Source of the DNA: Candidatus Adlerbacteria bacterium
GTDB taxonomy: Bacteria; Patescibacteriota; Minisyncoccia; Phycocordibacterales; SBAW01
Direction: 5' to 3'
NCBI GenBank assembly: GCA_028286685.1
Contig: JAQBRA010000002.1
Location: 129,073 to 193,072, forward strand
Length of the DNA: 64,000 bases
Under the pieces are notes generated by a model. The model searched no databases, was not told the DNA's origin, and worked only from the letters and a program-made list of their open reading frames with translations. The translations under genes were made by a program, and so were the position numbers. Each line of letters begins with the position of its first letter. Within the stretch, counting starts at the first letter, position 1. Below, one piece after another: positions 1-64,000 of this stretch.

Positions 1-390
1 CTGCCGCACCAGGCGGTGCACGCCGTACTCGTTTTTTAAAATCCCGTATGCATCCTTCCCTTCTACTTCGTACGAGGCGTTGCGGTAGCCGCCGTGATCG
101 TTCTCGTTCTTGTGGAGCTCGCGCATGCTCCAGCCGCGCTTCTCGGAAAATTTCCAATACATCTCCACAAGCATGCGGGCGAAGTCTTCGGCATCGTCAC
201 CCCCGGCGCCGGCCACAAAGCTTACGACCGCCGAGCCGCGGTCGTAAGCACTGCCGCCCTCGGCTTCTATTTTCAAATCCTGCAGCTCTTTTATGAGCGC
301 CTGTGCCTCGTGGGGATTGCTCCAAAAATCCGGCGCCGTCATGGCGCCCTCTATCTCGCGGATTCGATTTTCTATCTCGGCCTTTTCCAT
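1..390 (-). CDS. prfB: peptide chain release factor 2, N-terminal part (rest of gene beyond left window edge)
   Basis: Minus-strand reading frame from ATG (complement of 388-390) runs off the left edge with no stop. Translation MEKAEIENRIREIEGAMTAPDFWSN...YGVHRLVRQ carries the RF2-type GVHRLVR motif. It is absent from the ORF track because it has no in-window stop. Confidence 0.7.
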   Translation of the reverse strand, partial: MEKAEIENRIREIEGAMTAPDFWSNPHEAQALIKELQDLKIEAEGGSAYDRGSAVVSFVAGAGGDDAEDFARMLVEMYWKFSEKRGWSMRELHKNENDHGGYRNASYEVEGKDAYGILKNEYGVHRLVRQ

Positions 391-409
391 AAATGCATGG
401 CGGGCGAAC

Positions 410-485
410 TGGAGCCGAAGGCCGGGATCGAACCGGCGACCTGCGGTTTACGATACCGCTGCTCTACCAACTGAGCTACTTCGGC
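410..485 (-). tRNA. tRNA-Thr (anticodon CGU)
   Basis: Reverse complement GCCGAAGTAGCTCAGTTGGTAGAGCAGCGGTATCGTAAACCGCAGGTCGCCGGTTCGATCCCGGCCTTCGGCTCCA folds as a cloverleaf with anticodon loop AT-CGT-AA and an encoded CCA. Confidence 0.9.
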
Positions 486-514
486 GTATGTATAAAGGCT
501 CCGGGCTAACCGGG

Positions 515-587
515 AGCCGAAGGCCGGAATCGAACCGGCGACCTACTCCTTACCATGGAGTTGCTCTACCAACTGAGCTACTTCGGC
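515..587 (-). tRNA. tRNA-Thr (anticodon GGU)
   Basis: Reverse complement GCCGAAGTAGCTCAGTTGGTAGAGCAACTCCATGGTAAGGAGTAGGTCGCCGGTTCGATTCCGGCCTTCGGCT has anticodon loop AT-GGT-AA. It is a near-duplicate of the neighbouring tRNA-Thr; CCA is not encoded. Confidence 0.9.
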
Positions 588-799
588 TTGTACGAACTTA
601 TGCAGAGTAGCCCATTTCCGGCGTTTTTTCAAACCGGCCCAGCGCTACAGAAGAAACACAGACTTCAGCAAACCTTAATCTTATTCCCGTATTCTGCGTG
701 AGTGCATCAGAAAAGCAGCAGGCGGTTACGCGGGCAAATCTGAAGGAGGCTTCAGTAAGCAGAGAAGTTAGAGGCACGTCTACTTATACACCCACACCC

Positions 800-1945
800 A
801 TGAGCAACCAAAATTCCCTTTCTATAGTTATCCCCGCCTACAATGAGGCCCGCCGCCTGCCGGCTACGCTTGCAAGCGTATATGAGTACCTGCGCTCGGG
901 TGCCTTTCCTGCGCACGAGATAATCGTCGTCGACGACGGCTCCAGCGACAAGACCGTCGAGGTGGCTGAGGAATTTGCCAACCGTCGCGATATAAAAAAT
1001 GTGCGGATAATCCGCGCGCCCCGCAACCAGGGAAAGGGCGCGGCCCTGGCCCGCGGCATACTTGCAAGCCACGGCGAGTTCGTGCTCTGCACCGACGCCG
1101 ATCTTTCCACTCCCATAGGCGAAATGGACAAGCTTCTGCGCCGAGTGCGCCGCGACGGCTTTGACGTGGCTATCGGCTCGCGCAACGTGGCAGAAAGCAT
1201 CGTCACCAAAAAGCCCTGGTACCGCTCAATACTCAGCGGCACCTCCAACCTGCTGATCCGCCTGGTCTTGGGCCTCCCCTTCCGCGACACGCAGTGCGGC
1301 TTCAAGCTCTACCGCCGCGAGGCTGCACTGTCCCTGTTTAGGAATCTCCACTTGCCGCGCTTCAGCTTTGATTTTGAGGTACTCTCCCGCGCCAAGACTA
1401 AAGGACTGCGCGTCGCCGAGGTGGGCGTGCGCTGGGAGCATTCGGACTTTACCACGGTGCGCACGCGCGATGTTTTCCAGTGCCTCGTCGATGTGTTCCG
1501 CATCCGCTTCGGCCTTACCGGAGACGCCTCAATGGCGCAGCTCGGGCGCTTTATGACGGTGGGCGTCGTCAATACCGCCATCGACGCTGGCCTATATTTC
1601 ATGCTCACCCGATTTACCGCCGCGTTTGCGGGAGACATTGTCGCGGCAAAGTTCTTCTCATTCCTGGCGGCCACCGTATCGAGCCTGCTTCTCAACCGCC
1701 GCTGGACCTTCGGCGTGCGTGCACCGCTTACATTTGCCGAGGTCGCGCGCTTTTACGCGACCGTCTCCGCCAGCATGGCGCTCAACGTGAGCCTTATGTA
1801 TATGTTCGTGCACGGTCTTGGCATCCACGACCTCCAGGCGCTCCTGCTTACCACCCTGCTTACCTTCGGGCTCAACTACACGCTGTCGCGCCTCTGGGTA
1901 TTCCCCAAGAAAGACGCCGAGCTTGCTGCGGGCATGAACCTATAA
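800..1945 (+). CDS. GT2 polyprenyl-phosphate (Dpm1/Ppm1-like) glycosyltransferase fused to a C-terminal GtrA-like membrane domain
   Basis: ORF track 698-1945. The N-terminal part (IVIPAYNEA...VVDDGSSD...DADLS...QCGFKLY) is a GT2 Dpm1-like fold and the C-terminal ~120 aa are a GtrA-type 4-TM domain. ATG at 800 is preferred; the track start at 698 is a GTG. Confidence 0.8.
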   Translation: MSNQNSLSIVIPAYNEARRLPATLASVYEYLRSGAFPAHEIIVVDDGSSDKTVEVAEEFANRRDIKNVRIIRAPRNQGKGAALARGILASHGEFVLCTDADLSTPIGEMDKLLRRVRRDGFDVAIGSRNVAESIVTKKPWYRSILSGTSNLLIRLVLGLPFRDTQCGFKLYRREAALSLFRNLHLPRFSFDFEVLSRAKTKGLRVAEVGVRWEHSDFTTVRTRDVFQCLVDVFRIRFGLTGDASMAQLGRFMTVGVVNTAIDAGLYFMLTRFTAAFAGDIVAAKFFSFLAATVSSLLLNRRWTFGVRAPLTFAEVARFYATVSASMALNVSLMYMFVHGLGIHDLQALLLTTLLTFGLNYTLSRLWVFPKKDAELAAGMNL

Positions 1946-1948
1946 CCT

Positions 1949-2473
1949 ATGAAAAAACTGCTTATACCCGTTATGTTTCTGGGCCTGCTCTTTGCCGCCA
2001 CTCCCGCGCTTGCCCAGGAGCGCGGGGAAAACCGCGGAAGCGGCTCGGTAGTGCAGTCTATTTTCGATTCACTTGAGCGCGCGCGCGAGTCGCGACAGGA
2101 GCGCGCACGCCAGGCACAAGAAGAGCAGCGGGCATCGCAACAGGAAGTTGCAGCAGACGGGCAGACTGCAACCTCTACGGCCACTTCAACTTCAACTGTG
2201 GCCGCAGCCACCACAACCGCCGCTGCCGCTCGGCCGGACGCTCCAGTTGCACAACAGCCTGCGGCCGCAGCGATCTCAGCGCTGGGCGACCAGAACGGGA
2301 CGCCGCAGGCGGGCGTCTATGAAGCAGAGGGCCTCTCTGCCGCGCAGATGCGGATACTGCTGACTGCCGCACTGGCAATGGCGGTGGGCGGATTCTTATT
2401 AGTGGAGCGCGGGACTCTCGAGCGCCTCCTTGCCGCCGGCCCTGCGCGCCGCACGCACTCCTTACGCGTATGA
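1949..2473 (+). CDS. hypothetical secreted/membrane-anchored protein with low-complexity Thr/Ala-rich segment
   Basis: ORF track. It has an N-terminal signal peptide (MKKLLIPVMFLGLLFAATPALA), a TSTATSTST/AAATTTAAAA stretch and a C-terminal hydrophobic helix. Confidence 0.6.
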   Translation: MKKLLIPVMFLGLLFAATPALAQERGENRGSGSVVQSIFDSLERARESRQERARQAQEEQRASQQEVAADGQTATSTATSTSTVAAATTTAAAARPDAPVAQQPAAAAISALGDQNGTPQAGVYEAEGLSAAQMRILLTAALAMAVGGFLLVERGTLERLLAAGPARRTHSLRV

Positions 2474-3690
2474 GATTAAAGTTTGTCGGATACCTCCTGC
2501 TCGGAGCGGCGCTGCTTGTGCTGCTTGCAGTCATATACCTAAGCTCCGACCGGAGCCGGATCCCACTCATGTTCTCCCCTACGCAAATCCTGGGAGCCAC
2601 CTGGGGACACTACAAGGAGGAGTACCTTGAGCCCGGCACCAATCGCACGCTCGACAAGCAGCGCGAGAATGTCACCACATCCGAGGGCCAAAGCTACACG
2701 ATGCTCCGGGCCGTATGGCAGGGCGACAAAGAGACCTTTGACGCATCCTGGACGTGGACCAAAGACAACCTGCTGCACGACGATGACTGGCTCTTTGCCT
2801 GGATCTTTGGCAAACGCAGCGACGGCTCTTACGGCGTCTTGGCAGAGCGCGGCGGCAATTCGACCGCAAGCGATGCAGACCAGGATATCGCGCTCGCGCT
2901 CATATTCGCCTACGCGCGCTGGCAGGACCCGGCCTACATAGGAGAGGCGCGCCGCATACTCGACGATATCTGGGAGAAAGAAGTGATCATGATACAGGGA
3001 AAGCCCTATCTCGCCGCCAATGATCTTGAGAAATTTTCCTCCTCTGAAACGGCGATCATCAACCCTTCTTATTTGGCTCCGTACGCGTACCGGATATTTG
3101 CGGTTGTTGACTCCAATCATGCCTGGGAAGGCTTGATCGACACGTCCTACGATGTTATCGGGCGATCGATCGAGCTGCCGCTTGGCGCACCGGAAAGCGC
3201 GGGGCTTGCACCGGACTGGGTGCGCATCAACAAGGCAACCGGCGAGCTTACGCCAACTGGCGGGGACTTGACCACCAACTTCGGCTACGACGCGCTGCGC
3301 ATGCCTTGGCGCCTTGCGCTCGATTACCAATGGAACAAGGAAGAACGCGCCCGCGAGACGCTCTCCCGCATGAGCTTCCTCTCGCGGCAATGGAAAGAGC
3401 GCGGCACGCTCAGCACTACCTACAGTCACGACGGCACAGTCTTGGGCGACTACGAGACCCCCGCCTTCTACGGCGGAGTTATCGGCTACTTTATAGTCGC
3501 GGACAAGGCGGCAGCGAGAAACGTCTATGAGCAGAAACTCGGAAGCCTCTACAATCCGGATACCAACGACTGGAAGCAGCGCCTTTCCTATTACGACGAT
3601 AACTGGGCCTGGTTCGGCATCGGACTCTATCACAACCTCCTCCCCAATCTTTCCGACAATTTGCCGGCAAGCGCTTTCCTGACGCCTTAA
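2470..3690 (+). CDS. glycoside hydrolase family 8 endoglucanase (BcsZ-like), N-terminally membrane anchored
   Basis: ORF track. The SEGQSYTML ... ASDADQDIALALIFA stretch matches the GH8 signature. Its start overlaps the upstream stop (ATGA). Confidence 0.85.
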   Translation: MRLKFVGYLLLGAALLVLLAVIYLSSDRSRIPLMFSPTQILGATWGHYKEEYLEPGTNRTLDKQRENVTTSEGQSYTMLRAVWQGDKETFDASWTWTKDNLLHDDDWLFAWIFGKRSDGSYGVLAERGGNSTASDADQDIALALIFAYARWQDPAYIGEARRILDDIWEKEVIMIQGKPYLAANDLEKFSSSETAIINPSYLAPYAYRIFAVVDSNHAWEGLIDTSYDVIGRSIELPLGAPESAGLAPDWVRINKATGELTPTGGDLTTNFGYDALRMPWRLALDYQWNKEERARETLSRMSFLSRQWKERGTLSTTYSHDGTVLGDYETPAFYGGVIGYFIVADKAAARNVYEQKLGSLYNPDTNDWKQRLSYYDDNWAWFGIGLYHNLLPNLSDNLPASAFLTP

Positions 3691-3737
3691 GCCGCCCTTC
3701 ATGCGCGGCCGCGTATGGTAGCGCTTGTAACCACCCT

Positions 3738-5306
3738 ATGAATAATCACGAACAACCAATTGATCTGCGCACCGCGTTTCTGAAAACCGGCTCTTCGCGC
3801 GCGCTCTTTGCGGCAAATGCGGCACTAGCCGTCCTGTACTTCTGCGTGCTCACCTTCTTCTTCAAGCACGGCAATCCCCTGCTCTGGGGCCTCCTGGTCG
3901 CGGGCGAAGTGTTCCATCTCTGGCAGGTGCTCACGTTCCTCTACACGGTCTGGGACACCGAGCACAAGGCGCGCTTCGATGCCGCACTGGTCCCCGCAGT
4001 CGACGTGTTTATCACAGTAGCCGGCGAGCCCGTTTCGGTCGTCGAAGAGACCGCGCGCGCGGCCAGGAATATGCGCTACGCGGGAGCCTTCTCTGTCCAT
4101 ATACTTAACGACGGCTATGTCGCCAAAAAGGACAACTGGCGCGAGATTGAATCCATGGCTGCGCGCGTGGGCGTGCACTGCATCACTCGTACGGTTCCTG
4201 GGGGTGCCAAGGCCGGCAACATTAACAATGCGCTCAAGCTCACCGTCGCTCCCCTGGTAGCCATATTCGACGCGGACCATGTCCCGCACGAGGATTTCCT
4301 GGAAAAGACGGTCGGGTATTTTGCTGACGAGAAAATGGGCTTCGTGCAGACGCCGCAGTTTTACAAGAATCACGGCGCCAATTACCTGGCCCAGGCATCG
4401 TGGGAGCAGCAGGAGCTTTTCTTCGGCCCCATCTGCAAGGGAAAAAATCGGCACAACGCCGCGACCATGTGCGGAACCAACATGGTTATCAGCCGCGAGG
4501 CGCTTGAGCGCGTCGGGGGCATGTCAACCGAGTCGATCGCCGAAGATTTCGTAACGGGGCTCTTCATGCACTCACTGGGATTAAAGTCGTATTACGTAGG
4601 AGAAGTCCTGGCAGAAGGCTTGGCGACCGAGGACTTCCTCTCCTACTCCAAGCAGCAATTCAGGTGGGCTCGCGGCTCGCTCGATGTTATCTTCCGCTAC
4701 AATCCGCTTTTGCGGCGCGGGCTTACGTTCGCGCAGCGCATCCAGTATCTGGCGTCGGCGAGCTTCTACCTGTCGGGCACGGTGGTATTCATCGACCTTA
4801 TGCTGCCGCTGGCGTTCCTCTATACGGGCGCGGTACCGCTTGAGATCAGCGGCATGTTCTTGGCAGCGGTATTCCTCCCCTACATGTTCCTGACGCTCTA
4901 CTGCGTGCAGCGCAGCTCCAACTTTACGTTTACGTTCGCGTCGCTGGCGCTGTCGATGAGCGCGTTTACGATCCACCTCAGCGCCCTGTGGGCCGCCATG
5001 ACGGGAAAGAAGTCGGCCTTCGTCATAACCTCCAAGGAAGCCGTGTCGGGCAACTTTATCAGGCTCGCTGCGCCGCACATAGCCTATGTCGCCATAGCGG
5101 CCTTCGGCATCTTAGTGGCGCTCAACCGCGAGGGATTTTCGGCATCGCTCGTCAACAACATAGCCTGGGTGGCGCTCAACGCCGCGGTGTTTTACCCCTA
5201 CATAAAGGCAGCTCGCGGCGACGCGCACCCGGCAGCGGCAGCCGAGCCCGGTTCTGTGCCCCTATCGTCTCTTATAAAACCTAAGCACAAAGTTCATGCG
5301 CAGTAA
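3738..5306 (+). CDS. processive beta-glycosyltransferase, cellulose-synthase-like GT2 (BcsA/CesA family catalytic core, no PilZ domain)
   Basis: ORF track. It has an N-terminal TM region, DAD in AIFDADHV, TED followed by QQFRWARG (the QxxRW motif), and several C-terminal TM helices. Confidence 0.85.
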   Translation: MNNHEQPIDLRTAFLKTGSSRALFAANAALAVLYFCVLTFFFKHGNPLLWGLLVAGEVFHLWQVLTFLYTVWDTEHKARFDAALVPAVDVFITVAGEPVSVVEETARAARNMRYAGAFSVHILNDGYVAKKDNWREIESMAARVGVHCITRTVPGGAKAGNINNALKLTVAPLVAIFDADHVPHEDFLEKTVGYFADEKMGFVQTPQFYKNHGANYLAQASWEQQELFFGPICKGKNRHNAATMCGTNMVISREALERVGGMSTESIAEDFVTGLFMHSLGLKSYYVGEVLAEGLATEDFLSYSKQQFRWARGSLDVIFRYNPLLRRGLTFAQRIQYLASASFYLSGTVVFIDLMLPLAFLYTGAVPLEISGMFLAAVFLPYMFLTLYCVQRSSNFTFTFASLALSMSAFTIHLSALWAAMTGKKSAFVITSKEAVSGNFIRLAAPHIAYVAIAAFGILVALNREGFSASLVNNIAWVALNAAVFYPYIKAARGDAHPAAAAEPGSVPLSSLIKPKHKVHAQ

Positions 5307-6819
5307 TACGGTTTTCTGGCAGCTAGGCGGGCTTATGGCGCTCGTCGCGGCACTGGCCTTTTTCTTTTTCTTCCAGCAGTCGATGCGGCTCGACGAGTCG
5401 CAGAGCCTCTGGCAGACGGGGCGCAGCGCCCCGGAGATACTGACTATCGTCGCGCAGGACGTGCACGTGCCGCTCTATCATGAGCTCCTCCATTTCTGGC
5501 GCGTCTTCGTGGGCGACAGCGTTGAGGCGAGCCGGCTCCTGTCGCTGATATTCTACATGGCGTCCATACCGGCGCTCTACTTCCTCGGCCGGATCGCCTA
5601 TGGCCGCCAAGCCGGGCTTTTTGCCGCAACGCTCCTCGCCATATCCCCGTTTATGAATTGGTACGGCAGCGAGATACGCATGTACACGCTGTTTACCTTT
5701 TTGGTGGTACTCAACCAGTACTTCTTTATCCGCATACTCAAGTCAGCCGAAGAGACGAGAGAGAGGACCGAGCGCGCGTGGGCGCTCTACGCGCTCACCG
5801 CCCTCCTGGGCATATTCACACACTACTTCTTCTTCCTAACGCTCGCGGGCCAGGCGCTCTTTTTCGTCCTGCGCCGCGGGCTCTTTCCCCAAGGATCGTT
5901 CAAGAAATTCTTCGGAATCCTGCTCGTACTTGCGGTCATGTTCGCGCCATGGGTGTGGTGGGTCTTCCATCAGGGTCAGGCGAACCAGGCCTCGCCGGTG
6001 CTCCAGAGCCCCACCTCCATCAACTTCTTTAGCGCATTCTCGCAGTTTATCTTCGGATTCCAGACAGACCATCTCAACACCATCGTGCTGTCCCTATGGC
6101 CCATTACGGTGCTTTTGGGCTTCTTGGCGCTGCGCAGAACCCGCGCGCTTCAGCCGGAAACTTTATATTTCATGATCAGCGTATTTCTGTCGATGGCGCT
6201 GGCATTCATCGTAAGCGTGCTCATCGAGCCCGTGTTCGTCTCGCGCTACCTCATCTTTACCGTACCGTCGCTCTATCTCCTTTTGGGGGCACTCATATCG
6301 GCTTACCCGCCGCGCATGGCTTCCTTTGCCCGCTACGCAATAATCGGCCTCATGCTTGCAGGCCTCGCTATCGAAATGTTCAGCAATTCCACCCCGGTCA
6401 AGGAAAACTACCGCGAGGCGGCGCAGTTTCTGACTGAGAATGCGGCGGCGCAGGATATCGTGATACTCTCGGCACCCTTTACCGTCTATCCGGTCGAGTA
6501 CTACTACCGCGGGCCGGCTCCCATTGCTACGCTCCCCAATTGGGACCGCTACGCGTTCGGACCGCTGCCCGCCTATTCCGCAGATGCAATGCCCCAGGAA
6601 GTTACGGATACGACAAAAAATTACCAATACGCATGGCTCCTGCTTTCCTACGACCAGGGCTACGAGGAAGACATGCGTATTTATTTCGATGAGCATTTCG
6701 AGCGCGTCGACATGCGCGAATTCTCTCCGGGACTCGCGCTCTGGGTCTACAAGATACGCTACGACACGCCGCTTGCCGGCGAGGACTTCGTCCCCGGCAC
6801 CACTACCCCAGAGCAATAG
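5296..6819 (+). CDS. GT-C fold glycosyltransferase, GT39/PMT_2 (ArnT/protein-O-mannosyltransferase-like) family
   Basis: ORF track. It is polytopic, with a DE motif in the first loop (RLDESQSLW) and the typical PMT_2 N-terminal ~250 aa. It overlaps the upstream gene by 11 nt. Confidence 0.75.
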   Translation: MRSNTVFWQLGGLMALVAALAFFFFFQQSMRLDESQSLWQTGRSAPEILTIVAQDVHVPLYHELLHFWRVFVGDSVEASRLLSLIFYMASIPALYFLGRIAYGRQAGLFAATLLAISPFMNWYGSEIRMYTLFTFLVVLNQYFFIRILKSAEETRERTERAWALYALTALLGIFTHYFFFLTLAGQALFFVLRRGLFPQGSFKKFFGILLVLAVMFAPWVWWVFHQGQANQASPVLQSPTSINFFSAFSQFIFGFQTDHLNTIVLSLWPITVLLGFLALRRTRALQPETLYFMISVFLSMALAFIVSVLIEPVFVSRYLIFTVPSLYLLLGALISAYPPRMASFARYAIIGLMLAGLAIEMFSNSTPVKENYREAAQFLTENAAAQDIVILSAPFTVYPVEYYYRGPAPIATLPNWDRYAFGPLPAYSADAMPQEVTDTTKNYQYAWLLLSYDQGYEEDMRIYFDEHFERVDMREFSPGLALWVYKIRYDTPLAGEDFVPGTTTPEQ

Positions 6820-6921
6820 GGGTAAGCAAAAACCTTTCAGAAAATAGTCTGGCCCGAGAGCGCTCCAAGCGCGATACGGGAGATCCGAGGACTTTTTCTG
6901 AAAGGTTTTTGTGGAGCTTGT

Positions 6922-8412
6922 TTACTTAACTAGAGAGAGCGCGTACTCGGGCCACCAGGTGCCGGCCGAGGGGCCGCCGTTGCATGCGCCGTCGGATTCG
7001 CCCGGAGTCTTTACCCAGAGATAGGCGTCTATGAGGCTCTGGCCGGTAGCTGCAGACGGACTCTGGCCCGTCTTGCGTCCCCACGGATTGCACCATTCGC
7101 TATTGCCGCCGTTGCCGTTGCGGGCGGTATCGATGACGAAGTGCTTGCCGCCGAGCGCTTGGGACACCTTCGTGCCGTAAGCGGACTCGTCCGATGTCGT
7201 ATTGAAGTTGGACACATTGAGCGAGAAGCCGTCGGCCTTCTGTATGCCCGCCTTCTCTAGCTGCGCAGCCATATCCTTGGCGTCGATCCAGCCCGAGTGG
7301 CCGGCATCGATGTACACTTTTGTATTGCTGTTGCTCTTGAGTATGGAGACTGCCGCGGCGAGCATGTCGGCGCGCTCTCGCTGGCCCGCGCCAGAGAGGC
7401 ACGCATTGCCCGCGAGCGCATCAGGCTCGAGTATGACGACTGCCGAGGCCGAGCCAATGCCGCGCGCAAACGCGCCGATCCATTTCGTATAGGCATCCTT
7501 GCTGGAAGATCCTCCCGCAGAATAACCGCCACAGTCGCGGCCTGGAATATTGTAGGCGACTAGGACCGGCGCAGCGCCTTCCTTTTTTGCCGCATTTACC
7601 ACCTGGGCCGCATCGCTCTGCACATCCTGATTCCAGCCGCCAAACCAGGAAGCAGTCGGCTGCGCGGCCAGATAGCTCATTTTCCTGGCATCATCCGGGC
7701 GATTCTGGCTCCACGAGGCTGCCTGTGCTTTTGCAGAAGAATTTGCATTGACGTAGAAGGTCAGGTCTTTGAGCGGATTTTTGCTTACGACCGGCACGGT
7801 AACCTGTTGGGCCGGCTGCGAAGGCATCGGCTGAGACTGCCCTGCGCTCGAGGTTGCCGCTTGCACCGCGCTGGACGTCGCCACAACAGCTGCCACAGGC
7901 GGCACCGGCACGGATGCTTGCCCGTTCTCTACAAAGATATCGACGCTCTTCTGCCCGATGATCGTATCGTTTTGCCGCGCAATGAAGTTTATTTTGTAGG
8001 GACCCGCTCCCTTCCAGTTCCAGCCGGACACGTCCACACCAGACTCCTTGTGGGGCGCATCAGTGTAGCTGTTGTCCATCCAATTCCATGAGCCGCCGTC
8101 CACCTGCCAGAACATCTCATAGGTACCGGGGTCGACGCCGTCTAGAGCGGCCTTAAACGGCTGGGAGCCGCTGAGGCGCGCGTCGTTCTTGGGCCACCAG
8201 GCACTGACGCCGGAGCTTGCCACCGCGGCCTGCGAAACGCTGAGCGATACATTAATTGGCAGCAGGGTGATATTAGTCAGTATGACACCGAGGAATACCG
8301 CCTTGAAGAATCCATAGCGGCGCGCACGCAAGCGGGATGCCGCAGCGGTTGCCGTGCTGATAATTTTATTATTAAGAGCTTTAAGAGAACGTATTTCTTT
8401 TTCTACTTTCAC
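6922..8412 (-). CDS. glycoside hydrolase family 6 (cellulase/cellobiohydrolase-like) with N-terminal beta-sandwich/linker region
   Basis: ORF track. The C-terminal ~300 aa carry GH6 features (VLVAYNIPGRDCGG, ILEPDALAGN, WVKTPGESDG). An N-terminal signal anchor is present. Confidence 0.8.
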   Translation of the reverse strand: MKVEKEIRSLKALNNKIISTATAAASRLRARRYGFFKAVFLGVILTNITLLPINVSLSVSQAAVASSGVSAWWPKNDARLSGSQPFKAALDGVDPGTYEMFWQVDGGSWNWMDNSYTDAPHKESGVDVSGWNWKGAGPYKINFIARQNDTIIGQKSVDIFVENGQASVPVPPVAAVVATSSAVQAATSSAGQSQPMPSQPAQQVTVPVVSKNPLKDLTFYVNANSSAKAQAASWSQNRPDDARKMSYLAAQPTASWFGGWNQDVQSDAAQVVNAAKKEGAAPVLVAYNIPGRDCGGYSAGGSSSKDAYTKWIGAFARGIGSASAVVILEPDALAGNACLSGAGQRERADMLAAAVSILKSNSNTKVYIDAGHSGWIDAKDMAAQLEKAGIQKADGFSLNVSNFNTTSDESAYGTKVSQALGGKHFVIDTARNGNGGNSEWCNPWGRKTGQSPSAATGQSLIDAYLWVKTPGESDGACNGGPSAGTWWPEYALSLVK

Positions 8413-8779
8413 GCTTCTAACTATGGGGTCGTCTTGACATTGACAGCAAGCGGTGCACTTTGGTGCAATGAAGATCTGCTGAATCTTATTGAAAAATAAG
8501 GCCCGTTTGCTTCATACAGGTACATGGCCCTTTCATACAGCGCACATTTTGCGGCTGGAGGAAGGAGTTTTAGGAGACGCTACCGACCAGCGAGCGGGCG
8601 AAGTCGAGAATGAGATTGAGTATGGAGATAAAAAACGTGATGATAAGCGTCAGGAACTGGAGGAGAAAATTCAATAAAAGGTTGAATATGTTTATGATGG
8701 CGTCCATGGGATTATTATAGCATTTTACATGTACGACCTAGCGGAGCATGGGGACTAAAACACCCGCCCATCACTACAC

Positions 8780-9127
8780 TTACTGCACTAAATACGATCT
8801 TATTCCTATGACGGCATAGGAAAAAATTATTATGAAAATATTTAACATCGGAAGCATTGCGAACATTTTTACAAGTATATGATTTCTCGGAGATTTTATG
8901 GCGGCCACACTGGCAAAACCTCCGATGCTTGAAATTATCAAGACTAGCGGCAAGACATAGATACAGAGCTTGTATAAGCTGTCGACAAAGCCCACCGCCC
9001 CCGAACTAGGCGAAACGGCGGCAAAATACATAACAGTCCAAGCGAGCACTACAGATGGGAACAATAAGACCAGCCATAGCACCGAAAAAAATATAGACCA
9101 CTTTCTGCTCATTGGCCCCGATATCAT
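8780..9127 (-). CDS. small hypothetical integral membrane protein inside an AT-rich islet
   Basis: ORF track, 115 aa with 3 predicted TM helices. Local GC (~42%) is far below the window average. Confidence 0.45.
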   Translation of the reverse strand: MISGPMSRKWSIFFSVLWLVLLFPSVVLAWTVMYFAAVSPSSGAVGFVDSLYKLCIYVLPLVLIISSIGGFASVAAIKSPRNHILVKMFAMLPMLNIFIIIFSYAVIGIRSYLVQ

Positions 9128-9250
9128 TGGCTAATACTATCACCTCTTGTTTTTGCTTTCGGTCAAATCGGCTCGTCAGCGATTCGCTTGCAGTCCTGCC
9201 TCGCGGTTTTGCTGAACGGGACTCGTCGCAGACACAATAAGACGGGACTC

Positions 9251-9289
9251 GGTCACAGATAATTTTGCAGAGCAAAATTATCTGTGACC
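9251..9289. repeat. perfect 18-bp inverted repeat (stem-loop) ggtcacagataattttgc-aga-gcaaaattatctgtgacc
   Basis: Arms at 9251-9268 and 9272-9289 are exact reverse complements. It is preceded by direct repeats cgggactcg (9213-9226 and 9241-9253). Confidence 0.9.
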
Positions 9290-9353
9290 CCGCCTCAGAA
9301 ACGCTTCCCCGGAGCGTTTCTTCCGGCCTTCGAGTCCCCGTTGCCCGGCAACC

Positions 9354-9381
9354 AAAAAGCATCCCCGAAGGGATGCTTTTT
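9354..9381. terminator. bidirectional rho-independent terminator hairpin (aaaaagcatcccCGAAgggatgcttttt)
   Basis: A GC-rich 7-bp stem with an A-run 5' and a T-run 3' lies directly 3' of tRNA-Asp on the minus strand. Confidence 0.7.
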
Positions 9382-9389
9382 ACTCGCTG

Positions 9390-9463
9390 CGCGAGAGACG
9401 GGACTCGAACCCGCAACCTCCGCCGTGACAGGGCGGCGCTCTAACCAGTTGAGCTACTCCCGC
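9390..9463 (-). tRNA. tRNA-Asp (anticodon GUC)
   Basis: Reverse complement GCGGGAGTAGCTCAACTGGTTAGAGCGCCGCCCTGTCACGGCGGAGGTTGCGGGTTCGAGTCCCGTCTCTCGCG folds with anticodon loop CT-GTC-AC. Confidence 0.9.
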
Positions 9464-9514
9464 AAACAGGCCGATTGTAGCCTAAAATAGGCCATTTACC
9501 AATATCGAACCTTG

Positions 9515-9588
9515 TGTCGGTGGAAGGACTTGCACCTTCGACCTTGGCTTTATGAGTGCCATGCTCTAACTACCTGAGCTACACCGAC
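9515..9588 (-). tRNA. tRNA-Met (anticodon CAU, elongator type)
   Basis: Reverse complement GTCGGTGTAGCTCAGGTAGTTAGAGCATGGCACTCATAAAGCCAAGGTCGAAGGTGCAAGTCCTTCCACCGACA has anticodon loop CT-CAT-AA. It lacks initiator hallmarks and lacks the C4/C5 acceptor features of tRNA-Ile2. Confidence 0.8.
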
Positions 9589-9639
9589 ATACTTGCCCCT
9601 TAAAGGCAAATTCAACGTATCATTTTTCGGGCCCCGAGG

Positions 9640-10374
9640 CTAGTGATGCCCGTGGTGGGACTTCAGTTTCAGGTACACGTGGGCGAAGGCAAACGCCGTA
9701 ATCGGTATAGTTACCAGAAGCCCCACCACCAGGGCTAAAAGGCCCAAAAGATTAAGGCCGATAAGGGCCAGGATAAAGAGCACCAGCTGCCCTTTGACGC
9801 CATGGGTCAGCTTGCTGCTCTTGTCGATGCTCTCTATGATGCCTGCGCCGTCTATGACCGCGAGGCGGGACATGGAGTAACGCAACGACAGATAAAACGC
9901 TCCGACAAGCGCTACGACGCCGATAAGAGCCGCGGCCACGACCGCTACCACGCTTCCCTGCCACGGGCCCTCGGAGAAGTTTACCGATCCAGTAGCAACG
10001 AGGATGCCGAGCGCTAGGAGTCCGCCAACCAAGAGAGGCAGGAAAGAAATAAGGCCTGCGAGGAGGCCGGAGCAGAAGTACTTCCATACCAAGCCGAGCT
10101 TGGGCACCAGGTCGCGGTAATGCGCATGATCGCCCCGGGCAAGCCGCAGGAAGATAACCGTCATGCCGGCTCCTAATACAATGCTAACAACAGAGAAGAC
10201 TACGGACGCGAGAAAAAATGCCGGTCCCGAATCTTCAAGCGCACTTTGTATCGCCGAAGAAAAGAACTGGAACAGTATCATGGTGACCACTACCCCAAAG
10301 ACCAGCCCCGAGTGGGCTTTGACCTTGTGCCAGCCAAATACGACCGACTCCTTTATCGAAAAAATATTTGTCAT
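9640..10374 (-). CDS. hypothetical polytopic membrane protein
   Basis: ORF track, 244 aa with ~6 TM helices and a His-rich C-terminus. It lies between tRNA-Met and tRNA-fMet. Confidence 0.6.
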   Translation of the reverse strand: MTNIFSIKESVVFGWHKVKAHSGLVFGVVVTMILFQFFSSAIQSALEDSGPAFFLASVVFSVVSIVLGAGMTVIFLRLARGDHAHYRDLVPKLGLVWKYFCSGLLAGLISFLPLLVGGLLALGILVATGSVNFSEGPWQGSVVAVVAAALIGVVALVGAFYLSLRYSMSRLAVIDGAGIIESIDKSSKLTHGVKGQLVLFILALIGLNLLGLLALVVGLLVTIPITAFAFAHVYLKLKSHHGHH

Positions 10375-10424
10375 GACTTGCAGTATACCATTTTTCTTAT
10401 ATAATATGTATATAGTGCTTATAT

Positions 10425-10496
10425 AGCGGGGTGGAGCAGTAGTAGCTCGTCAGGCTCATAACCTGAAGGTCGCAGGTGCAATTCCTGCCCCCGCAA
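10425..10496 (+). tRNA. initiator tRNA-fMet (anticodon CAU)
   Basis: AGCGGGGTGGAGCAGTAGTAGCTCGTCAGGCTCATAACCTGAAGGTCGCAGGTGCAATTCCTGCCCCCGCAA is nearly collinear with E. coli tRNA-fMet (CGCGGGGTGGAGCAG...CTCATAA...CCCCCGCAA). Positions 1 and 72 are unpaired (A1/A72). Confidence 0.85.
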
Positions 10497-10567
10497 CACG
10501 AATGAAAGAGTCCCGCACAAGCGGGATTTTTTCGTGTTGCGGGAGAAAGATGCTCAAGCATCTTTCG
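10490..10567. terminator. nested hairpins immediately 3' of tRNA-fMet
   Basis: The outer 13-bp inverted repeat (10490-10502 / 10531-10543) shares its left arm with the tRNA acceptor 3' strand. The inner terminator is tcccgc-acaa-gcggga followed by a T-run (10511-10532). A second 9-bp palindrome gaaagatgc-tcaa-gcatctttc lies at 10546-10567. Confidence 0.65.
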
Positions 10568-10689
10568 TGCAGGAATTGCAGGCCGCAGCGTTGCTGTGCA
10601 TTTGCACAGCCGCGAGGCGGGGTCGCAAGCGAGCTTGGCGACGGCCAAGGTCGACTTGTGACCGATTCCTGACTGGCCTTGGCAACACG

Positions 10690-11283
10690 TTAAATCGCGC
10701 CGAATTCCTCAAATACGCGGCGATACTGGTCTATAGCCGTGCGCGTGTCCCGCTCGGTAAGCTCATACGTCTCGCCGCCGTGCGCCACCTGGTTGCGGAC
10801 CTTGTGCGCCTTCCACGCCAAATCGAGCGTACTCATTTGGAAGGGATTCGCCATCTTAAGCTGATCGCCTATCGAGCTACCCTCGTATCCTGCCTCGGCC
10901 AGGACTACCGCCAGCATAATGTCCGCCTCGAGTATCGCGCGGCGCCAGTCGCTCTGGCTCCCCGAGCTTGCCAGCTCCATGACGCGCCTCCAACGCTCGC
11001 TCTGCGGCGGAGCCGCAACGGTTTCTTCCACATGCACCTGATGCTCTTCCTTGCCATGGAAGCCCTCGTGCTCGACCATAAGGAGCTTTATCTGCGTGTA
11101 TACGATCAAGAGGACAAACAGCAGCGTAATAACCATGCCCCAGATGGCCACCTGCGTAGTGAGAAAATGCAGCCACGAAGGCAGCGTGCCCCACAAATCC
11201 CCGACGCTAAAGCTTCCGAAGAAGTCGTAGACGCGCAGCAGCAGGTACTCAAGATTTAAGAAATGAAATCCCTCTTCTTCCAT
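10690..11283 (-). CDS. hypothetical membrane-anchored protein with C-terminal HEPN-like (R-x4-H) motif
   Basis: ORF track, 197 aa. It has an N-terminal TM helix, and the C-terminal region KAHKVRNQVAHGGETYELTERD contains an Rx4H motif as in HEPN/DUF4145 proteins. It sits next to tRNA-fMet. Confidence 0.55.
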   Translation of the reverse strand: MEEEGFHFLNLEYLLLRVYDFFGSFSVGDLWGTLPSWLHFLTTQVAIWGMVITLLFVLLIVYTQIKLLMVEHEGFHGKEEHQVHVEETVAAPPQSERWRRVMELASSGSQSDWRRAILEADIMLAVVLAEAGYEGSSIGDQLKMANPFQMSTLDLAWKAHKVRNQVAHGGETYELTERDTRTAIDQYRRVFEEFGAI

Positions 11284-11288
11284 TCCCC

Positions 11289-12695
11289 TTATTGTATCTC
11301 CTTTCCGAGAGCGAATAGGGTCGCCTCATCCCCATGCGCCGCGATGAGCTGCAAGCCGACCGGCAGCTGCTTGCCGCCGCGCTCTACGGTACCCATAGGC
11401 ACTGAAAGCGCCGGATTGCCGGTAAGGTTCGCGGTTACGGTAAATATGTCTGCCAGGTACATTGAAAGCGGGTCGGACTTCTCCCCTACCGCAAAGGCGG
11501 GAGTCGGCATAGTCGGCGTCGCAACCGCGTCTACATTTTTGAACGCATCGACAAATTCCTGCCGCAATGCCTCGCGCGCGGCACCTGCGCGCCCATAGTA
11601 GGCATCGTAGTAGCCCGAGGACAGCACATAGGTGCCGAGCATGATGCGGCGGCGAGTTTCAGGACCGAAGCCCTCAGCCCGGCTCTTTGCATAGTCGTTC
11701 AAAAGGCTGTCTCCTTTTGCCGAAAGCCCGTAGCGCACCCCGTCAAAGCGCGCGAGGTTTGCCGACACCTCGGCAAAGTTGATGATGTAGTAGGTCGCCA
11801 GGGCAAAAGAGAGCGACGGCAGCTCAATATCTACCACCTCATAGCCCTTCGCCCTGAGCGCCTCGAGCTTAGTCTCGAAGGCGGCGCGCACATCCTCATC
11901 GAGCCCTTCCTCCATAAGCTTGCGCGGTACGCCTACCTTTTTGGTCGGCTTGTGCGGCGCATATAAGCCCGGGTCTATCGAAGTGCTGTCGAGCTCGTCG
12001 CGGCCCGAGATTGTATCAAAAATAATCTGTGTATCTTCTGCAGTTTTCGCCAACGGACCTACCTGGTCAAACGACGAGACCGCTGCAATGACGCCCGAGC
12101 GCGATACCCGGCCGTACGTTCCTTTTAATCCTGCAACGCCGCAGAAACTCGCAGGGTTGCGCACCGAGCCGCCGGTGTCGGTGCCCAAAGCGCCCAGGCA
12201 CAAACCGGCAGAAACTGCCGCAGCCGAGCCGCCCGAGGTGCCGCCGGCCACGCGTGCAACATCATGCGGATTTTTAGTGGGGCCGAATGCCGAATTTTCA
12301 GTCGAGCCTCCAAGCGCAAACTCGTCCATGTTGGTGCGGCCCACAAACACGGCGCCCGCCTCTTTTAGTTTCTTTATGACCGTCGCATCGTAGGTAGCAA
12401 TGTAGTGCTCAAGCATCTTAGAGGATGCAGAGGAAACGCGGCCCTCTATCAAAATATTGTCTTTTATCGCAAGCGGAATGCCGAGCAGTGGGTGGCTTTC
12501 CCCCGCCGCACGGCGCGCATCGGCAGCTTCGGCTTGAGCCACCACATCATCAAACACCTCCAGGTACGCATTCAACTCTTGGTTGCGTGCGTCGATATTT
12601 GCCAAGCAGGCGCGCGCCAAGTCGACTGCCGTTAGTTCTCCGGCAGCCATTTTCTTGCCCGCTTCGGCGATAGTAAGTTTTGTCAGGTCGTCCAT
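11289..12695 (-). CDS. gatA: Asp-tRNA(Asn)/Glu-tRNA(Gln) amidotransferase subunit A
   Basis: ORF track. It shows the amidase signature (GGSSGGSAAAV, KDNI, TNMDEFA). Confidence 0.95.
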   Translation of the reverse strand: MDDLTKLTIAEAGKKMAAGELTAVDLARACLANIDARNQELNAYLEVFDDVVAQAEAADARRAAGESHPLLGIPLAIKDNILIEGRVSSASSKMLEHYIATYDATVIKKLKEAGAVFVGRTNMDEFALGGSTENSAFGPTKNPHDVARVAGGTSGGSAAAVSAGLCLGALGTDTGGSVRNPASFCGVAGLKGTYGRVSRSGVIAAVSSFDQVGPLAKTAEDTQIIFDTISGRDELDSTSIDPGLYAPHKPTKKVGVPRKLMEEGLDEDVRAAFETKLEALRAKGYEVVDIELPSLSFALATYYIINFAEVSANLARFDGVRYGLSAKGDSLLNDYAKSRAEGFGPETRRRIMLGTYVLSSGYYDAYYGRAGAAREALRQEFVDAFKNVDAVATPTMPTPAFAVGEKSDPLSMYLADIFTVTANLTGNPALSVPMGTVERGGKQLPVGLQLIAAHGDEATLFALGKEIQ

Positions 12696-12698
12696 ATG

Positions 12699-12998
12699 CT
12701 ATTCGTCTTTCTGGATTATCTTGCGTACGACGTTATAGCCGTTCTCCGACTTGGGAAATGCCTCAATCAAAGCCGGTCCCTTCTCCAGCATGACTCCGCC
12801 CTCGCGGGGAATATCCTCGCGCATAATGTTATGCCACAGCCCAGCGTCCTGCTTAATCTCGGGCATGGGCACGGCCGACACCTGCCCGACATAGTCGAGA
12901 ATATTGGAAATGTCCTTCTGCAGGCTCTCCTCCTCTTGGGGGCTAAGCTTAAGCCGCGCAAGCAGGGCCAGCTTCTGTATGTCCTCGAGCGATATCAT
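12699..12998 (-). CDS. gatC: Asp-tRNA(Asn)/Glu-tRNA(Gln) amidotransferase subunit C
   Basis: ORF track, 99 aa, immediately upstream of gatA. The sequence is GatC-like (MISLEDIQKLALLARLKLSPQEEE). Confidence 0.9.
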   Translation of the reverse strand: MISLEDIQKLALLARLKLSPQEEESLQKDISNILDYVGQVSAVPMPEIKQDAGLWHNIMREDIPREGGVMLEKGPALIEAFPKSENGYNVVRKIIQKDE

Positions 12999-13012
12999 GG
13001 GCCAATAGTAGC

Positions 13013-15642
<2,630 letters not shown>

Positions 15643-15648
15643 AAGGTA

Positions 15649-16218
15649 TTATTGCCAGTCGAAGATATTTTCGCGGACGGTTATGACGCGCGTCACGCCC
15701 GACTGGGCGCGCCAGGACACCGCAACCGTGAGCACCGCCTCCCCTGCAGACGCCGAAGCGATGATGATCGTGCGCACGAAGCGCTGCGGAGTAACCGGAT
15801 CGGAGCTGCTATAGGTAAAGTATTTCTGGCCGCCGCCGCCATCGTGCTTGGCCAGGGTCGGACAGCCGCCCGAGGAAACTGCCGGGCATGCAACTATGAC
15901 GTTGGTCGAGGGATCTATGTAGCAGCCAGTGGAACCTGTACAGGCGGTCAAATCCTTAGTCTGCGCAGTCCCGTCGCCGGAGAGCCAATTGGAGCTGCCG
16001 CCAGCAAGCTTGTTGGTGTCGCGCACAAACCGCACGTACTCGACTCCGTCTTGGGCCAGGTAAAACGCCACCATCTGGTCGCGTGCCACCAGAACGGAGC
16101 TGAGTCCTTTTGCCGCAATGGTAAGCGGGCCCGCAATGGCGCTCGTTAAGAGCAGCACTGCCACCAGGGTCTCGATGAGCGTAAAGCCGCGGACTATGTC
16201 TTTCATTTTATTGATCAT
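15649..16218 (-). CDS. type IV pilus minor pilin (prepilin-type cleavage/methylation N-terminus)
   Basis: ORF track. Sequence RGFTLIETLVAVLLL. Confidence 0.8.
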   Translation of the reverse strand: MINKMKDIVRGFTLIETLVAVLLLTSAIAGPLTIAAKGLSSVLVARDQMVAFYLAQDGVEYVRFVRDTNKLAGGSSNWLSGDGTAQTKDLTACTGSTGCYIDPSTNVIVACPAVSSGGCPTLAKHDGGGGQKYFTYSSSDPVTPQRFVRTIIIASASAGEAVLTVAVSWRAQSGVTRVITVRENIFDWQ

Positions 16219-16786
16219 ACAGTCGCTGGGTTACGGACGTCTGGAGATCGAAGACGGAATTCTGCGAAACGCTCACCGGCACGGTGCCCGACAGCAGTAT
16301 CACTACGTGCGGCTGCAGCCCGACAGATTCCGCGCCCGAGACATAGAACTGCAAATTGGTAATGGTAACCTCGGTTGCGGTAACGGCCGCATAGGCCGCG
16401 CCGTTTTTCGATACCAGGACGGCGGTGCCTGCGGGGTCGCACGTAGATCCGGCCCCGCGGCAATACTTAATGGTCTGATTGTCGGACGACAGGAAGGCTA
16501 CCGAGGTAGCGGGGATGCTGCTGCAGTCGCGCGGCACGGTAACCGTGCCCGAAGATACATCGCAGTGGTAGTTGACGCCCGTGCGCATCGAGCGCGACAT
16601 CGCATCGAGCGAGAAGTTAAGGTTGTTTATGACCGACTTTAAGGTCTGCGCCTTGCGGTCGCTCTCAGACATTGCCAACAGCGCGCCGAGCGCAATGACC
16701 ATAACGGTCGAGAATATCGCCACCGAGACCATCATCTCAATGAGGGTAAATCCGGCTTTGCGGTTCTTTTTGGGGAAAGTAGTCAT
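16208..16786 (-). CDS. type IV pilus minor pilin (PilW/GspJ-like)
   Basis: ORF track. Sequence KAGFTLIEMMVSVAIF. Confidence 0.8.
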   Translation of the reverse strand: MTTFPKKNRKAGFTLIEMMVSVAIFSTVMVIALGALLAMSESDRKAQTLKSVINNLNFSLDAMSRSMRTGVNYHCDVSSGTVTVPRDCSSIPATSVAFLSSDNQTIKYCRGAGSTCDPAGTAVLVSKNGAAYAAVTATEVTITNLQFYVSGAESVGLQPHVVILLSGTVPVSVSQNSVFDLQTSVTQRLYDQ

Positions 16787-16787
16787 A

Positions 16788-17489
16788 TTAGCAAGAGGCA
16801 GGGTCTGCGTTGACCTTGCATACGGCGATCTGGCCCGCGCTGCTTACCTTTACCGTGCGCACATCGGTGCCGGCCGCGGCCTTTAGCTGTACGTAGGCAT
16901 ACGAGTAGACCGGCACGGCATTGACCGCGCATGCGCCCGGATTGCGGCTGGTAGCAAAGCACCCGTCCGGATTGGGGCGCCGGAAGAATATCGTAAGCGA
17001 GGTGATGGTCGTGCCGCCTGACTGGCACTCGTCATTGCCGCTGGCGATATTATGGGCGCAGAAGTCGCTGATGTAGTAGTCGGTGCCGCGGCCGTTGCCC
17101 AGCGTAAAGCGCGGGAGCTCCTCGCCGGCGTCGTACTGCCCGTTGCCTGCACTTGCGGGTATAGTGTCCGCAAATAAAAGGTAGTGGCTGGAGTCCACCA
17201 GCCCACTGTTGCCAAACTGGACGCCGAAGCCCTGGGAGAACTTGCCGGTACCAACACCGCTCTCGCGGACCGAGACGCCGTAGAGCTGCGCTTGGCGCAC
17301 CGAGAGCGCGGAGGAGTAGGCAAGGCTGCGCAGGAGCGTGGAGCTGTTGAAGCCCTGCTGGCGGAAGAGTACGAAGCCGGTAATGAGCACGATAATGAGC
17401 GACACTACCAAAAGCTCGATCAGCGTAAAGCCCCTCGCCGGGCGCGAATGCCTAAAGTAGGAGCGTAAGCGATTGAAAGAAGTCTGCAT
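16788..17489 (-). CDS. type IV pilus minor pilin (FimT/GspH-like)
   Basis: ORF track. Sequence [16 protein letters not shown] after a 20-aa leader. Confidence 0.8.
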   Translation of the reverse strand: MQTSFNRLRSYFRHSRPARGFTLIELLVVSLIIVLITGFVLFRQQGFNSSTLLRSLAYSSALSVRQAQLYGVSVRESGVGTGKFSQGFGVQFGNSGLVDSSHYLLFADTIPASAGNGQYDAGEELPRFTLGNGRGTDYYISDFCAHNIASGNDECQSGGTTITSLTIFFRRPNPDGCFATSRNPGACAVNAVPVYSYAYVQLKAAAGTDVRTVKVSSAGQIAVCKVNADPASC

Positions 17490-18237
17490 GGAAAAAGTAA
17501 GCGGTGGCGGCGCCGAGTATCAGGAACGGCGCAAAGGGCACCTCGCTACTCATTGTATATCTATTTTTAAACACTAAGAGCAGGGCTATTCCTATAAGCG
17601 CTCCGGACCAAAACGCTATGAGGAGCGCCGTAAAGCCGGCCGTCAGCCCCAAAAGCCAGCCTAAAGAAAGCTCTAATATGCCGTCGCCCCACCCCATCCA
17701 TCGGCCGCGGGATACAAGGGATATAAGAAGGAGCGGCCCGGCCAGTATCGGACCGACAAGCAGGCCCCAGTAGCCCATACTCTCCCCTACTATTGCTGAC
17801 TGGCTGAAAAAGCCGAGAAGCGCCCCGCCCAAGGCGAGCGCCATAAGCACAAGCGTCGCCGACCAGGGAATAATTTGGTGGCGCAGGTCGTAGACTACGA
17901 TAAACAAAAGCACGAGCCATACCCCAAACCAGTACAAAAACCACAAAGGCTCCGGATTTTGGAGATACGCAAAGACTGCGAGCACTGCAGCCATAGCCTC
18001 TACCGCCGGGTACTGCCAGGAGATGCGGGCGCGGCAGTAGCGGCACTTGCCGCGCAGAAAGAGATAGGACAGGAGCGGAACAAGATCGAGGCTTGAAAGT
18101 TCGTGGCCACAGCGCATGCAGGCACTCCTGCCTTTAAGGACCGAGCGCCCGGTATTGAAGCGGAATAGGAGCGCGTTAAGAAAGCTCCCCAGTATGAGCC
18201 CCAAGCCCGCCACGAAAATATATACTAGCAGCGGCAT
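17452..18237 (-). CDS. pilD: prepilin peptidase (A24 family)
   Basis: ORF track. It has an N-terminal CxxC...CxxC motif, polytopic membrane topology and a conserved MGWGDG motif. Confidence 0.9.
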   Translation of the reverse strand: MPLLVYIFVAGLGLILGSFLNALLFRFNTGRSVLKGRSACMRCGHELSSLDLVPLLSYLFLRGKCRYCRARISWQYPAVEAMAAVLAVFAYLQNPEPLWFLYWFGVWLVLLFIVVYDLRHQIIPWSATLVLMALALGGALLGFFSQSAIVGESMGYWGLLVGPILAGPLLLISLVSRGRWMGWGDGILELSLGWLLGLTAGFTALLIAFWSGALIGIALLLVFKNRYTMSSEVPFAPFLILGAATAYFFHADFFQSLTLLL

Positions 18238-18854
18238 TACGGAGCGACGTCGTAGCAGGCATCAGTGGTCGCAGCGGTTGTGCCAGTGCAGGCAGTTGCA
18301 TTGCCGTTAAAGGTAGCGGCACCCGGAACACTGAGCGTACAAGCAGTGTAGCCGGTATATACGTAGGTGCTCCCGGTGTCAGCATCAACATCTTGAGTAA
18401 GGCCGCCGGCACCCGTAGTATCTTCCATAGCTGCACCCAAGTGATAGGTTACCGGGGGATATGTTGTAGCATTACAGTTTGTGCTGCTTCCAGCTGTATA
18501 AGCAATGTATTTGTAACAACCAGTCCCGGAAGAGCTGGCACAGGCAGCGCTCGAGTTTGGATCGCTGGGGACAACCGGAAGATAAGCGCCAGCCAAACCT
18601 GTATCAGGTGCAGATTTACCACTTATGGTGCTAGCCGCGTAAATATTTTTAGGGTACACACTGTTGTCGTTGTAATAGAGAGACAAGGCAAGCTGAATCG
18701 ATTTTATATCAGCCTGCCGTTTAGCATCTCGTGATTTAGATTTAGCACCCGACAAAGAGACCATGACAATGCTCGCTAAAATTCCAATGATTGCGATAAC
18801 GACCAGGAGCTCGATGAGGGTAAAGCCGCGTCTTGAGGTAAATTCTTTATACAT
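18237..18854 (-). CDS. type IV pilin (PilA-like major pilin candidate)
   Basis: ORF track. It has the canonical [22 protein letters not shown]-terminus and a Cys/Thr-rich C-terminal region. Confidence 0.85.
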   Translation of the reverse strand: MYKEFTSRRGFTLIELLVVIAIIGILASIVMVSLSGAKSKSRDAKRQADIKSIQLALSLYYNDNSVYPKNIYAASTISGKSAPDTGLAGAYLPVVPSDPNSSAACASSSGTGCYKYIAYTAGSSTNCNATTYPPVTYHLGAAMEDTTGAGGLTQDVDADTGSTYVYTGYTACTLSVPGAATFNGNATACTGTTAATTDACYDVAP

Positions 18855-18883
18855 AACCCTAACTATAACGTTATAAATATAAC

Positions 18884-21175
18884 CTACTGTGGATTAGTAG
18901 GGGCTTCAACTTCTGGCTCCACTTCTGGAGCTTCCTGTTCCAGTGTTTTTGGATTAGAGAATTCAGCAGAGTTGAGAGTTGCACCAGTTTTAAAAGCACG
19001 ATCAATCTTCCCGTCTCCCTCATTATCAACTTGAACAAAAACCGAATCGCTTCTTCCTTCCGAAAGACCCTGTGCGTCAATTGAATAAATATGCGCTTCC
19101 CCTATCTTAGTAGGTATATTTCTTGCATCGAATTGCATAAGTTTACCTCCTACTCTTATGGCAATATCGAGCCCATAGGTACCCTTATCAGTACCAACCA
19201 CCTTATAGAAATAATTATCTTCAGCCGCCAGTACTTTTACCAACTTTTGTTCTTTATTAACAATCGCCAAAGGAAAGGTATTTTTGATCTCTCCGTGAAT
19301 TACCCCCGCCACTTCTCCCTTCTGACTATAAATACTTAGTTCGGCCGGGCTGTGTAATTGTGCACACGTCGTTGTCGAAACTTCTGTTGCATGCATTTTA
19401 TCAATCAAGGGAATTATGTCGCTTGTGGTTGCAGATGGATAGTAGGTATCTATATCATCAAGGACATCTGCAATAAGACCGATATAGGGACAATTATCTC
19501 CGTTATAGCTTTCTGTTGTCAAAATAATCTTCTTTTCCAAGGGACTATAAGTAGTACCAAAAACTGTAGATGTCGAATTTATGTAACTAAACAAGTTAAA
19601 CCTATCCGACAATAAACCCATTCCATCTTTGATATTTGCATAGAAAGACTGCTCAGTGTTTGAATATTGTTTATATGTAGGGTTACTTGAATTTCCCCCA
19701 TAAGGCTTATAGTGTTTTGCTGCAGAATGGTGAGTGCCAGCATTGGTGTAACAGTTTATATAGTCATCTGTATTTATACTTGCGCAAGGCGGAATGGTAA
19801 CAAAACTCCCATATCCCCTATTGTCATAAGTAGAGTGGGGGTTACTAGGTTCATAGAACCAGGCATTAAATGTAATCTGCATGGCGCCGTGTCCATAGTC
19901 AGGACTTACATTCTCATTATTAAACCCAAATGTAGCGCCTCCATTCTCATGTGCAGCAATGCCCCAAACTACCTTCTTCTCATAGTCACCGTCTTTTAAA
20001 TCTGAAATGTTGTTTGAGCCATTATCGCTATCGTATAGAGAATTATTAGAATTTGCGTTATTGTAATAGTGATCTATCGCTTTCAAAATAAGAGCTGGCC
20101 TTGATGAAGTTGCTATATAGTTTGTAGAACTTGCCTCGAGAGCAGCCTGATTTATTGAATCATACGGCAAGTAACTTACTGTCCCTGAGGCATTTGCCCC
20201 TACCATCCAACCTTCAATACCATCAGTCGGATCTGATACTTCATACCAGCGATATCCGTCAGCCACTACATAACCATCTGTCTGGTTTGTCGTACTAGAT
20301 ACATACACTATCCAATCCTCAGGTAGTATTTTTAAGATATCAGCGGACGTGTCAGGATCTTCTCTCAAAGCCAAAGTTCCACTTGGAGTGTTCGATATTT
20401 TTGAATAAAAAGGATTTGATAAGTCAGCATCAAAAATATTATCAACTCTGTATATCGGAGCGCTTCCTGAACTACCGAAAACCAGTCCGGTTAGACCGTT
20501 TTCGACGTAGTGGGAATCAGTTTCACAATTAGGATGAGCGTATATTTGTTCAGGAGAACCGGAGTGATCAACGTCTAAAGTAAAGCTACACAACCCCCCG
20601 TCTGAGATGTCATACGAGAGAGTTAACGTATGCCACGTAGAAGTAGAAATATTTTCAAATATAGGCTGGAAGTTAGGGTTGAGTATGTTATAGCCAGTTA
20701 CACCCCGACCTGTAAAAAAAAGTCCCATATTACCGGAATACACACCCGGATTATTCATTGCAACAACAAAATCACCGTCAAACGGAGGATTAGAAGAGAC
20801 ATAGAAATCTATATTCCACACACCCTTTGTTGTAGTTGCTCCATCGTTTGAAATAGTTGCATAACTACTAGAATTAAACTCCATACATTTTCCCGATACG
20901 CAACCTGATGAAATAACCGAAGGATTCGGTCCTGTTGGATCAGAAATATACGCAACCCAGTTACCTTGTCCTTTTATATTTCCATTTGTATATAGGTCGA
21001 AGTCATCATTGAAAGGCGCTTCTGCCTTTGCTAGGTACGGCACGGCCAGAAATAAGACTGAGACACAGGCGGCAAGTATCGCCAATGCCATACTTAATTT
21101 AGAGTTTTGGGAACAGGATAAGGAGTTTGGCAATAGAGACATTGCCCCAACTTTAGCATGCAGTTGTTTTAACAA
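18884..21175 (-). CDS. large secreted Asn/Ser/Thr-rich protein with SH3b-like and SLT-like (lytic transglycosylase-like) motifs; compositionally foreign (AT-rich)
   Basis: ORF track, 763 aa with a signal peptide. A GYRWYEV...GWMVG segment is SH3b-like. GIAAHENGG...VSPDYGHGAMQI resembles the SLT motif I/II block (AIAxQES...SPxGAxGLMQ). Gene GC is ~40% against ~62% in the flanks. Confidence 0.75.
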   Translation of the reverse strand: MLKQLHAKVGAMSLLPNSLSCSQNSKLSMALAILAACVSVLFLAVPYLAKAEAPFNDDFDLYTNGNIKGQGNWVAYISDPTGPNPSVISSGCVSGKCMEFNSSSYATISNDGATTTKGVWNIDFYVSSNPPFDGDFVVAMNNPGVYSGNMGLFFTGRGVTGYNILNPNFQPIFENISTSTWHTLTLSYDISDGGLCSFTLDVDHSGSPEQIYAHPNCETDSHYVENGLTGLVFGSSGSAPIYRVDNIFDADLSNPFYSKISNTPSGTLALREDPDTSADILKILPEDWIVYVSSTTNQTDGYVVADGYRWYEVSDPTDGIEGWMVGANASGTVSYLPYDSINQAALEASSTNYIATSSRPALILKAIDHYYNNANSNNSLYDSDNGSNNISDLKDGDYEKKVVWGIAAHENGGATFGFNNENVSPDYGHGAMQITFNAWFYEPSNPHSTYDNRGYGSFVTIPPCASINTDDYINCYTNAGTHHSAAKHYKPYGGNSSNPTYKQYSNTEQSFYANIKDGMGLLSDRFNLFSYINSTSTVFGTTYSPLEKKIILTTESYNGDNCPYIGLIADVLDDIDTYYPSATTSDIIPLIDKMHATEVSTTTCAQLHSPAELSIYSQKGEVAGVIHGEIKNTFPLAIVNKEQKLVKVLAAEDNYFYKVVGTDKGTYGLDIAIRVGGKLMQFDARNIPTKIGEAHIYSIDAQGLSEGRSDSVFVQVDNEGDGKIDRAFKTGATLNSAEFSNPKTLEQEAPEVEPEVEAPTNPQ

Positions 21176-21206
21176 GCGTCACTATCCACACCTCCTCTAA
21201 ATCTAA

Positions 21207-22778
21207 CTACTTTATCCCCCGCATGACCCAGTAGGGCTCTGCCAGGCTTTCGGAACCGTACACACCCACATCCCAGGCCGTATCGTCTATGACTAATTCG
21301 TAGCGGTATGACGGATTAAACATAACAGGAGAGCCGTTAAAGTTCTGCCCATTCGCCGGAGGATTACTGAAGTTGGCAGTCCAATACTTGTTGCCGGTCC
21401 TCTGAGAAGCTTCTTCGGCAATAATGTCAGTGCGGCCTAAGAGTGCGGGACGCTTTATAGCTAAGTCTGGGCGACTCTCCTGAGTTGCTGCTTCAACCCA
21501 ATCAGGGCAAGCATCCCCTGCTTCGGTATAGCACCTAATCATGATAAACCAGATGTGCTGAGGAGTGACCAGATTTGTTTCGTCCCTTGCGATAGTTATA
21601 GACTGTAGCGCTCCCCCGCCGAGCGTTGAGCCCTCTCCCAGATCGATTATTGCCTGGTTAGTTTCTTGGCCCAGCTTGTTGATATCATGCCCGTTAACGA
21701 AGCTGAGTTTATCGTCGTCATTGCAGTAAAGCCAGGAGCTCCCGCACAAGAAGGACTCGTCATTCTGCTCCTTCATAGTGTAGATAACAGGCTCTGGGGT
21801 AGTTATTTCCTCCTGATAAACGCCAACTGCAAAAGTGCTCGAGGCCGTATTGCCTGCCGCGTCGCTTGCGGTACAGGTAACGGTAGTGGTACCCAAGACG
21901 AAGGCTGAACCGGATGCAGGCTCGCAAGCTACAACAACTTCACTATCGCGATTGTCGGTAGCCGTAGGGAGCTCGTAGGAAATCTCTATGCTCTCTTGGG
22001 TAGTGGTGGCTACAACATCGGCATGCGGGGCGATAACCGGGGCCGTGGTGTCTGGAATCGCCGTGGCAGTAACGACTACCTTAAACGAGCTGGTAGCCGT
22101 ATTGTTTGCAGCGTCCTTGGCGGTGCAGGCAACCGTGGTAGTACCCAGGGTAAAAGTCGAGCCGGATGCGGGCAGACAGGCTACCGTAACAGTCGCGTCC
22201 ACATTGTCCGTAGCAGTAGGGAGCGCGTAAGAAACCGGGGTGCTCGTTCCTGTAGTAGCGGCTGCAACGTTAGCATGCACTGCAATGACCGGGGCTACGG
22301 TGTCCGAAACTGGAGCCGTAGGCTTGATTACTGTAACCGAGGAACCGTCGGTCGGCGGGCAGAAGCCGATAAACGGCAGGCGCACCGAGGAGCATAAGGA
22401 AATGTTGCCGGCCGTGTCCACCAAGGTCAGGAGGTAGGCAACCTTGCCGGTCGGGTCTTTGGATCCGACGGTGTAGGAAGCGTCCCAGCTGTTGCCGGAG
22501 GAGTTGCGCGCCTTAACAAAAATAGCATGGGTATTTACCAGGACTATCGGAGTAACTTTCTCGTTTGCGGTAAAAGTAATCGTAACCTTGTCCCCTGCCT
22601 TAGCCTGGGCAGGATTAGCGTTATTGGAGCCTATGTGGACCGAGACGACAGACGGAGCAGTCTTATCTTTAGGAGTGGACGCTTCAGCTAATACGGGGCT
22701 AAAAAGACCAAGAACCAGCACAAGGGCGGTTAGGGTTTTCATATGCCAAGAGAATAGCATGATCCAATAAAAGCGCAA
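21207..22778 (-). CDS. secreted protein with two tandem HYR (hyalin-repeat, Ig-like) domains
   Basis: ORF track. Two ~80-aa repeats (aa ~158-238 and ~244-320) each carry Y(A/E)LPTATDN(V/R)D...C(L/E)PASGS.F.LGTTTV.CTA.DAAxNTA. The likely start is an internal Met (MKTLTALVLVLG). Confidence 0.75.
   Translation of the reverse strand: MRFYWIMLFSWHMKTLTALVLVLGLFSPVLAEASTPKDKTAPSVVSVHIGSNNANPAQAKAGDKVTITFTANEKVTPIVLVNTHAIFVKARNSSGNSWDASYTVGSKDPTGKVAYLLTLVDTAGNISLCSSVRLPFIGFCPPTDGSSVTVIKPTAPVSDTVAPVIAVHANVAAATTGTSTPVSYALPTATDNVDATVTVACLPASGSTFTLGTTTVACTAKDAANNTATSSFKVVVTATAIPDTTAPVIAPHADVVATTTQESIEISYELPTATDNRDSEVVVACEPASGSAFVLGTTTVTCTASDAAGNTASSTFAVGVYQEEITTPEPVIYTMKEQNDESFLCGSSWLYCNDDDKLSFVNGHDINKLGQETNQAIIDLGEGSTLGGGALQSITIARDETNLVTPQHIWFIMIRCYTEAGDACPDWVEAATQESRPDLAIKRPALLGRTDIIAEEASQRTGNKYWTANFSNPPANGQNFNGSPVMFNPSYRYELVIDDTAWDVGVYGSESLAEPYWVMRGIK
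21819..22307. repeat. tandem ~243-bp coding repeat (two HYR units)
   Basis: The two protein repeats map to adjacent ~243-nt DNA units. The six-frame track shows mirrored ORF patterns twice (21988- and 22240-). Confidence 0.7.
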
Positions 22779-22801
22779 GAGTCGTCAAGAGGCTCCCAAA
22801 A

Positions 22802-22826
22802 CAAAACCCGGAATATCCGGGGTTTT
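22802..22826. terminator. terminator hairpin aaaacccggAATATccgggtttt 3' of pilin paralog 1
   Basis: An inverted repeat with flanking A/T runs lies just downstream of the minus-strand stop at 22846. Confidence 0.65.
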
Positions 22827-22845
22827 GTCCGCTATGCATAGAGAA

Positions 22846-23322
22846 TTAATTACAGCCTGCGCCGGTAAACGGAGTTGAGGTTGCACTGCTGACGCAGACC
22901 TCGCCAGCGCCCAAGGTGCCCGCACCAGACTCCAAGTAAGTCCTGATCAGCCAATTGTTGAAATTAGCCGCACCGGTGCCCGCCGTGTTGGATACGGTGT
23001 AGTTGCAGACAGAGACAGGGCTTGCGATACAAGTGCCCGTGCCGGAAGGATCGTTAAATGCGGAGAAGTCCGGAGAGGTGCAGGTAGAAGCAACGCTGTA
23101 CCCTGCAGTCGTGCAAGTAGAGAAAGCTGTAGAAGTGTCAACGCTATTGCTCAGGTTGATAACCCGAACCATCTGGCCGAGCTCGGCTACGCGCTTGGCG
23201 TCGCGGCCCTTGCCGCGTGCGCCGTTAAGGGAAACAAGCACTATAGAGGCCAAAATACCGATAATTGCTATAACGACCAAAAGCTCGATGAGGGTAAAGC
23301 CTCGGGGTTGCTTGTTTTGCAT
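22846..23322 (-). CDS. type IV pilin paralog 1
   Basis: ORF track. The sequence is [44 protein letters not shown]..., whose first ~40 aa are identical to paralog 2. Confidence 0.85.
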
Positions 23323-23380
23323 AGCACCAGTATATCCCGCCCCTCCCCCGCTTAGGCAGCGTGTGGGGATAAGGTGCTAA

Positions 23381-23857
23381 CTAGATGCAGCCTGCGCCCG
23401 TAAAAGGAGTTGTGGTCGCATCGCTTATGCAGACCTTTCCTGAAGGAATGGATCCTGCCCCAGACTCAAGATACGTCTTTATCTGCCAGTTATTAAAGAG
23501 AGCGCCGGCCGTCCCGTCTCGCTTTGACACCGCATAATCGCACGGCGCCGAAAGCGTACCCGTGGTGCAAGCAACAGCGCTGGAAGGGTCAATAAAACTT
23601 CCAAAACTGGGAGAAGAACAGGTACTTGCTCGTGCATAAGCGCCTGTGCAGGTAGAAAAAGCCGCACTGGTATCAACGCTGCTGCTCAGGTTGATTACTC
23701 GTACCATTTGGCCTAACTCTGAAATACGCTTTGCATCACGGCCCTTGCCGCGTGCGCCGTTAAGAGAAACGAGAACGATAGAGGCCAAGATGCCAATGAT
23801 GGCGATGACAACCAGGAGCTCGATGAGGGTAAAGCCTCGGGGTTGCTTGTTTTGCAT
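23381..23857 (-). CDS. type IV pilin paralog 2
   Basis: ORF track. It is a tandem duplicate of paralog 1, with an identical 5' coding region plus 30 nt upstream (agcaccagtatatcccgcccctcccccgc at 23323-23352 and 23858-23887). Confidence 0.85.
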   Translation of the reverse strand: MQNKQPRGFTLIELLVVIAIIGILASIVLVSLNGARGKGRDAKRISELGQMVRVINLSSSVDTSAAFSTCTGAYARASTCSSPSFGSFIDPSSAVACTTGTLSAPCDYAVSKRDGTAGALFNNWQIKTYLESGAGSIPSGKVCISDATTTPFTGAGCI

Positions 23858-23928
23858 AGCACCAGTATATCCCGCCCCTCCCCCGCCTGGCCATCCAGTG
23901 GGGACAAACTGAAGATGCTAAGGAAAAC

Positions 23929-23956
23929 AAAAAACCCGGCTTGGGCCGGGTTTTTT
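23929..23956. terminator. terminator hairpin aaaaaacccggcTTGGgccgggtttttt 3' of pilin paralog 3
   Basis: A GC stem with A-run and T-run flanks. Confidence 0.7.
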
Positions 23957-23976
23957 GTTACTAACAGAAAGTTAGA

Positions 23977-24462
23977 TTAGAGGCACTGGTACGGAGTGGA
24001 GGTTGCGCTGCCGATGCAGACACCGCCAGCGACAAGAGAACCTGCTCCGGTCTCGAGGTAGGTGCGTACGCGCCAGTTCTGGGTGGTCATACCTGTTGCA
24101 ACACCTGCCGCAGTAGACATAACATATTGGCAAGCAGCGGAAAGCGTTCCTGACAACGCACACGAAGCAGTTGCAGTGGTCGGGTCAGAGAACTGGGTCA
24201 AGCTCAAGCCTGTTGCAGTACAGGTGCTTACGCTGCCGACCAACGGAGAGACACCCGAACAAGTAATGGGCGCTGCAGGGTCGGTGTCAGCAACTGCTAC
24301 CGCGCGGGCGATCTGCTGGAGCTCGGCTACACGCTTCGCATCACGGCCCTTGCCGCGTGCGCCGTTAAGAGAAACGAGAACGATAGAGGCCAAGATGCCA
24401 ATGATGGCGATGACAACCAGGAGCTCGATGAGGGTAAAGCCTCGGGAGAACTTTTTATGCAT
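23977..24462 (-). CDS. type IV pilin paralog 3
   Basis: ORF track. Sequence [44 protein letters not shown]... Confidence 0.85.
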
Positions 24463-24592
24463 ATGCTTAAACTAAGTAATAAATCTGCGATTAATGGATA
24501 GGCCGCAGGTAGCCCTAGTATAGCTGCCCTCTGGAAGGCCTCATAGAGACCCTGTGGATAGCTCTCCTTAAGCGACCCCCGGAAGACCCCGA

Positions 24593-25810
24593 CTAGAGGG
24601 CCGAGGCGGTGTTGTATATAGGGAGGAGCACGGCAGCCAAGAGGAAGCCGACACCCAAAGCGAGCGCCACAATGAGTGCCGGCTCGATAAGGGAAACGAG
24701 GGTATCAACCGCGGCATTAACCTCGCGGTTGTAGAACTTGGCCAGGCGTTCGAGCAGGGTCCCCATCTCGCCAGTCTCCTCGCCGATCTGGACCATCTGG
24801 GCAAATATGGCCGGAACGTCGCCGGGACTGTAGCGCGCCAAGGCCTGGGAGAGCGGCGCGCCGCCCTTAACCGAGTCTATCGCGTCGCGCATGATTGCCT
24901 CGTACACGTCGTTTTCCACAACCTCGGCGGTAATCTCCAGAGCGCGCACCATAGCAATGCCCGAGCCGAGCATCACGTTCATGTTGTCGGCAATACGCGC
25001 CAAGAAGAGCTTTTGGTACAGCTGGCCGATGTACGGGACCGAGAGCTGGAGCCGCGAGAGGGCCAGGTGCCCCACCGGCGTCTGCACGTAGCGCCAGATG
25101 AAGTATCCGCTGACAATGAGGCCCACTAAAAGGAATATGCCGTAGTCGATAAGGAAGGTGCTGAACCCGAGAATAATCTGGGTGTAGAGCGGCAGCGCCT
25201 GGCCAGAGTCCGAGAGGATGCCGCCGATCTTCGGAATAACGACCGTGAGCATCAGGACCATGACGCCCACGAACGTAACCATGATAAACGCCGGGTAAAT
25301 AAGGGCGTTGCGGGCCTTGGCAGTAAGCTCGTAGCTACGGTCGATATAATCGGCCAAGAAGAGGAAGGTCTGGTCCAGCTTGCCCGACTCCTCGCCGGCA
25401 CGGACCATGTTCGTATAGAAAGACGAGAAGACCTTAGGGTGTTTGGCCAAAGAAACCGATATAGAGTTGCCGCCCTGCAGGTCGTCGCTAATTTGCGCCA
25501 GCACCTGGCGCAAGTACGGCTTGTCGGCCTGCTCGGCCAAAAGGCGGAAGATGCGCAAGGCGGAAACCTGGGCCTCGAAGAGCGTCGCTATCTGGCGCGA
25601 GAGAAGCACCAGGTTGCGGCTTGATACGCCCTCGAAGAACGACATCTTGCCGAACGATTCCATGAAGGACTTTTCCTGCGCCCCGGTAATGGAGGTAATG
25701 GTGATGCCCTTGCGCTGAACCGCATCAATAGCGCCGTCTTGGGTATTGGCGTTAATGACGCCGCTTTGCGATTTGCCTGCCTGGTCGAGTCCCTCGTACT
25801 TAAATTCCAT
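24593..25810 (-). CDS. pilC: type IV pilus assembly platform protein (GspF family)
   Basis: ORF track, 405 aa. It has two T2SF repeats and 3 TM segments. Confidence 0.9.
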   Translation of the reverse strand: MEFKYEGLDQAGKSQSGVINANTQDGAIDAVQRKGITITSITGAQEKSFMESFGKMSFFEGVSSRNLVLLSRQIATLFEAQVSALRIFRLLAEQADKPYLRQVLAQISDDLQGGNSISVSLAKHPKVFSSFYTNMVRAGEESGKLDQTFLFLADYIDRSYELTAKARNALIYPAFIMVTFVGVMVLMLTVVIPKIGGILSDSGQALPLYTQIILGFSTFLIDYGIFLLVGLIVSGYFIWRYVQTPVGHLALSRLQLSVPYIGQLYQKLFLARIADNMNVMLGSGIAMVRALEITAEVVENDVYEAIMRDAIDSVKGGAPLSQALARYSPGDVPAIFAQMVQIGEETGEMGTLLERLAKFYNREVNAAVDTLVSLIEPALIVALALGVGFLLAAVLLPIYNTASAL

Positions 25811-25819
25811 ATATCTATA

Positions 25820-26881
25820 TTAAATCAGCCTTTGCAGGACGTTAGGGTTCAGCGAGCGGGCGTAGGCGCTCTCGACCGAGATTTCCCCGGCACGCACCAG
25901 GTCGGCCAGCGAGCGGTTCATATCTATCATCCCCTCTTGCGCCCCGGTCTCGATAACCGTCTGTATCTCGTGGGAGCGCTTCTCGCGGATCAGGTTCTGC
26001 ACTGCGGGGTTTGATATCAGAAGCTCGCATGCTGGAATGAGCCCGCCCGAGACACGGGGCACGAGCCGCTGGCTGAATATGCCCGCCAAAGAGCCCGCAA
26101 GCTGTACACGTATCTGGTCTTGCTGCGCCGCCGGGAAGGTGTCGATGATGCGGTCGATAGTCTGCGCCGCATTGTTGGTGTGGAGTGTGGAGAACACCAA
26201 GTGGCCGGTTTCTGCGGCAGTTACCGCTGCGGCCATAGTCTCCGGGTCGCGCATTTCGCCGAGCATAAGCACGTCGACGTCCTGGCGGAAGACGCTGGTA
26301 AGCGCCTGCGGGAAGTCGGTGGTGTCCACGCGTACCTCGCGCTGCTCAATAAGCGACTTTTTGTTTTCAAACAAATATTCGATAGGATCCTCGATCGTTA
26401 CGATATGCTCGGCGCGCTCTTGATTTATCTTTTCAATGAGTGCCGCGAGCGTAGTCGTCTTGCCCTGCCCTACCGGGCCCACTACGAGGAAAAATCCCTG
26501 CTCGCGCCCTGCAAAGGACGCGAGCGCGGGCGGCAGATTTAGTTCAGCCAGCGTGCGTATCTGGCGCGGAATAAGCCGGAGCGCCACGCCGGGGCGCCCC
26601 CGCTCGAAGTACGCATTGCCGCGAAAGCGGGCCTTGTCCCCGTGCGCATAGCTAAAGTCCGCCTCCTGCGCCTGCATAAATTTCTGCTTGCGCTCGGGCG
26701 ATATCATCTCGCCGATGAGACCCATCATGTCCTCTTGGGTAAGCGCCTGCTCGGACAGTATCGGGGTCAGCGACCCTGACACGCGGATGATGGGCTGCAC
26801 CCCGGTCGAGAGGTGCAGGTCGGATGCGCCTTGGGCTATAACGAGCTCGATAAGCGTGTTGAGTTTTGTTTTGTAGTCCAT
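25820..26881 (-). CDS. pilT: type IV pilus retraction ATPase
   Basis: ORF track. It has Walker A GPVGQGKTTT, an Asp box and a His box, with PilT-type length. Confidence 0.9.
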   Translation of the reverse strand: MDYKTKLNTLIELVIAQGASDLHLSTGVQPIIRVSGSLTPILSEQALTQEDMMGLIGEMISPERKQKFMQAQEADFSYAHGDKARFRGNAYFERGRPGVALRLIPRQIRTLAELNLPPALASFAGREQGFFLVVGPVGQGKTTTLAALIEKINQERAEHIVTIEDPIEYLFENKKSLIEQREVRVDTTDFPQALTSVFRQDVDVLMLGEMRDPETMAAAVTAAETGHLVFSTLHTNNAAQTIDRIIDTFPAAQQDQIRVQLAGSLAGIFSQRLVPRVSGGLIPACELLISNPAVQNLIREKRSHEIQTVIETGAQEGMIDMNRSLADLVRAGEISVESAYARSLNPNVLQRLI

Positions 26882-26899
26882 GAAAGTAGCTTTCTCTTA

Positions 26900-28771
26900 T
26901 TACACTTCTACCTCGATTTCTTTTGCCGGAGCGGCGACGGATGCATTGGTTTCTTCCCCGCTTTCAGTAATGGCTACGGGGCTCGGCGCCGCCGCTGCCG
27001 CCGCATCGTCGGCCAGGTCAAATTCGCCGCCCAGGGTGTTTACTTCTTCAAACGGGATCACTCCCTTGGCTGATTTGATGATAGCATCCTCCTTCATGGT
27101 GAGCATGCCGCTTTTGCGCACGATGCCGAACAGTTCGTCCTCGGGCTTGCCCGCCAGAATGGCGCGCTCAAGCTCGGTATTCATATCAAACACTTCAAAG
27201 CAGGCAATGCGTCCGTGGGTGCCCGATGGGCAGTCCGCCGTGGCTTCCAGCCGGTATACCTCCGAGAGGTCGGGCAAATCTTTCTTGTACTCATCCGGCA
27301 GGTCGGCAAATTCCTTCTCGAGCATTTCCTTGGTGCTGCCGTCGACAGTCACTTTCTTGCCGCCGCCCTCGCACAGAGTCTGCACCAGGCGCTGCGCCAC
27401 GCCCAGTATGAGTACCGGCGGAATCAGGTACGGCTCTACGCCCATGTCCAAGAGGCGCGGCACGATGCCCACCGAGTTGTTGGTGTGGATGGTGGAGAGC
27501 ACGAGGTGGCCCGTAAGCGCCGCCTGCACCGCCAGGTTGGCGGTTTCGGAGTCGCGGATCTCGCCGACCATGATGACGTTCGGGTCTTGGCGGAGCGTCG
27601 TGCGCAGGCCGTTGGCGAACGTGTAACCTATTTCCGGCCGCACCTGCGACTGAGAAACGCCCGGGATCACGTACTCGACCGGGTCTTCCAAGGAGAGCAC
27701 GTTGTTGCGCTCGCGGTCGATCTCGTTGAGGAGCGTGTAGAGCGTCGTTGATTTACCCGAGCCGGTCGGGCCGGAAACGAGGATGAGCCCGTAGGGCTTC
27801 TTGATAGCCGATTTGATGAGATTGAGGTTGCGCGGCGTCAGCCCTACGCCGTCGAGCTTCCAGTCCTTGGTCTGCACGCCCAAAATACGCATCACCACCT
27901 TCTCGCCGTAATAGGTCGGGAAGGTCGAGACGCGGAAGTCCACCTTGGTCCCCGACACGCGCGCCGAGAAGCGGCCGTCCTGCGGCTTGCGCTTCTCGTC
28001 CAGGCGCATGTTCGACATAACCTTGATGCGCGCCACGACCGCGCCGTGGACCTTGGGAGGGAGCGTGATGTTGGTCAGGAGCACGCCGTCGACGCGGAAA
28101 CGCACGCGCGTCTGATCTACCAGGGGTTCTATGTGGATGTCGGAGGCGCGCTGCTCGGAGGCATGGCGCAGAATGGTGGCAACGATCTTGGTAACCGGCG
28201 CATCCTCTGACATCGCCGAGGATTCTGTCTCGGTTACCAGTTCCTCGTCTAAGACCACGGAAGCCTTCTCGCCCTTTTTTTCCTGGGCCTGGCTTTCCGC
28301 AATATTTTCAACTTCGAACTCGCCCAGGGCCTTGCCCACCTCGCCCGAGAGCCCCTTATACTGACTGAGCAGCTTCTCAAAGTCGCTCTCGAGGATAAGG
28401 AAGAGTTTGTAGGGCATCCCGACCTTCGAGGATATGAAGGTAAGCGCATCGCGCGCCTCAAGGTTGTCAGGGTCGACAATGCCGACCTCGAGGACACCGT
28501 CCTTGATGCCGATTGGCACTAAGTTGTAATGGCGCGCGGACTCTTCGGGCACGTAGCGCAAAATGTCGAACGGCACCGCAGACTCCCCTATCTCGCGCGT
28601 CGGCACGCCAAAGTACTTGCCTTTGGCCGCCAACAAATCAGAGAGCTTCACGCCGGCCTTCTGCAGTTCAAACTCCGGTTTGGCATCGGGCTTGGCAAGC
28701 AGAACCTCAAGCTCGGGTATCTGTCCCCGCTCGATCAGGCGCGCATCAGCAAGCAATTCAAGAAGATTCAT
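26900..28771 (-). CDS. pilB: type IV pilus assembly ATPase (GspE family) with N-terminal GSPII domain
   Basis: ORF track, 623 aa. It has Walker A GPTGSGKSTT, a tetracysteine-like region and an acidic C-terminal tail. Confidence 0.9.
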   Translation of the reverse strand: MNLLELLADARLIERGQIPELEVLLAKPDAKPEFELQKAGVKLSDLLAAKGKYFGVPTREIGESAVPFDILRYVPEESARHYNLVPIGIKDGVLEVGIVDPDNLEARDALTFISSKVGMPYKLFLILESDFEKLLSQYKGLSGEVGKALGEFEVENIAESQAQEKKGEKASVVLDEELVTETESSAMSEDAPVTKIVATILRHASEQRASDIHIEPLVDQTRVRFRVDGVLLTNITLPPKVHGAVVARIKVMSNMRLDEKRKPQDGRFSARVSGTKVDFRVSTFPTYYGEKVVMRILGVQTKDWKLDGVGLTPRNLNLIKSAIKKPYGLILVSGPTGSGKSTTLYTLLNEIDRERNNVLSLEDPVEYVIPGVSQSQVRPEIGYTFANGLRTTLRQDPNVIMVGEIRDSETANLAVQAALTGHLVLSTIHTNNSVGIVPRLLDMGVEPYLIPPVLILGVAQRLVQTLCEGGGKKVTVDGSTKEMLEKEFADLPDEYKKDLPDLSEVYRLEATADCPSGTHGRIACFEVFDMNTELERAILAGKPEDELFGIVRKSGMLTMKEDAIIKSAKGVIPFEEVNTLGGEFDLADDAAAAAAPSPVAITESGEETNASVAAPAKEIEVEV

Positions 28772-28878
28772 TTATATAAGTATAGCGCGTCCTCTTGAAA
28801 CGGAGGCGCGCTATCAACAAAAACAAGCGGTGCTTTCGTCCCGAGTACGGGACATACGAGTTGTCGCGGACTCCTCCC

Positions 28879-29232
28879 TTAACGTGCAGAGGTGCTCGAG
28901 CCGGTGGTTGTGCCGGTGCTGGCAGGAGGAGTGCTTCCGCTGGAGCCTACCGGAGCAAATGGATTGCGGCGGCCGGCGGCGGCCGGAGGGATAGTCACGC
29001 CGAAATCCGAGAGCGACACGAACAAGGGGTCGCTAAAGACCGAGTTGTCGAGCTTGATCGTGCGCAGGTTGCCCAAGGTCGCCAGGATTTCTTGCGATAC
29101 CGGAGAGCCGTTTGCTTCGTCAGAAGAGAGGAGCGGCGCAGAACCGCCGGAAGAATAGAAATAGAACAGCGCGCCAAGCGCCACCACGACGATACCGATG
29201 ACAACCATATTTTTCTTGAGAAGGGCCATCAT
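28879..29232 (-). CDS. PilP-like small membrane-anchored pilus protein (putative)
   Basis: ORF track, 117 aa with an N-terminal TM helix. It occupies the position after pilMNO and has an RNPF motif near the C-terminus. Confidence 0.45.
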   Translation of the reverse strand: MMALLKKNMVVIGIVVVALGALFYFYSSGGSAPLLSSDEANGSPVSQEILATLGNLRTIKLDNSVFSDPLFVSLSDFGVTIPPAAAGRRNPFAPVGSSGSTPPASTGTTTGSSTSAR

Positions 29233-29237
29233 AAAAA

Positions 29238-29786
29238 TTAGTGGAGCCAGTAGGTCCTAATAGTAAGCGCGAAGGTATATTTGCCCGCTCCTGCCGAGAC
29301 AAAGGACAGTTTCTGCACATCGAGAATGCGCAAGCTGTGCTCGATGTCCTGCAAGAAGATCAGGAAGTCCTCGTACGAAGCGACGACGGAAAAGCCAAGC
29401 GACACCGAGCCCAAGGGATCGCCCGAGGGGCCGATAGAGAGGGCATTCTGCTGGGTCGAGGCATTGGACACCTCGCCCAAGACTACGCTCGAGAGCGAGA
29501 GTCCGCGCCGGGCGGCGATGTTGTTTATGTCGATGATAAGGCGGATGTTGTCGACATTGTCGGGAATAAGGCGCACGAGCTTCTGCTCGTCCTCAGGGCT
29601 GAATGCGTTACGCGCCGACTGCAACTTGTCGCGCAAACCCTTGAGTTCCTGGGATTTGTCGAGCGCGTCGTCGTAGGCCGCAACCTTGGTCTGCGTGGCC
29701 TTAAGCCCCTGATAGGTCGGATTGGTCCACGCCACGAAAAGCCCGATGGCTGCGATAGTGAGTATGACGGGGAGTAGGAAGCGCAT
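29238..29786 (-). CDS. pilO: type IV pilus assembly protein PilO-like
   Basis: ORF track. It has one N-terminal TM helix plus a coiled coil and sits at the third position of the pilMNO array. Confidence 0.7.
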   Translation of the reverse strand: MRFLLPVILTIAAIGLFVAWTNPTYQGLKATQTKVAAYDDALDKSQELKGLRDKLQSARNAFSPEDEQKLVRLIPDNVDNIRLIIDINNIAARRGLSLSSVVLGEVSNASTQQNALSIGPSGDPLGSVSLGFSVVASYEDFLIFLQDIEHSLRILDVQKLSFVSAGAGKYTFALTIRTYWLH

Positions 29787-29787
29787 A

Positions 29788-30384
29788 TTAGTTTTGAGGA
29801 ATCTCGGCGCCGCTAGCGTTGCGGGCGTAACTGAGCAGCGACGGGTCGACCCGGGCCGATACGGAAAATACTACGCGGCCGGAAGAGTCGGTCGTAATGC
29901 CGGAAAATATGACGTCCCGCAAAGCCTTGGCGGCGCTAAACTGGTCGGACTGCAGGGCCAGGCTCGAGAAGGAGTCCGCGACGCCGGCCATCAAGAGCTT
30001 GGCCGAGCCGTCGCCGCTCATTTCCAGGTCGAGCGAGGTAAACTGCACGCGCTCAAGCGTCGTCGCCGAGAGGAAGGTGAACACGCCCGAGGGCGCCACA
30101 TGCCTCCCCAGGAGCTCCTGCGCCTGGTCGAGCCGCATATCAAGACGCTCGAGGTCTTGTATGGAGCGGGTATCAAAGGCTCCTTCCGCTTTTTTAAGAG
30201 ACTCGTCCTTGCTGGCCAAAGCCGAGTCCAGGTATTGGCCGTAGGCAAATGCCCCGCCGGCCGCCGCGAGCGATATCACAAACAAGAGTATCGAGAGGAA
30301 GGTTACGAGTCCGCCTCCGCCGCGAGAGGTCTCCCCTACCAGGGGCTTCTTAGGTATGAACGATGTGGGCACTTGCGGATCCAT
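29788..30384 (-). CDS. pilN: type IV pilus assembly protein PilN-like
   Basis: ORF track. It has a short cytoplasmic N-terminus and a single TM helix, consistent with PilN. Confidence 0.7.
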   Translation of the reverse strand: MDPQVPTSFIPKKPLVGETSRGGGGLVTFLSILLFVISLAAAGGAFAYGQYLDSALASKDESLKKAEGAFDTRSIQDLERLDMRLDQAQELLGRHVAPSGVFTFLSATTLERVQFTSLDLEMSGDGSAKLLMAGVADSFSSLALQSDQFSAAKALRDVIFSGITTDSSGRVVFSVSARVDPSLLSYARNASGAEIPQN

Positions 30385-30451
30385 TTAGATACAGTATATA
30401 GCGCAAAATTTAGCAAGCTCCTTCATATCAACACATGAGCCTTTAAAAGCC

Positions 30452-31537
30452 CTAGCCCAAGTCCTGCAATCTGCGCAGCGCCAAGCCCACGGCCACGGAA
30501 AATTCGGGGCCGGCTTCCTTGAGGATCGCCTCGAGAAATGCGGGCGCCTGCGTCTTGCCGAACGGGTCCGAGAGGCGCAGCTCATTCTGTATCTTTGCCT
30601 GCATGAATTCCTTGAGGCCCTTGAGGGTCGCTCCCCCGCCGGTCAGCACCAAGGCGCCCAGGCTCTGGTTGTGCGATTGCTCCCAGGTAGAGGCGGTGCG
30701 GGCAATCTCTGCCACGAGCGGCGTCAGGGAAAGCTCCAGAGACTGCTTGATGCTGTTTTCAGGAATGGAGAGGAGTCCGAACTTGCGCTTGCGCTCCTCG
30801 GCCTGCGCCACCGTAATGCCAAGGCCGCGCGAGGCAGCCAAGGTCATGTCCTGGCTGCCGTGGTTTATGATATGGCTCTCGCGTATGAGCCCGCGCTCGA
30901 CGATATAAAACTTGGTAGTAGCGGCGCCCATGTCCACAACCGCCACCGGAGCCAGCCCGTGGTCGAGCGCGGCGCGCACGGCGCTAAAGACCTCGATTTC
31001 AAAAAAGGATACCGCGAGCGTCGCATCCGCCGCCATGGCGCGAAACTTGGCTATCGTGTCGTTGTGTATCGCCACCAAAAGGACCTCTATCTTGCCGTCT
31101 TTACCCGCCTCCTTGCCGCCGGTAACCACGAACCAGTCCAAGAGCACCTCGTTTATGGGCACCGGTATGTATTTGCGGGCCTCAATCGGCATCACCGAGG
31201 CAAGCTGGCTTTCAAGGGACGACTGGAGCTTAACGAGCGATATGAGGCTCGAGGCGTACGGAATCGAGATGGCGGCATCCTTGGTCGTGACATTTGCCTC
31301 GCGGATAACGTCCTTGAGGGCCTCGCCTATTTTTTCCGCCGAGAGAGAAGTGGCACGGCCGATCTCCACACCCGCGTAGGGGCCGAGCGCTATCGCGCCG
31401 TACGTTTCAAGCACCACGCGGCCGTGCTCGCGGCGCAGCTGCACTACTTTTATAGATGAGGTGCCTATGTCGATGCCCAAGACGCTCTGCGTCGGCTTGG
31501 AGAACATGGTAGACAGCGATGAGAGAGAGAACGCCAT
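30452..31537 (-). CDS. pilM: type IV pilus assembly protein PilM (actin-like ATPase fold)
   Basis: ORF track. Sequence LGIDIGTSSIKVV... places it in the FtsA/PilM family. Confidence 0.9.
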   Translation of the reverse strand: MAFSLSSLSTMFSKPTQSVLGIDIGTSSIKVVQLRREHGRVVLETYGAIALGPYAGVEIGRATSLSAEKIGEALKDVIREANVTTKDAAISIPYASSLISLVKLQSSLESQLASVMPIEARKYIPVPINEVLLDWFVVTGGKEAGKDGKIEVLLVAIHNDTIAKFRAMAADATLAVSFFEIEVFSAVRAALDHGLAPVAVVDMGAATTKFYIVERGLIRESHIINHGSQDMTLAASRGLGITVAQAEERKRKFGLLSIPENSIKQSLELSLTPLVAEIARTASTWEQSHNQSLGALVLTGGGATLKGLKEFMQAKIQNELRLSDPFGKTQAPAFLEAILKEAGPEFSVAVGLALRRLQDLG

Positions 31538-32174
31538 GATGCTCTATTATATCACCATGCTGCGGAGTTTTATCGCATCTGTAGTGGACTTCATACTTCC
31601 GCCGCGGCGCACGCAGCGCGCAGTCGACATGCTCATGCAAGAAGACCTGCGCAGGCTGCAGAATGCCGGAAAGCTCCCCTACCGCACACCCGAGGCGTCG
31701 GCACTCATTTGGGAGCTTAAATACTACGGCAGCAAGAAGGCGGCCGCACTCGCGGGAGAGTTCCTGGCCGAGGAGCTCTTGGCTATCGCCAGCGAGGAAC
31801 TGGGGCCGCCGCTCCTTATACCGGTGCCCATGCACCCCAGGCGCAGGCAAGAGCGCGGGCACAACCAGACCGAGCTTTTGTGCGAGGCGGCGCTGAGACA
31901 CCTGGGGGCGCCGCCGGATGCTGCTTACGTCTATGCGCCGCGCGCCCTCGCGCGCATTAAACCTACCCAAGAGCAGCAGAAGCTTGGCCGGGCCGCTCGG
32001 CTTACCAATGTAATAGGCTCCATGCAGGCAACAGAGCCTGAGAAAATAAAAGGCCGGGCCTGCGTCGTCGTAGACGACGTTACCACCACGGGCGCCACGC
32101 TCGCCGAAGCGGCACGTGCGCTCAAGGCGGCGGGTGCCGCGCGCGTGCACCTGGTTGCCTTGGCGCAGTCGTAA
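31536..32174 (+). CDS. comF: ComF family protein (competence, phosphoribosyltransferase domain)
   Basis: ORF track 31461-32174. The C-terminal PRTase motif is VVVDDVTTTGATL. ATG at 31536 overlaps the pilM start codon on the opposite strand, so the true start may be the later Met at 31557. Confidence 0.75.
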   Translation: MMLYYITMLRSFIASVVDFILPPRRTQRAVDMLMQEDLRRLQNAGKLPYRTPEASALIWELKYYGSKKAAALAGEFLAEELLAIASEELGPPLLIPVPMHPRRRQERGHNQTELLCEAALRHLGAPPDAAYVYAPRALARIKPTQEQQKLGRAARLTNVIGSMQATEPEKIKGRACVVVDDVTTTGATLAEAARALKAAGAARVHLVALAQS

Positions 32175-32182
32175 TTACGTAA

Positions 32183-32737
32183 TTAGCTACGTAATTTGGG
32201 CACGCGCTTCTCCGCGAGACAAAATCTGAGGGCCAGATCTTTTGCCGTCGATATCCCTATGCGCGGCGATACTACTACGCCATAGGGCGGCGCATCACTG
32301 TTTTCTGCAATAAAAAGACTGCTCGCCGCATCCGTCATATCAACGCCGTCGAGCGCGCGGCTTATGCCGAATGCAATGCCTATTTTTCCGGGCCCATCGG
32401 TTTTGATCTCTATCCCGCGCACGGGCTCAACTGCCCGTATGAGCACCGAGCTTGGCGTGCCGGGCCCCTCAGTCACAACATCAAGCAAAAAATACTGGCG
32501 CATGGCGTGGACATACGCATGCCCCGCTTCCTTATAAAGGCTTCGGTTGCGGATCGTCTCGCCCTTAAAGCCGTGCGCTGCGGAATCTCCGGAGGACAGG
32601 TAGGCTTCCGTCTCGATAATTTTCCCCACCACAAGCTTGCCTGCTATTCTTCTTACCAAGAGCTTGCCCAAAAGGCCTTGCGCAACCTCGGCGGGGTTTC
32701 TGTCAAAAAAACTTCTCGACAGAGGATTCAATTTCAT
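32183..32737 (-). CDS. mpg: DNA-3-methyladenine glycosylase (Mpg/AAG family)
   Basis: ORF track. The IIETEAYLSSGDSAAHGFKGETIRN motif is present. Confidence 0.85.
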   Translation of the reverse strand: MKLNPLSRSFFDRNPAEVAQGLLGKLLVRRIAGKLVVGKIIETEAYLSSGDSAAHGFKGETIRNRSLYKEAGHAYVHAMRQYFLLDVVTEGPGTPSSVLIRAVEPVRGIEIKTDGPGKIGIAFGISRALDGVDMTDAASSLFIAENSDAPPYGVVVSPRIGISTAKDLALRFCLAEKRVPKLRS

Positions 32738-32740
32738 GCG

Positions 32741-33550
32741 TTAGCCTTTGCGGAAGAGGTACGCGGCCACGGGCACGGCGACTATGACCGTGCCAATGCA
32801 CCAAATGGCAGCCATGAGCGCATGATTGCCCATGGGAGTCCCGACCATGAGCGCGCGCATCGCCTCTATCACATGAGTCACCGGCTGGTTTTCGGCAAAT
32901 AGGCGTAAGCCCCACGGCATGCCCTCGGTCGGCACGAATGCGCTTGAAGCGAAGGTTAGCGGGAAGACGAAGAAGAATCCCATCCACTGCACGGCCTCTA
33001 CCGTGCGGGCTAAAAGGCCCATGATAGCGGCGAGCCACGATATCGCAAAGGTAAACAGCAAGAGGAGCCCCAGTATATAAAGCCACTCGATAGGCCCGGC
33101 CGTCGGACGGAAGCCGACCAGGAATGCGACCGCGATGAGTATCGCCGAGGACAGCACGTTGCGTGCCAAGTCGGCAATGACGTGCCCGGTCATAAGAGCC
33201 GAGCTTATGGTCGGGAGCGACTTGATGCGCTCGACAATGCCGCGCTGAAGGTCTGCCGCCAGAGAGATAGAGGTCGTGAGCGCGCCGAAGGCCGCCATCT
33301 GTATGAGTATCCCCGCGACCAGGAAGTTTACGTAGGTAGTACTGCCCGTCTCAATCGCCCCGCCGAACACGTAGCGGAACAAGAGCATGAACATAATTGG
33401 CTGTATCGCCAGGCCCAAGAGCTGATCCTTGTTGGTGAGTATGTGGCGCAAGCTGCGCTGGGTCAGCACCCACGAGTCGCTTAGGGCCCATGCAAGCGCC
33501 GAACGCTTCTGAGGCTGTATCGAGCCAATGGGTTTGGGTGTGTATGCCAT
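32741..33550 (-). CDS. ABC-2 type transporter permease
   Basis: ORF track. It has 6 TM segments and an ABC2_membrane architecture. Confidence 0.85.
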   Translation of the reverse strand: MAYTPKPIGSIQPQKRSALAWALSDSWVLTQRSLRHILTNKDQLLGLAIQPIMFMLLFRYVFGGAIETGSTTYVNFLVAGILIQMAAFGALTTSISLAADLQRGIVERIKSLPTISSALMTGHVIADLARNVLSSAILIAVAFLVGFRPTAGPIEWLYILGLLLLFTFAISWLAAIMGLLARTVEAVQWMGFFFVFPLTFASSAFVPTEGMPWGLRLFAENQPVTHVIEAMRALMVGTPMGNHALMAAIWCIGTVIVAVPVAAYLFRKG

Positions 33551-33551
33551 A

Positions 33552-34496
33552 TTAGTTTTTTGCCGCGGCCTCCTCGGCCTCGTGGCCGGTGAGCTTCAGG
33601 AATACGTCGTCGAGCGTGGGCTTGTGCAGCGAGAGGCTCTCGACCATAACGCCCGCGTTCTCGAGCGCCTCGAGCGCGCGTCTCACCTCGCCCACGCCGG
33701 CGGCGGCGATGCTCACCGTCCCCTCTTCGCGGTCGACATGCGCGCCTTCCCCCATCGCCTGCGCCGCGCGCTCGACATGCGCCTCGCCCACGACCACCTC
33801 GAGCCTTTCTTTGCCTACCTTGGCCTTAAGCTCGTCGGCAGTGCCCTCTGCAATAACCGTGCCGTGGTCAATGACCGCGATGCGGTCAGCCAGCTTGTCT
33901 GCCTCTTCCAAGTACTGGGTCGTCAGCAGTATGGTTGTGCCCGCGCGACGCAAGCCCTCTATCACCTCCCACATCTGCAGGCGCGAGCGCGGATCAAGCC
34001 CCGTCGTCGGCTCGTCTAGGAATATGATCGGCGGCGTAGCAACGAGGCTTGCAGCCAGGTCGAGCCGGCGGCGCATGCCGCCGGAGTAGGTCTTGGCAAT
34101 GCGCTCGGATGCGTCGGTAAGGCTAAATTGCTCCAAAAGCTCCTGCGCGCGCGTAGCGCTGTCTGCTTTGCTGAGGTGGTAGAGGCGGCCCATCATCTCA
34201 AGGTTCTGCCGGCCGGTCAGGTAGTCGTCTATAGCTGCGTACTGGCCGGTAAGCCCTATCGTGCGGCGCACATCATTTCCCTCACGCACAACATCGAAGC
34301 CGCCCACCTTTACCTCTCCCCCGTCGGGCTCTATAAGCGTCGAGAGGATGCGGACAATAGTGGTCTTGCCCGCGCCATTGGGGCCGAGCAGCGCCAGCAT
34401 GGTGCCGCGCTCCACCACAAGGTCGACGCCTTTTAAGACCGAGAGTTTGCCGTAGGACTTCGTGAGCCCCTTGGTATAAATGGCTGCATCTTGCAT
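33552..34496 (-). CDS. ABC transporter ATP-binding protein (DrrA-like)
   Basis: ORF track. It has Walker A GPNGAGKTT, an LSGGMRRR signature and Walker B. Confidence 0.9.
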   Translation of the reverse strand: MQDAAIYTKGLTKSYGKLSVLKGVDLVVERGTMLALLGPNGAGKTTIVRILSTLIEPDGGEVKVGGFDVVREGNDVRRTIGLTGQYAAIDDYLTGRQNLEMMGRLYHLSKADSATRAQELLEQFSLTDASERIAKTYSGGMRRRLDLAASLVATPPIIFLDEPTTGLDPRSRLQMWEVIEGLRRAGTTILLTTQYLEEADKLADRIAVIDHGTVIAEGTADELKAKVGKERLEVVVGEAHVERAAQAMGEGAHVDREEGTVSIAAAGVGEVRRALEALENAGVMVESLSLHKPTLDDVFLKLTGHEAEEAAAKN

Positions 34497-34535
34497 GTAA
34501 TTATAAGTATACCAAATCGGCCCTATGTGAAAAAG

Positions 34536-34562
34536 AAAATACGCCCGCGCGGGCGTATTTCC
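34536..34562. terminator. bidirectional terminator aaaatacgcccGCGCgggcgtatttcc
   Basis: A perfect 8-bp GC stem with A-run and T-run flanks lies between convergent gene ends. Confidence 0.7.
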
Positions 34563-34582
34563 AAGAAAACTCGGTGGTGTAC

Positions 34583-35272
34583 TTAGTACGTGAGACGGTA
34601 GCTGGCTACGATAGTGCCCATAAGCGCTGCGGCCGCATCAACGTTTGCCTTCTGCTGCGCCACCTCGCTAGCCGAGAGCTTGGCAATGTCGGAGGTAGTT
34701 ACTACGTCGCGGATCTCAAAGCAGGCCTGATTCTGCTTGATCTGATACGTCGTCGTATTGGTCAGCTGGCCCTCTGCGGTCGCGCTGCTGGCGTACTTGG
34801 TAAAGATAGCGCCATTGATAGTAGCCGTAGACGAGGTGGTCGTCTGCTTTGCGCAGTCGCCCACGTCAGCAGGCTCGGAGCTGACACTGAGCGTAAGGCG
34901 ATCAACAACGGTGCCCATCTGGGCGTAGAGCGCCGCGACGCCGACTGCGCCCGGAGCCTTAAAGCTGCCCGCAGCAAGACCGGTGGTCTGGAGCGTCATA
35001 GTGCCCGGGTACTGGAAGCTAAAGCCGAACGGAGTCGAGAACGACTTGAGGCCGGTAGCGGTGCCGGAGCCCGGAGCCGTAGTCTGGCCGCCAGTTGCGG
35101 CACCCGGCTGTGCAGTACCCGGATTCTGGCCAGTAGTGGCAGGCGTAGTCGTAGCGGTCTGATCCATCGGATTCTGCGGCATAGAAATTACTCCCTGGCT
35201 AAAAAGGATCCACAGGCCGCCGAGGACGACGATAATAAGGGCGAGCACGAGATACTTCATTCGTTGTGTCAT
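34583..35272 (-). CDS. hypothetical membrane-anchored secreted protein (Thr/Gly/Ala-rich linker)
   Basis: ORF track, 229 aa with an N-terminal TM helix. Confidence 0.6.
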   Translation of the reverse strand: MTQRMKYLVLALIIVVLGGLWILFSQGVISMPQNPMDQTATTTPATTGQNPGTAQPGAATGGQTTAPGSGTATGLKSFSTPFGFSFQYPGTMTLQTTGLAAGSFKAPGAVGVAALYAQMGTVVDRLTLSVSSEPADVGDCAKQTTTSSTATINGAIFTKYASSATAEGQLTNTTTYQIKQNQACFEIRDVVTTSDIAKLSASEVAQQKANVDAAAALMGTIVASYRLTY

Positions 35273-35403
35273 AAGGTATATGAAATTAATAACTACTAAA
35301 CTTTAGCACGCAAAAGCGGCACCGCCCGGACTCTCTATAGTCCCGCTTGCGGTACCAGGCGAGTATAGGCCCTGCTTCATGAAGAATGCGGGAAGACTCC
35401 AGA

Positions 35404-35562
35404 CTAAAAGCCCGCGAGCGAGACGCCCAAGTAGTAGGGCCACAGCGCGATAGCGAAAACCCCCTTCCAAAAGGGGAGGCTGAGGTAGCCTATGGTAAAC
35501 AGCCACGCCGCTATCCAGAACCCGCCCGAGAGCGTGTGGTGCTCAATTTTTATCTTTTCCAT
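35404..35562 (-). CDS. possible small membrane protein (52 aa)
   Basis: Not in the track because it is under 60 aa. ATG at the complement of 35560-35562 opens MEKIKIEHHTLSGGFWIAAWLFTIGYLSLPFWKGVFAIALWPYYLGVSLAGF, which contains two hydrophobic helices. Confidence 0.3.
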   Translation of the reverse strand: MEKIKIEHHTLSGGFWIAAWLFTIGYLSLPFWKGVFAIALWPYYLGVSLAGF

Positions 35563-35612
35563 GAAAATCAGTTAGCCCGTAATAAATGTACTGGCTAACT
35601 GTAGCACTGTTA

Positions 35613-35990
35613 CTAGGCGGAAGGGCTCGGATCGTGCCAGACCACCTCTATATTATTGCCGTCGAGATCATGGATGAAGGCGGCGTAGTAGCCGGGGCCG
35701 TACTCCTTGCGATAGCCAGGGGCGCCGTTGTCTCCCCCTCCGGCCTCAATCCCTGTCTTATGGAAGGCATCTACCTCTTCCTTTGTCTTAACGGCAAAGG
35801 CGGTGTGCCCGCCGCCCGCCGGCTGCTTTACGGAAATCCAAAAGTCGCTATGCTCGGTCTCGCCGAATCCGCACACCTTGTACTCCTCCATATCGGCCCC
35901 GAGCTTGTAGCCCAGAGGCGCCAAAGCCTTCGTATAAAACTCTTTGGACTTTAAATAATCGCTTATGCCTGCAGATGCGTGGTCAATCAT
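35613..35990 (-). CDS. VOC family (glyoxalase/bleomycin-resistance fold) protein
   Basis: ORF track 35613-36053. Start at internal Met 22 (35990) gives a typical ~125-aa VOC protein. Confidence 0.7.
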   Translation of the reverse strand: MIDHASAGISDYLKSKEFYTKALAPLGYKLGADMEEYKVCGFGETEHSDFWISVKQPAGGGHTAFAVKTKEEVDAFHKTGIEAGGGDNGAPGYRKEYGPGYYAAFIHDLDGNNIEVVWHDPSPSA

Positions 35991-36043
35991 ATATAGAGTA
36001 TACGGCGGGTTTCTAAATATTGAAGGAAGAATATTCTGTAAGC

Positions 36044-36943
36044 CTATTTGCACTCAGCCTTAAGCGCCGCCTGGTCCTCGGCACTGAGCGCAAAGCGCTC
36101 GCCCACATTGACCGGATTCATTATCGATTCCTCGCCACTGGTGTGATCCAGGCCCAAAGCGTGCCCCAGTTCGTGGGCAAGCACCCGCAGGAAGGCCGTC
36201 TGGCTGTCGAACTGGTATATGTCTATGCGCTTGCCCGAGGCATCAGACCGGTAGACCCCTTCCTCAAATTGCGTGCCCACCAGCCCGTTGCCGTTTATCT
36301 CCTCGACATTGTCGTTGATATGGTCGACCAGCAGATTGTACTTGTCTATGAGCGCATTAATCTCATCCGCCAGGCGGTTTATCTCCTGCTGCTTTGCCTC
36401 AAGAACGGCTACTTGCTGCATGAGCGTCCGTTTCTGCGCGGCGAGCTTGTCATATTCAGGCGGCGGCGCACCGCCCCGGTCGTTCCAATACTCGACACGC
36501 TCGTTGTAGGCGCTCTGGGCGTCGTTAAACGCCGCCGCCTGCCGCTTAAACTCTGCCTGCGCCGTGTTGTAATCAATCTGCAATGACGAGTACTGCTGCT
36601 TGACCGAACTTGCTACGCGGCCAGTCTCGTCTATCGCCTCATTCAGCTCCGCCGCCTGCTGGGTCACCTGCTGGCGGGTGTCGTATACCAGATTAATGAC
36701 CAGTGCGCCCTGAGCGTCGTACGCAAACAAGGGCTTGCCTTTTGCATCGCTCCAAAGGTCGGCGGCCTTGGCAATATCCCTTAAAAAATCCTCCTCGCTA
36801 ACCCCAAAGCGCGGGTCGATAGTCCCGATCCTATACTCGATAGGCTTGGTGCACGGCACATAGTGGGTCTGCCATGCGTAGGCCGCCGTGGCTGCAAATG
36901 CAATCCACAACAGCAGCGTACCGATATACTTGGGCACCCTCAT
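36044..36943 (-). CDS. matrixin-like zinc metalloprotease (HExxHxxGxxH) with central coiled-coil, membrane-anchored
   Basis: ORF track. VLAHELGHALGLDH is near the C-terminus, a long Gln/Ala-rich coiled coil is central, and an N-terminal TM helix is present. Confidence 0.75.
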   Translation of the reverse strand: MRVPKYIGTLLLWIAFAATAAYAWQTHYVPCTKPIEYRIGTIDPRFGVSEEDFLRDIAKAADLWSDAKGKPLFAYDAQGALVINLVYDTRQQVTQQAAELNEAIDETGRVASSVKQQYSSLQIDYNTAQAEFKRQAAAFNDAQSAYNERVEYWNDRGGAPPPEYDKLAAQKRTLMQQVAVLEAKQQEINRLADEINALIDKYNLLVDHINDNVEEINGNGLVGTQFEEGVYRSDASGKRIDIYQFDSQTAFLRVLAHELGHALGLDHTSGEESIMNPVNVGERFALSAEDQAALKAECK

Positions 36944-36986
36944 ATCGCTATTATATGCATTGCCATCAGCTCTGGATACGGAGGCA

Positions 36987-38096
36987 TTACTTGGTAAACG
37001 TAAGGACGACCACCTCGCTATTGGTGCCCACGCGCAGCGGAGGGCCCCAGGTGCCTACCCCGCTACTGGTGTACACCTGCATACTGCCCAGACGCTTAAG
37101 CCCGTACGCAAAGCCTTGGTACGTCAGCTGGGCCAGGTGCATAAACGGCCACTGCTGTCCCAAGTGCGTATGCCCCGACAACTGCAAAGAAATGCCTGCT
37201 CCGCTTGCCACCTCCAGATGTCTGGGCTCATGCTTGAGCAAGATTGAAGGCTTCTCGGGGGCAATAGGCAACGCCGCCAGTACGGCAGCAAACTCATCGC
37301 GACCGCCAGTAGTCTTGTAGTCGACGCCTATAAGCTGCACTCCGTCTATATCGAGTAGCTCATCTTGCAGTACGCGCACATCTGCCGAGCGCAAGGCATC
37401 CATAAATGCGGCCGCGTCGCCATACTCCTCGTGGTTGCCGGTAATAAAATATATGCCCATTGGCGCCTTAAGACTGGCGAGCGGGGCGGCAAGGCGCTTA
37501 AGGTCGGGCGCCGTCGTGCCGTCAAACAAGTCGCCGCCGATGCACACCAAGTCGTGGGCCGTGCTGTTAACAGCATCAACAACGCGCTGCATGCTTTTCT
37601 CTCCGTGTATCTGGCCAAGGTGGACGTCGCTTATGAACGCGAGCCTCCTCCCCTCCCAGGCCGGGGGTAAGTTGGGCAACTGCGCCTCCAGTTCGCGTAC
37701 TACAATGGTGCGCGCATGCGCATAGCCGTACGCACTTACTAGTAGTGCCAGAGCCATAGACGCCCAGCCTACCCACGGCACCAGGCTGCCCGCGACAAAC
37801 ACCGCCACGCCATACACCGATGCCGCAATAAAAAGGTACGCGAACGCGCCCATCCATACCGCAGACGCCTTGTAGTAGGCGCGCGTCCATACAGTGTGGT
37901 ACCGTGTGCCCAAGAAAGTTGAGAGCACGAACGTGCCCGACAACAAGCCCAGCACAAGACCAAGCGTTAGGGCTGGGACCCAGCCGTTGAGCATGAACAT
38001 GGCGGCCCATGCCTCGTATACCACCATGTTGGCGATAAACAGGAATACCGAAAATACGAGCAGGAAGGGTGCGAAGGCAAGCAGACGGCGTCTCAT
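36987..38096 (-). CDS. membrane-anchored metallophosphoesterase (calcineurin-like)
   Basis: ORF track. It has an N-terminal polytopic region followed by the ISDVHLG...GGDLFDG...GNHE motifs. Confidence 0.85.
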   Translation of the reverse strand: MRRRLLAFAPFLLVFSVFLFIANMVVYEAWAAMFMLNGWVPALTLGLVLGLLSGTFVLSTFLGTRYHTVWTRAYYKASAVWMGAFAYLFIAASVYGVAVFVAGSLVPWVGWASMALALLVSAYGYAHARTIVVRELEAQLPNLPPAWEGRRLAFISDVHLGQIHGEKSMQRVVDAVNSTAHDLVCIGGDLFDGTTAPDLKRLAAPLASLKAPMGIYFITGNHEEYGDAAAFMDALRSADVRVLQDELLDIDGVQLIGVDYKTTGGRDEFAAVLAALPIAPEKPSILLKHEPRHLEVASGAGISLQLSGHTHLGQQWPFMHLAQLTYQGFAYGLKRLGSMQVYTSSGVGTWGPPLRVGTNSEVVVLTFTK

Positions 38097-38113
38097 AGCA
38101 CGTGAGTATAACC

Positions 38114-38190
38114 TAGCGAGTGAGAGAACAAAAACTTGTTTTTGATTCCGAGCGAGCGACGGTTATATGAGACGTCCTCGTGCTCATATA
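38114..38190 (-). repeat. copy 1 of a conserved ~77-nt two-hairpin intergenic element
   Basis: tagcgagtgagagaacaaaaacttgtttttgattccgagcgagcgacggttatatgagacgtcctcgtgctcatata. Two similar copies lie at 42977-43053 and 59280-59356. It sits between the EVE gene stop (38205) and the phosphoesterase start (38096). Confidence 0.8.
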
Positions 38191-38204
38191 GCACTATGGG
38201 CTTT

Positions 38205-38669
38205 TTATGCGCCCGATGACAGCTCCACTAGGTAATCAAAATGCTTCTCGCTGACCGGCTGTACCGAGAGCCTGGTGGCCTGCGCCAGCACCATGCCGCG
38301 CAGGACCATGTCGCCCTTAACCTCGGCGAGCGTTATCGGCCGCTTGAACTTCTTTACGAACGCAACGTCCACGAGCCACCAGCGCGGCTTTTCTTTAGTG
38401 GCCTTCGGGTCAAAGTAATGGCTCTTTGCCTCAAACTGTGTGGGGTCCGCGTACGGCTTCCCTACTACCTTAGCCACCCCTACCGCCTGCTTCTCATCGC
38501 CTGAGTGGTAAAACACGCATAGGTCTCCGGGCTGCATGACCATCATAAAGTTGCGCGCCTGATAGTTGCGCACGCCGGTCCAGGCGGTTTTCTTATCGCG
38601 CTTGAGGTCGTCGATGGAATACGTTTCCGGTTCGGATTTTAATAGCCAGTACTGTTTGGGTTCTTTCAT
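38205..38669 (-). CDS. EVE (PUA-like) domain protein
   Basis: ORF track. WLLKSEPETYSIDDL... is typical of EVE domains. Confidence 0.8.
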   Translation of the reverse strand: MKEPKQYWLLKSEPETYSIDDLKRDKKTAWTGVRNYQARNFMMVMQPGDLCVFYHSGDEKQAVGVAKVVGKPYADPTQFEAKSHYFDPKATKEKPRWWLVDVAFVKKFKRPITLAEVKGDMVLRGMVLAQATRLSVQPVSEKHFDYLVELSSGA

Positions 38670-38771
38670 ATAAATACCGGCTCAGTATACCGGTGTGTGG
38701 TCAATTATATAAGGGAGTATGCGGCGGGTTTTTTGAAGAGTGGAGGAAGAAAAATATTATAAGACTGGTAG

Positions 38772-39983
38772 TTAATTAATTGAGATAGTACGAGTTTCGA
38801 GGGGAACAGCTGCGGGCTGGTTATCTTGGGGTTCGGGCGTGTCTTGCTTGAATATAGAAATCTGTACCTGTGTGTCGCTTACCCATTTAGCATACGGAAT
38901 GAATGCCGGGAATTCGTTGTACGTACCCAGCGTCTCTCCCGGCGATGCATACAGCACTATTTTTTGAAAAAGTGTCACCGTGTCTAGCACAATAGCCTTG
39001 TGCTCAAGCACCACCAGAAGTTTTCCTCCATCGGGCGATAGTTGAATTTTTTGACTGAAATCCCCATAGTCGATCCCTATGCCCAAATTTCTCTTATCAT
39101 TTCCGGAGATATCCGAAACGAAAAGGCTGCAGCCCGATTCGGTGTAGAGGCGTACCCGACACAAGAAAACACGTGAAGCTGTCTTATATTGCTCTTGGAA
39201 ATCATACGCGCTCTCTGCTGTCTCCTGAAAGAAATAAAGAGCCGAGAGAGGGACGGGGCCGCTGGAAAAGACTCTGTACGACTCTTCCGCGATCAGACTG
39301 CATTGTCCGAATATATTCTTTTGTCTTCCCGGACAATCGCTGGTGTCGACCTGACCATTCTGCACTATTACCATCTCCAGGTTTCCGTTTACGACACGAC
39401 CGTAGTGTGCGGTGGTCTGCGACAATTTTTCGAACGTAGTAAATTCGAGACTCCCCTTCAATTCAGGGACATATATGGAGGCTCTATTAACAAACCCTGC
39501 AGCTTTCAACCGCTCATCGTAATAGCGCAGAAAATCCCTAAACGCCGAACTCTCTTCTCCGATAGCAACCGGAGGACTATGCGTAACTGTGGCTATATAT
39601 TCCTTTGTTGTAGTTGTAACAGAAAAAACCCCTCTTTGATAATCATTTGCCCCGCATTCTTTTCCTTCCGGGCATAGATATATATCCTGCTGCTCGGGAA
39701 ATATTTCTTTCCACTCCAGGTTTGCATACAACGGCGGTAGTTGGTTTTCGTTTATCGTTTGGGGTGCCGGGGGGACATGGTGTTTCTCTTGCCACACCAC
39801 CCCTGCCACTATTCCAGCCGCCAACACCAAACCAAGGACAAGGAACGGAATCCATTTTCGCAATACGGAAGGCTGCAGGATGCTTACGGGAGGCTGTTGC
39901 TCTGATGGCGGCATAGGTGGCCCAACTGTAGCAGTTATAGGATAATCCGAAACCCAGTTATCAACTTTGGGTATCGACGACAT
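38772..39983 (-). CDS. hypothetical membrane-anchored protein (island-encoded)
   Basis: ORF track, 403 aa. It has a Pro-rich N-terminus followed by a TM helix. GC is lower than the surroundings. Confidence 0.55.
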   Translation of the reverse strand: MSSIPKVDNWVSDYPITATVGPPMPPSEQQPPVSILQPSVLRKWIPFLVLGLVLAAGIVAGVVWQEKHHVPPAPQTINENQLPPLYANLEWKEIFPEQQDIYLCPEGKECGANDYQRGVFSVTTTTKEYIATVTHSPPVAIGEESSAFRDFLRYYDERLKAAGFVNRASIYVPELKGSLEFTTFEKLSQTTAHYGRVVNGNLEMVIVQNGQVDTSDCPGRQKNIFGQCSLIAEESYRVFSSGPVPLSALYFFQETAESAYDFQEQYKTASRVFLCRVRLYTESGCSLFVSDISGNDKRNLGIGIDYGDFSQKIQLSPDGGKLLVVLEHKAIVLDTVTLFQKIVLYASPGETLGTYNEFPAFIPYAKWVSDTQVQISIFKQDTPEPQDNQPAAVPLETRTISIN

Positions 39984-40001
39984 GCAAAAAGCTCAGTTGC
40001 T

Positions 40002-40562
40002 TCACTTTAAAAGAGTGAGAGTCTTTTCAAAAACAGTTTTTCCTTCTTGGGGGAGATAGGAGTCTTTATAAACACCGCAAACATAGGACTCAGTGCCTGC
40101 AGCGTCCTTGCAATAATCCCAACCCGCGTGTGGCCGAGGAACTCCGGAAGCATAAACATAATTTGTATCCCGAGTAATCTCATCAGGAAAGAAACAAGGA
40201 CCATCTATGCTCGGGTCATTGCAGTCGTTCTTATGCGCATCAAAGTACGCAGCCGGCATTATTTCCAACCGATCAATATTAATTACTCGGGAAGTCTCTT
40301 CGGGGCCACCTAGATACCGGGCGGTTGTCGTCCCTTGCAGGCGCAACCCAAACCATATGACATATTTATTTTCCTCTTGCTTTTCAAGCACGGCGTAGCG
40401 AGTCCAGCTCGAAGGCATCTCGACAGTGAAATTGAATTTACTGTTGTGATACGTACGCTCCGTATGGACAGAGTAAGCGCCTGCCATCTGCGGCACTTTA
40501 TAAAAGAAAAGGGCTCCCCCAATCGCCAGAAGCACAAGTACCCCGATGAGGTATTTATACAT
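40002..40562 (-). CDS. hypothetical membrane-anchored protein (island-encoded)
   Basis: ORF track, 186 aa, with an N-terminal TM helix. Confidence 0.55.
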   Translation of the reverse strand: MYKYLIGVLVLLAIGGALFFYKVPQMAGAYSVHTERTYHNSKFNFTVEMPSSWTRYAVLEKQEENKYVIWFGLRLQGTTTARYLGGPEETSRVINIDRLEIMPAAYFDAHKNDCNDPSIDGPCFFPDEITRDTNYVYASGVPRPHAGWDYCKDAAGTESYVCGVYKDSYLPQEGKTVFEKTLTLLK

Positions 40563-40634
40563 GCCCCAAGAGTAGCACGGGTTAAAATCCTATCGCCATG
40601 GACTCTGAGAACGCTTATTTTTAGCTCAAAAAAT

Positions 40635-40666
40635 GCGGAGAGGGAGGGATTCGGTCACACATAAAA
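40635..40666 (-). repeat. direct repeat A of the tRNA-Ser 3' end (att-like)
   Basis: gcggagagggagggattcg (40635-40653) is identical to the last 19 nt of tRNA-Ser (42465-42483). The adjoining gtcacacataaaa is shared with repeat B. Confidence 0.75.
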
Positions 40667-40772
40667 TACTGCTGTATTTTTGCACGGGTCGGGCTTGGCA
40701 TATTGCAAAACCTGTGTTTTTTCAGTACTCTCACTGCGAACAAGAGTTCTTATGGAAGCAGGGAGTTCCGAC

Positions 40773-41327
40773 ATGAAACAGCAGGATACCGGGGACCGCC
40801 GAAGGCTCGTAGCCGAAGCCGCCCAAAAGCAGCTAACCGACGGCACCTGGCCACAGGTAATGAAAGTGTTCGGATACCAGAATCCGAAAGCGCCGCGAGT
40901 GCCTGACGAGGAATTCGCCCGGCTCAAGGCGCTCTATGAGCAGGCGGCCTGCCCAAACCTGGCGGCATTCGTCGACCTGGTGCGCTTCAAGGAAAAAGAG
41001 CGCGACGTAACGATGTCGTTCAACCTCAGCCTGCGCTTGCGCCTCGCCTCCGGCGCAGATAATGCCGCACTGATCCTCTCCTCCCCCGACATCATGGTCG
41101 GAACGCGCTACGGAATCGAAGGAGCTGCGGTCTGGCTCAAGAACTTTTTCGAAGCGGTACCGGATTCTGCCCCGGAATCAGTCCAATTGATGGACAAGAT
41201 CTTCGGCGAGGCGGTCGAGTTCCTCCAAGGCACGCCGCGCCAAGCGACGCTCGAGGACATGGTCAAGTTTGCGATTACCGGCGAGGGAGATATTTTCGAG
41301 CCCGCTGACAAGCCACTGAAGCACTAA
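40773..41327 (+). CDS. hypothetical protein
   Basis: ORF track 40680-41327 (TTG start). ATG at 40773 is preceded by a GGAG Shine-Dalgarno and is followed by the terminator at 41333. Confidence 0.5.
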   Translation: MKQQDTGDRRRLVAEAAQKQLTDGTWPQVMKVFGYQNPKAPRVPDEEFARLKALYEQAACPNLAAFVDLVRFKEKERDVTMSFNLSLRLRLASGADNAALILSSPDIMVGTRYGIEGAAVWLKNFFEAVPDSAPESVQLMDKIFGEAVEFLQGTPRQATLEDMVKFAITGEGDIFEPADKPLKH

Positions 41328-41332
41328 CACTA

Positions 41333-41371
41333 TGCCGCCGACTCGATAGAGTCGGCGGCATTTTCTTTTTT
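41333..41371 (+). terminator. rho-independent terminator tgccgccgactcGATAgagtcggcggca + T-run
   Basis: A perfect 12-bp stem followed by tttctttttt. Confidence 0.8.
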
Positions 41372-41380
41372 TATACACCC

Positions 41381-41406
41381 AGGGAAGGATTCGGTCACAC
41401 ATAAAA
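41381..41406 (-). repeat. direct repeat B (att-like; tRNA-Ser T-arm fragment plus shared flank)
   Basis: agggaaggattcggtcacacataaaa matches repeat A at 25 of 26 positions. Confidence 0.7.
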
Positions 41407-41414
41407 AATCAAAG

Positions 41415-41449
41415 AAACGGCACGGCCCTGGGGTGGGTCGTGCCGTTTT
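41415..41449 (-). terminator. terminator hairpin aaacggcacg...cgtgccgttt
   Basis: A 10-bp stem with a T-rich 3' side on the minus strand, downstream of the 41476 stop. Confidence 0.6.
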
Positions 41450-41475
41450 GGTTTCTGCCGGGCTTACCTTTAGCC

Positions 41476-41685
41476 CTACTCGTCGTCAGCCGGCTGAGGT
41501 TCGGGTTTGAGGTTCTGCATGACCCATTTGCGGTCTTCCTCTGACAGCTCGCGGGTAATTTGACCCCACATGACATTGGGGTACATGTCCCGCACGATAG
41601 TGCGCAATTGCGTGCCGTCTTTGGCCGCAATGGCGTCCTTGTACATATCCGCCTCAACAGGCGTCGAGTCTCTCGGGCCACTCAT
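41476..41685 (-). CDS. small acidic hypothetical protein (69 aa)
   Basis: Part of ORF track 41476-41793. The internal ATG at 41685 is preceded by a perfect AAGGAGG Shine-Dalgarno sequence 5 nt upstream. Confidence 0.5.
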   Translation of the reverse strand: MSGPRDSTPVEADMYKDAIAAKDGTQLRTIVRDMYPNVMWGQITRELSEEDRKWVMQNLKPEPQPADDE

Positions 41686-41695
41686 AGGTTCCTCC

Positions 41696-42313
41696 TTATG
41701 CGATTTGAATTGAGCGGAAGCGTTGTGCCCCCGTCCACTCATCACCATCGGCCTTCGGGTAGTCGTACCAGCCGCGCGCCGACCAGTTGTCAACTTTGTG
41801 GCAGAACGCAGCCAGTTCGTTCATCACCCGATGCGTTGATGAGTAGTCCTTGTACTCACCCTCGACATAGGTGAAGCCGTTGAGCTGCATTGGCGTCAAC
41901 ACCAAGCCGTATTCCGCGAGCTTGTCCTCACGGAACTTTTTGAACTCTTCCTTAGTCGAAAGACCGTCGCGGTTGGAAACCTGGCCATCCTCGACCAGTA
42001 TCCGCCACGGTTTCTCCAGGTCGTGGAGGAAGAAGACGAGTAGTGCGTCCGAGAGCGAGAACGGTAACGGCCGGCCAAACGCCCTGTCGAAGGCATAGAG
42101 GTGCCGGGCATAGTTCATGCCATCGACCACGTGGTCGATATAGCCGCCATCCCACGTGTGGTGATTATGAGTCGAGCCTCGTGCCCGCTCGAACAGGGCA
42201 CGATGGTCGGCTAAGATACGCTTGCAGATGCTCCCATTTGACTCGTCGATGAGGTCCAGCAGAGCCTCTATCGGGAGATAGTTGAGGGGAATATACGCCT
42301 CTTTCATAGTCAT
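41696..42313 (-). CDS. HD-domain-like hypothetical protein
   Basis: ORF track, 205 aa. H..HH....D and FLHDLEKP motifs suggest an HD phosphohydrolase fold. The start has a GAAAGGG Shine-Dalgarno sequence. Confidence 0.5.
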   Translation of the reverse strand: MTMKEAYIPLNYLPIEALLDLIDESNGSICKRILADHRALFERARGSTHNHHTWDGGYIDHVVDGMNYARHLYAFDRAFGRPLPFSLSDALLVFFLHDLEKPWRILVEDGQVSNRDGLSTKEEFKKFREDKLAEYGLVLTPMQLNGFTYVEGEYKDYSSTHRVMNELAAFCHKVDNWSARGWYDYPKADGDEWTGAQRFRSIQIA

Positions 42314-42464
42314 CCCTTTCTAAAGAACTGCCCGCACTATGCCAAAAATAAGGATAAAAAGAAAGCCGCGGTCCGGCTTTCGAATCCCTCACGCAAAGTG
42401 CCCCACACTTTGCTCCTCTCCGCTAACAAAAATGGCGCCTCATTGGCGCTCATTCTTGTACTAG

Positions 42465-42555
42465 CGGAGAGGGAGGGATTCGAACCCTCGATACGGATAT
42501 TACCCCGTATGGGGGATTAGCAATCCCCTGCTTTCAGCCGCTCAGCCACCTCTCC
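42465..42555 (-). tRNA. tRNA-Ser (anticodon GCU)
   Basis: Reverse complement GGAGAGGTGGCTGAGCGGCTGAAAGCAGGGGATTGCTAATCCCCCATACGGGGTAATATCCGTATCGAGGGTTCGAATCCCTCCCTCTCCG has the long variable arm typical of Ser and anticodon loop TT-GCT-AA. Confidence 0.9.
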
Positions 42556-42624
42556 TTGCTTGCTCAATTTACACTAAAAAAGGCCTTAGCGCATCCTGCG
42601 TAAGGCCTTTTTTTGTTTCCCCTA

Positions 42625-42972
42625 TTACATCCCCATATGCGGGATCTCCATCACGTCTATCGTCGCATTCGGGATAGTCGCATGCGGGCAGTCTGCAAAT
42701 ATCTCGCAGGCAGCCTCGTGGGTCTCGGCCTCCACTATCTGGCAGAAGTTAAGGTCGTTGCGCGTATCCTTAACGCCGTCCACGCTTACGGTCTTGGTCT
42801 TGCCCAGGGGCCAGCCCTTCTCAACAAAGCTCGAAGCGTGCTTGGCCATCCACGTGCTCATGTCCTCCCCCAGCTTCTTGCCCTGAGCCATCATCTCCTC
42901 CTGGCTCGTGGTCTTCTTCCACTCCTCCATGGTCGCGACCGGCACGCGGAATATTGCAAAGTATTTTTTCAT
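42625..42972 (-). CDS. hypothetical small protein (115 aa)
   Basis: ORF track. Sequence MKKYFAIFRVPVATMEEWKK... Copy 2 of the repeated element abuts its start codon. Confidence 0.6.
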   Translation of the reverse strand: MKKYFAIFRVPVATMEEWKKTTSQEEMMAQGKKLGEDMSTWMAKHASSFVEKGWPLGKTKTVSVDGVKDTRNDLNFCQIVEAETHEAACEIFADCPHATIPNATIDVMEIPHMGM

Positions 42973-42976
42973 GTCC

Positions 42977-43053
42977 TAACGAGTGAGCGATTAAAAGCTC
43001 GCTTTTAATTCCGAGCGAGTGACGGGCATATGAGACGTCCTCGTGCTCATATG
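42977..43053 (-). repeat. copy 2 of the conserved ~77-nt two-hairpin element
   Basis: taacgagtgagcgattaaaagctcgcttttaattccgagcgagtgacgggcatatgagacgtcctcgtgctcatatg, lying between stop 43087 and start 42972. Confidence 0.8.
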
Positions 43054-43086
43054 AGGCCAGTATACCAAACAGGCTAGTCTACTGGT

Positions 43087-44238
43087 TTAGCGCGGCAGGT
43101 CAGCTTCGATCACCGTGTCTACTATCAGACTCTGCTCCAAGACGGGAGTGATGATGTTGCGGTCGATTTTCGATTGCGCCTTAAGCAGCACGTCGAGCTT
43201 TATAGACTTCCTGAGCGCCTCGGCAAAGAGGTCGGACGCTTCCGCGTAGCGGCCTTCCGCAAGCGTGGTGCTCCCCTGCTCCATGAGGCGGTTGATGCCT
43301 ACAAATTCTCCGGAGACTGCCGTTATGGCGGTGGGGTCGATCTTTTCCTTGCCGGCATCAAAGCGTACGCGGGCTGCGGCCAAAGCGTCGGCAGCGCGCA
43401 TCTCTAGCTTGGCTGCACGCTGTTCTTCCTCCGGGCTTCCCGGCACCTCCTCTATCATGTCGTTCTCCAAAGAGACAGTAGCATCAGTGTCGGTCGCCGT
43501 ATCGGTAGCAACCGTCACCGACATAGCCATCATCGTAGTTACTTCAGCAGGCTCGGCGACTTTTGCCGAGCGCATCAGGGCTGCCGGCGCATTGGCAGGA
43601 AGAGCAGATGCAATGGTGCGCGATGCTATTTTTGCAGCAACTGCGCCTGCCCCGTCTTGGTTGGCCTGCGTGCCGCCGCCAAGCGTCGCCAAGATAGCGC
43701 TATGGGCCGACAAGCTCGACTCGAGATTAGTGCGCAGCTCCGTAGCAGCAGCAGGATCCTCGGCCTCCACTTCAGCGGCAAGCGTCTTCGCATTCTCCGC
43801 ATGCACTTCAAAATTGGCCGCAAGCGCGTGCCCGGTCTCGGCCGTAAGTTCGCCTTGCGCAGCCAGGGTCTCGGCCTCTTCAACGCGGCGCTCGGCAAGC
43901 TTTGCCGACACCTCTGCCTTGGCAACCGGCGTCGTTGCAAGCGCGATCTCAACCGTCTCATTAATAGAAACTTTTATAGGGTATAGGAAATCGCCGGGCA
44001 AAGAGCCCTGTGCCGCGCCCGCAGTGCTGGCGCCCACGAACACGACCAAGAGCACCATGGCAGGGGCAAGCACGCGCGCCTGCACGAACTGGAACGAAAA
44101 TATAAAATACGGGCTTTGCTTGGGAGCAGCCTGGGGGGAGGGCGCGCCGAAAATCCGCGCTTTCATGGCGCTTTTTTCCGCAGGCGTCATCGCCAGTTTT
44201 GCGGCCTCGTTCTTCAAATTGTGCAGCGGGTTTTCCAT
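43087..44238 (-). CDS. putative anti-sigma factor / membrane-anchored Ala-rich protein cotranscribed with ECF sigma
   Basis: ORF track, 383 aa, with one TM helix after ~55 aa. Its start overlaps the sigma-factor stop. Confidence 0.55.
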   Translation of the reverse strand: MENPLHNLKNEAAKLAMTPAEKSAMKARIFGAPSPQAAPKQSPYFIFSFQFVQARVLAPAMVLLVVFVGASTAGAAQGSLPGDFLYPIKVSINETVEIALATTPVAKAEVSAKLAERRVEEAETLAAQGELTAETGHALAANFEVHAENAKTLAAEVEAEDPAAATELRTNLESSLSAHSAILATLGGGTQANQDGAGAVAAKIASRTIASALPANAPAALMRSAKVAEPAEVTTMMAMSVTVATDTATDTDATVSLENDMIEEVPGSPEEEQRAAKLEMRAADALAAARVRFDAGKEKIDPTAITAVSGEFVGINRLMEQGSTTLAEGRYAEASDLFAEALRKSIKLDVLLKAQSKIDRNIITPVLEQSLIVDTVIEADLPR

Positions 44239-44242
44239 AGTG

Positions 44243-44770
44243 TTATTGTTGCGGCTCCAGCATCGCCTTAAGCTTTTTAAGCCCGCGGTGCACGCGCACC
44301 GACACGACGTTCTCGCTCTCGCCTATCGCCTTGGCAATCTCCTGCGGCGACAGGCCGTCGACATAGCGCATGATGACCGCTTCGCGATACGGCTCGGCCA
44401 AATCCTTAAGCGCCGCCAAGGCCAAGGTGCCGTCGTAGCGGCCCACTGCCGCCTCAAGCGTATTGCTTTCGTCAGCCGGCATATAGTCTTCCACCTCAGA
44501 CTCGTTGCGCTCCGCCATCGCCTCCAAGGACACCGTCTTGTGCTTGCGGTACTCGTCGATAATGAGGTTGCGCAGCGTCCGGTAGAGGAAGGGCCGCAAC
44601 TCGCGGATATCCTCCCCCCCTTTCTGGGCATAGACCCACACCTTCATAAAGCACTCCTGAGTCAGCTCCATGGCCCGCTCCCGGTCGGAAAGGCGCATAG
44701 CGGCATGCCTAAAGAGCTCATCGCTGTAGGCCTCAAAGGCCTCCTCAAAGGTATGTTGCAGGTCTTCCAT
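44243..44770 (-). CDS. RNA polymerase ECF-type sigma-70 family factor
   Basis: ORF track, 175 aa. Region 2 (FRHAAMRL...QECFMKVW) and region 4 HTH (LSPQEIAKAIGESENVVSVRVHRGLKKL) are both present. Confidence 0.85.
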   Translation of the reverse strand: MEDLQHTFEEAFEAYSDELFRHAAMRLSDRERAMELTQECFMKVWVYAQKGGEDIRELRPFLYRTLRNLIIDEYRKHKTVSLEAMAERNESEVEDYMPADESNTLEAAVGRYDGTLALAALKDLAEPYREAVIMRYVDGLSPQEIAKAIGESENVVSVRVHRGLKKLKAMLEPQQ

Positions 44771-44815
44771 ATATAGAGACGGGCCAAGTGCCCAAGCCTT
44801 TCCTTCCCCCTTATA

Positions 44816-45970
44816 TTACCGTATAGCCCGCGCTACCGCTTGCGCTATGCCCTTTTCAAAGGGACCGGGTATGACTTTTTGAGCTGTCGGGCGCTTAACA
44901 AGCGCCGCCAGGTTCTGTGCCGCCTTCATCTTCATCTGGTCGGTAATCTTCTGCACCCTATTGTCCAAAGCGCCACGGAAGATGCCGGGGAATGCCAGCG
45001 AGTTGTTGACCTGATTGGGATAGTCGCTGCGGCCTGTGGCCACTACGGCCGCTCCCGCGGCAAGGGCAAGCTCCGGCAGAATCTCGGGCGTCGGGTTAGC
45101 CATCGCAAATATGATGGGCTTTGGCGCCATAGTCTTTATCATGACCGGCGTCAAAACGCCCGGCTTTGATACGCCAATAAATATGTTGGCATCAACCAGC
45201 GCCTTTTCCAGGCTCCCCTCGCCACCAGCAAATACAATGCCGTCTTTTATAAGCTTTTTCTTGGTGTCGTTTAAATCCTGGCGCGCGTTCCCGACAATGC
45301 CGACGCTGTCTACCGCAATAATATTTACTTTGGGCGCGGCAAGTTTCAAAAGGCGCATAATAGCGACACCCGCCGCCCCTACCCCGCTTACCACTATCCA
45401 GCAGTTAGGGTCGTTAAGCTTTTTGCCCACGACCTTGGCCGAGTTGATAAGCCCGGCCAACACCACAATGGCGGTGCCATGCTGGTCGTCGTGCATCACC
45501 GGGATGCTGAGCCGCTTCTTTAACTCCTCTTCAATGTAGAAGCACTTGGGCGCGGCAATGTCCTCGAGATTGATCCCGCCAAACGCCGGCGCCACCGCCA
45601 TAACCGCCGCGATTATCTCGTCGGGGTCCTGCGTGTCCAAAACCAAAGGGAATGCGTCTACGTCGGCAAAGGTCTTAAACAGCGCGCACTTGCCCTCCAT
45701 AACCGGCAACGCACCCAAAGGCCCGATATTGCCGAGCCCCAGCACAGCTGAGCCGTCGGAAATAACGGCGATCATACGGCCCTTAATAGTGTAGTCGCGG
45801 GCAAGCTTCGGATTTTTAGCAACCAGGGACGACACGGCCGCCACGCCCGGTGTGTAGACTAGGGAAAGGTCGTCGCGGTTTGCCACCTTGGCGGCCGGCA
45901 TGATGCGGATTTTGCCGCCCAGCTTCTTGTGCAGGGCAATAGCTGCTTTTGAGACGTCTTTTTTAGCCAT
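44816..45970 (-). CDS. NAD(P)-dependent malic enzyme (small form)
   Basis: ORF track, 384 aa. Sequence DLSLVYTPGVA...VVSGVGAAGVA shows the malic-enzyme NAD-binding region. Confidence 0.85.
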   Translation of the reverse strand: MAKKDVSKAAIALHKKLGGKIRIMPAAKVANRDDLSLVYTPGVAAVSSLVAKNPKLARDYTIKGRMIAVISDGSAVLGLGNIGPLGALPVMEGKCALFKTFADVDAFPLVLDTQDPDEIIAAVMAVAPAFGGINLEDIAAPKCFYIEEELKKRLSIPVMHDDQHGTAIVVLAGLINSAKVVGKKLNDPNCWIVVSGVGAAGVAIMRLLKLAAPKVNIIAVDSVGIVGNARQDLNDTKKKLIKDGIVFAGGEGSLEKALVDANIFIGVSKPGVLTPVMIKTMAPKPIIFAMANPTPEILPELALAAGAAVVATGRSDYPNQVNNSLAFPGIFRGALDNRVQKITDQMKMKAAQNLAALVKRPTAQKVIPGPFEKGIAQAVARAIR

Positions 45971-45995
45971 TGGCAGAGTATATCAAAGAAAAGAA

Positions 45996-46021
45996 AAAGC
46001 CGTCTTTTCAGACGGCTTTTT
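45996..46021. terminator. terminator aaaagccgtcTTTTcagacggctttt
   Basis: A perfect 9-bp stem with A/T flanks. It overlaps the stop of the gene at 46008. Confidence 0.7.
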
Positions 46022-46415
46022 GCCAGGGCGCCCGGCCGGTAAATATCCAGCGCTTCATTCCGAAGTTCCAGAAGAAGATTGGTATCACCAGCACTATGCT
46101 CGAGCTTAGCTTATTCTCGACTACCAGCTCGTGAAAGATAAATACCCGGGCTGCTAAGTTGGGCGACTTAAGGAACACAAAGAGCGGTAGTTGCCGCCAC
46201 AGCGGCGTGTACTGCGCCCCGAATGTAATAAACCGATGTCCCAAGAAGCTAATACTGTACCCGACTGCAGCCCCAGCCAGCGAAGCTTCCACGCCCCGAC
46301 TTCGTCCCCATATATACAGGCAAGCAAATACAACTGCAGTATCTGTAATGCCTCCGATCATCCCGACGGGCCAGTACCGCAGGCCGCGAAACACATCAGT
46401 CCTAAATGGTCCCAT
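46008..46415 (-). CDS. GtrA family membrane protein
   Basis: ORF track, 135 aa with 4 TM helices and GtrA-like topology. Confidence 0.7.
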   Translation of the reverse strand: MGPFRTDVFRGLRYWPVGMIGGITDTAVVFACLYIWGRSRGVEASLAGAAVGYSISFLGHRFITFGAQYTPLWRQLPLFVFLKSPNLAARVFIFHELVVENKLSSSIVLVIPIFFWNFGMKRWIFTGRAPWQKAV

Positions 46416-46456
46416 GCCTTACTCCTTCTATCCGCCGTTATTGATATACTCCCTGC

Positions 46457-48625
46457 ATGGAGCTGTCAAAGCCGGTTACCGATTACTTCCGCCTCGTCGA
46501 CACGCAAAAGGCGGCGCTCGACCGGCTTGGTATAAAAACCGTGCGCGACCTGCTGCACCATTTCCCCACCCGATATGAGATAGCGGGCGAGGGCGCCGAG
46601 ATAGCCGGGCTGGTATCGGGCCAGGAGGCTTCAGTAGTAGGCACGCTGGAGAAGATGGAGGCCAAAAAAGGCTGGAAGTCGCGCATCCCCATGACCGAAG
46701 GCTACCTGCGCGATAACACCGGACGCATCAAATGCCGCTGGTTCAATCAGCCCTATATTTCCAAAATGTACGCCGAGGGCACCTTGGTCAAAGCGACCGG
46801 CAAGGTAACCGGGAGCGAAGGCAAGCTATACCTCGCCAACCCGCAGCTGGAAAAGGTGTCAGTAACCGAGAGCGCCCTGTTTGAGAAAGAAAAAGTCATC
46901 AATGCCGACTCCGGCGAGGAAGCGCACGAGCTGTTTGCGATCTATCCCGAAAGCCGCGGCACCACCAGCCTCTGGATGCGCCACGCGGTCGCCAAGTTCT
47001 TAACCCAAGAAGTGCTGGATCAGGTAGAGGATCCTATCCCTGCCGACCTGCTCAAGAGCTATCACTTGCCCACCTTGCGGACTGCACTGGTCTGGGTCCA
47101 TACGCCGCACAAATTGGCGCAGGCCGAGGCCGCCCGCAAGCGCTTCGCCTTCGAGGAAGTGTTTATGATCCAGCTGGAGCGCGGCCGCGAGCGGGCCCTG
47201 CAGGCCAAAGAAAAGAGCTTCGCGGTCGATGCACCCGAGCCCGAAGTCCAGAAATTTATAGACGACTTCCCTTTCGACGCGACCGACGCACAGATCGCAG
47301 CCATTGAGGCGATACTGACCGACATGCGTTCGGGCCGCCCCATGTCGCGGCTCTTGGAGGGCGACGTGGGCTCGGGCAAGACCGCGGTTGCGGCCACCGC
47401 CGCCTACGCCGCCGTGCGCACCCGGCCCGAGGGCCAGAAAAACGGCACGCTCCAAGTGGCTTACATGGCGCCCACGGAAATTCTGGCCAAGCAGCACTTC
47501 GAGTCGTTCATCGACTACTTCGAGCACTACCCTATCAACATAGGGCTTATTACCGGCTCGGGCTGCTTTAAATTCCCTTCCAAAATAAACAAAGATAAAT
47601 TTACGCCCATATCGCGCACGCAGCTCCTCAAGTGGGTAGCAGGCGGCGAGATACCGGTACTCATCGGCACGCACGCGCTCATACAAAAGAGCGTCGCCTT
47701 CAAGCACCTGGCGCTGGTCGTTATCGACGAGCAGCACCGCTTCGGCACCAATCAGCGCCGCATGCTTGCGCGCAAGGAGTCGCGGCTGCCGCACCTTCTG
47801 AGCATGACCGCCACGCCCATCCCGCGCACGCTGGCACTGACCGTGTACGGCGACCTCGATCTGACCCTGCTCGACCAGATGCCGCCGGGCCGCAAGCCAA
47901 TCATTACCGAGATAGTTAAGCCGGCCGAGCGCCCGAAAGCGTATGCGAAGATGCACGAGCAGCTGAAGGAAGGCCGCCAGGCGTACGTCATATGCCCGCG
48001 CATCGACGAGCCGGACCCGGACAAGGCCTTCGCGCTCCAGGCCAAGTCGGTTACCGCCGAGGCCAAGCGGCTCAAAAAGGATATCTTTCCGGAATACGAG
48101 ATAGAAATCCTGCACTCCAAGATGACGCCCAAGGAAAAGGACGACGTCATGGCAAGGTTCTCAAAGCACGAGGTAGATATACTGGTCGCCACCTCGGTGG
48201 TGGAAGTCGGCGTCAACGTGCCCAACGCCACGATGATATTCATAGAAGGCGCCGAGCGCTTCGGACTCTCGCAGCTCCACCAGCTGCGCGGCCGCGTGGT
48301 GCGCTCCAACCATCAGGCCTACTGCTTTGTCTGCCCCGAGTCCCGCGGCGAGTCGACACTCAAGCGTCTCAAAGCGCTCACGACCGCCAAGAACGGCTTC
48401 GAGCTCGCGGAGGCCGACCTGCTGCAGCGCGGACCCGGGGAACTCTCCGGCCGCAAGCAGTGGGGCATCTCCGACATCGGCATGGAGGCGCTGAAGAACC
48501 TCAAGCTGGTGGAGGCCGCCCGGCAAGAAGCCCGTCAGCTCATAAAGAAAGATGAGGCTCTCGCCCGCCATCCCCTCCTCTCCCGGGCGCTGGCTGCACG
48601 GGCATCACAGATGCATTTGGAGTAG
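46457..48625 (+). CDS. recG: ATP-dependent DNA helicase RecG
   Basis: ORF track, 722 aa. It has an N-terminal wedge domain and SF2 helicase motifs (GDVGSGKT, DEQHRFG). Confidence 0.95.
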   Translation: MELSKPVTDYFRLVDTQKAALDRLGIKTVRDLLHHFPTRYEIAGEGAEIAGLVSGQEASVVGTLEKMEAKKGWKSRIPMTEGYLRDNTGRIKCRWFNQPYISKMYAEGTLVKATGKVTGSEGKLYLANPQLEKVSVTESALFEKEKVINADSGEEAHELFAIYPESRGTTSLWMRHAVAKFLTQEVLDQVEDPIPADLLKSYHLPTLRTALVWVHTPHKLAQAEAARKRFAFEEVFMIQLERGRERALQAKEKSFAVDAPEPEVQKFIDDFPFDATDAQIAAIEAILTDMRSGRPMSRLLEGDVGSGKTAVAATAAYAAVRTRPEGQKNGTLQVAYMAPTEILAKQHFESFIDYFEHYPINIGLITGSGCFKFPSKINKDKFTPISRTQLLKWVAGGEIPVLIGTHALIQKSVAFKHLALVVIDEQHRFGTNQRRMLARKESRLPHLLSMTATPIPRTLALTVYGDLDLTLLDQMPPGRKPIITEIVKPAERPKAYAKMHEQLKEGRQAYVICPRIDEPDPDKAFALQAKSVTAEAKRLKKDIFPEYEIEILHSKMTPKEKDDVMARFSKHEVDILVATSVVEVGVNVPNATMIFIEGAERFGLSQLHQLRGRVVRSNHQAYCFVCPESRGESTLKRLKALTTAKNGFELAEADLLQRGPGELSGRKQWGISDIGMEALKNLKLVEAARQEARQLIKKDEALARHPLLSRALAARASQMHLE

Positions 48626-48649
48626 GAGTGCGCTATATTTGGCATCATC

Positions 48650-48721
48650 GGGCGCGTAGCTCAGTGGTAGAGCCGTCGTCTTATACACGACTGGTCGCAG
48701 GTTCGATCCCTGCCGCGCCCA
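48650..48721 (+). tRNA. tRNA-Ile (anticodon UAU)
   Basis: GGGCGCGTAGCTCAGTGGTAGAGCCGTCGTCTTATACACGACTGGTCGCAGGTTCGATCCCTGCCGCGCCCA has a perfect 7-bp acceptor stem and anticodon stem GTCGT/ACGAC with loop CT-TAT-AC. Confidence 0.8.
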
Positions 48722-48864
48722 CAAAAGACACTAGCACCTGCCCTGCGGCAGGTGTTGTGCTTTTGTGGGAGGGGTTTTTCTTATCCACTCATTAAAATTT
48801 AAGGATTAGGTGCTACTATCTAATTTTAGAGATCTCCTGTTCCACTGCATACAGCGAGGCGCCC

Positions 48865-49068
48865 ATGCCATTGGAAATCGACTACACCCTTGAGCGCACC
48901 CACCGCAGGAACATCACTGCCGCAAAAGAGCTCGGCCTTTCCTTCAATAAGGATCTGAACGGCTTTGCCGACAAGGCCGGCAAGCTCGTCGGATGCGGAT
49001 ACGACGAATCGAACGACCGGCGCTGGGGGCACCTTAGTCCCAGCGACGTGGTGAACTGCCACCGCTAA
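48865..49068 (+). CDS. hypothetical small soluble protein (67 aa)
   Basis: ORF track. It is followed 14 nt later by a strong terminator. The competing antisense ORF 48826-49233 is rejected. Confidence 0.55.
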   Translation: MPLEIDYTLERTHRRNITAAKELGLSFNKDLNGFADKAGKLVGCGYDESNDRRWGHLSPSDVVNCHR

Positions 49069-49081
49069 AGAGCAACAAAGA

Positions 49082-49114
49082 ATCCCCGACCGAAAGGCCG
49101 GGGATGTTTCTTTT
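49082..49114 (+). terminator. terminator atccccgaccGAAAggccggggat + T-run
   Basis: A 10-bp stem with one mismatch, followed by tttcttttctc. Confidence 0.75.
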
Positions 49115-49170
49115 CTCGGGCTTCTGTTAGAGTACCAGCAGCCCAGGATCCCTCTATAGAGGAGTGTTTC

Positions 49171-49350
49171 GTGTACAAAGAACAGGTAGCAAGACTGTTT
49201 GACCAGTGGGACCAGATACTCCCGAACTGGCACCTATACATGGCGGCGCTTTGCTTTAGCATAGCTGCAGTCTTATACGTAAAATTAGTCCGCGTGAAAA
49301 AAGTTCCTGCAAAACAAGCCGAGCGCACCGCCGAAGAAGCCGGAGAGTAG
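49171..49350 (+). CDS. possible very small membrane protein
   Basis: A GTG/ATG frame encodes ...HLYMAALCFSIAAVLYVKLVRVKKVPAKQAERTAEEAGE. It is flanked by the two inverted hairpin copies. Confidence 0.25.
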   Translation: MYKEQVARLFDQWDQILPNWHLYMAALCFSIAAVLYVKLVRVKKVPAKQAERTAEEAGE

Positions 49351-49430
49351 GCGTATTGTATTTTCCAAGCCGGAGACCTGAAAGAGATGCAGCTCCCCGA
49401 CTCAGCCTGACAACCAGCGCAGATTAAAAA

Positions 49431-49460
49431 ATCCCCGGCCTTTCGGTCAGGGATTTTTCT
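49431..49460. terminator. bidirectional terminator atccccggccTTTCggtcagggat with A/T flanks (3' of ftsH)
   Basis: Its sequence is the reverse complement of the 49082-49105 hairpin, with one mismatch. Confidence 0.7.
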
Positions 49461-49468
49461 TTTTCCTG

Positions 49469-51409
49469 TTAAACGAGCGGCTGGTGCTCTATGTCCTGCT
49501 TCTTTTTGGGGGTGACGCCGCCGGCGATGAGGATCTTTTCGAACTCCTCGCGCTCCAGGGTTTCCTTTTCTACCAGCACCTCCGCAATGGTGTTAAGCAG
49601 CGGGCGGTGCTTGGTAATGATGTCGAGCGCCTTTGCGTATGCCTCGTCGATTATCAGCTTTACCTCGACGTCTATTTCCGACGAGATCTTCTCGGAGTAC
49701 TCCTTGCCGTCTACTCCGCCGCCAAACAGCGCGCGGCCGCCGTCGCCTTCAAGGGCCACGGTGCCCATCTTGTCGGACATGCCATAGCGGGTAACCATGG
49801 CGCGCGCGAGCGAGGTCAGCACCTGCAAGTCGTTAGAAGGGCCGGTCGTAATATCGCCAAAGACCTCTTTTTCGGCAATATAGCCGCCCAAAGACATGGC
49901 AATATCGTCGAGGAACTCCTTCTTGCTCTGCATCTTCTTGTCCTCAAACGGGAGCTTGAGCGTATAGCCGGCAGCGCGGCCACGCGAGATTATCGAAATC
50001 TTGTGGACCGGGTCGGCGTACGGCAAGACCGATGCAACCAGCGCATGGCCGGCCTCGTGGTAGGCAGTAATCTCTTTTTCTTTCTTATTCAAAACATGCG
50101 ACTTGCGCTCCGGTCCGAGCATGACCTTCTCAATCGAGCGGATGAGGTCGTACTGCGCGACCGTCTTGCGGCCCTCGCGCGCAGCCAAGATAGCGCCCTC
50201 GTTCATGAGCGAGAAGAGGTCAGCGCCCGAGAAGCCCGGCGTGCGCTCGGCAATAACCTCTAGATTGATATCCTCGGCCAGGGGCTTCTTGCGAGCATGC
50301 ACCTGGAGAATCGCCAAGCGGTCGCCGCGGTCCGGAAGGTCGATAGTGACGCGGCGGTCGAAGCGGCCCGGGCGCAAAAGGGCCGGGTCCAAAACGTCAG
50401 GGCGGTTGGTGGCAGCCATAACGATAACCTTCTCGTTGGGCTCAAAACCGTCCATCTCGACGAGTATCTGGTTAAGGGTCTGCTCGCGCTCATCGTTGCC
50501 GCCCCCTACCCCGGTGCCGCGCACGCGGCCCACAGCATCGATCTCATCGACGAAAATAATCGCGGGCGCCGCCTTCTTGGCAGTCAGGAAGAGGTCGCGC
50601 ACGCGGGAGGCACCCACGCCCACGAACATCTCAACGAACTCCGATCCGGAAATAGACATAAACGGCACGCCCGCCTCGCCAGCGACTGCGCGAGCCAGCA
50701 AGGTCTTGCCGGTACCCGGCGCACCCATGAGCAGAATGCCCTTCGGGATGCGTGCGCCGATGTCGAGGAATTTCTTCGGGTTCTTTAAAAAGTCGACGAT
50801 TTCCAAAAGCTCCTCCTTGGCTTCCTTAGCACCCGCCACATCCTTAAACGTGATGCGCGTCTCGCTGTCGTTGGGGTCCTGGATGCGCGGCTTGCTTTGG
50901 CCGAACGAGAACGCCTGCATGCCCGCGCCCTTCACTTGGCGCGACAGGTACCAGACAAAGAATGCAATAAGGAGTATTGGAGCCAGGAACGGAGCCAAAG
51001 CTTGGAGCCAGAACTGGAAGGAGCTCTCGCGCTTGATGTCGATAGACACGCGGTCGAGCGCCTCCTTGGCAACGCCGTAATTGGCCAGGGTTTCGGTCAG
51101 ACCCGACTCGGCCTCTTTCTTGGACTTCTTCTCGGTCTGGTCCGCATAGGTCACGGCCAAGTCGTCGCCGTCGACCACTATCTTAGTGATGATCCCCGCG
51201 CTCATGTCTTGAGCCAATTGGGAAATAGCAATCTCCTCCGGCTTTTCCTGGGTATCTCCGGCCAGGTAGCTGTACGCGCCGGCGAACATTAAAAGGAGCA
51301 GCACGGAGACGCCTAGGTTTATCCAGAAAGAGTCCCCTTGCGGGAGCTGGGGAATATTAGAGCGCTTTGGGCGCTTGCCCGTGGGCAGGTCTTTTGGTGT
51401 CTCGGCCAT
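49469..51409 (-). CDS. ftsH: ATP-dependent zinc metalloprotease FtsH
   Basis: ORF track, 646 aa. It has two TM helices, an AAA module (GPPGTGKT) and HEAGH. Confidence 0.95.
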
Positions 51410-51466
51410 GTGACCTTAATACTAGCATTTGCATGAATATTTGGCGAAATGCGGTAGAGTAACTGC

Positions 51467-51910
51467 ATGTCTCTCATAGAGCATAAAAAGGCCAGGCTTA
51501 ACTACGAAATACTCGAGGAATTCGAGGCGGGCTTGGAATTGCTGGGCCACGAAGTTAAGAGCCTGCGCGCGGGCCAGGGCAAATTGGAGGGCAGCCACGC
51601 GATTGTCCGCGGTGGCGAGGCCTATATCGTAGGCATGCACATCCCTCCCTACCAGGCTAAGAACACTCCGGCCGACTACGATCCTGACCGTTCGCGCCGA
51701 CTCCTTCTTACTAAGAAAGAGCTGCAGCAATTGGCTGATTACGAGTCGCAGAAGGGCTTGACAATAGTGCCGCTTAAGGTGTATAATAAAGGAAGGAATT
51801 TGAAGGTGCTCGTGGCTGCGGCGAAGGGCCGTAAGGAATACGACAAGCGCGCCGTCCTGAAAGAAAGGGACTCCAAGCGCGAGATTGAAAGGACTTTGAA
51901 AAATCAATAA
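51467..51910 (+). CDS. smpB: SsrA-binding protein
   Basis: ORF track, 147 aa with a typical SmpB sequence. Confidence 0.95.
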   Translation: MSLIEHKKARLNYEILEEFEAGLELLGHEVKSLRAGQGKLEGSHAIVRGGEAYIVGMHIPPYQAKNTPADYDPDRSRRLLLTKKELQQLADYESQKGLTIVPLKVYNKGRNLKVLVAAAKGRKEYDKRAVLKERDSKREIERTLKNQ

Positions 51911-51972
51911 AGACGAGTGCCTAAATGTGGCACTGCGTAACAAACAGACACAAGGAAGGAAGGGGCTCTGTC

Positions 51973-52587
51973 ATGCTTGAAACCGGAATTGATACCGACC
52001 GCTTTTCTGGCCCTATGTTGTTCGGAATCGAGAACTACGATCCGTCGCGGATTCCCAAGCCGCGTTACCCGGCAGATCCAAGCATCCTCGATATGTCGCC
52101 GATCCAGATAAAGGAGCGGCGACGCAAAGAGGTGCATGCCCTGCTCGCCATGGGCCCGTACTACCGCAAGGCGCCGCCGGAACCTCTGGCCGTTCGTATC
52201 AATGACCGCCACAAGCGCGTTGACGTGTGGGGCCGCTCCCGGTGCCACATAGGCACCGCCGACGACATCAGGACGGTCGCTGGCGACGACGACCTTTCCA
52301 ACCACCTCTACATCGCCGACGACCTGTACTTGCGGGCTACTGGAATGACTCATCCCCTGTCCGACACATACAAAGCGGAGGAGGCGGAGCATTACGTCGG
52401 CGAGATAGACGGAGAAAATCTCAAAAAGTACAGCGAATCTGCCGTTACTGAAAGCGCCGACGAACTGGATGCTCTTCCGCCGGGAGTCCTATATTCTACG
52501 GACTCTGTCCGGCATCGCCTGAACGTCGTAAATATGGAGAAGCGGAGACTAAGGAAAATAAAACGAAGGAAGGAGAAAAAGCTCTGA
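51973..52587 (+). CDS. hypothetical protein
   Basis: ORF track 51925-52587. ATG at 51973 has a GGAAGGAAGGGG Shine-Dalgarno-like stretch upstream. The C-terminus is basic. Confidence 0.5.
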   Translation: MLETGIDTDRFSGPMLFGIENYDPSRIPKPRYPADPSILDMSPIQIKERRRKEVHALLAMGPYYRKAPPEPLAVRINDRHKRVDVWGRSRCHIGTADDIRTVAGDDDLSNHLYIADDLYLRATGMTHPLSDTYKAEEAEHYVGEIDGENLKKYSESAVTESADELDALPPGVLYSTDSVRHRLNVVNMEKRRLRKIKRRKEKKL

Positions 52588-52738
52588 ACATTACGCAACC
52601 ACCTGGAGAAGGCGCGGCACGCTAAGACTCTGTCTTACTGCCCGCCTTCTCCCCACATTTAGGCACTTGTCGCACTCGTTTGTTTTTCTGGCATTCATGC
52701 ATAGCATCGCTCCCCTTTTTATTGGAGAGGTGTTATAC

Positions 52739-53113
52739 GGGGATGCCAGGCTTAGACAATGAGAATGCTTGCTTGATGCGCGAAGTAGCAGTGGGAATCT
52801 GCTTAAAAATATCCCAAAACATAACTGCAAAAACAGTTGCATCGCCGTACTTTTCGGCGAACCAGTTCGCTTTCGCTTACGCCAAAGCGTAACTGGCATC
52901 CTCCTATCCTCGCCTGATGGATAGGTCCGGGTGTTATAAACCGGGCTATAGCTGGTGGCCGTAATCCATCCTCCAGCCGAACAATGGATTTGCAGATATA
53001 CAGTATTTGGTTTGCTTTACAGCTGTATACCTAAAGAAACTCAAAGCAAACTACACTTCGTAGAAGCTCTCGCAGCACCTTATTGCACGGCGGTTCAATT
53101 CCGCCCATCTCCA
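52739..53113 (+). ncRNA. ssrA: tmRNA (ssrA), one-piece
   Basis: The 5' GGGGATGCCAGGCTTAGACAA pairs with the 3' ...GGCGG-TTCAATT-CCGCC-CATCTCC-A, giving a T-arm plus 7-bp acceptor stem with one G-U. A tag-like frame GCA AAA ... GCC AAA GCG TAA (52827-52892) encodes AKTVASPYFSANQFAFAYAKA. It lies downstream of smpB. Confidence 0.6.
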
Positions 53114-53125
53114 CAAGTAGCACAG

Positions 53126-53145
53126 CCCGCCTTTCGGCGGGTTTT
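53126..53145 (+). terminator. terminator cccgccTTTCggcggg + tttt directly after ssrA
   Basis: The hairpin is embedded in a longer inverted repeat, ccacaagtagcaca (53111-53124) with tgtgctacttgtgg (53145-53158). Confidence 0.7.
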
Positions 53146-53273
53146 GTGCTACTTGTGGAAGAAATGGGAGCAAGCGAAGCTTGCGGCGGAATTGAACGGG
53201 CGCAGCGATGTTTTGCACTGGCAAAACCGCGAGCCGGGGTCGCGAGCGACTTTGCTGACGAGCAAAGTCGACT

Positions 53274-53297
53274 GGTGACTCAATCGCCCATCTCCAC
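53274..53297 (+). repeat. degenerate direct repeat of the ssrA 3' end (att-like)
   Basis: ggtgactcaatcgcccatctccac is compared with the ssrA 3' end ggcggttcaattccgcccatctccac. It is followed by a hairpin gcgcccaCTTtgggcgt plus a T-run (53312-53337). Confidence 0.6.
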
Positions 53298-53357
53298 CTG
53301 TTAAAACATTAGCGCCCACTTTGGGCGTTTTTGTTTTACAAGAGCTATTTACGCAGT

Positions 53358-53888
53358 ATGCGAGATACGCTATGGTGTCACCAGATCGGGCATCCGCCCA
53401 AAGCACAAAACTCCAAGGAGAGCACCGTGGATGCAATTGCCCGGATCATAAAGATCATTGAACTGCCCCACGGCGATGCGCCGGAATGGGTGCGTAGAGG
53501 ATGGATCGGATGCGAGATACCTTGCAAAGGGCTCGAGTGCGGACACATACCCGTGTATGTGCACAGCGTTGTTCCGCGCCTGACCCGCGGCCCGCTTACG
53601 GTTCCCGAATTTCTCGCGCTCCCCAAAGAGCAGAAAATCGACGGCTACACGGTCAACCAAGCCGATGCGCTTATGGCGCTCGAAGCCCACAACCCGGCAG
53701 CGGCCAAATGGTGGAAAGATCACGGGTTCCCTAAGAAAGGCAAGGGCAAGGACGGCTTCCGCTTCAAGCTCTCAGAAGTGAAAGTGGTCGAAGCTTATAC
53801 AGAAGAAGAACTAATGAAGCTTGGCGTTACCCTAAACCGCTACGACGACATGGAACGGGGCACTACGCGCCCTGTTGATCAAAAATAG
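53358..53888 (+). CDS. hypothetical protein
   Basis: ORF track 53331-53888 (TTG start). The first in-frame ATG is at 53358. There is no recognisable family. Confidence 0.4.
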   Translation: MRDTLWCHQIGHPPKAQNSKESTVDAIARIIKIIELPHGDAPEWVRRGWIGCEIPCKGLECGHIPVYVHSVVPRLTRGPLTVPEFLALPKEQKIDGYTVNQADALMALEAHNPAAAKWWKDHGFPKKGKGKDGFRFKLSEVKVVEAYTEEELMKLGVTLNRYDDMERGTTRPVDQK

Positions 53889-53922
53889 AAGTGACTAAAG
53901 CCCCGGCCTGCGTGCCAAGGCT

Positions 53923-54366
53923 TTATTTTTTCTTTGCTTTCTTCTGCTCGAAGTTCTTTACATGCTCGTGGTACTGGTGATAATCGGCGGTAAGCTCCTC
54001 CCCTTTTTTAATTGCGCGAGCGGTAACAAACACCTCGCCATCGTTCTTCGTTACCATGTTCGCCTTCTTGGAGTGATTTAAAAAGTACGACTTGTCTATC
54101 GCATCCATGCCGTAGTCGGGCACGAAATACACGCCATCCTGCAGCGCGCAAAAATCGCGCACGAGCTGCTTGCTCTCCTCAGGCGCGTCGCTCGCCTCAA
54201 GCTCTACCTCCGGAATCTCGAGCACATCCCCGCCTGGGTCGCAGTGCTTAAACGGGTCAACGCCTTTGGGTATCGGCCGTATGGCGACCACCCCTACCCC
54301 GTGGCGCGTAACGGCAAGCCGGCAATAGACGTCATTGAGCGATTTTAAAAATTGCTTCTTGTTCAT
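53923..54366 (-). CDS. SET-domain protein (putative protein-lysine methyltransferase)
   Basis: ORF track, 147 aa. The RHGVGVVA (GxG), FLNHSKKAN (NHSxxxN) and GEELTADY (ELTxDY) motifs occur in SET-domain order, and the C-terminus is Lys-rich. Confidence 0.7.
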   Translation of the reverse strand: MNKKQFLKSLNDVYCRLAVTRHGVGVVAIRPIPKGVDPFKHCDPGGDVLEIPEVELEASDAPEESKQLVRDFCALQDGVYFVPDYGMDAIDKSYFLNHSKKANMVTKNDGEVFVTARAIKKGEELTADYHQYHEHVKNFEQKKAKKK

Positions 54367-54372
54367 AGAGGA

Positions 54373-54720
54373 CTACCCGTGCGTGCGCAGATTGCGGACC
54401 AGGAGAGCGGCACCGCTTAAAAGCATGAACAGATACAGAGGCCAAACGGCGACAATGAGCCACGGTGCAGAAACTACCCACACCAAGGCAGCAAGCGCGA
54501 ACAAAAGCAGCGCGCCGGAGGAAACATGCATGTAAAAGAGCGGGCCGCGCGGGAGCGTGTATCCCATGCGTACGCGCAGCTCCATAAGGCAGACAATGCA
54601 AAGGAGCAACATGAGAGCTGCGCCGTAGCTGCTCGTCCACAAGCTCCACGCCACTGCAGCCGCCAAAAAAGGCGCGAGCGCGGCGGCAACAAAGGCTCCT
54701 CGGGCATAGATGCTATCCAT
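54373..54720 (-). CDS. hypothetical integral membrane protein
   Basis: ORF track, 115 aa with 4 TM helices. Confidence 0.55.
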   Translation of the reverse strand: MDSIYARGAFVAAALAPFLAAAVAWSLWTSSYGAALMLLLCIVCLMELRVRMGYTLPRGPLFYMHVSSGALLLFALAALVWVVSAPWLIVAVWPLYLFMLLSGAALLVRNLRTHG

Positions 54721-54771
54721 CGCTTCTTACTATATAGTGTTTACTAGATTCATTACAGAAAGGACGTTGCA

Positions 54772-55167
54772 ATGGACCCGAAGTTCCTACCTTTGTACGG
54801 AATCATCCCGCTCATAGGGATGATCGGCTACGTCGTGTATAACGGCCGCGCGTACCGTATCGTTAACGACCCACTGATGCTTGATAGGCATCGGGGCGGC
54901 ATCAACTGCGTGACATGGCTCATGGTGCTGGCCATATGTCTCCTTGAGTTCGCCGTACAGACAGGGCCGCACACGCCGCTCTCGCCGCTTTTTTGGTGGG
55001 TTCATCTCCCGCTCGTCGTAGCATTTGCTGTACTCGCTCTTGCCGTACGCTTTGTCTACAACGGCCACAAAAGCGCCTCGCACGGCACGCTTGCCTATGT
55101 GTGCCTCGCACTCTTCGGGGCCGTCGCAGTTACTGGCAGCGTTCTTTGGTACCAGCGATTCATGTAG
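54772..55167 (+). CDS. hypothetical integral membrane protein
   Basis: ORF track, 131 aa with 4 TM helices. It is divergent from the preceding gene. Confidence 0.55.
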   Translation: MDPKFLPLYGIIPLIGMIGYVVYNGRAYRIVNDPLMLDRHRGGINCVTWLMVLAICLLEFAVQTGPHTPLSPLFWWVHLPLVVAFAVLALAVRFVYNGHKSASHGTLAYVCLALFGAVAVTGSVLWYQRFM

Positions 55168-55209
55168 CACAACTGATCCCGGCCGCGTACGCGCGGCCGG
55201 GATTTCCAT

Positions 55210-56451
55210 TTACCGAGGAGGCTCGTTAAGCGAAATTTTATACACCGCGCCCGCGCGATCATCCGACACATAGGCCACGCCGCCCGGCTCGGCCAATACC
55301 GCTACCGGGCGACCAATAGTGTCACTTGCGCTCTTGCCGCCCGCAGGCAAAAATCCGGTTACAAAGTCGGTCGTAAATTGGTCCTGCCGCAAGGTCCCTT
55401 CCGGATTAAGGAAGTCGATGCGCACCACCTTGTAGCCTGCGGGCTCGGAGCGATTCCACGAGCCATGGTACGCCACTAACGCGTCGTGCCAATACTCTTC
55501 AGGCCAACCTTCTTCCGGCACGAATGCCAAACCGAGCGCTGCCGAGTGCGCTGGCAAGTCTACATGCGCAGCCACTGTATCCGCACAAGGGTCGCGTATA
55601 TATTGGCGCTTGTCGTAGTCGGTATCGTGCACCTTCTGCCCGTAGCAGATAGGCCAGCCGTAATTGCCTCCCTGTTTTATGATATTGAGCTCGTCCGGCG
55701 GAATATCATCGCCGATAAGGTCACGGCCGTTCTCCGTGCCCCACAGCTCGCCCGTTACCGGATGCAGCGCCATAAAGACCGTGTTGCGCAGGCCGGTAGC
55801 GACCGGTGTCATTACTCCCGTTTCCAAATTGACGGACTGCACCGACGCGCGCAGCGGGCTTGATTCTTCGCAAGCATTACAGGAAGATCCTACAGAAACA
55901 AAGAGGCTCTTGTTATCGGGTGCAGGCAGGAGCGTGCGCGTATAGTGTCCGCTGCCGGTCGGAAACGTTGCAAGCGTTTTCTGATAGGTCGCTTTATAGG
56001 TATCGGCATCATAGGCGTATGCCTTAAGCGCGCCCGTCTCGGCAACATAGAGCGTGCAAGAATCCTCTTGCACGCAAATGAACGCAAGTCCGTGCGGCTG
56101 GTCGAGCCCTGACAGCACTTCGACAATCCTGTCTGCTTGCCCGTCGCCATTAAGGTCAGGCAAGGCCGAAACTTTTCCTTCGCTTGTTTGCGAAACCAGC
56201 AGCGCACCTTTGGGATCGCGCACTAAGACGCGCGCACCCTTAACGTCTCGAGCGAATATCGTTGCGGAAAATCCTTCCGGCACCATGAGCGGGGCGGCTA
56301 GACCCTCGGGCAAAGGGGCCGGCGGCTTGGCTGCGGTAAACAGCGCGATGAGAAATGCGGGCGGCCTGTACTTAACGTATTGATAGCCAAAGTATCCCCC
56401 CACTAAAAGTACCAAGAGCACCGCCAAGGCCCACCCGTACTTGTTTTGCAT
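55210..56451 (-). CDS. PQQ-dependent sugar (glucose/sorbosone) dehydrogenase-like beta-propeller protein
   Basis: ORF track, 413 aa with an N-terminal anchor. Sequence ...NYGWP... matches the GSDH family. Confidence 0.75.
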   Translation of the reverse strand: MQNKYGWALAVLLVLLVGGYFGYQYVKYRPPAFLIALFTAAKPPAPLPEGLAAPLMVPEGFSATIFARDVKGARVLVRDPKGALLVSQTSEGKVSALPDLNGDGQADRIVEVLSGLDQPHGLAFICVQEDSCTLYVAETGALKAYAYDADTYKATYQKTLATFPTGSGHYTRTLLPAPDNKSLFVSVGSSCNACEESSPLRASVQSVNLETGVMTPVATGLRNTVFMALHPVTGELWGTENGRDLIGDDIPPDELNIIKQGGNYGWPICYGQKVHDTDYDKRQYIRDPCADTVAAHVDLPAHSAALGLAFVPEEGWPEEYWHDALVAYHGSWNRSEPAGYKVVRIDFLNPEGTLRQDQFTTDFVTGFLPAGGKSASDTIGRPVAVLAEPGGVAYVSDDRAGAVYKISLNEPPR

Positions 56452-56496
56452 GCCGTAAGTATAGCCCCTCGCCCGAATACAGGATGAATATAAAAA

Positions 56497-56518
56497 CCGG
56501 CGCGGATTTCCGCGCCGG
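56497..56518. terminator. bidirectional terminator ccggcgcggATTTCcgcgccgg with A/T flanks
   Basis: A 9-bp GC stem. Confidence 0.7.
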
Positions 56519-56526
56519 GGATTTTT

Positions 56527-56928
56527 CTAATGCCTTTTGCGCTTAGGCGCATAGGCATAGCTTGCCGCTCCAGGACTAAACATGATTGCATAGCGGACGC
56601 GCGGCAGGCCCGAAACGCCTAACTGCCGGGCGCATCCGCCCGAAAGATCGAAGACGCGGCCACGGACAAACGGGCCCCGGTCGGTGACGGGCGCCACGAC
56701 AGATCTGCCGCTAGCGCTTGTAATCTGCACCCGCGTGCCAAAAGGCAGGGTTTTATGCGCCAAGGTACAGGCCGCGTGCCGATACCGCGGGCCGCTTGCC
56801 GTAGGGCCTCCATCGAGCCTTGCTGAGTAGACGCTTGCCGTCACGATCTGCGCCCGTGCTCCCCCGGCAGACATGCCAGAGATCACGAGCGCAAACAATG
56901 CCAATGCAACGTATCTAGAAACGTGCAT
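56527..56928 (-). CDS. RlpA-like double-psi beta-barrel (septal ring lytic transglycosylase family) protein
   Basis: ORF track, 133 aa with a signal peptide. Sequence ASVYS...GxxTASG...LPFGTRVQIT...VTDRGPF. Confidence 0.75.
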   Translation of the reverse strand: MHVSRYVALALFALVISGMSAGGARAQIVTASVYSARLDGGPTASGPRYRHAACTLAHKTLPFGTRVQITSASGRSVVAPVTDRGPFVRGRVFDLSGGCARQLGVSGLPRVRYAIMFSPGAASYAYAPKRKRH

Positions 56929-56998
56929 TTACTTACTCCTATTTTGTTGAATGTAGAACGCTACGCTAGAGAACACAGAGGGACTCTACCTATAGCAA

Positions 56999-57036
56999 AT
57001 CATCCCGGCCTGAAGCCGGGATGAATCGCCTTTTTT
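56999..57036. terminator. hairpin tcatcccggcCTGAAgccgggatga + T-run
   Basis: A 10-bp stem. It lies 3' of the minus-strand gene ending at 57049; the T-run is on the plus side. Confidence 0.55.
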
Positions 57037-57048
57037 CCTACAGAGAAG

Positions 57049-57297
57049 CTACTGGGTTTGCGTCGGTGCTGGTGCCGGCGCAGCGCCGCCCCCACCTGCA
57101 TCAGAACCGCCAGTATTAGAGCCGCCCGTCGGCAAATTGACCTGTATGGTCGAGCCCGGATTCTGAGCCGGGGCACCGCGATAGCGCGTGAACCATATAG
57201 CGCCGACTGCGACGACTATCAAAAGGATAATGACGGCTACTGCCCATCCCGCAGAGGAATCGCGGGGCTCGCCGGGGTTATTTACAATGGTTGCCAT
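57049..57297 (-). CDS. small membrane protein (82 aa)
   Basis: ORF track. It has one TM helix followed by a Gly/Ala/Pro-rich tail. Confidence 0.5.
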   Translation of the reverse strand: MATIVNNPGEPRDSSAGWAVAVIILLIVVAVGAIWFTRYRGAPAQNPGSTIQVNLPTGGSNTGGSDAGGGGAAPAPAPTQTQ

Positions 57298-57446
57298 AGA
57301 GTTTATTAAAACTGATTACTGGTAATGAGGCTTAACACTATAAGGTAGCGCCTGAACGCCACATGAACCGCTACGGGCGCAGAGGGGGCCGTGGGGCTGT
57401 TATTTTGCCCCAGACGTGGTAGAATAGGTTAGCAGCAGCCACTACT

Positions 57447-58004
57447 TTGGATACCACTCGAGTCAACCATAATATCCGCGCAAAAGAGGTCCGCGTTGTC
57501 GGCGCCGAGGGAGAAAACCTGGGTGTTTTGGCCCTTTCGGACGCTATTGCCCGGGCACAGGAGATCGGGCTCGACCTTATAGAGATCTCCCCCAATGCGG
57601 TCCCCCCGGTTGCTAAAATAATGGAATATGGTAAATTCCAATACGAAGCTCAGAAGAAGCGTCGCGAGATAAAGGCCAAATCCCATGTAACCGAGACCAA
57701 GTCGGTCCAGGTCAAGATAGGCACCGGCGACCACGATATGCAGCTGAAGGCCCGCCGGGCCGCCGAATGGCTCGCCGAGGGCCACCGGGTCAAGGTAGAC
57801 CTCTTCTTGTGGGGGCGCTACAAGTACATGGAGTTCAACTTCCTCAAGGAGCGTTTGGAGCGGTTCCTCAAGCTCATCCCCGAGGACTACAAGCTCGCCG
57901 ACCCTATACAGAAGAGCCCCAAAGGCCTGGCAACAGTGCTCGAGCGGGCCAAGAAGATACAGGCCGCCCCCGCCCCTTCCCCCGCCAAACCGCAAGCAGA
58001 GTAA
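57447..58004 (+). CDS. infC: translation initiation factor IF-3
   Basis: ORF track. It begins with a TTG start codon at 57447, and non-AUG starts are common for infC. It carries IF3 N- and C-terminal domain motifs. Confidence 0.9.
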   Translation: MDTTRVNHNIRAKEVRVVGAEGENLGVLALSDAIARAQEIGLDLIEISPNAVPPVAKIMEYGKFQYEAQKKRREIKAKSHVTETKSVQVKIGTGDHDMQLKARRAAEWLAEGHRVKVDLFLWGRYKYMEFNFLKERLERFLKLIPEDYKLADPIQKSPKGLATVLERAKKIQAAPAPSPAKPQAE

Positions 58005-58013
58005 GAAACCCGT

Positions 58014-58211
58014 ATGAAAACCAACAAATCTTTCGCCAAGCGCATCAAGGTCACTCGCCGTGGCAAGCTGGTCGCGCGCAAGCCGGGCAAGAACCACTTT
58101 AACGCCAAGGAGGGCCGCAGCACTCAGATGGCCAACAACCGCACCCAGAACCTGACCCTTACCCCCAAGGTCCTGCAGCGCTACATCGGCAATCCCAGCA
58201 AGCACAAGTAA
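58014..58211 (+). CDS. rpmI: 50S ribosomal protein L35
   Basis: ORF track, 65 aa, MKTNKSFAKRIKVT... Confidence 0.95.
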   Translation: MKTNKSFAKRIKVTRRGKLVARKPGKNHFNAKEGRSTQMANNRTQNLTLTPKVLQRYIGNPSKHK

Positions 58212-58227
58212 TTAACTATTTTTATAT

Positions 58228-58578
58228 ATGGCACGCGTAAAAGGAGGCACAACCAGTAACAAACGCCGCAAGAACATTCTTGCGATGACTAAGGGCTACC
58301 GCTTCGGCCGCTCTACCAAGAAGCGCCAGGCGCGCGAGGCCATCTTCCATGCCGGAAAGTACGCCTTTGCCCACCGCAAGGATAAGAAGAACGACTTCCG
58401 TCGCCTCTGGACGGTCCGCATCAACGGCGCTTTGGATGCCATGGGCTCCGAGGTATCCTACAGCCGCCTCATCGGCGCCATGGGCAAGAAGGGCATCCTC
58501 GTTAACCGCAAGATGCTCTCCGAGCTGGCACTCCGCTCCCCTGAGGCCTTCTCCCGCGTCGTTTCCCAGGTCGCCTAG
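58228..58578 (+). CDS. rplT: 50S ribosomal protein L20
   Basis: ORF track, 116 aa, MARVKGGTTSNKRRKNIL... Confidence 0.95.
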   Translation: MARVKGGTTSNKRRKNILAMTKGYRFGRSTKKRQAREAIFHAGKYAFAHRKDKKNDFRRLWTVRINGALDAMGSEVSYSRLIGAMGKKGILVNRKMLSELALRSPEAFSRVVSQVA

Positions 58579-58596
58579 TCTTCCACAACTCATACT

Positions 58597-58627
58597 GAAA
58601 AACCCCGGCCAAAAGCCGGGGTTTTTT
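58597..58627 (+). terminator. terminator aaaaaccccggcCAAAAgccggggtttttt after rplT
   Basis: A 9-bp GC stem followed by a T-run. Confidence 0.8.
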
Positions 58628-58651
58628 GATACTTATTGTTGGGCGCCTCAG

Positions 58652-59275
58652 TTAGAGATGGGCTGCCAGGGAAGCCTTCTCCGCCCCCGCCTCAAAGCGG
58701 AAAGAGGCGCGGTTAACCTTGTCCTTGTTAACGAGCTCGGCCACTCGCTCTACAAGCGCCTTGGGGTCGGAATCAAAGAGGATGCGGTCGTTGGGGCGAT
58801 GGCCCTTTTCGAGTATGTATTTGATCTCCTCGTCAGTCTCCCAGTCGGCCTCCAAGATGCCCATGGGCTTCTGATCCTCAAACGCGATAGTAAACTCGTG
58901 GATGGTTCCGATGCGCCCGCAGCCGAAGAAGACCGCGTCGCACGAGCGGGTAAAGATAAGGTCCCGGCCCGGGAACCCGAAGCCCGTGTAAATGATCATG
59001 TCCATGTACTCGACCGGCAGGTTGTAGGCCTCGATATGCTCCTTTTCGGTATTGGCCGGCGAGAATCCCACCGTAAAGCCGCCCGCCTCTTTAGCGCCCA
59101 TGGCTGCCCACAGAGGAAAGCCGGTGGTTGCGCCGTTAACCAGCACGGCGTCGTGCTTGGCTATCTCGCGACCAAGCGCCAGCCCCTTGTCATACGCGTC
59201 GATGCCGCAATGCCCCGTCTCTGCCGCGCCTGATATGCCGAATTTTAATTTGAGATGCTCGTTCTTGGGATTCAT
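58652..59275 (-). CDS. LOG-family / TIGR00730-like Rossmann-fold nucleotide-binding protein
   Basis: ORF track, 207 aa. Sequence ...FGCGRIGTIHEF... Confidence 0.7.
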   Translation of the reverse strand: MNPKNEHLKLKFGISGAAETGHCGIDAYDKGLALGREIAKHDAVLVNGATTGFPLWAAMGAKEAGGFTVGFSPANTEKEHIEAYNLPVEYMDMIIYTGFGFPGRDLIFTRSCDAVFFGCGRIGTIHEFTIAFEDQKPMGILEADWETDEEIKYILEKGHRPNDRILFDSDPKALVERVAELVNKDKVNRASFRFEAGAEKASLAAHL

Positions 59276-59279
59276 GGTC

Positions 59280-59356
59280 TAGCGAGTGAGAGAATAAAAG
59301 CGCGGCTTTAGTTCCGAGCGAGTGACGACCATATGAGACGTACTCGTGCTCATATG
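59280..59356 (-). repeat. copy 3 of the conserved ~77-nt two-hairpin element
   Basis: tagcgagtgagagaataaaagcgcggctttagttccgagcgagtgacgaccatatgagacgtactcgtgctcatatg, lying between stop 59363 and start 59275. Confidence 0.8.
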
Positions 59357-59362
59357 GATATA

Positions 59363-60718
59363 TTATAGCTCAATAGTCGCGCTATCCCCCTGCCCCGGAG
59401 CAGTGGCCTTCACGGCCAAGTAGTCGCGGATGCGCTGGGTCAGGAAGCCGGCTGCGGCGGGCTCGCCCTCTACGACGAACACTTGGGTAAGAGTGCCGGC
59501 GCAAGCCTCCACCAGCTCCATAAGCCCTGCGCCGTCGCGGTGGGCCGAGTAGCCGTACAGGGTCTCCACGTGCGCGCGTACCGGTATGACTTCTTTTCCT
59601 ACATGGAGCTCCTTCTCCCCTTCCAAGAGCCGGCGGCCTATGGTGCCCGCTGCTTGGTAACCCACGATAAGCAAGGTAGAGGCGGGGTCAGGGAGCACGT
59701 AGCGCTCGTGGCTGAGCACCCGGCCGCCGTTGCTCATGCCCGAGCCCGCCAGAATGATCTTGGGTCCCTCAACCGACTGGATGAGGCGGGACTCCTCCTG
59801 GTCGCGGGCAAACTTCATTTCCGGAAAGGAGAAGATCTTTTCCCCCTTTGCAACGCGATCCTGAATCTCGCGGGAGAAGTATTCCGGATGATCCTCGAAA
59901 GCGGCCGTGATCTTCTCGGCCAGGGGCGAGTCCAAAAATACCGGCACTGAAGGTATCATCTTTCCGGTCATGAGCGACCGGATCTCGAATACCAGGTCTT
60001 GCGTGCGCTCGGTTGAAAATGCCGGAATAAGCAGGGTGCCGCCGCGCAAGACCGTAGCCTCAATGACGTTCTCCAAGTCCTCGCGGCGATGGCTGTCGTC
60101 CTGGCGCACGCGATCGCCGTACACGCTCTCGATAACCAAGTAATCGGGATTAGGCAGCGCCTCGGTAAGCGGCAGGAGCGGCGAGTTGCCGCCGCCCAAG
60201 TCGCCCGTTACGACCAGGCTTTTATCTGCGCGGCTAAAGCGCGACATGGCAGAGCCAAGTATGTGTCCGGCGTCATAAAACTCATGAGTCATGCCATCCG
60301 GAAGCTCCAGAGGCTCGTGCAATCCCCGCTCCTCCCACAGCTTGAGCGCATGGTCGATATCCTGCTCGGCATACAAGGGCTCGCGTCCGCCATGCCCGAC
60401 GGCTCGGATCATAAGGCTGAGCGCGTCGCGCATGATGAACTCCGCAAGCGAGCGCGTGGCATGGGTTGAGACTATTTTTCCGGTAAAGCCCGACTTGACC
60501 AGGAACGGTATGCGGCCTACGTGGTCGAGGTGCGCATGGCTGATAAACAGGTGCGAAACCGCCTTTACGTCATAGGCAAACGGCTTGTAGTTGTCTTCTT
60601 CGTGTACGCCCTGCTCGAAGCCGCAATCAATGAGGAATTTGGCGCCCCCGGTATCGAGCATAAAGTTGGAGCCGGTCACGGACCCGGCCCCGCCATAGAA
60701 CGTCAGTGTTGATTGCAT
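59363..60718 (-). CDS. MBL-fold beta-CASP ribonuclease (RNase J-like)
   Basis: ORF track, 451 aa. It has the HAHLDH motif plus a beta-CASP domain. Confidence 0.8.
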   Translation of the reverse strand: MQSTLTFYGGAGSVTGSNFMLDTGGAKFLIDCGFEQGVHEEDNYKPFAYDVKAVSHLFISHAHLDHVGRIPFLVKSGFTGKIVSTHATRSLAEFIMRDALSLMIRAVGHGGREPLYAEQDIDHALKLWEERGLHEPLELPDGMTHEFYDAGHILGSAMSRFSRADKSLVVTGDLGGGNSPLLPLTEALPNPDYLVIESVYGDRVRQDDSHRREDLENVIEATVLRGGTLLIPAFSTERTQDLVFEIRSLMTGKMIPSVPVFLDSPLAEKITAAFEDHPEYFSREIQDRVAKGEKIFSFPEMKFARDQEESRLIQSVEGPKIILAGSGMSNGGRVLSHERYVLPDPASTLLIVGYQAAGTIGRRLLEGEKELHVGKEVIPVRAHVETLYGYSAHRDGAGLMELVEACAGTLTQVFVVEGEPAAAGFLTQRIRDYLAVKATAPGQGDSATIEL

Positions 60719-60958
60719 ACGACAAGTATACAGGAGGGCACTAAAAAAACCGCCCTTGCAGGCAGTTTTTTTAGTCGGACTTCGAAAGCAAAGCGTCTAC
60801 TTGAGTGATAGGTGGGTGCCCGCACGTCCGAGCCGCAGCGCGGAAAAATATAGAGCTCCCTGTAGAACACTTAGTAACTTTTGCCCTCGACGTCCTCTGT
60901 AAGTATATCAAACCGGTTATTTTTGCCAGGTGGACAAGAAATTCCGGATTTCAGCTGC

Positions 60959-61543
60959 TTATTCGTCAATACCGAAGCGCTTGTATTTGTATATAGGGTG
61001 CTTGCCGAACCAGTGCTTTATCTCGTGTGCGGCCTCCTCCGGGGTCTCGCTGGCGTGGATGAGGTTGTAGACCGCGCGCTTCTCGATGTTAGCGCTTATG
61101 GCCGAGTCGGCAGAGTAGTCGCCGCGGATAGTGCCCATCTCAGCCAAATACGGCATCGTAGGGCCGACAATCTTGCGCACCATGTCGACAGAATGCACGC
61201 CCTGCACCACCATCTTGACCATGGGGGCGCTGGTCATGAAATCGATGAGCCATTTGCGCACCTCCTTGCCGACCTTGAGCTTGTCGGTCGTGCCAAAGTC
61301 GCGCTTGACGCTATGGCCGTACTTCTCGTAGGTCGTAGTGGTCTTGTCGCCCAGGCGGGTCAGCCACGCTTCGGTCTTAGGATAATGGTTGTCCATTTCG
61401 ACGCGGGTGGAGAGGAACATTTCCATGGCAACAATCTTGAGGTCGCGCTGTTCGAAGCGCTTTATCACCTCGCCGATAAGCCCTTTGCGCACGCCGTCGG
61501 GCTTGATAAGGACGAACGTCTTCTCTTCTTTCGGATGCATCAT
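60959..61543 (-). CDS. ndk: nucleoside diphosphate kinase (long form)
   Basis: ORF track 60959-61564. The NDK core is FVLIKPDGV...NLIHASE (His active site). Confidence 0.85.
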   Translation of the reverse strand: MMHPKEEKTFVLIKPDGVRKGLIGEVIKRFEQRDLKIVAMEMFLSTRVEMDNHYPKTEAWLTRLGDKTTTTYEKYGHSVKRDFGTTDKLKVGKEVRKWLIDFMTSAPMVKMVVQGVHSVDMVRKIVGPTMPYLAEMGTIRGDYSADSAISANIEKRAVYNLIHASETPEEAAHEIKHWFGKHPIYKYKRFGIDE

Positions 61544-61619
61544 ATGGGCCCGATAGTAGCCCAATTAAGGCGGTAAAGCAAGAATAAGTCCTTCTTATTC
61601 TTCCAAATAAAAAGACAAG

Positions 61620-62381
61620 TTACGCAGTTAAAACCTCAACCCCGTCCTTTGTTATCAAAACCGTATGTTCAGTCTCGGCCGAGCGACTACCGTCAGCGGT
61701 AACATAGGTCCACTCGTCTTCCATAAGCTCTATGTCGCCTCCGCCTTCGGTAAATATGGGCTCTATGGCCAAGACCAGGCCCTCTTCAAGCACATGGCCT
61801 TTGCCCGCCTCGCCCAAGTTGGGCACAAACGGGCCCTCGTGGGGCACCCGGCCAAGCGAGTGCCCGCCCAAGTCCTCGACGACTCCCAGCCCGTATTTGC
61901 GGGCTACGGCCTCTATGGCGGCTCCAATGTCCCCCATGCGCGCACCCGGCCGCGCAACCTTAAGCGCCTCGCGCAGAGCCTCCTGTGTCGCCTCTATCAG
62001 AACCCGGCCTTTTTCATCGCACGCGCCAGCGCACACCGTAATAGCCGCGTCGGCAAAGTAGCCGTCCAGGCTCAAGCCCAAGTCGAGCATCACCAGGTCG
62101 CCCTCCTCAACGAGGCGCTCTTCGTCCGGTATCCCATGGACCACCTCGTCATTAATAGAGACGCACAATGCCGCCGGGAAGGCGTATGCGGCGCCCTCAG
62201 GCGTGTAGTTTAAAAATGCGGGCACGGCACCTGCGGCGCGGATATATTCCTCGGCCGCCAAATCAAGCGCTGCGGTCGAGACGCCGGGCACGACAAGCGT
62301 AGCGGTATGGCGCAGAGCCTCGGCCAAGAGCTTTCCGGCCCGGCGCAGCCCCTCTATTTCTTCCTGCGTTTTTGCAATCAT
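61620..62381 (-). CDS. map: type I methionine aminopeptidase
   Basis: ORF track, 253 aa with conserved metal ligands. Confidence 0.95.
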   Translation of the reverse strand: MIAKTQEEIEGLRRAGKLLAEALRHTATLVVPGVSTAALDLAAEEYIRAAGAVPAFLNYTPEGAAYAFPAALCVSINDEVVHGIPDEERLVEEGDLVMLDLGLSLDGYFADAAITVCAGACDEKGRVLIEATQEALREALKVARPGARMGDIGAAIEAVARKYGLGVVEDLGGHSLGRVPHEGPFVPNLGEAGKGHVLEEGLVLAIEPIFTEGGGDIELMEDEWTYVTADGSRSAETEHTVLITKDGVEVLTA

Positions 62382-62386
62382 ATACG

Positions 62387-62959
62387 TTACTTGATCCCGA
62401 GCGCCCTGACGACTTCCGCGTGTACGTCTTCAATGCTGTGCTCGCCGCTTACCTCTACCAGGACGCCCTTCTCCCTGAAAAACTCGATAGCGTGCGCGGT
62501 ATGCTCCTCGTACTCGCGGATGCGGCGCTCGACCGTGTCCGACGCGTCGTCGGCACGGCCCTGCTCGCTCTTGCGCACGGCTATGCGGCGCTCAACTTCA
62601 GCGTCCGGAATATTGAGAAATACCGCTTTATACGGACGCTCGAGCCAGGCCGCCGTCTCGTCAAAAGCCTGCGCCTCGTGGAGCCTGCGGCAGGCGCCCT
62701 CAAATACAATCGCGTCTTCTGGGGCAAGGCCAAGCAGCACCTCAACAAACATATGGGATGAAAACCAGTTAGGCAGCAGCTCGCCGCTGTCTATGACTTT
62801 CTTTATTTTATCCGCTACGAAGCCGTGGCCCTTGGCCATTTCGCGCAGACGGTTGCCGGATGAATAGATATCGCAGCCCAGGCGCTTGGCCAACAGCTTG
62901 CCCTGGGTACCCTTCCCCGACCCCGGCCTGCCCATCATCAAAAATGTATTTACTTCCAT
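62387..62959 (-). CDS. adk: adenylate kinase (short, no zinc lid)
   Basis: ORF track. GRPGSGKGTQ P-loop. Confidence 0.95.
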   Translation of the reverse strand: MEVNTFLMMGRPGSGKGTQGKLLAKRLGCDIYSSGNRLREMAKGHGFVADKIKKVIDSGELLPNWFSSHMFVEVLLGLAPEDAIVFEGACRRLHEAQAFDETAAWLERPYKAVFLNIPDAEVERRIAVRKSEQGRADDASDTVERRIREYEEHTAHAIEFFREKGVLVEVSGEHSIEDVHAEVVRALGIK

Positions 62960-63008
62960 AGAAACAGAATAGCAGGATTATTAAAATCGCGCCCTGAGGC
63001 GCAATTTC

Positions 63009-64000
63009 TTAGTACTCCCGGATGGAGAGCTGCGCATCTATGCGGCGCGAGACGTCGAGAATAACGGAGACGGCGATAAGGAGTCCGGTGCCGCCGATGG
63101 CGAGATTCTGGAGGCCGGTCAGGTTCTGCACAATGATCGGCATGACGGCAATAAGTCCCAAGAACAGCGCGCCGACGAACGTGATGCGGGTGATGGTGCG
63201 GCCCAGGTGTTCTGCGGTCGAGGGTCCGGGGCGCACGCCGGGGATGAAGGCGCCGTTCTTCTGGAGGTTCTCGGCAATCTGGTTAGGCTCGAAGGTAACC
63301 GCGGTGTAGAAGTAGGTAAAGAGGAATACCAGGACGAAGTACGTCGCGCCATAGATCCACTGGTTCTGCAGGAGGCCGAGTATGGAGGTCGAGAGTCCCG
63401 CAAGGATCGCGTTGCTCGATGCCTGGAAGAAGGTCGCGAACATCTGCGGCAGCAAGAGGAAGGAGAGCGCGAAGATGATCGGAATGACGCCCGCCTGGTT
63501 GAGGCGCAGCGGGAGGTAGGTCGAGGCGCCGCCGAAGAACTTCATGCCGCGCACGCGCTTGGCATAGGTAACCGGCACCGGGCGCTCGGCCTCGGTAATG
63601 TAGACCACTGCGGCAATGACCGCGAGGCCCGCAGCGATAAAGGCCAAGTAAACCGGAATCTGTGCTGCATCGAACGAGAACAGCGTCTGGCTGATAGCCG
63701 ACGGCAAGCGCGCAACGATGCCCGCGAATATGATGAGCGATACGCCGTTACCCAGGCCGTACTCGGAAATAAGCTCGCCGATCCACATAAGGAGGAGCGA
63801 GCCGGCGACAATAGAAAGGAGGTTGATGGCGAACTGGAAGGGAGACAGCGCCGGCAAAACGCCCTGGCGCTCGAGGATGATAAGGAAGCTGATGCCCTGC
63901 AAGAAGGCGATGGGGAGCGTCAAGAAGCGCGTGTATTGCGAAAAGCGGGCGCGGCCGGCCTCGCCCTCTTCCTGGTACATGGCCTTAAGGCGCGGCACCA
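63009..64000 (-). CDS. secY: preprotein translocase subunit SecY (C-terminal part; N-terminus beyond right window edge)
   Basis: ORF track 63009-63998. The SecY C-terminal half is present, and gene order secY-adk-map matches the end of the ribosomal-protein cluster. Confidence 0.9.
   Translation of the reverse strand, partial: VPRLKAMYQEEGEAGRARFSQYTRFLTLPIAFLQGISFLIILERQGVLPALSPFQFAINLLSIVAGSLLLMWIGELISEYGLGNGVSLIIFAGIVARLPSAISQTLFSFDAAQIPVYLAFIAAGLAVIAAVVYITEAERPVPVTYAKRVRGMKFFGGASTYLPLRLNQAGVIPIIFALSFLLLPQMFATFFQASSNAILAGLSTSILGLLQNQWIYGATYFVLVFLFTYFYTAVTFEPNQIAENLQKNGAFIPGVRPGPSTAEHLGRTITRITFVGALFLGLIAVMPIIVQNLTGLQNLAIGGTGLLIAVSVILDVSRRIDAQLSIREY

Follow-up and report, generated by a model that had tools for sequence, protein, structure and literature searches.

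A GH8, cellulose-synthase-like and ArnT-like gene triad in Candidatus Adlerbacteria and its possible role in envelope polysaccharide synthesis

The genome of a Candidatus Adlerbacteria bacterium (Parcubacteria/CPR), an uncultured, small-genome and monoderm host represented by a MAG, carries side by side a lipid-linked sugar synthase, a processive glycosyltransferase, a GT-C glycosyltransferase and two cellulase-family enzymes, raising the question of whether these genes serve one pathway or several. In the window (the whole stretch of 64,000 nucleotides that was analyzed), the unit comprises six genes, five of which are tightly packed on the plus strand as an operon, while the sixth is convergent. 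The predicted features are as follows:

800..1945, plus strand: one-chain, DPMS-type polyprenyl-phosphate-hexose synthase with a GT2 and a GtrA/DPMS membrane domain (Pfam, 5mlz)
1949..2473, plus strand: small single-pass membrane protein (custom HMM, hydrophobicity, position)
2470..3690, plus strand: membrane-anchored GH8 endoglucanase, BcsZ-like (Pfam, NCBIfam)
3738..5306, plus strand: minimal BcsA-type processive GT2, PilZ-less (Pfam, NCBIfam, BcsA structures, motifs)
5296..6819, plus strand: ArnT-like GT-C glycosyltransferase (Pfam PMT_2, AlphaFold/Foldseek)
6922..8412, minus strand: anchored or secreted GH6 endoglucanase (Pfam, 1uoz)
7930..8208, minus strand: Trp-rich beta-sandwich domain of the GH6 protein (AlphaFold, homology to a GH113-protein domain)

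To determine which of these genes belong together, we compared 81 loci, of which 57 were evaluable (34 from CPR bacteria, 5 from Geodermatophilales and 18 from a deeper Actinomycetota clade). The GH8 enzyme, the PilZ-less BcsA-like GT2 and the GT-C make up a constant triad: their genes are adjacent in 34/34 CPR, 5/5 Geodermatophilales and 15/18 deep Actinomycetota loci, and this adjacency persists across three different gene orders. Geodermatophilus, Klenkia and Quadrisphaera are among the culturable carriers. The initial annotation pointed out that the GH8-synthase pair resembles bcs operons, and this holds; GH8 adjoins the synthase in 54 of 57 evaluable loci. A reverse search starting from three GT-C homologues placed all three directly after a synthase gene that is itself preceded by GH8, a small ORF and a GT2/GtrA gene. 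Among the loci of Adlerbacteria and close relatives for which genes were called, those for the synthase and the GT-C share 11 to 20 nt or lie at most a few bases apart; in the window, the end of the synthase gene and the start of the GT-C gene have 11 nt in common. One actinomycete locus (L073) carries both in a single ORF of 1447 aa, and in its sister locus (L058) the two are not in frame. Besides the triad, no gene family was conserved in more than 16 of the 81 loci, and hence no BcsB-, BcsC- or BcsG-like partner; a Pfam search of the unit's six ORFs also found no BcsB-like ORF. The operon structure and the conserved co-location across phyla are thus established. The GC content of the module (0.58 to 0.60) is similar to that of the remainder of the window, and the GatA and LigA genes located downstream are also present in another Adlerbacteria genome, where GatC sits between them; on these grounds, the module is stably inherited.

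The synthase was matched by Pfam to Glyco_tranf_2_3 (6e-26) and Cellulose_synt (1.1e-08). Its C terminus extends about 50 aa past the last helix, and the Pfam search detected no PilZ domain in the protein, suggesting that it is not gated by c-di-GMP. NCBIfam ranked it with CelA/BcsA (1.1e-83, over profile positions 92 to 552 of 714), far above NodC (4e-11) or PgaC (1e-10). Its scores of 281.6 bits against TIGR03030 (CelA; equivalog cut-off 699.1) and 213.4 bits against PRK11498 (cut-off 992) class it as a predicted cellulose-synthase-like protein rather than a BcsA equivalog. The solved structures that it matched were BcsA chains only (1e-52), and residue 48 onward aligns from BcsA residue 230, the earlier region of BcsA being missing and two transmembrane helices standing at the N terminus. 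Motifs that align to E. coli BcsA are invariant or nearly so (FDADH, KAGNINN, VQTPQ, MCGTN, [A]ED, QQFRWARG and FxITxK), including a gating loop (F428-V-I-T431-S-K433) in which F and K are invariant and T nearly so. Homologues across Parcubacteria are 60 to 82% identical. The same motifs are carried by curdlan, mixed-linkage and mannan synthases. The description of this protein as a processive, cellulose-synthase-like GT2 lacking PilZ is upheld by NCBIfam, Pfam and structure matches alike, with one correction: the catalytic motif aligned with BcsA TED had been read as TED, and the sequence reads A268-E269-D270, of which E and D are invariant.

The GH8 enzyme matched Glyco_hydro_8 (3.3e-42; 145.2 bits against a cut-off of 24) and the NCBIfam BcsZ model (1.7e-38; 132 bits, below the equivalog cut-off of 299). 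Its solved relatives include 1cem, annotated as the cellulase CelA, and other chains annotated as glucanase or endoglucanase. The acid (SEGQ) and base (YDALR) motifs and the ASDADxDIA signature (here ASDADQDIA) are readable, and a hydrophobic anchor spans residues 6 to 24, in agreement with the earlier call of an anchored, BcsZ-like enzyme. The ORF at 1949..2473, left out of the initial annotation, also belongs to the unit; its stop codon and the start codon of the GH8 gene overlap in ATGA. It encodes a protein without any Pfam family that comprises a signal peptide, an Ala/Thr/Gln-rich spacer (also Thr/Ser/Ala-rich), a conserved Y-x4-L-S motif, a single transmembrane helix and a tail of basic residues, with hydrophobic peaks at residues 4 to 22 and 134 to 152. 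The C-terminal 43 aa of this protein share 42% identity with an ORF of 72 aa at the equivalent place in another Adlerbacteria genome. When an HMM made from 9 seed sequences was run on the 18,819 ORF pieces of all loci, 17 to 18 matches reached E<=0.1, every one of which ends between -36 and +10 nt from a GH8 start. On this evidence, the ORF represents a family of small, single-pass membrane proteins whose position is conserved.

The GT-C enzyme matched a single Pfam family, PMT_2 (PF13231; 1.4e-10, 42 bits), and Pfam detected neither PF02366, the true PMT family, nor PMT_4TMC. By sequence, it matched no solved structure, Pmt proteins included. Its AlphaFold model (pLDDT 86.7, pTM 0.86) is a multi-pass membrane fold with a C-terminal extracytoplasmic alpha/beta domain, which is conserved and aromatic-rich. 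Foldseek ranked ArnT (5ezm; E 5e-8, TM 0.61) first, followed by STT3, ALG9/12, Pmt4 and AftD. The GT-C family assignment made at the outset stands on the PMT_2 match and the ArnT-like fold, while a true PMT was considered and rejected, PMT_2 being a catch-all family and ArnT the best structural match. The loop-1 residues L32-D33-E34 are kept in 66/67 sequences; P59 of a DVH(V/P)PL motif, E126/R128 and R317 are kept in 66 to 67 of 67, distant Actinomycetota being included in both cases, and Y318 in 62/67. Based on the Asp-Glu motif, the other conserved polar residues and the modeled fold, the enzyme is predicted to be catalytically intact.

The first ORF opens at GTG 698, and called homologues in the same position are 375 to 389 aa long, making ATG 800 the likelier start. 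Pfam matched both domains of its product (Glycos_transf_2, 1.2e-35; GtrA_DPMS_TM, 3.9e-21), consistent with the DPMS/Ppm1-type synthase with a GtrA-type membrane domain recognized earlier. The best solved match was the Dol-P-Man synthase of Pyrococcus (5mlz; 9.5e-29, residues 40 to 398, covering both domains), followed by ArnC and GtrB, and all NCBIfam equivalog scores were far below their cut-offs. What had looked like a GT2-GtrA fusion would thus correspond to the one-chain architecture of the Pyrococcus enzyme; in one locus (L086), the two parts are separate genes. Mannose is a plausible lipid-linked sugar in view of the Dol-P-Man synthase match. A DPMS-type GT2 lies within 8 kb of the module in 15/34 CPR, 5/5 Geodermatophilales and 8/18 deep Actinomycetota loci. 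This proximity supports the single-pathway reading that we favor below, and its restriction to about half of the loci counts against it.

The sixth gene encodes a GH6 enzyme (Glyco_hydro_6, 5.5e-66; 223.9 bits against a cut-off of 27) that matches Mycobacterium tuberculosis Cel6 (1uoz, 1.4e-66). Its model resembles endoglucanases (TM 0.86 to 0.90) more than cellobiohydrolases (TM about 0.53), its closest relatives being cellulose-active endoglucanases, one of which was solved with thiocellopentaose; the signatures VAYNIPGRDCGG and ILEPDAL are intact. The initial annotation had named two outcomes that would speak against it, namely placement of the GT2 in a non-cellulose family (chitin synthase, hyaluronan synthase or NodC) and failure of the GH6 call. 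Given the top CelA/BcsA ranking, the BcsA-only structure matches and the E value of the GH6 match, neither was found. The protein consists of an N-terminal helix or transmembrane segment, a beta-sandwich, a disordered Ser/Thr/Pro/Ala linker (residues 166 to 209) and the catalytic domain (approximately 6925 to 7785). The beta-sandwich (residues ~69 to 161) is all-beta with pLDDT >90, had no Pfam match even at E 10 and, against solved structures, gave only non-significant Ig-like matches. It shares 54% identity (E 2e-30) with the domain at the C terminus of GH113 enzymes flanking the module in seven related loci, and its invariant residues (W72, W73, W102, W131, W133, Y98 and Y139) mark a candidate carbohydrate-binding or docking module. 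A GH6 homologue occupies the same position in 12/34 CPR and 3/5 Geodermatophilales loci, and among the best 120 matches every named protein came from a Parcubacteria-group lineage. GH6 had been considered unusual in a small-genome bacterium and a possible sign of attack on exogenous or host beta-glucan. The first view is contradicted by its frequency in Parcubacteria, its recurrence in the module and its presence in Geodermatophilus; the second loses its basis in an enzyme that recurs in a synthase module and mirrors CslZ of Streptomyces.

On balance, and with moderate confidence, we read the six genes as a single envelope-polysaccharide biosynthesis unit in which a beta-1,4-glycan would be exported in a synthase-dependent manner and its product modified by the GT-C. 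The BcsA-type GT2 would polymerize a beta-1,4 hexose chain from a nucleotide sugar and thread it across the membrane. Two beta-1,4-acting glucanase families accompany the synthase, a GH6 enzyme beside a PilZ-less synthase recurs in the cslA-glxA-cslZ locus of Streptomyces, and we infer that the chain is most probably a cellulose-like glucan. The first gene product would make a polyprenyl-phosphate-hexose, possibly of mannose, at the cytoplasmic face, and its GtrA/DPMS domain would help present this donor at the outer face. There, the GT-C, translationally coupled to the synthase, could take the lipid-linked sugar and transfer it to the emerging glycan or to an immediate envelope acceptor; any physical complex is putative. 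The anchored GH8 and the GH6 endoglucanase may trim or release the polymer or clear its path, as proposed for BcsZ and CslZ (for CslZ, PMC9040799), and the small single-pass protein may be an accessory subunit.

Other readings were weighed against this one. It is unlikely, though credible, that the polymer is a different beta-linked glycan, such as beta-1,4-mannan, glucomannan, or a mixed-linkage or beta-1,3 glucan. Plant CSLA GT2 enzymes make beta-1,4-mannan or glucomannan, GH113 is a beta-mannanase family, and GH8 also includes chitosanases, xylanases and licheninases, a breadth that favors such a product, as does the cellulose-synthase-like rank, below the NCBIfam cut-offs, of the synthase. 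The GH113 enzymes that share the beta-sandwich further suggest that the backbone might contain mannose. However, the window holds no GH113, BcsA accounts for all of the top profile and structure matches, the universally linked hydrolase is the BcsZ-like GH8, and the GH6 is nearest to cellulose-active endoglucanases. The hydrolases do belong to classical cellulase families, yet a catabolic locus, in which they would break down beta-glucan of plant, algal or host origin as a food source beside unrelated glycosyltransferases, is very improbable: they are syntenic with the synthase across phyla, no sugar transporter or downstream catabolic gene is conserved nearby, and the GH8 is membrane-anchored and its gene translationally coupled inside a biosynthetic operon.

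The two remaining readings turn on the GT-C. The initial annotation had likened the pair to a Ppm1 plus PMT module for protein O-mannosylation, which would lie beside an independent bcs-like synthase-GH8 pair and glycosylate secreted proteins, for instance the GH6 linker or the small Thr/Ala-rich protein. Actinobacterial cellulase linkers are O-mannosylated, the GT-C carries PMT-style Asp-Glu and DVHxPL motifs, the first GT2 is closest to a Dol-P-Man synthase, and Ser/Thr-rich stretches in the GH6 linker and the small-protein spacer are plausible targets. Two such separate systems are nevertheless unlikely, as the GT-C adjoins the synthase in essentially all relatives, regardless of which gene seeds the search, including many loci without GH6 or a long spacer protein, and the two genes overlap or nearly abut; the lack of a PF02366, PMT_4TMC or solved Pmt match and the rank of ArnT above Pmt4 also stand against it. 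Alternatively, the GT-C could mainly be a co-synthase standing in for BcsB, stabilizing the minimal six-helix synthase and guiding the chain, with a single transfer that, instead of decorating the glucan along its length, primes it or tethers it to a lipid or wall acceptor. In bcs operons, bcsB directly follows the synthase gene, which is the position of the GT-C, and no BcsB-like family is conserved nearby. The truncated, PilZ-less synthase, the L073 fusion and the aromatic-rich extracytoplasmic domain all fit this role. The fusion could, however, reflect accidental in-frame read-through in DNA of 70% GC, L058 not being in frame, and a purely structural role is hard to reconcile with the strict conservation of the GT-C catalytic residues, such that we regard this reading as improbable.

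Compared with known systems, the single biosynthetic unit shares with Bcs operons of types I to III (BcsA-BcsB-BcsZ-BcsC) a GH8 BcsZ-like endoglucanase and a synthase with all BcsA catalytic, acceptor-binding and gating-loop motifs (T to A in TED) and, by analogy, may share synthase-dependent export. In contrast, it has no PilZ, BcsB, BcsC, BcsG, BcsE or BcsF, two N-terminal helices of its synthase stand in place of the longer N-terminal region of BcsA, a predicted catalytically intact GT-C comes after the synthase, the unit further contains a lipid-sugar synthase, a GH6 and a small single-pass protein, and the host is a monoderm CPR bacterium. The Streptomyces cslA-glxA-cslZ system (with lpmP) resembles it in gene arrangement, with a PilZ-less cellulose-synthase-like protein in a monoderm and a GH6 enzyme, CslZ, encoded on the opposite strand beside the synthase and divergently transcribed from cslA-glxA (PMC9040799); the role proposed there is also cell-surface beta-glycan deposition rather than nutrition. 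It differs in its GlxA copper oxidase and LPMO, which are absent here (no GlxA radical copper oxidase domain was found in the ORFs of 698 to 8412 or the flanks), and in lacking an adjacent GT-C, GH8 or DPMS-type gene. Three-component systems (GtrA/GtrB/GtrC, ArnC/ArnT, CsbB/GtcA/YfhO, GacI/GacL and PpgS/Rv3779) likewise combine a GT2 lipid-sugar synthase, a GtrA-type domain and a GT-C acting outside the membrane. Their known targets are O-antigen, lipid A, teichoic acids, rhamnan or arabinogalactan, which are produced by other routes, whereas the partner here would be the product of a BcsA-type synthase, an acceptor suggested by gene linkage alone. Actinobacterial Ppm1 and Pmt (GT39) also pair a DPMS-family donor synthase with a GT-C bearing the loop-1 Asp-Glu; unlike Pmt, the present GT-C has no PMT (PF02366) or PMT_4TMC domain, is closer in structure to ArnT and is linked in the genome to a polysaccharide synthase. 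In the papers searched, we found neither a description of a synthase with a lipid-sugar GT-C nor a characterized precedent for a GT-C glycosylating a synthase-made glucan. The same arrangement is also present in some culturable soil actinobacteria.

The unit comprises five plus-strand genes and a convergent sixth gene:

800 (or 698)-1945, plus strand: DPMS-type GT2 (GT2 plus GtrA_DPMS_TM)
1949-2473, plus strand: small membrane protein
2470-3690, plus strand: GH8
3738-5306, plus strand: BcsA-like synthase without PilZ
5296-6819, plus strand: GT-C (PMT_2)
6922-8412, minus strand: GH6, convergent on the operon

On the plus strand, 3 nt separate the first gene from the second and 47 nt the third from the fourth, whereas the second and third genes overlap by 4 nt and the fourth and fifth by 11 nt. 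Apart from 1949-2473, which the initial annotation left out, ORFs are present where it placed them and encode the domains assigned to them, and its boundaries for the unit are right, since tRNA genes and genes for a DUF975 protein, GatA, and LigA lie on either side. Two NCBI proteins, JWL87_156 and JWL87_158, match the synthase and the GH6 protein, respectively, at 100% identity; the source, a Candidatus Adlerbacteria MAG, belongs to the Parcubacteria group (Patescibacteria/CPR). Hydropathy analysis revealed multiple helices in the synthase and in the GT-C, one N-terminal anchor in each of the GH8 and GH6 proteins, and a signal peptide plus one transmembrane helix in the small protein. A scan for sigma-70 promoters and intrinsic terminators gave no signal exceeding chance.

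To characterize the synthase, we examined its family matches and sequence motifs. CelA/BcsA was the top NCBIfam match for this processive GT2 (1.1e-83), with NodC and PgaC far lower, which argues against placement in a NodC-type family, and the solved structures matched were BcsA chains only (1e-52). The DAD, KAGNINN, VQTPQ, MCGTN, and QQFRW motifs and the FxITxK gating loop are kept. Where a TED motif had been annotated, the aligned residues are AED; an alignment of 28 homologues shows no variation in either the Glu or the Asp. Amino acid identity among the closest Parcubacteria homologues is 60-82%. Because PilZ is absent, the best-supported reading is that of a minimal BcsA-type enzyme that is not under c-di-GMP control.

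The GT-C matched the catch-all Pfam family PMT_2 at 42 bits. Pfam gave no PF02366 match, a sequence-profile search against solved structures returned nothing significant, and the C-terminal domain had no Pfam match even at E<=10. The AlphaFold model (pLDDT 86.7) is closest in fold to ArnT (E 5e-8, TM 0.61), followed by STT3, ALG9/ALG12, Pmt4, and AftD. Across 67 sequences, some of them from the distant actinobacterial clade, the loop-1 L-D-E, P59 of DVH(V/P)PL, E126/R128, and R317 are kept in 66-67 and Y318 in 62. Given these conserved residues and the ArnT-like model, we therefore predict that the GT-C is catalytically active with a polyprenyl-phosphate-sugar donor. The first gene of the unit aligns with the one-chain Pyrococcus Dol-P-Man synthase across its catalytic and membrane domains (9.5e-29), the latter being spanned by Pfam GtrA_DPMS_TM. 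Both domains of the previously proposed GT2-GtrA fusion were thus recovered, yet the fusion is not novel, as its architecture is that of the Pyrococcus enzyme. Since all NCBIfam equivalog scores of this gene are far under the cut-offs, the transferred sugar is not readable from its sequence. In one related locus (L086:89-1293), separate genes encode the two parts of the donor synthase (GT2, 253 aa; GtrA_DPMS_TM, 143 aa), as in GtrB/GtrA systems, both on the strand opposite to the remaining module.

The ORF at 1949-2473 belongs to a family of small single-pass membrane proteins, of which the window has an extended version. Its stop abuts the GH8 start. A profile seeded with nine such peptides was run against the ORFs of all loci (18,819 pieces), and each of its 17-18 matches at E<=0.1 was located exactly at the GH8-start position. 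The ORF also aligned with a 72-aa Adlerbacteria version (pairwise E 3e-07), and its extra signal peptide is consistent with an N-out, C-in topology.

The catalytic motifs of GH8 are intact, and the protein is similar to BcsZ as well as to GH8 cellulases and glucanases of solved structure. The GH6 assignment passed the e-value threshold (5.5e-66); the domain is closest to the endoglucanases M. tuberculosis Cel6 and T. fusca Cel6A, and its model reached TM 0.86-0.90 against endoglucanases versus about 0.53 against cellobiohydrolases. Although a GH6 enzyme had been considered unusual in a small-genome bacterium, the family is common in Parcubacteria, and GH6 occupies the same position in 12 of 34 CPR loci and 3 of 5 Geodermatophilales loci. 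This placement parallels that in Streptomyces, whose PilZ-less cslA has the GH6 gene cslZ next to it on the other strand (PMC9040799). Residues 68 to 162 (approximately) of the GH6 protein form a Trp-rich, confidently modelled beta-sandwich that had no Pfam match at E<=10 and only non-significant Ig-like matches among PDB sequences and in Foldseek. The same beta-sandwich (roughly 95 aa; 54% identity, E 2e-30) constitutes the C terminus of GH113 enzymes, a beta-mannanase family, whose genes border the module in seven related loci (L086:6640-8403, L087:7992-10361, L007, L009, L010, L028, and L043). As the domain is shuffled between hydrolases of this locus type, it is a candidate polymer-binding module.

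To determine how widely the module occurs, species-representative genomes were scanned, and at least 580 stretches encode a synthase relative. These were found in Parcubacteria, Saccharimonadia, Gracilibacteria, Doudnabacteria, WWE3, Levyibacteria, Dojkabacteria, Blackburnbacteria, and Actinomycetota. Gene neighbourhoods were then counted over about 80 retrieved loci. The triad of GH8, synthase, and GT-C genes was adjacent in all 34 evaluable CPR loci, in the order GH8-synthase-GT-C (31) or GH8-GT-C-synthase (3), in 5/5 Geodermatophilales/Quadrisphaera loci (GH8-synthase-GT-C), and in 15 of the 18 loci of a deep Actinomycetota clade (GT-C-synthase-GH8). The commonest other neighbours were the DPMS-type GT2 (36 loci) and GH6 (25 loci); antisense shadow ORFs aside, no further family was kept in more than 16 of the loci. 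In a reverse test, 3/3 GT-C homologues from the protein database were encoded directly downstream of a synthase, with GH8, the small ORF, and the GT2/GtrA gene all upstream. In these and other Adlerbacteria loci, the synthase gene shares 17-20 nt with the GT-C gene or lies at most a few bases away from it.

Individual loci displayed further arrangements. In high-GC actinobacterial loci, single long ORFs span the synthase and GT-C (1447 aa, L073:9182-13525) or the synthase and GH8 (about 880 aa, L066:9905-12568 and L074:9959-12604). Either genuine fusion or chance in-frame read-through could account for these ORFs; because read-through is plausible in DNA of roughly 70% GC, they were downgraded from Rosetta-stone evidence to weak hints. 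In Geodermatophilus sp. LHW52908 (L056:2570-5549), an extra PMT_2 GT-C (2570-4138) and an extra GH8 (4215-5549, minus strand) sit just upstream of the core module, the pair being duplicated. Three Adlerbacteria-type loci (L085:7295-8494, L003:13031-14080, and L005:6092-7159) encode, close to the module, a protein of about 400 aa with no Pfam match; identity across the three is 45-63%, and in two of them it lies between GT-C and GH6.

In a neighbour-joining tree computed with no support values, the synthases separate into two clades, actinobacterial and CPR, and those of Geodermatophilus, Klenkia, and Quadrisphaera nest within the CPR clade beside Saccharimonadales. Geodermatophilus shares 62-65% (synthase) and 44-47% (GT-C) identity with those CPR sequences, compared to 39-41% and about 29% with other Actinomycetota, which suggests that the whole module was transferred between Saccharimonadales-type CPR and the Geodermatophilus group. 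Adlerbacteria inherit the module in place: the window and another Adlerbacteria genome both have it upstream of GatA and LigA. Given this shared location and the unremarkable GC content of the module, we rejected the idea that this lineage gained GH6 recently by horizontal transfer. Eight loci from records titled Gammaproteobacteria, Acidobacteriaceae, or Chloroflexi (L015, L019, L035, L038, L044, L045, L048, and L052) carry CPR-type modules; their contig GC is 0.37-0.53, their synthases cluster within the CPR clade, and the bins are probably mislabelled or contaminated.

Elsewhere in the window, a type IV pilus gene cluster (15000-32000) encodes PilC, PilT-like and PilB ATPases, and PilM, among others, and includes:

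17452-18237: PilD prepilin peptidase
18237-18854: pilin with an N-methylation motif

A low-GC region (0.45) at 18-22 kb codes for two proteins that may be variable pilus-associated adhesins, one of 763 aa without Pfam match and one of 523 aa with a HYR domain. ARAGORN predicted a tRNA-Ile with anticodon TAT at 48650-48722; such tRNAs are uncommon in bacteria, most of which decode AUA by a lysidine-modified CAT tRNA. A tmRNA gene (52739-53116, Rfam 95 bits) has the predicted tag peptide AKTVASPYFSANQFAFAYAKA.

On the best-supported reading, the unit serves the synthase-dependent production of a surface polymer that is beta-1,4-linked and probably cellulose-like. The synthase would make this polymer without c-di-GMP control, the first gene would supply a lipid-linked hexose, and the GT-C would use that hexose to act on the polymer outside the membrane, while the two anchored endoglucanases (GH8 and GH6) would then trim or release it. 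This scheme combines the observed gene families, motifs, topology hints, and gene linkage with a polymer identity, donor sugar, acceptor, and any physical complex that we infer. Among the main rivals is protein O-glycosylation by the GT-C, akin to the free-standing Ppm1-PMT protein-O-mannosylation pair of the initial annotation. Such a pair is hard to reconcile with the triad adjacency, in which the GT-C adjoins the synthase in nearly all loci, with the reverse test, and with the gene overlap. Alternatively, the GT-C might play a BcsB-like co-synthase or tethering role, the polymer backbone might contain mannose, at which the GH113 enzymes hint, or the locus might serve the catabolism of an exogenous glucan.

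The unit is a full member of none of the known systems with which we compared it. Synthase and GH8 are shared with Bcs operons, but PilZ and BcsB are absent and the synthase scores under the NCBIfam equivalog cut-offs. The Streptomyces CslA system likewise has a PilZ-less synthase and GH6, whereas GlxA is absent from the unit. Gtr- and Arn-type modification systems share the donor/GtrA/GT-C logic, and the true PMT domains of protein-O-mannosylation systems are absent. No description of the synthase-GT-C pairing was found in the open-access full-text literature, and a 2021 Bcs review does not mention GT-C. We tentatively propose, while regarding it as rather doubtful, that CPR and some Actinomycetota carry an unclassified cellulose-synthase type, in which a minimal c-di-GMP-independent BcsA is obligately paired with an ArnT-like GT-C. 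Its glycosylated (branched) or covalently tethered beta-1,4-glycan would be a core envelope part or attachment matrix in episymbiotic ultrasmall bacteria, and the module would have been exchanged between Saccharimonadia-type CPR and an actinobacterial host lineage (Geodermatophilales).

CPR/Patescibacteria rely on host-cell contact, and their cell-surface chemistry is among their least understood aspects. The unusually strong conservation of the synthase in Parcubacteria and the number of stretches with relatives suggest that the polymer matters to its carriers. As Geodermatophilus, Klenkia, and Quadrisphaera, which are culturable, carry the same module with a synthase 50-53% identical, the hypothesis is testable by ordinary genetics and carbohydrate chemistry without CPR culture. 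What raises interest in the module is its broad distribution in CPR, its strong conservation, and its accessibility to tests in these actinobacteria. If true, a BcsA-type synthase invariably paired with a GT-C and a lipid-sugar donor would represent a new operon class for bacterial cellulose, and glycosylation would be a new post-synthetic modification of cellulose, beside the known phosphoethanolamine and acetyl modifications.

Follow-up and report, generated by a model that had tools for sequence, protein, structure and literature searches.

A folded repeat found ahead of genes in Patescibacteria, with features of a small insertion element

REP sequences and REPINs are among the described bacterial repeats closest to the element reported here. 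Like the element, they are short, non-coding, extragenic and imperfectly palindromic, are dispersed in many copies mostly among co-directional genes, have stems with complementary changes, persist for long at orthologous sites alongside gain and loss, and are thought to be processed as folded single strands; as in REP families, many dispersed extragenic copies of the element occur per genome. In REP sequences the maintenance of stems by complementary changes has been described and G-T pairs noted (PMC3733652). The element differs in lacking the unpaired terminal GTAG/CGTC tag of the 20–40-nt REP stem-loop (PMC3733652); CTAG and GACG lie inside its rod, where they flank a mismatched helix that we call the GA helix. 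It is built as a 61-nt rod plus a hairpin rather than as a 20–40-nt palindrome or inverted REP doublet, its conserved blocks oppose each other as G.A mismatches and not as Watson-Crick pairs, it has a 3-nt direct repeat, and it spans classes of a superphylum where a REP family is confined to one genus. MITEs derived from IS200/IS605 (PATEs) resemble it in carrying two hairpins on one strand without terminal inverted repeats and in the strand-specificity of the structure, and a short internal stretch with complementarity to the flanking target recalls their guide/cleavage-site pairing. However, IS200/IS605 elements duplicate no target sequence and enter 3' of a fixed tetra- or pentanucleotide, whereas the element has varying 3-nt repeats; their hairpins resemble each other; and the active strand of the IS608 type is on the lagging-strand template, where that of the element appears to be opposite.

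Other families are more distant. The element has the fixed-length target-site duplication (3 nt) of DDE-type MITEs and none of their terminal inverted repeats: its ends on the gene-sense strand, ATGAGC... and ...CTAGGT, are dissimilar termini. Correia (NEMIS), ERIC, RUP and BOX repeats are comparable intergenic insertions of about 100 bp that are co-transcribed with their neighbours, bring or recreate promoter elements at their ends, have orientation-dependent effects and show short target duplications (TA for Correia), but their terminal inverted repeats are clear and their distribution is limited to a genus, and none is known between the -10 and ATG of leaderless genes or with a leader ORF ending just ahead of the host start. 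Integron attC sites share structure-based recognition, a folded bottom (antisense) strand, a place between co-directional genes, an outer stem, an unpaired spacer, a mismatched inner box with an extrahelical base, a variable terminal hairpin, and outermost stem bases supplied by the recombination partner. Unlike them, the element is without RYYYAAC/GTTRRRY boxes, without cassette arrays and without a gene in the inserted unit; its neighbours are housekeeping genes, and the Rfam attC was not matched.

The window analysed here, a stretch of 64,000 nt from a Candidatus Adlerbacteria contig, contains exactly three copies of the element, all on the plus strand and spaced 5 and 16 kb apart among housekeeping genes:

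38108–38190, plus strand (folding strand): copy 1, full element with both 3-nt direct repeats; cmsearch 80.4 bits
38108–38110 and 38188–38190, plus strand: direct repeats ATA of copy 1
42971–43053, plus strand: copy 2, full element with direct repeats; cmsearch 73.7 bits
42971–42973 and 43051–43053, plus strand: direct repeats ATG of copy 2
59274–59356, plus strand: copy 3, full element with direct repeats; cmsearch 68.1 bits
59274–59276 and 59354–59356, plus strand: direct repeats ATG of copy 3

The original prediction of three copies of a core of about 77 nt was borne out by pattern search, by a repeat family (D3) consisting of the same three copies, 80–86% identical across 86 nt, and by a covariance model. 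Scanned over the whole window with filters off, the model returned these copies (68–80 bits, E 1e-21 to 1e-25) and, beyond them, no match better than E=0.07; the pattern of the second predicted hairpin, with up to 3 mismatches, gave three matches against 0 expected. The predicted limits omitted an outer stem, P1, which extends the starts to 38108, 42971 and 59274, so that the element comes to about 83 bases (about 77 nt plus a duplicated trinucleotide). It consists of P1 (6 bp), a 9-bp GA helix and two hairpins, P2 and P3, arranged as a 61-nt rod and a second hairpin (61+25 nt):

38108–38113, plus strand: 5' arm of P1 in copy 1, ATAACC, pairing with GGTTAT at 38161–38166
42971–42976 and 43024–43029, plus strand: P1 of copy 2, ATGTCC/GGGCAT
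59274–59279 and 59327–59332, plus strand: P1 of copy 3, ATGGTC/GACCAT
38116–38124, plus strand: 5' strand of the copy 1 GA helix, G-CGAGTGAG, with its partner CGAGCGAGC at 38149–38157 (RNAalifold register)
42979–42987 with 43012–43020, and 59282–59290 with 59315–59323, plus strand: GA helix of copies 2 and 3
38126–38148, plus strand: P2 of copy 1 (hairpin 1 of the original prediction), with compensatory changes
42989–43011 and 59292–59314, plus strand: P2 of copies 2 and 3
38164–38190, plus strand: P3 of copy 1 (hairpin 2 of the original prediction, also called hairpin 3)
43027–43053 and 59330–59356, plus strand: P3 of copies 2 and 3

The helices of the element are maintained by compensatory change. 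P1 follows the pattern AT-NNN-C/G-NNN-AT, and shows double changes at five of its six pairs; in copies 2 and 3 it overlaps the host start codon. The two flanking blocks recognised as conserved in the original prediction are real, and its account missed that CGAGTGAG and CGAGCGAG are each other's partners through tandem G.A mismatches, as it did the 3-nt direct repeats. In order, the nine pairs of the GA helix are G-C, C-G, the tandem G.A and A.G, G-C, U.G, a second tandem G.A and A.G, and G-C, giving two tandem G.A pairs and one U.G wobble. Variants preserve the pairing: among related loci, here given by L numbers, the U.G becomes C-G (L017:3841) or U-A (L005:6252), the C-G becomes U-A or U.G (L005, L038), and at L048 the inner G.A tandem is swapped for G-C plus A-U. 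In P2, where compensatory change had been proposed from the window alone, it is seen within the three window copies and extends to 50 copies. P3 is constant within the window genome, in keeping with the earlier view of it as conserved, and covaries between genomes; at the same site in L050, for example, CACG..CGTC is replaced by the double change CACA..TGTC. Over an alignment of 36 sequences, 94.7% of cells are paired, against about 40% with partners slid, and none of 500 shuffles was as good; with 50 sequences the figure is 95.5%, double changes occur at 17 of 20 pairs, and again none of 500 shuffles was as good. The covariation in both alignments upholds the earlier proposal of selection on structure. 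The core sequence is also highly conserved, and the spacing of the two CGAG-Y-GAG blocks ranges from 15 to 35 nt, tracking P2 length.

The CGAG/UGAG context favours sheared tandem G.A pairs, and the element resembles RNA motifs of this type in having two G.A/A.G tandems in that context. Both tandems have Watson-Crick pairs on either side and the sole bulge, of 1 nt, lies away from them; the element is not a K-turn, since the 3-nt bulge beside the G.A pairs is lacking, and it differs from box C/D RNAs in having no C/D box sequences. Hammerhead, pistol, hatchet and other ribozyme cores, K-turn and loop E were rejected on sequence and bulge requirements.

Which strand folds can be read from the asymmetry of the pairs, and the evidence points to the plus strand, antisense to the flanking genes, rather than to the sense (minus) strand originally proposed. 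The plus strand has 82 G-U pairs, of which the near-invariant U15.G52 accounts for 44, against 22 A.C, and its two tandem G.A pairs lie in CGAG context; the sense strand shows A.C and C.U/U.C mismatches where the plus strand has G.U and G.A. G-U pairs in P2 occur solely on the plus strand (19 against 0 by raw MFE count, about 10 of them genuine by manual reading of the folds), and CUUG and GNRA loops appear when that strand is read. With RNA parameters the rod is more stable on the plus strand in 51 of 52 copies, by a mean of 5.3 kcal/mol (p=4e-10). DNA folding parameters favour neither strand and predict the rod on neither; probably they carry no G.A bonuses, and the comparison thus cannot decide between RNA and DNA. 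P3 was set aside as a strand discriminator, its stems being almost all Watson-Crick on both strands. GC skew suggests that genes are co-oriented with replication, which would place the folding strand on the leading-strand template.

Related copies occur at about 45 other loci, nearly all in Patescibacteria (CPR). In a genome search, 35 of 36 matches were genuine, and nearly all of these came from MAGs belonging to several classes of Patescibacteria; the remaining one (L024), a chance match in a GC-rich coding region, was excluded. Six loci matched in metagenomes under a relaxed pattern, a thin sample of the core's wider diversity, and further diverged copies were found, among them a tandem pair. 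Copy density is three in 64 kb in the window and rises to five in the roughly 24 kb of loci that one MAG contributed. Viral contigs and phage records held no copies, and a phage or viral origin was rejected on that ground. As the original prediction anticipated, the element has no nameable family: Rfam 15 gave none over any copy at the gathering threshold, nor at E up to 10 or 0.5. The literature on Patescibacteria or Saccharibacteria yielded no relevant description of it. A tblastn search with IS608 TnpA and an approximate RAYT query found no match in a small sample of about 0.5 Mb of loci. We take it to be a previously undescribed folded insertion element of CPR bacteria.

The genes and promoters around the window copies are as follows:

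36987–38096, minus strand: metallophosphoesterase gene (Pfam PF00149), downstream of copy 1
38105–38110, minus strand: -10 box TATACT of the metallophosphoesterase gene
38205–38669, minus strand: EVE-domain gene (Pfam PF01878), upstream of copy 1
42625–42972, minus strand: 115-aa conserved hypothetical gene, its ATG overlapping P1 of copy 2
43059–43064, minus strand: host -10 box TATACT at copy 2
58652–59275, minus strand: SLOG/TIGR00725 (LOG-like) gene (Pfam PF18306), its ATG overlapping P1 of copy 3
59362–59367, minus strand: host -10 box TATAAT at copy 3
59363–60718, minus strand: RNase J-like (beta-CASP) gene (Pfam), upstream of copy 3

Orthologous sites in relatives are empty, and this comparison of sequences shows the element to be an insertion. 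At four sites, excising the element in silico with one direct repeat restores a leaderless promoter of the form "-10, 6–9 nt, ATG", an intact -10 box, or a stop codon. The filled copy 1 site reads GTGC-TAT-[insert]-TAT-ACTC against the empty GTGC-TATA-CTC of L051, which continues as GTGC-TATA-CTCGGCACTT-ATG; insertion here split and then restored the TATACT at 38105–38110, whose TAT serves on the sense strand as the right-hand direct repeat. Excision of copy 2 leaves TATACT-GGCCTC-ATG. The copy 3 site is empty in seven related loci (L043–L049), among them L047 with GAGCTATAAT-TATGCAC-ATG and L045 with CTATAAT-AAAAGAA-ATG. In the smpB-tmRNA spacer only L048 carries the element, and removing it with one ATA restores CAA-TAG; L053 has a degenerate copy at TAT|ACT. 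Direct repeats of 3 nt (ATA, ATG or ATT on the folding strand) flank 23 of the 26 scorable copies, namely those in which P3 extends over the internal triplet, and the first repeat of copy 2 (42971–42973) is complementary to a C followed by the AT with which the host start codon begins. In copy 1 the internal triplet is TAT (38164–38166), common to P1 and the foot of P3. Because most direct repeats are the identical ATA, few cases support an internal triplet that tracks the target. If the element were to select its target by pairing this internal triplet with that of the target, the triplet would go on to close one or other of two helices.

These filled and empty sites, the 3-nt direct repeats and the dispersal over many genomes support the MITE/REP-like option among those that the original prediction had offered. 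Several observations count against a mobile element. A transposase or other partner protein did not come to light in the small sample searched, terminal inverted repeats are absent, the GTAG and CGTC tags of classical REPs are not where they would be expected, and the folding strand, if genes run with replication, lies opposite to that of IS608-type elements. The site of copy 1 is filled in L050 by an orthologous copy whose core is nearly unchanged and shows compensatory change, at a flanking protein identity of 76%, whereas pure selfish DNA should decay; this persistence suggests host-level function or gene conversion. Other orthologous conserved pairs or sets are L027/L031, L007/L010/L014 and L016/L029. 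In addition, P3 is almost identical among the window copies while their P2 hairpins differ at 7–8 positions, which is odd for recent copying.

The element lands in tiny gaps ahead of genes, often with the promoter immediately on one side and the start codon on the other, and leaves the gene intact. The window genome uses leaderless "-10 N6–8 ATG" starts. At copy 2, TATACT (43059–43064) lies on the sense strand 6 nt from the first base of the element and 8 nt from the element's ATG, a geometry that matches the leaderless genes of this genome. At copy 3, TATAAT (59362–59367) overlaps the TAA stop of the RNase J-like gene and lies 6 nt ahead of the element; the empty site of L047 has the same GAGCTATAAT, then 7 nt, then ATG. 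P3 ends 14, 33 and 6 nt ahead of the upstream stop codons in copies 1, 2 and 3, and the distance from the downstream ATG to the start of the CGAGTGAG block is 20, 7 and 7 nt; the earlier distances to flanking genes hold for the boundaries then used, with the element starting 17, 4 and 4 nt from the ATG. Across all copies, a gene ATG overlaps P1 in about half and lies within 6–24 nt in about eight more, and -10 hexamers stand just upstream of P3 on the sense strand. The position relative to the promoter varies: copy 1 is upstream of the -10 box, as are the copies of L050 and L053, and copies 2 and 3 are downstream of the start site. The genes that follow the copies are unrelated (rplB, rplK, thrS, proS, uvrA, obg, SLOG, phosphoesterase, tRNA-Pro, tmRNA), with copies upstream of tRNA-Pro in L018 and L020 and of tmRNA in L048. 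A permuted or intron-containing tRNA at L018/L020 was rejected, as ARAGORN calls an ordinary tRNA-Pro whose 5' end the element adjoins.

Of the regulatory roles first suggested, that of a promoter module holds only indirectly: the element adjoins host -10 boxes and in some subtypes includes a -10-like hexamer, but its conserved core is no promoter. A sigma-70 promoter in the core was rejected, since only about half of copies have the key final T in their TATAAT-like P1 arm and the variable length of P2 means that -35/-10 spacing cannot hold; ECF-type and T7-like promoters (GGAAAT..., CTCACT...TAG) were rejected by inspection for wrong and variable spacing. The transcription-factor operator is not supported, the CATATG palindrome being conserved between genomes only in its pairing. 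An intrinsic terminator lacks support too: neither hairpin is followed by a consistent U-tract, the hairpins are AT-rich at the foot, and a T-run follows in few copies. The marks of a riboswitch or leader-peptide attenuator are missing: the downstream genes are mixed in function, and the ORF is intact in only about a third of copies and its peptide is not conserved.

That ORF is one of a set of small frames on the gene-sense strand:

38113–38187, minus strand: copy 1 small ORF MSTRTSHITVARSESKTSFCSLTR*, from an ATG in the P3 arm to a conserved TAG
42991–43050, minus strand: copy 2 small ORF MSTRTSHMPVTRSELKASF*, cut off by a TAA inside P2
59279–59353, minus strand: copy 3 small ORF MSTSTSHMVVTRSELKPRFYSLTR*, its TAG ending 3 nt ahead of the host ATG at 59275

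The mRNA strand begins with ATG in these three and in about a third of all copies, and in copy 1 a -10-like CATAGT lies 5 nt upstream (38193–38198). The frame reaches the conserved TAG, 3 nt ahead of the host ATG, in 16 of 46 copies, with ATGs at -17, -20, -23 or -26 in one frame; more than half of copies lack it or have it shifted or truncated. The variable bulge base is the third position of a Ser codon and C57/U57 variation gives Ala/Thr. A conserved peptide gene was rejected: frames are not kept over length classes, the ORF is lacking in most copies, and the window and L050 peptides differ by 2 synonymous against 6 non-synonymous changes.

We put at about one half the chance that the repeats are small, non-autonomous, structure-dependent insertion elements of the REP/REPIN or IS200-type MITE kind, spread within Patescibacteria genomes. 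The putative mobilising enzyme would handle the folded strand as single-stranded nucleic acid, much as in REP/REPIN-RAYT and IS200/IS605 systems, and the element would target A/T-rich triplets; in GC-rich, packed, leaderless genomes such triplets lie mostly in -10 boxes (TAT|ACT) and start codons (YAT|G), which would explain why copies are wedged there. By pairing with one or the other flanking repeat, the internal triplet may close the long rod or lengthen P3. Selection could account for the orientation bias. In the tolerated orientation the mRNA copy is predicted to lose about 5 kcal/mol of folding stability; in about a third of the whole set, the window's three among them, an AUG would stand at or near the new transcript's 5' end, and in about a third the frame would be open to a UAG 3 nt ahead of the host AUG. 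Ribosomes loaded in leaderless fashion could then terminate at the UAG and re-initiate at the host AUG, making the insertion "translationally transparent". Such transparency cannot be general, as fewer than half of copies retain a complete small ORF. There is a small chance that the repeats are something bolder: either a new kind of mobile DNA handled as a single strand, combining target choice by the internal triplet with translational transparency, or an ancient Patescibacteria-wide G.A-rod module that is bound by a host protein and has a host function.

The plus-strand signature also invites a reading as RNA. A structured small RNA or cis-antisense RNA, with the G.A rod as a protein-binding or stabilising module, might regulate mRNA 5' ends at start codons in the manner of IS10 RNA-OUT, or serve as a 5' leader where a same-strand gene follows, insertion being its route of distribution and not its purpose. 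It would account for the G.A tandems, the U.G, the G-U excess, the loops and the gain under RNA parameters all falling on one strand that DNA parameters do not favour, and for conservation in situ with compensatory change at L050 and in the other orthologous pairs; several free-standing copies have a plus-strand -10 hexamer 6–7 nt ahead of P1 (L030 TATAAT, L003:2807 TACAAT, L028 TATTGT, L011 TAGATT), and same-strand genes or tRNAs follow some (typA at L025, rplI at L003, tRNAs at L005). Yet about 25 copies that overlap start codons have unrelated coding sequence upstream on this strand and no -10 at a consistent distance, a terminator after P3 is not consistent, Rfam has no matching family, and the occurrence of housekeeping-gene sites in both filled and empty form argues that no single site requires the element; we regard this reading as unlikely.

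Transcription in the other direction would make the element a sense-strand 5' leader or intercistronic control element, in which an mRNA starting at the foot of P3 carries a short leader ORF from its 5'-terminal AUG to the UAG, 3 nt ahead of a gene AUG held in P1, and expression depends on leader translation (termination-reinitiation or attenuation); alternatively, a ligand or protein bound at the conserved pyrimidine-rich internal loop would control expression. An ATG within P1 does mean that the mRNA must include the element, and in about half of copies the host ATG overlaps P1 at a single fixed register, -10 hexamers lie 5–9 nt upstream of the foot of P3 or its ATG, and the ATGs of the 16 complete ORFs are in frame across four P3 subtypes, with the variable bulge base at a Ser third position. 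We nonetheless judge a leader quite unlikely in view of the mismatches on the sense strand and its poorer folding in 51 of 52 copies, the ORFs absent, shifted or truncated in over half of copies, the Ala/Thr alternative at position 57, the excess of non-synonymous differences between orthologous copies, the lack of a common function downstream, and the copies that precede a -10 box, tRNA-Pro or tmRNA, where there is no translation. Highly improbable is a double-stranded or cruciform DNA site, whether for a nucleoid or regulatory protein or as a supercoil-dependent hairpin modulating initiation. The two CGAG-Y-GAG blocks would be direct repeats in duplex DNA, the element always has a -10 box a few bases away, to one side or to both, the core is strongly conserved, and P3 has GAA/GGA triloops closed by C-G, which are classic stable DNA mini-hairpins; but the spacing of the direct repeats is not constant, copy 1 stands elsewhere relative to the promoter than do copies 2 and 3, a cruciform requires both strands to fold and one arm would have at least five mismatches, and the strand-asymmetric wobble pairs indicate a single-stranded form.

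Patescibacteria make up a very large and mostly uncultivated part of bacterial diversity, with tiny, packed genomes whose non-coding DNA is almost unexplored, and the element is a covariation-supported structure present in several of their classes. For annotation it poses an issue, as gene callers will misplace starts across it or report spurious small ORFs. Its position flags the promoters and start codons of leaderless genes, and it thus offers a handle on how transcription and translation initiate in these bacteria. If its movement involves a folded single strand, a mobilising enzyme not yet recognised would be implied, and if ribosomes re-initiate after the short ORF, it shows how insertion between a promoter and a start codon can be tolerated.

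The original prediction of three near-identical copies of the element in the window held up: the copies share 80-86% identity over 86 nt, hairpin 2 is present three times with none expected, and a covariance model run with all filters off recovers exactly these three copies at 68-80 bits, the next-best match in the window having E=0.07. The predicted distances to adjoining stop and start codons are also right, given the boundaries used there. Scanning one genome per species, we found that 36 loci matched the exact pattern and that 35 of these are genuine copies, almost all from Patescibacteria MAGs; labels of MAGs with copies include Saccharibacteria, Paceibacterota, Adlerbacteria, Campbellbacteria and Magasanikbacteria. 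Six more loci, from metagenomes, matched a relaxed pattern, and model searches recovered further diverged copies. No Rfam family matches any copy, and viral collections yielded none. (L-numbered handles denote loci from other genomes or metagenomes, followed after a colon by the position in the locus.) Two identical diverged copies, each with a single CGAG/CGAG unit, stand in tandem 99 nt apart at L028:1835-1996.

Described on the + strand of the window, the element consists of five parts:

P1, + strand: 6-bp outer stem (A-T, T-A, N-N, N-N, N-N, C-G)
Small internal loop, + strand: UA facing GAC
9-bp helix, + strand: G-C, C-G, [G.A, A.G], G-C, U.G, [G.A, A.G], G-C
One-base bulge, then P2, + strand: hairpin 1 of the original prediction
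P3, + strand: hairpin 2 of the original prediction; its foot has a trinucleotide in common with the P1 3' arm

The two blocks previously described as conserved are opposed as the two strands of the 9-bp helix, which together with P1 and P2 makes up a rod. Across 36 sequences, 94.7% of cells are paired, compared with ~40% when partners are shifted by 1-3 columns, and none of 500 shuffles reached the observed covariation; with 50 sequences, 95.5% are paired and both sides change in 17 of the 20 pairs. Diverged copies with substituted pairs provide a direct test of the odd 9-bp helix: U.G becomes C-G in L017 and U-A in L005, C-G becomes U-A or U.G in L005 and L038, G-C becomes A-U in L037-L041, and L048 has G-C and A-U in place of the inner G.A tandem. 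The claimed conservation of P3 applies to the three window copies, where it is near-identical, but between genomes P3 differs and covaries, with a double change between orthologous copies. In a "type B" subfamily (L003:2002-2200, L030:6843-7000, L036:4100-4327 (- strand)), P3 is CA-GGGU-RAAU-ACCC and is followed by a series of CUUG-loop hairpins (CCGCGG-CTTG-CCGCGG, CCGGAG-CTTG-CTCCGG), with a second GGGTTAATACC-ATTTATTG motif ~100 nt downstream; this region may represent a composite repeat or a more extended structured RNA.

Sequence comparison of filled and empty sites identifies the element as an insertion. We followed the flanking proteins through their homologues to contigs from related genomes (~78% identity for RNase J). 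Seven related loci (for example, GAGCTATAAT-TATGCAC-ATG in L047 and CTATAAT-AAAAGAA-ATG in L045) have no element at the copy 3 site, the spacer between RNase J and SLOG, which reads GAGCTATAAT-ATATCC-AT[ATGAGC...CTAGACC]ATG in the window. The copy 1 site is empty in L051 (GTGC-TATA-CTCGGCACTT-ATG) and occupied in L050, whose flanking protein has 76% identity. Copy 1 is inserted within a -10 box, with TATACT restored by the duplicated TAT, and a degenerate copy in L053 likewise lies between TAT and ACT. The smpB-tmRNA spacer is filled in L048 only, and subtracting the element and one ATA gives the CAA-TAG stop seen in L047. In-silico excision of copy 2 yields a textbook leaderless start, TATACT-GGCCTC-ATG; relatives instead have a 28-nt leader there, so the site does not decide the matter. 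P3 is extended over an internal triplet in 26 of 52 copies, and in 23 of these 26 the triplet after P3 equals the outermost P1 triplet (18 ATA, 2 ATT, 2 ATG). The matching triplets that flank the element are a 3-nt direct repeat, and the internal triplet, being complementary to both, is able to close either the rod or a long-form P3.

Several of these loci have further features. The window tmRNA (52739-53116, 95 bits) lies downstream of an ORF at 51925-52587, putatively smpB by position; the 150-nt spacer before it (52587-52738) has no copy of the element, and one relative has a copy there. Between RNase J and SLOG, the spacer occupied by copy 3 in the window, two related genomes carry different, unrelated inverted-repeat insertions of ~70-85 nt (GGGCGGGAAAATTTG...CAAATTTTCCCGTCC and GAAAAACTGCCGA...TCGGCAGTTTTTC) at L043:9900-10000 and L049:7657-7760; these lie between the stop codon and the -10 box. 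At L048:9268-9618, in this relative only, a 23S_rRNA_IVP-domain gene separates the RNase J and SLOG genes. The syntenic region of another related genome contains a 250-aa reverse-transcriptase (RVT_1) gene (L044:14010-14762). The copy at L041:1447-1560 carries a nested 39-nt GC-rich hairpin between the conserved GACG and the P1 3' arm, an insertion within the insertion.

Most genes in the window genome and related ones appear to be leaderless, with a -10 hexamer (TATACT/TATAAT), 6-9 nt and then ATG; Shine-Dalgarno sequences are rare, a GGAGG-like site being present in only about three window genes. Apparently leaderless examples in the window, with the -10 6-9 nt before ATG, are:

9640-10374
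22846-23322
30452-31537
44816-45970
55210-56451
59363-60718

Stop and start of operon-internal window genes are separated by few bases. At 22846-24462 and 16163-18830, near-identical promoter/start regions are found in three tandem paralogous genes of 158-161 aa (repeat families D1 and D6), and several more genes have a type IV pilin N-terminal motif in common (D2 and D4). In about half of copies, P1 is overlapped in a single fixed register (...CTAG-NNN-ATG) by the ATG of an opposite-strand gene; about eight more have this ATG 6-24 nt off, with the P1 arm forming part of the -10 box of the gene. Immediately past P3 comes the stop of the upstream gene. Downstream genes are unrelated (rplB, rplK, thrS, proS, uvrA, obg, a SLOG-family gene, a metallophosphoesterase), some copies adjoin tRNA-Pro or stand ahead of tmRNA, and a minority are in reverse orientation, before same-strand genes or tRNAs. 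In one Magasanikbacteria and one Campbellbacteria MAG (L018:2090-2154, L020:7842-7909), a variant adjoins the tRNA-Pro 5' end on the opposite strand, its outer stem made with the complement of the first tRNA bases (CGTCC/GGACG).

Several lines of evidence point to the + strand, which is antisense to the genes on either side, as the folding strand. G-U pairs on this strand number 82, including 44 at the near-invariant U15.G52, and A.C 22 (20 pairs), several of both counts alike being alignment artefacts within one subfamily. In individual folds of P2, G-U pairs are restricted to the + strand, and the G10-C57 pair (G-C 36, G.U 7, A-U 2) varies along the classic path G-C, G.U, A-U. Tandem mismatches are G.A/A.G in a CGAG context on the + strand and C.U/U.C on the opposite strand; the P2 loop is frequently G(CUUG)C on the + strand, and the loops of one orthologous pair, GCGA and GUAA, are each GNRA on that strand. 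P3 is uninformative in this respect. Under RNA parameters, 51 of 52 copies have their more stable rod on the + strand, with a mean advantage of 5.3 kcal/mol, and a small or antisense RNA from that strand is possible, if unlikely. DNA parameters predict the rod on neither strand and thus do not distinguish RNA from DNA; a DNA-level site seems very doubtful.

Where a gene's ATG lies within P1, its transcription has to pass through the element. All three window copies and many others have a -10-like hexamer 5-9 nt ahead of the P3 foot on the mRNA strand, as predicted for insertion right after a leaderless promoter, and the element starts with ATG in the window's three copies and about one third of all copies. 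In 16 of 46 copies, a P3 ATG (-17, -20, -23 or -26, the same frame throughout) opens an ORF of 21-24 codons that ends at a conserved TAG, 3 nt ahead of the host ATG; the ORF is full in window copies 1 and 3 and shortened in copy 2. That the element is a sense-strand leader whose short ORF is regulatory is nonetheless quite unlikely: the ORF is absent or shifted in most copies, and peptide conservation is absent between orthologous copies (2 synonymous vs 6 non-synonymous differences). We read the ORF as a tolerated or helpful by-product that would deliver ribosomes to the host start, not as a selected feature.

The reading that fits best, to which we give about an even chance, is that the element is a non-autonomous mobile repeat. 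Its folded + strand would serve as the substrate of a putative mobilising enzyme, and its position and orientation would be filtered by the tolerance of compact, leaderless genomes. A search of limited sequence (~0.5 Mb of loci) turned up no partner protein. Three observations do not fit a purely selfish element: copy 1 has long been conserved in situ, P3 is identical yet P2 different among the window copies, and the folding strand apparently lies on the leading-strand template. At ~6820-6920 of the window, gene orientation switches from + to - (convergent), and GC skew is negative on either side.

In its way of working, the element is closest to REP/REPIN, IS200/IS605-derived elements and transcribed MITEs such as Correia, but it departs from each of them in a defining feature: it lacks the GTAG or CGTC tag of REP/REPIN, makes a target duplication, unlike IS200/IS605-derived elements, and has no terminal inverted repeats of the MITE kind. 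Integron attC sites resemble it in architecture, but their boxes and array context are absent. The element is of clear interest for Patescibacteria biology, and there is a modest chance that it is of a more unusual sort.

Follow-up and report, generated by a model that had tools for sequence, protein, structure and literature searches.

When the 3' end of a tRNA gene recurs as a direct repeat close by, does the repeat mark the edge of an inserted island? Repeats of tRNA ends are routinely taken as integrase scars that delimit genomic islands, and a 64,000-nucleotide stretch of a Candidatus Adlerbacteria contig (hereafter the window) presents such a case behind its tRNA-Ser(GCU) gene. The organism belongs to the Patescibacteria, which are tiny uncultured bacteria. 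The initial annotation read the locus as the footprint of site-specific integration into the tRNA 3' end, apparently twice in tandem. We found that the repeats are indeed non-random, direct, tRNA-derived and att-like, but the reading as integrase scars was only partly supported. We conclude with moderate confidence that the two repeat copies, A and B, are the T ends of units of a conserved, structured module linked to tRNA and tmRNA genes, and not two integrase scars.

The last 19-21 nt of tRNA-Ser(GCU) are the source of both kinds of tRNA-end copy at this locus, a direct copy (T) and an inverted copy (T'). An exact recurrence of the last 19 nt had been claimed, and we confirmed it: GCGGAGAGGGAGGGATTCG occurs at 40635-40653 (copy A) and at 42464-42482, with no third site in the window, where 0.04 matches are expected by chance and 2 were observed. 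The partial copy reported at 41381-41393 (within copy B) was also real, with 12 of 13 positions identical to the tRNA-Ser end. Over 26 nt, copies A and B agreed at 25 positions (96%), and the 20-nt sequence GGATTCGGTCACACATAAAA, with 0 occurrences expected, was exact in both (40647-40666 and 41387-41406). The 13-nt flank gtcacacataaaa is common to A and B as described; it is not, however, an element-specific arm but belongs to hp2, a conserved hairpin whose 3' strand it forms. A T-arm-like fragment placed at 42374-42389 likewise exists but is larger than first described, covering 42379-42423. On the plus strand, 42379-42390 (TTCGAATCCCTC) and 42415-42423 (CCTCTCCGC) together form the inverted last 21 nt of tRNA-Ser, and a 24-nt hairpin (42391-42414) splits this T' at the junction of acceptor and T-stem. 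The features are listed in Table 1.

Table 1. Features of the tRNA-Ser(GCU) locus and of the three other modules, in window coordinates.
Feature	Position	Strand	Evidence or remark
Complete module behind tRNA-Asp (T', hp1, hp2, 12-nt T)	9240-9352	minus	CM 37.9 bits; fold z -7.4
Complete module behind tRNA-Met (10425-10497)	10541-10690	plus	CM 26-35 bits; fold z -6.5
Two low-GC ORFs (403 and 186 aa; N-terminal hydrophobic stretch in each)	38772-40562	minus	outside the module
Copy A: T, direct repeat of the last 19 nt of tRNA-Ser	40635-40653	minus	exact-match search, 19/19
hp1 remnant GCCCGAC (40689-40695) and hp2 (40654-40687)	40654-40695	minus	CM match 40656-40686, 31.9 bits; alignment
184/191-aa ORF (191-aa gene)	40773-41327	plus	100% identical to a Candidatus Adlerbacteria protein
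Terminator of the 191-aa gene	41332-41361	plus	hairpin GCCGCCGACTC..GAGTCGGCGGC, also in orthologous loci L060 and L065
Copy B: hp2 3' strand (41394-41406) and shortened T (41381-41393; 13 nt, 1 mismatch)	41381-41406	minus	
Terminator-like hairpin after the 70-aa ORF	41415-41448	minus	inverted-repeat search
70-aa acidic ORF	41476-41688	minus	ORF list
205-aa ORF, predicted HD-domain fold	41696-42313	minus	AF2 model pLDDT 76.6; Foldseek 9h3f_A
Terminator-like hairpin having recruited AGCCGGA (42372-42378), the hp1 5' remnant	42361-42381	minus	
T': inverted last 21 nt of tRNA-Ser (12 + 9 nt, all matching)	42379-42423	minus	inverted-repeat search; aligns with T' of L014 and L046
Small hairpin and T-run, first terminator-like site, in the 40-nt spacer after tRNA-Ser	42435-42449	minus	
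tRNA-Ser(GCU)	42464-42555	minus	ARAGORN; Rfam RF00005, 58.7 bits
Complete module behind tmRNA (52739-53114)	53156-53299	plus	CM 23.3 bits; fold z -5.3

Read in the sense of the tRNA, a unit of the module consists of the tRNA, a spacer or a terminator hairpin, T', hp1, hp2 and T. T' repeats the last 4-21 nt of the adjoining tRNA in inverted orientation; hp1 is a short hairpin within a 3-bp helix bearing a GGA/GA internal loop; hp2 is a long hairpin, rich in A/U, whose foot GGUCGC...GUGACC is conserved. T takes two forms, either 19 nt starting from T-loop C56 or the last 3-5 nt of the tRNA followed by the first trailer bases. Because T' pairs with T, the unit folds as a three- or four-way junction in which the closing helix repeats the acceptor/T-arm of the tRNA next to it. 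Most units are ~110-150 nt long and carry no cargo. The longest match of T had a median of 8.5 nt against its own tRNA and 5 nt against other tRNAs, and the corresponding values for T' were 11.5 and 6 nt; thus, T and T' match the local gene. We considered whether T' could be a direct copy of a tRNA 5' half, making the unit a degenerate second tRNA whose T-loop holds the core. The tRNA-Met and tmRNA sequences ruled this out: their T-loops are TGCAATT and TTCAATT, and the respective T' sequences, AATTGCA and AATTGAA, correspond to the 3' half in reverse complement. In units of the T-loop class the tRNA and T' are separated by an intrinsic terminator, so that transcription of the unit would need read-through.

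The window contains four modules, behind tRNA-Asp, tRNA-Met, tmRNA and tRNA-Ser, which occupy four of its nine tRNA and tmRNA genes. The tRNA-Met module has a hairpin insert within T'. Behind tmRNA, T matches the tmRNA 3' end and is followed by a strong terminator at 53311-53329. The four copies have four different hp2 sequences. The initial annotation noted that the flank of copies A and B is absent from the tRNA; hp2, of which it is one strand, recurs at 44 other loci and has three further copies in the window itself.

The tRNA-Ser unit of the window is a single unit broken inside hp1, as judged against its compact orthologs. A comparison with relatives for empty tRNA-Ser sites, proposed in the initial annotation, was run. 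In two syntenic relatives, L014 and L046, the tRNA-Ser-type module is compact and gene-free; in another relative, L065, tRNA-Ser adjoins the 191-aa gene and there are no repeats. When the T' and copy-A sides were aligned to L014 and L046, ~1.68 kb of the window proved to be wedged into hp1, with break points at ~42371/42372 on the left and ~40696/40697 on the right. The proposed islands had been bounded by the tRNA end and copy A, whereas the boundaries observed here lie inside hp1. A tRNA joined to the flank beyond copy A was found in none of the relatives compared (L014, L046 and L065). L046 has the unit without an upstream tRNA-Ser, and in both L014 and L046 copy A adjoins a different variable slot. 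Copy B is the leftover of a second module unit.

Across genomes, the module is restricted to Patescibacteria-type MAGs and is linked to, and co-oriented with, tRNA and tmRNA genes. A 20-mer spanning the hp2/T junction matched two metagenome contigs: L014, a contig in synteny with the window that has tRNA-Ser ends, and L015, which has the same hairpin with ends copied from tRNA-Tyr. A pattern for hp2 only found 44 genome loci, all labelled Patescibacteria or unclassified, where ~1 locus is expected by chance as estimated from the size of the collection. Scanned against viral contigs, the hp2-specific pattern gave no match. A phage-borne origin was examined with a looser core pattern and rejected: six matches came from the viral set, five of them by chance, and the sixth, L068, is a viral-labelled contig with cellular neighbours.

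Among 49 hp2 instances, 35 lay 38-280 nt behind a co-oriented tRNA, and the distance to the tRNA or tmRNA was usually 38-130 nt. Similarly, a tRNA or tmRNA was present within 400 nt upstream for 46 of the 65 matches of the covariance model (CM). Together, ~20 anticodons or tRNA species and tmRNA carry the module; no module was found at the tmRNA genes of L016 and L036. Units form tandem arrays in four loci (L010, L037, L048 and L068), and in three others (L023, L042 and L050) the unit is placed between two tRNAs of one cluster. Cores of 62 nt that are at least 95% identical occur behind eight different tRNA species in different genomes, a figure inflated by the drawing of the sample with the exact hp2 pattern, which limits what can be inferred from it on spread. 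Between relatives the module is ~84% identical, compared with 67-76% for their coding DNA. In L063, an inverted copy lying 2.4 kb from the tRNA-Ser end had suggested an inversion between the two; this was discarded as the 10-mer involved is simply the palindromic T-loop.

The alignment of the core indicates a conserved structure. Paired bases filled 98.2% of cells and compensatory changes were present in 17 of 23 pairs, both counts being favoured by the fitting of the CM alignment to the structure. The covariation score was 0.459, compared with 0.137 in shuffles and at most 0.084 in slid controls. A G.U pair was retained on the tRNA-sense strand in 59 of 63 sequences. Five independent folds gave one common architecture (z -5.3 to -7.4), and when one module was folded on both strands the sense strand was more stable than the antisense. 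T':T pairing was imperfect in several units; in L015, the two mismatches would be wobble pairs on the antisense strand and not on the sense strand. The uninterrupted T':T closing stem had a median of 5 bp versus 3 bp in controls, a modest signal on which we do not lean. An Rfam search of the module returned no match at the gathering score or at E ≤ 10. Orientation, operon position and the strand-asymmetric pairs, which form the basis for an RNA role, would be met equally by a single-stranded DNA intermediate.

We also considered the genes within and beside the split unit. The enclosed genes look native, given a widespread HD family, the tRNA-Ser neighbourhood of the 191-aa gene and normal GC. 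An HD-like protein had been claimed for the 205-aa ORF, and the structural model agrees, predicting an HD fold with conserved H...HD...D residues (H51, H97, D98 and D175 are among the columns invariant in 31 homologs). Its best Foldseek match was the YhaM 3'-5' exoribonuclease (9h3f_A, E 7.5e-4, TM 0.57), followed by Rel and SAMHD1, and it had no match in Pfam (HD models included), PHROG or NCBIfam. The family has more than 850 homologs at 70-89% identity throughout Patescibacteria. We rejected an association of the HD-like gene with the module, there being no CM matches in L001-L009; L010 alone resembles the window, with tmRNA followed by two units and an HD gene. The 70-aa ORF had no family match in Pfam, PHROG or NCBIfam. 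In distant relatives with no repeat at all, the 191-aa gene is conserved next to tRNA-Ser, in convergent orientation. Exact-protein look-ups with two proteins of the window returned no record. More than one reconstruction fits the history behind copy B and the place of this gene between B and A.

The GC profile showed a dip to 0.45-0.49 at 38.6-40.6 kb against 0.54-0.60 elsewhere, but the DNA between the repeats, at 0.55-0.59, is not atypical. The low-GC genes at 38772-40562 had been proposed as part of the same acquired region; their slot does differ in all three relatives, and they lie outside the module. The reported absence of an integrase was borne out, as 20 ORFs near the four modules included no integrase or other recombinase. 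This search used Pfam, PHROG and NCBIfam and covered the ORFs of 36-44 kb and those beside the three other modules.

The module is most likely a transcribed, duplicative tRNA-linked repeat that serves as a recombination hot spot. The units inside tRNA clusters (L023, L042 and L050) and the strong terminator after T behind tmRNA suggest that the unit would be co-transcribed with the tRNA and would act, or at least persist, as a sense-strand RNA structure. Near-identical cores behind eight tRNA species, variable presence and tandem arrays point to duplicative spread among tRNA loci, with T and T' presumably re-derived from each target. The repeated T and hp2 sequences would provide a hot spot for tandem duplication and recombination, and recombination at this hot spot may have brought the HD-like, 70-aa and 191-aa genes and the truncated unit B between the two halves. 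A bolder version, which we put forward only tentatively as possible, is that the core is a new kind of mobile element whose insertion sites lie behind tRNA and tmRNA genes and which makes copies of the target's 3' end in both directions. Such an element would be target-templated (guide-like or hairpin-mediated) and have no recombinase of its own, the closing stem of its three-way hairpin would mimic the acceptor/T-arm, and its hot spots would shuffle genes.

Two successive tyrosine-integrase insertions into the tRNA-Ser 3' end, with A and B as displaced attR sites and the integrases lost later, would explain direct repeats that run from T-loop C56 to the tRNA end, like integrase sites of the T-loop class, as well as the variable slot beside A. 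In addition, the terminator of the 191-aa gene lies right against B, and in L065 that gene directly neighbours tRNA-Ser, so the interval from the tRNA to B behaves as an insertion between old neighbours. We nevertheless consider this history distinctly improbable. The flank of A and B is a conserved hairpin that also stands behind ~20 other tRNA species, the unit contains the inverted copy T', which integrase scars lack, and compact relatives have an intact empty unit, with the break points in hp1. Moreover, no integrase or phage-like gene was found in the ORFs tested, the cargo genes look native with normal GC, and the outermost copy, A, is the best preserved, whereas simple layering predicts the opposite. 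That the units are functionless local debris, arising separately at each locus when replication slips or switches template at terminator palindromes, receives almost no credence from us, because a 62-nt core conserved over 44 or more genomes, with covariation and junction-specific sequence conservation, argues against it, as does the higher identity of the module than of coding DNA between relatives. In tRNAs without the core, terminator stems still reach 5 nt into the tRNA, so palindrome extension could make a short T'.

We think it rather unlikely that the module serves a family of small non-autonomous integrative elements as their attachment region. In that reading the elements would be recognised in the form of folded single-stranded DNA, the T':T stem would mimic the double-stranded 3' end of the tRNA gene, a host or helper recombinase or an HUH enzyme would act in trans, and the RNA structure would be incidental. 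Such elements would need to bring along a T and T' to suit every tRNA, yet the cores are near-identical over eight tRNA species. The layout of a direct copy, then a spacer, an inverted copy, a loop and another direct copy is the product expected of hairpin-mediated single-strand integration (the CTX model), but the window genes occupy the 'loop' of this model and not its 'genome' position. T'-hp1-hp2-T resembles T-shaped terminal hairpins, folded DNA tolerates G.T wobble, and tmRNA is a target just as tRNAs are; tandem arrays, gene insertions, a patchy distribution and identical cores behind different tRNAs also fit. On the other hand, the 20 ORFs tested included no linked recombinase, Rep or phage gene, and the hp2-specific pattern was absent from viral contigs, with the looser pattern leading only to L068 and its cellular neighbours. 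Finally, compensatory changes kept at orthologous loci, together with identity above that of flanking coding DNA, argue for a continuing function in place.

Among known systems, the tyrT/RtT repeats of E. coli (RF00391) are co-oriented units right behind a tRNA that end in ~19 nt of its 3' end, form tandem arrays and give an RNA released from the tRNA transcript. The module shares with them its co-orientation behind the tRNA, its end in a tRNA 3'-end copy and its tandem arrays. It differs in having no similarity in sequence or structure to RF00391, in its inverted T' and conserved two-hairpin core, in its use of ~20 tRNA species and tmRNA, and in its phylum-wide recurrence. rttR/tyrT is mentioned in a preprint (bioRxiv 10.1101/2024.07.17.603846). 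Like attL/attR of tRNA and tmRNA islands and of their integrase-less, cis-mobilisable derivatives, the module has a direct tRNA 3'-end repeat from the T-loop or the 3' terminus, also uses tmRNA, and shows tandem accretion with variable genes nearby. Unlike those sites, it has no integrase that we found, its 'arm' consists of a structured core that covaries and recurs phylum-wide, an inverted target copy is always included, and most units are short and cargo-free.

Folded attachment sites offer a further comparison, as the CTX phage attP hairpin mimics dif and integron attC sites fold. As in these and in parvovirus-type T-shaped hairpins, the inverted arms of the module pair as a target-like stem with small internal hairpins, and its layout and folds follow the direct-inverted-loop-direct order; in contrast, its arms are copied from the adjacent tRNA, and it is chromosomal, co-oriented and within tRNA operons. 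Folded sites of this kind go with a XerCD- or IntI-type recombinase and a single-stranded intermediate; no recombinase was found among the 20 ORFs neighbouring the modules. With REP/BIME/REPIN and MITE repeats it shares a short, structured intergenic unit that often lies by terminators and causes assembly breaks. Unlike REP and MITE repeats, its copies in the window are not near-identical, with their four different hp2 sequences. Nor does it have fixed terminal repeats or a target duplication of fixed length, as T and T' vary with the locus and span 4-21 nt, and it is strictly linked to tRNA and tmRNA 3' ends.

We found no description of the module in the literature on tRNA-linked repeats, MITE/REP sequences and structured RNAs in Patescibacteria, and it is apparently undescribed so far. 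A paper on tRNA group I introns (PMC13011429) concerns introns of the anticodon loop, which are unrelated to the module. Applied to this locus, the island rule would mis-annotate native genes as two islands. The module is a structured element that recurs throughout the phylum, covaries strongly and is absent from Rfam, and in very small genomes with little intergenic DNA it sits on a large share of the tRNA and tmRNA genes. Should it act as RNA, it would be a new tRNA-mimicking transcript and could bear on tRNA 3'-end processing in organisms whose RNase sets are reduced. If instead it is a mobile or recombination element, it would offer a testable case of target-copying insertion at tRNA genes, and it would explain gene shuffling and assembly breaks in Patescibacteria genomes.

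The last 19 nt of tRNA-Ser (GCGGAGAGGGAGGGATTCG on the plus strand) had one further exact occurrence in the window, at 40635-40653 (copy A), against 0.04 expected by chance. Copy A and copy B (41381-41406) were 96% identical across 26 nt and had GGATTCGGTCACACATAAAA exactly in common, with 0 expected by chance. Thus, the initial annotation was correct about the recurring tRNA end and about a second, partial copy sharing a flank with it. The T-arm-like fragment that it listed is also real but was reported only in part: a full inverted copy of the tRNA-Ser end spans 42379-42423 and consists of TTCGAATCCCTC and CCTCTCCGC, which together make up the last 21 nt of the tRNA and are split by a 24-nt hairpin. 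GC content was 0.55-0.59 between the repeats and 0.45-0.49 at 38.6-40.6 kb, in agreement with the lower GC noted earlier for the genes beside copy A.

The shared flank had been read as part of an integration footprint. A 20-mer over the junction of flank and repeat matched two metagenome contigs, L014 and L015. L014 shares synteny with the window (76% identity in the M10 peptidase and VOC genes; EVE gene start matching) and carries the same repeat within a compact gene-free stretch of ~150 nt, which runs from an inverted tRNA-Ser end through two hairpins to a direct tRNA-Ser end. These hairpins recur in L015, but there the two ends are copies of the neighbouring tRNA-Tyr 3' end. When 185,579 species genomes were scanned with the hairpin-only pattern GCAAAAA-N10-TTTTATGTGTGAC, we found 44 loci, where our own estimate from the collection size was ~1 by chance. 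All 44 were labelled Patescibacteria or unclassified, and viral contigs scanned with this pattern gave no match. A co-oriented tRNA ended 38-280 nt upstream in 35 of the 49 pattern instances. Together with later model hits, the pattern placed units behind tRNA-Lys, Ile(tat), Val, Arg, Leu, Ser, Glu, Tyr, Thr, Asp, Cys, Trp and Met, as well as tmRNA, in a sample biased by the exact hairpin pattern used to draw it and among comparison loci that are 8-kb stretches rather than whole genomes. The flank is therefore not element-specific, but is one strand of a hairpin (hp2) found behind many tRNA species and tmRNA.

In tRNA sense, the unit reads tRNA, spacer (usually a terminator-like hairpin), T', hp1, hp2, T, where T and T' are direct and inverted copies of the neighbouring tRNA 3' end and the hairpins hp1 and hp2 form the core. 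The layout of hp1 is A-GCC-GGA-(short hairpin)-GAG-GCG, and that of hp2 is GGUCGC-(long A/U-rich hairpin)-GUGAC(C). T takes two forms, either 19 nt from T-loop position C56 to just beyond the discriminator, or just the last 3-5 nt of the tRNA with the first trailer bases. The median longest match to the unit's own tRNA was 8.5 nt for T and 11.5 nt for T', compared with 5 nt and 6 nt, respectively, for other tRNAs. A covariance model built from hp1 and hp2 gave 66 hits at E<=0.001. In the resulting alignment, which is fitted to the model, 98.2% of cells were paired, 17 of 23 pairs had both-sided changes, and the covariation score was 0.459 compared with 0.137 for shuffles and <=0.084 for slid controls. 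The fifth hp2 pair is G.U on the tRNA-sense strand in 59 of 63 sequences, which would give A.C on the opposite strand. Independent folding of five units yielded the same junction (z-scores -5.3 to -7.4), and the sense strand was more stable than the antisense in the one module folded on both. The unit had no match in Rfam 15 at the gathering score or at E<=10, and literature searches found no description of it. We conclude that the unit is a structure linked to the 3' ends of tRNA and tmRNA genes, and that this structure is conserved, covaries and is strand-asymmetric.

We scanned the window using the covariance model with filters off.

Units and the tRNA-Ser gene located in the window
Feature	Position	Strand	Source
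tRNA-Ser(GCU)	42464-42555	minus	ARAGORN + Rfam
Complete unit behind tRNA-Asp	9251-9327	minus	covariance model
Complete unit behind tRNA-Met	10582-10663	plus	covariance model
Complete unit behind tmRNA	53220-53280	plus	covariance model
hp2 alone, at copy A			covariance model

Reading the sequences showed that T' and T in each complete unit derive from the RNA gene in front of it. The tRNA-Met and tmRNA T-loops are non-palindromic, and they prove that T' truly repeats the 3' half in inverted orientation. T' carries a hairpin insert at the acceptor/T-stem junction in the Ser, Met and tmRNA units. Within the window, the core was absent behind tRNA-Thr (two genes), the other tRNA-Met and tRNA-Ile(tat). 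At this coreless tRNA-Ile(UAU) (48650-48790), the terminator stem still extends into the tRNA 3' end by 5 nt (CCCAC...GTGGG), so a short T'-like pairing appears to be native to tRNA terminators here. Accessory-looking genes lie directly downstream of two units: a glycosyl hydrolase family 6 protein gene after the tRNA-Asp unit (6922-8412) and a SET-domain protein gene after the tmRNA unit (53923-54366). The window also holds a separate 78-nt repeat (38112-38189 and 42975-43052, 86% identical; a 25-nt part again at 59331-59355), which includes the hairpin CATATGAG..CTCATATG and had no match in Rfam. Each copy closely precedes the start codon of a minus-strand gene (a metallophosphoesterase gene, a 115-aa ORF and a 207-aa ORF), and the repeat has the appearance of a leader or promoter element common to the three.

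Alignment of segments 42360-42432 (T' side) and 40625-40712 (copy-A side) to the compact units of L014 and of a further locus, L046, showed that the two pieces are the halves of one unit. The left piece stops after AGCCGGA on the 5' side of hp1 (42372-42378) and the right piece restarts at GCCCGAC in the hp1 stem (40689-40695); therefore, ~1.68 kb of DNA (roughly 40697-42371) sits inside hp1, and ~15 nt of hp1 and the hp2 foot were lost. Copy B, located between two terminators, contains the hp2 3' strand and 13 nt of T, nothing more, and is the stump of a second unit. The L046 unit (5380-5496) is of the tRNA-Ser type but has a thioredoxin gene and an Asn/Asp-tRNA synthetase-like gene upstream instead of tRNA-Ser; a unit can therefore persist apart from its tRNA with T':T pairing kept.

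The enclosed genes look native rather than imported, because homologs of the HD-like ORF are widespread and 191-aa orthologs neighbour tRNA-Ser in relatives. Across Patescibacteria, the 205-aa ORF has >850 homologs (70-89% identity), which lie in varied contexts. It had no Pfam match, though its predicted model (pLDDT 76.6) most resembled the HD domain of YhaM, a 3'-5' exoribonuclease, followed by Rel and SAMHD1, so the earlier HD-like label holds at the fold level. A gene of this family follows two tandem units behind tmRNA in L010; no units were found beside it in nine other homologous loci (L001-L009). The YhaM-like family is highly conserved, and its members are often encoded no more than ~2 kb from a tRNA or tmRNA gene (tRNA-Glu in L001 and L004, tRNA-Gln in L003, tmRNA in L010 and L011); the protein could conceivably trim RNA 3' ends. 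The 191-aa ORF matches a Candidatus Adlerbacteria protein at 100% identity. Its orthologs lie next to tRNA-Ser genes in convergent orientation; one other gene stands between them in L060, and L065 has the same terminator hairpin and no repeats. In L063, a ~40-nt direct repeat (GACTTTTGTRTCGGTAGACC...; ~3385-3425 and ~5748-5790), unrelated to the module, flanks a segment with the 191-aa ortholog downstream of tRNA-Ser(GCU). In L014 and L046, other genes fill the slot beside copy A, and neither locus has a counterpart of the two low-GC ORFs that the window carries there.

The proposal of two nested integrase islands captured a recombination-prone, tRNA-derived repeat system, but its mechanism and boundaries were mostly wrong. 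In line with the initial annotation, which saw no remaining integrase gene, the 20 ORFs surrounding the four units include no recombinase or phage gene. The cargo is not foreign and the flank not element-specific, which likewise sets the unit apart from an integrase island. The unit also does not belong with REP/MITE repeats, and resembles folded att sites in form only. Functionally nearest are the tRNA-linked repeats of E. coli tyrT (RtT RNA), in which every repeat unit ends with 19 nt of tRNA; they are not homologous and lack an inverted copy. The module itself appears to span the phylum and not to have been described before.

Units occur as tandem arrays in four loci (L010, L037, L048, L068) and between two tRNAs of one cluster in three (L023, L042, L050), a position from which they are very probably transcribed. 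Identity between relatives is ~84% for units compared with 67-76% for coding DNA. An array with tRNA-Glu-like ends in L035 (2021-3623 and 3800-4800) has no tRNA within 8 kb and adjoins two ORFs, one resembling a nucleotidyltransferase and the other a partner protein, which may form a defence pair. In eight of ~50 module loci (L014, L017, L022, L028, L051, L055, L056, L068), a contig end is no more than ~400 nt away, which suggests that units, or strain variation at units, break metagenome assemblies.

We propose that the unit acts as a sense-strand RNA whose T':T stem would imitate the acceptor/T-arm of its tRNA. Cores found behind 8 tRNA species in different genomes are >=95% identical, and each has its specific T and T'; occupancy of tRNA loci is also patchy; from this, we infer that the unit spreads between tRNA loci. 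Candidate routes for copying the target both ways are hairpin-mediated single-strand integration and template switching at the terminator palindrome. Repeated T and hp2 segments may promote duplication and recombination, which would explain the split unit, the variable neighbourhood and perhaps copy B.
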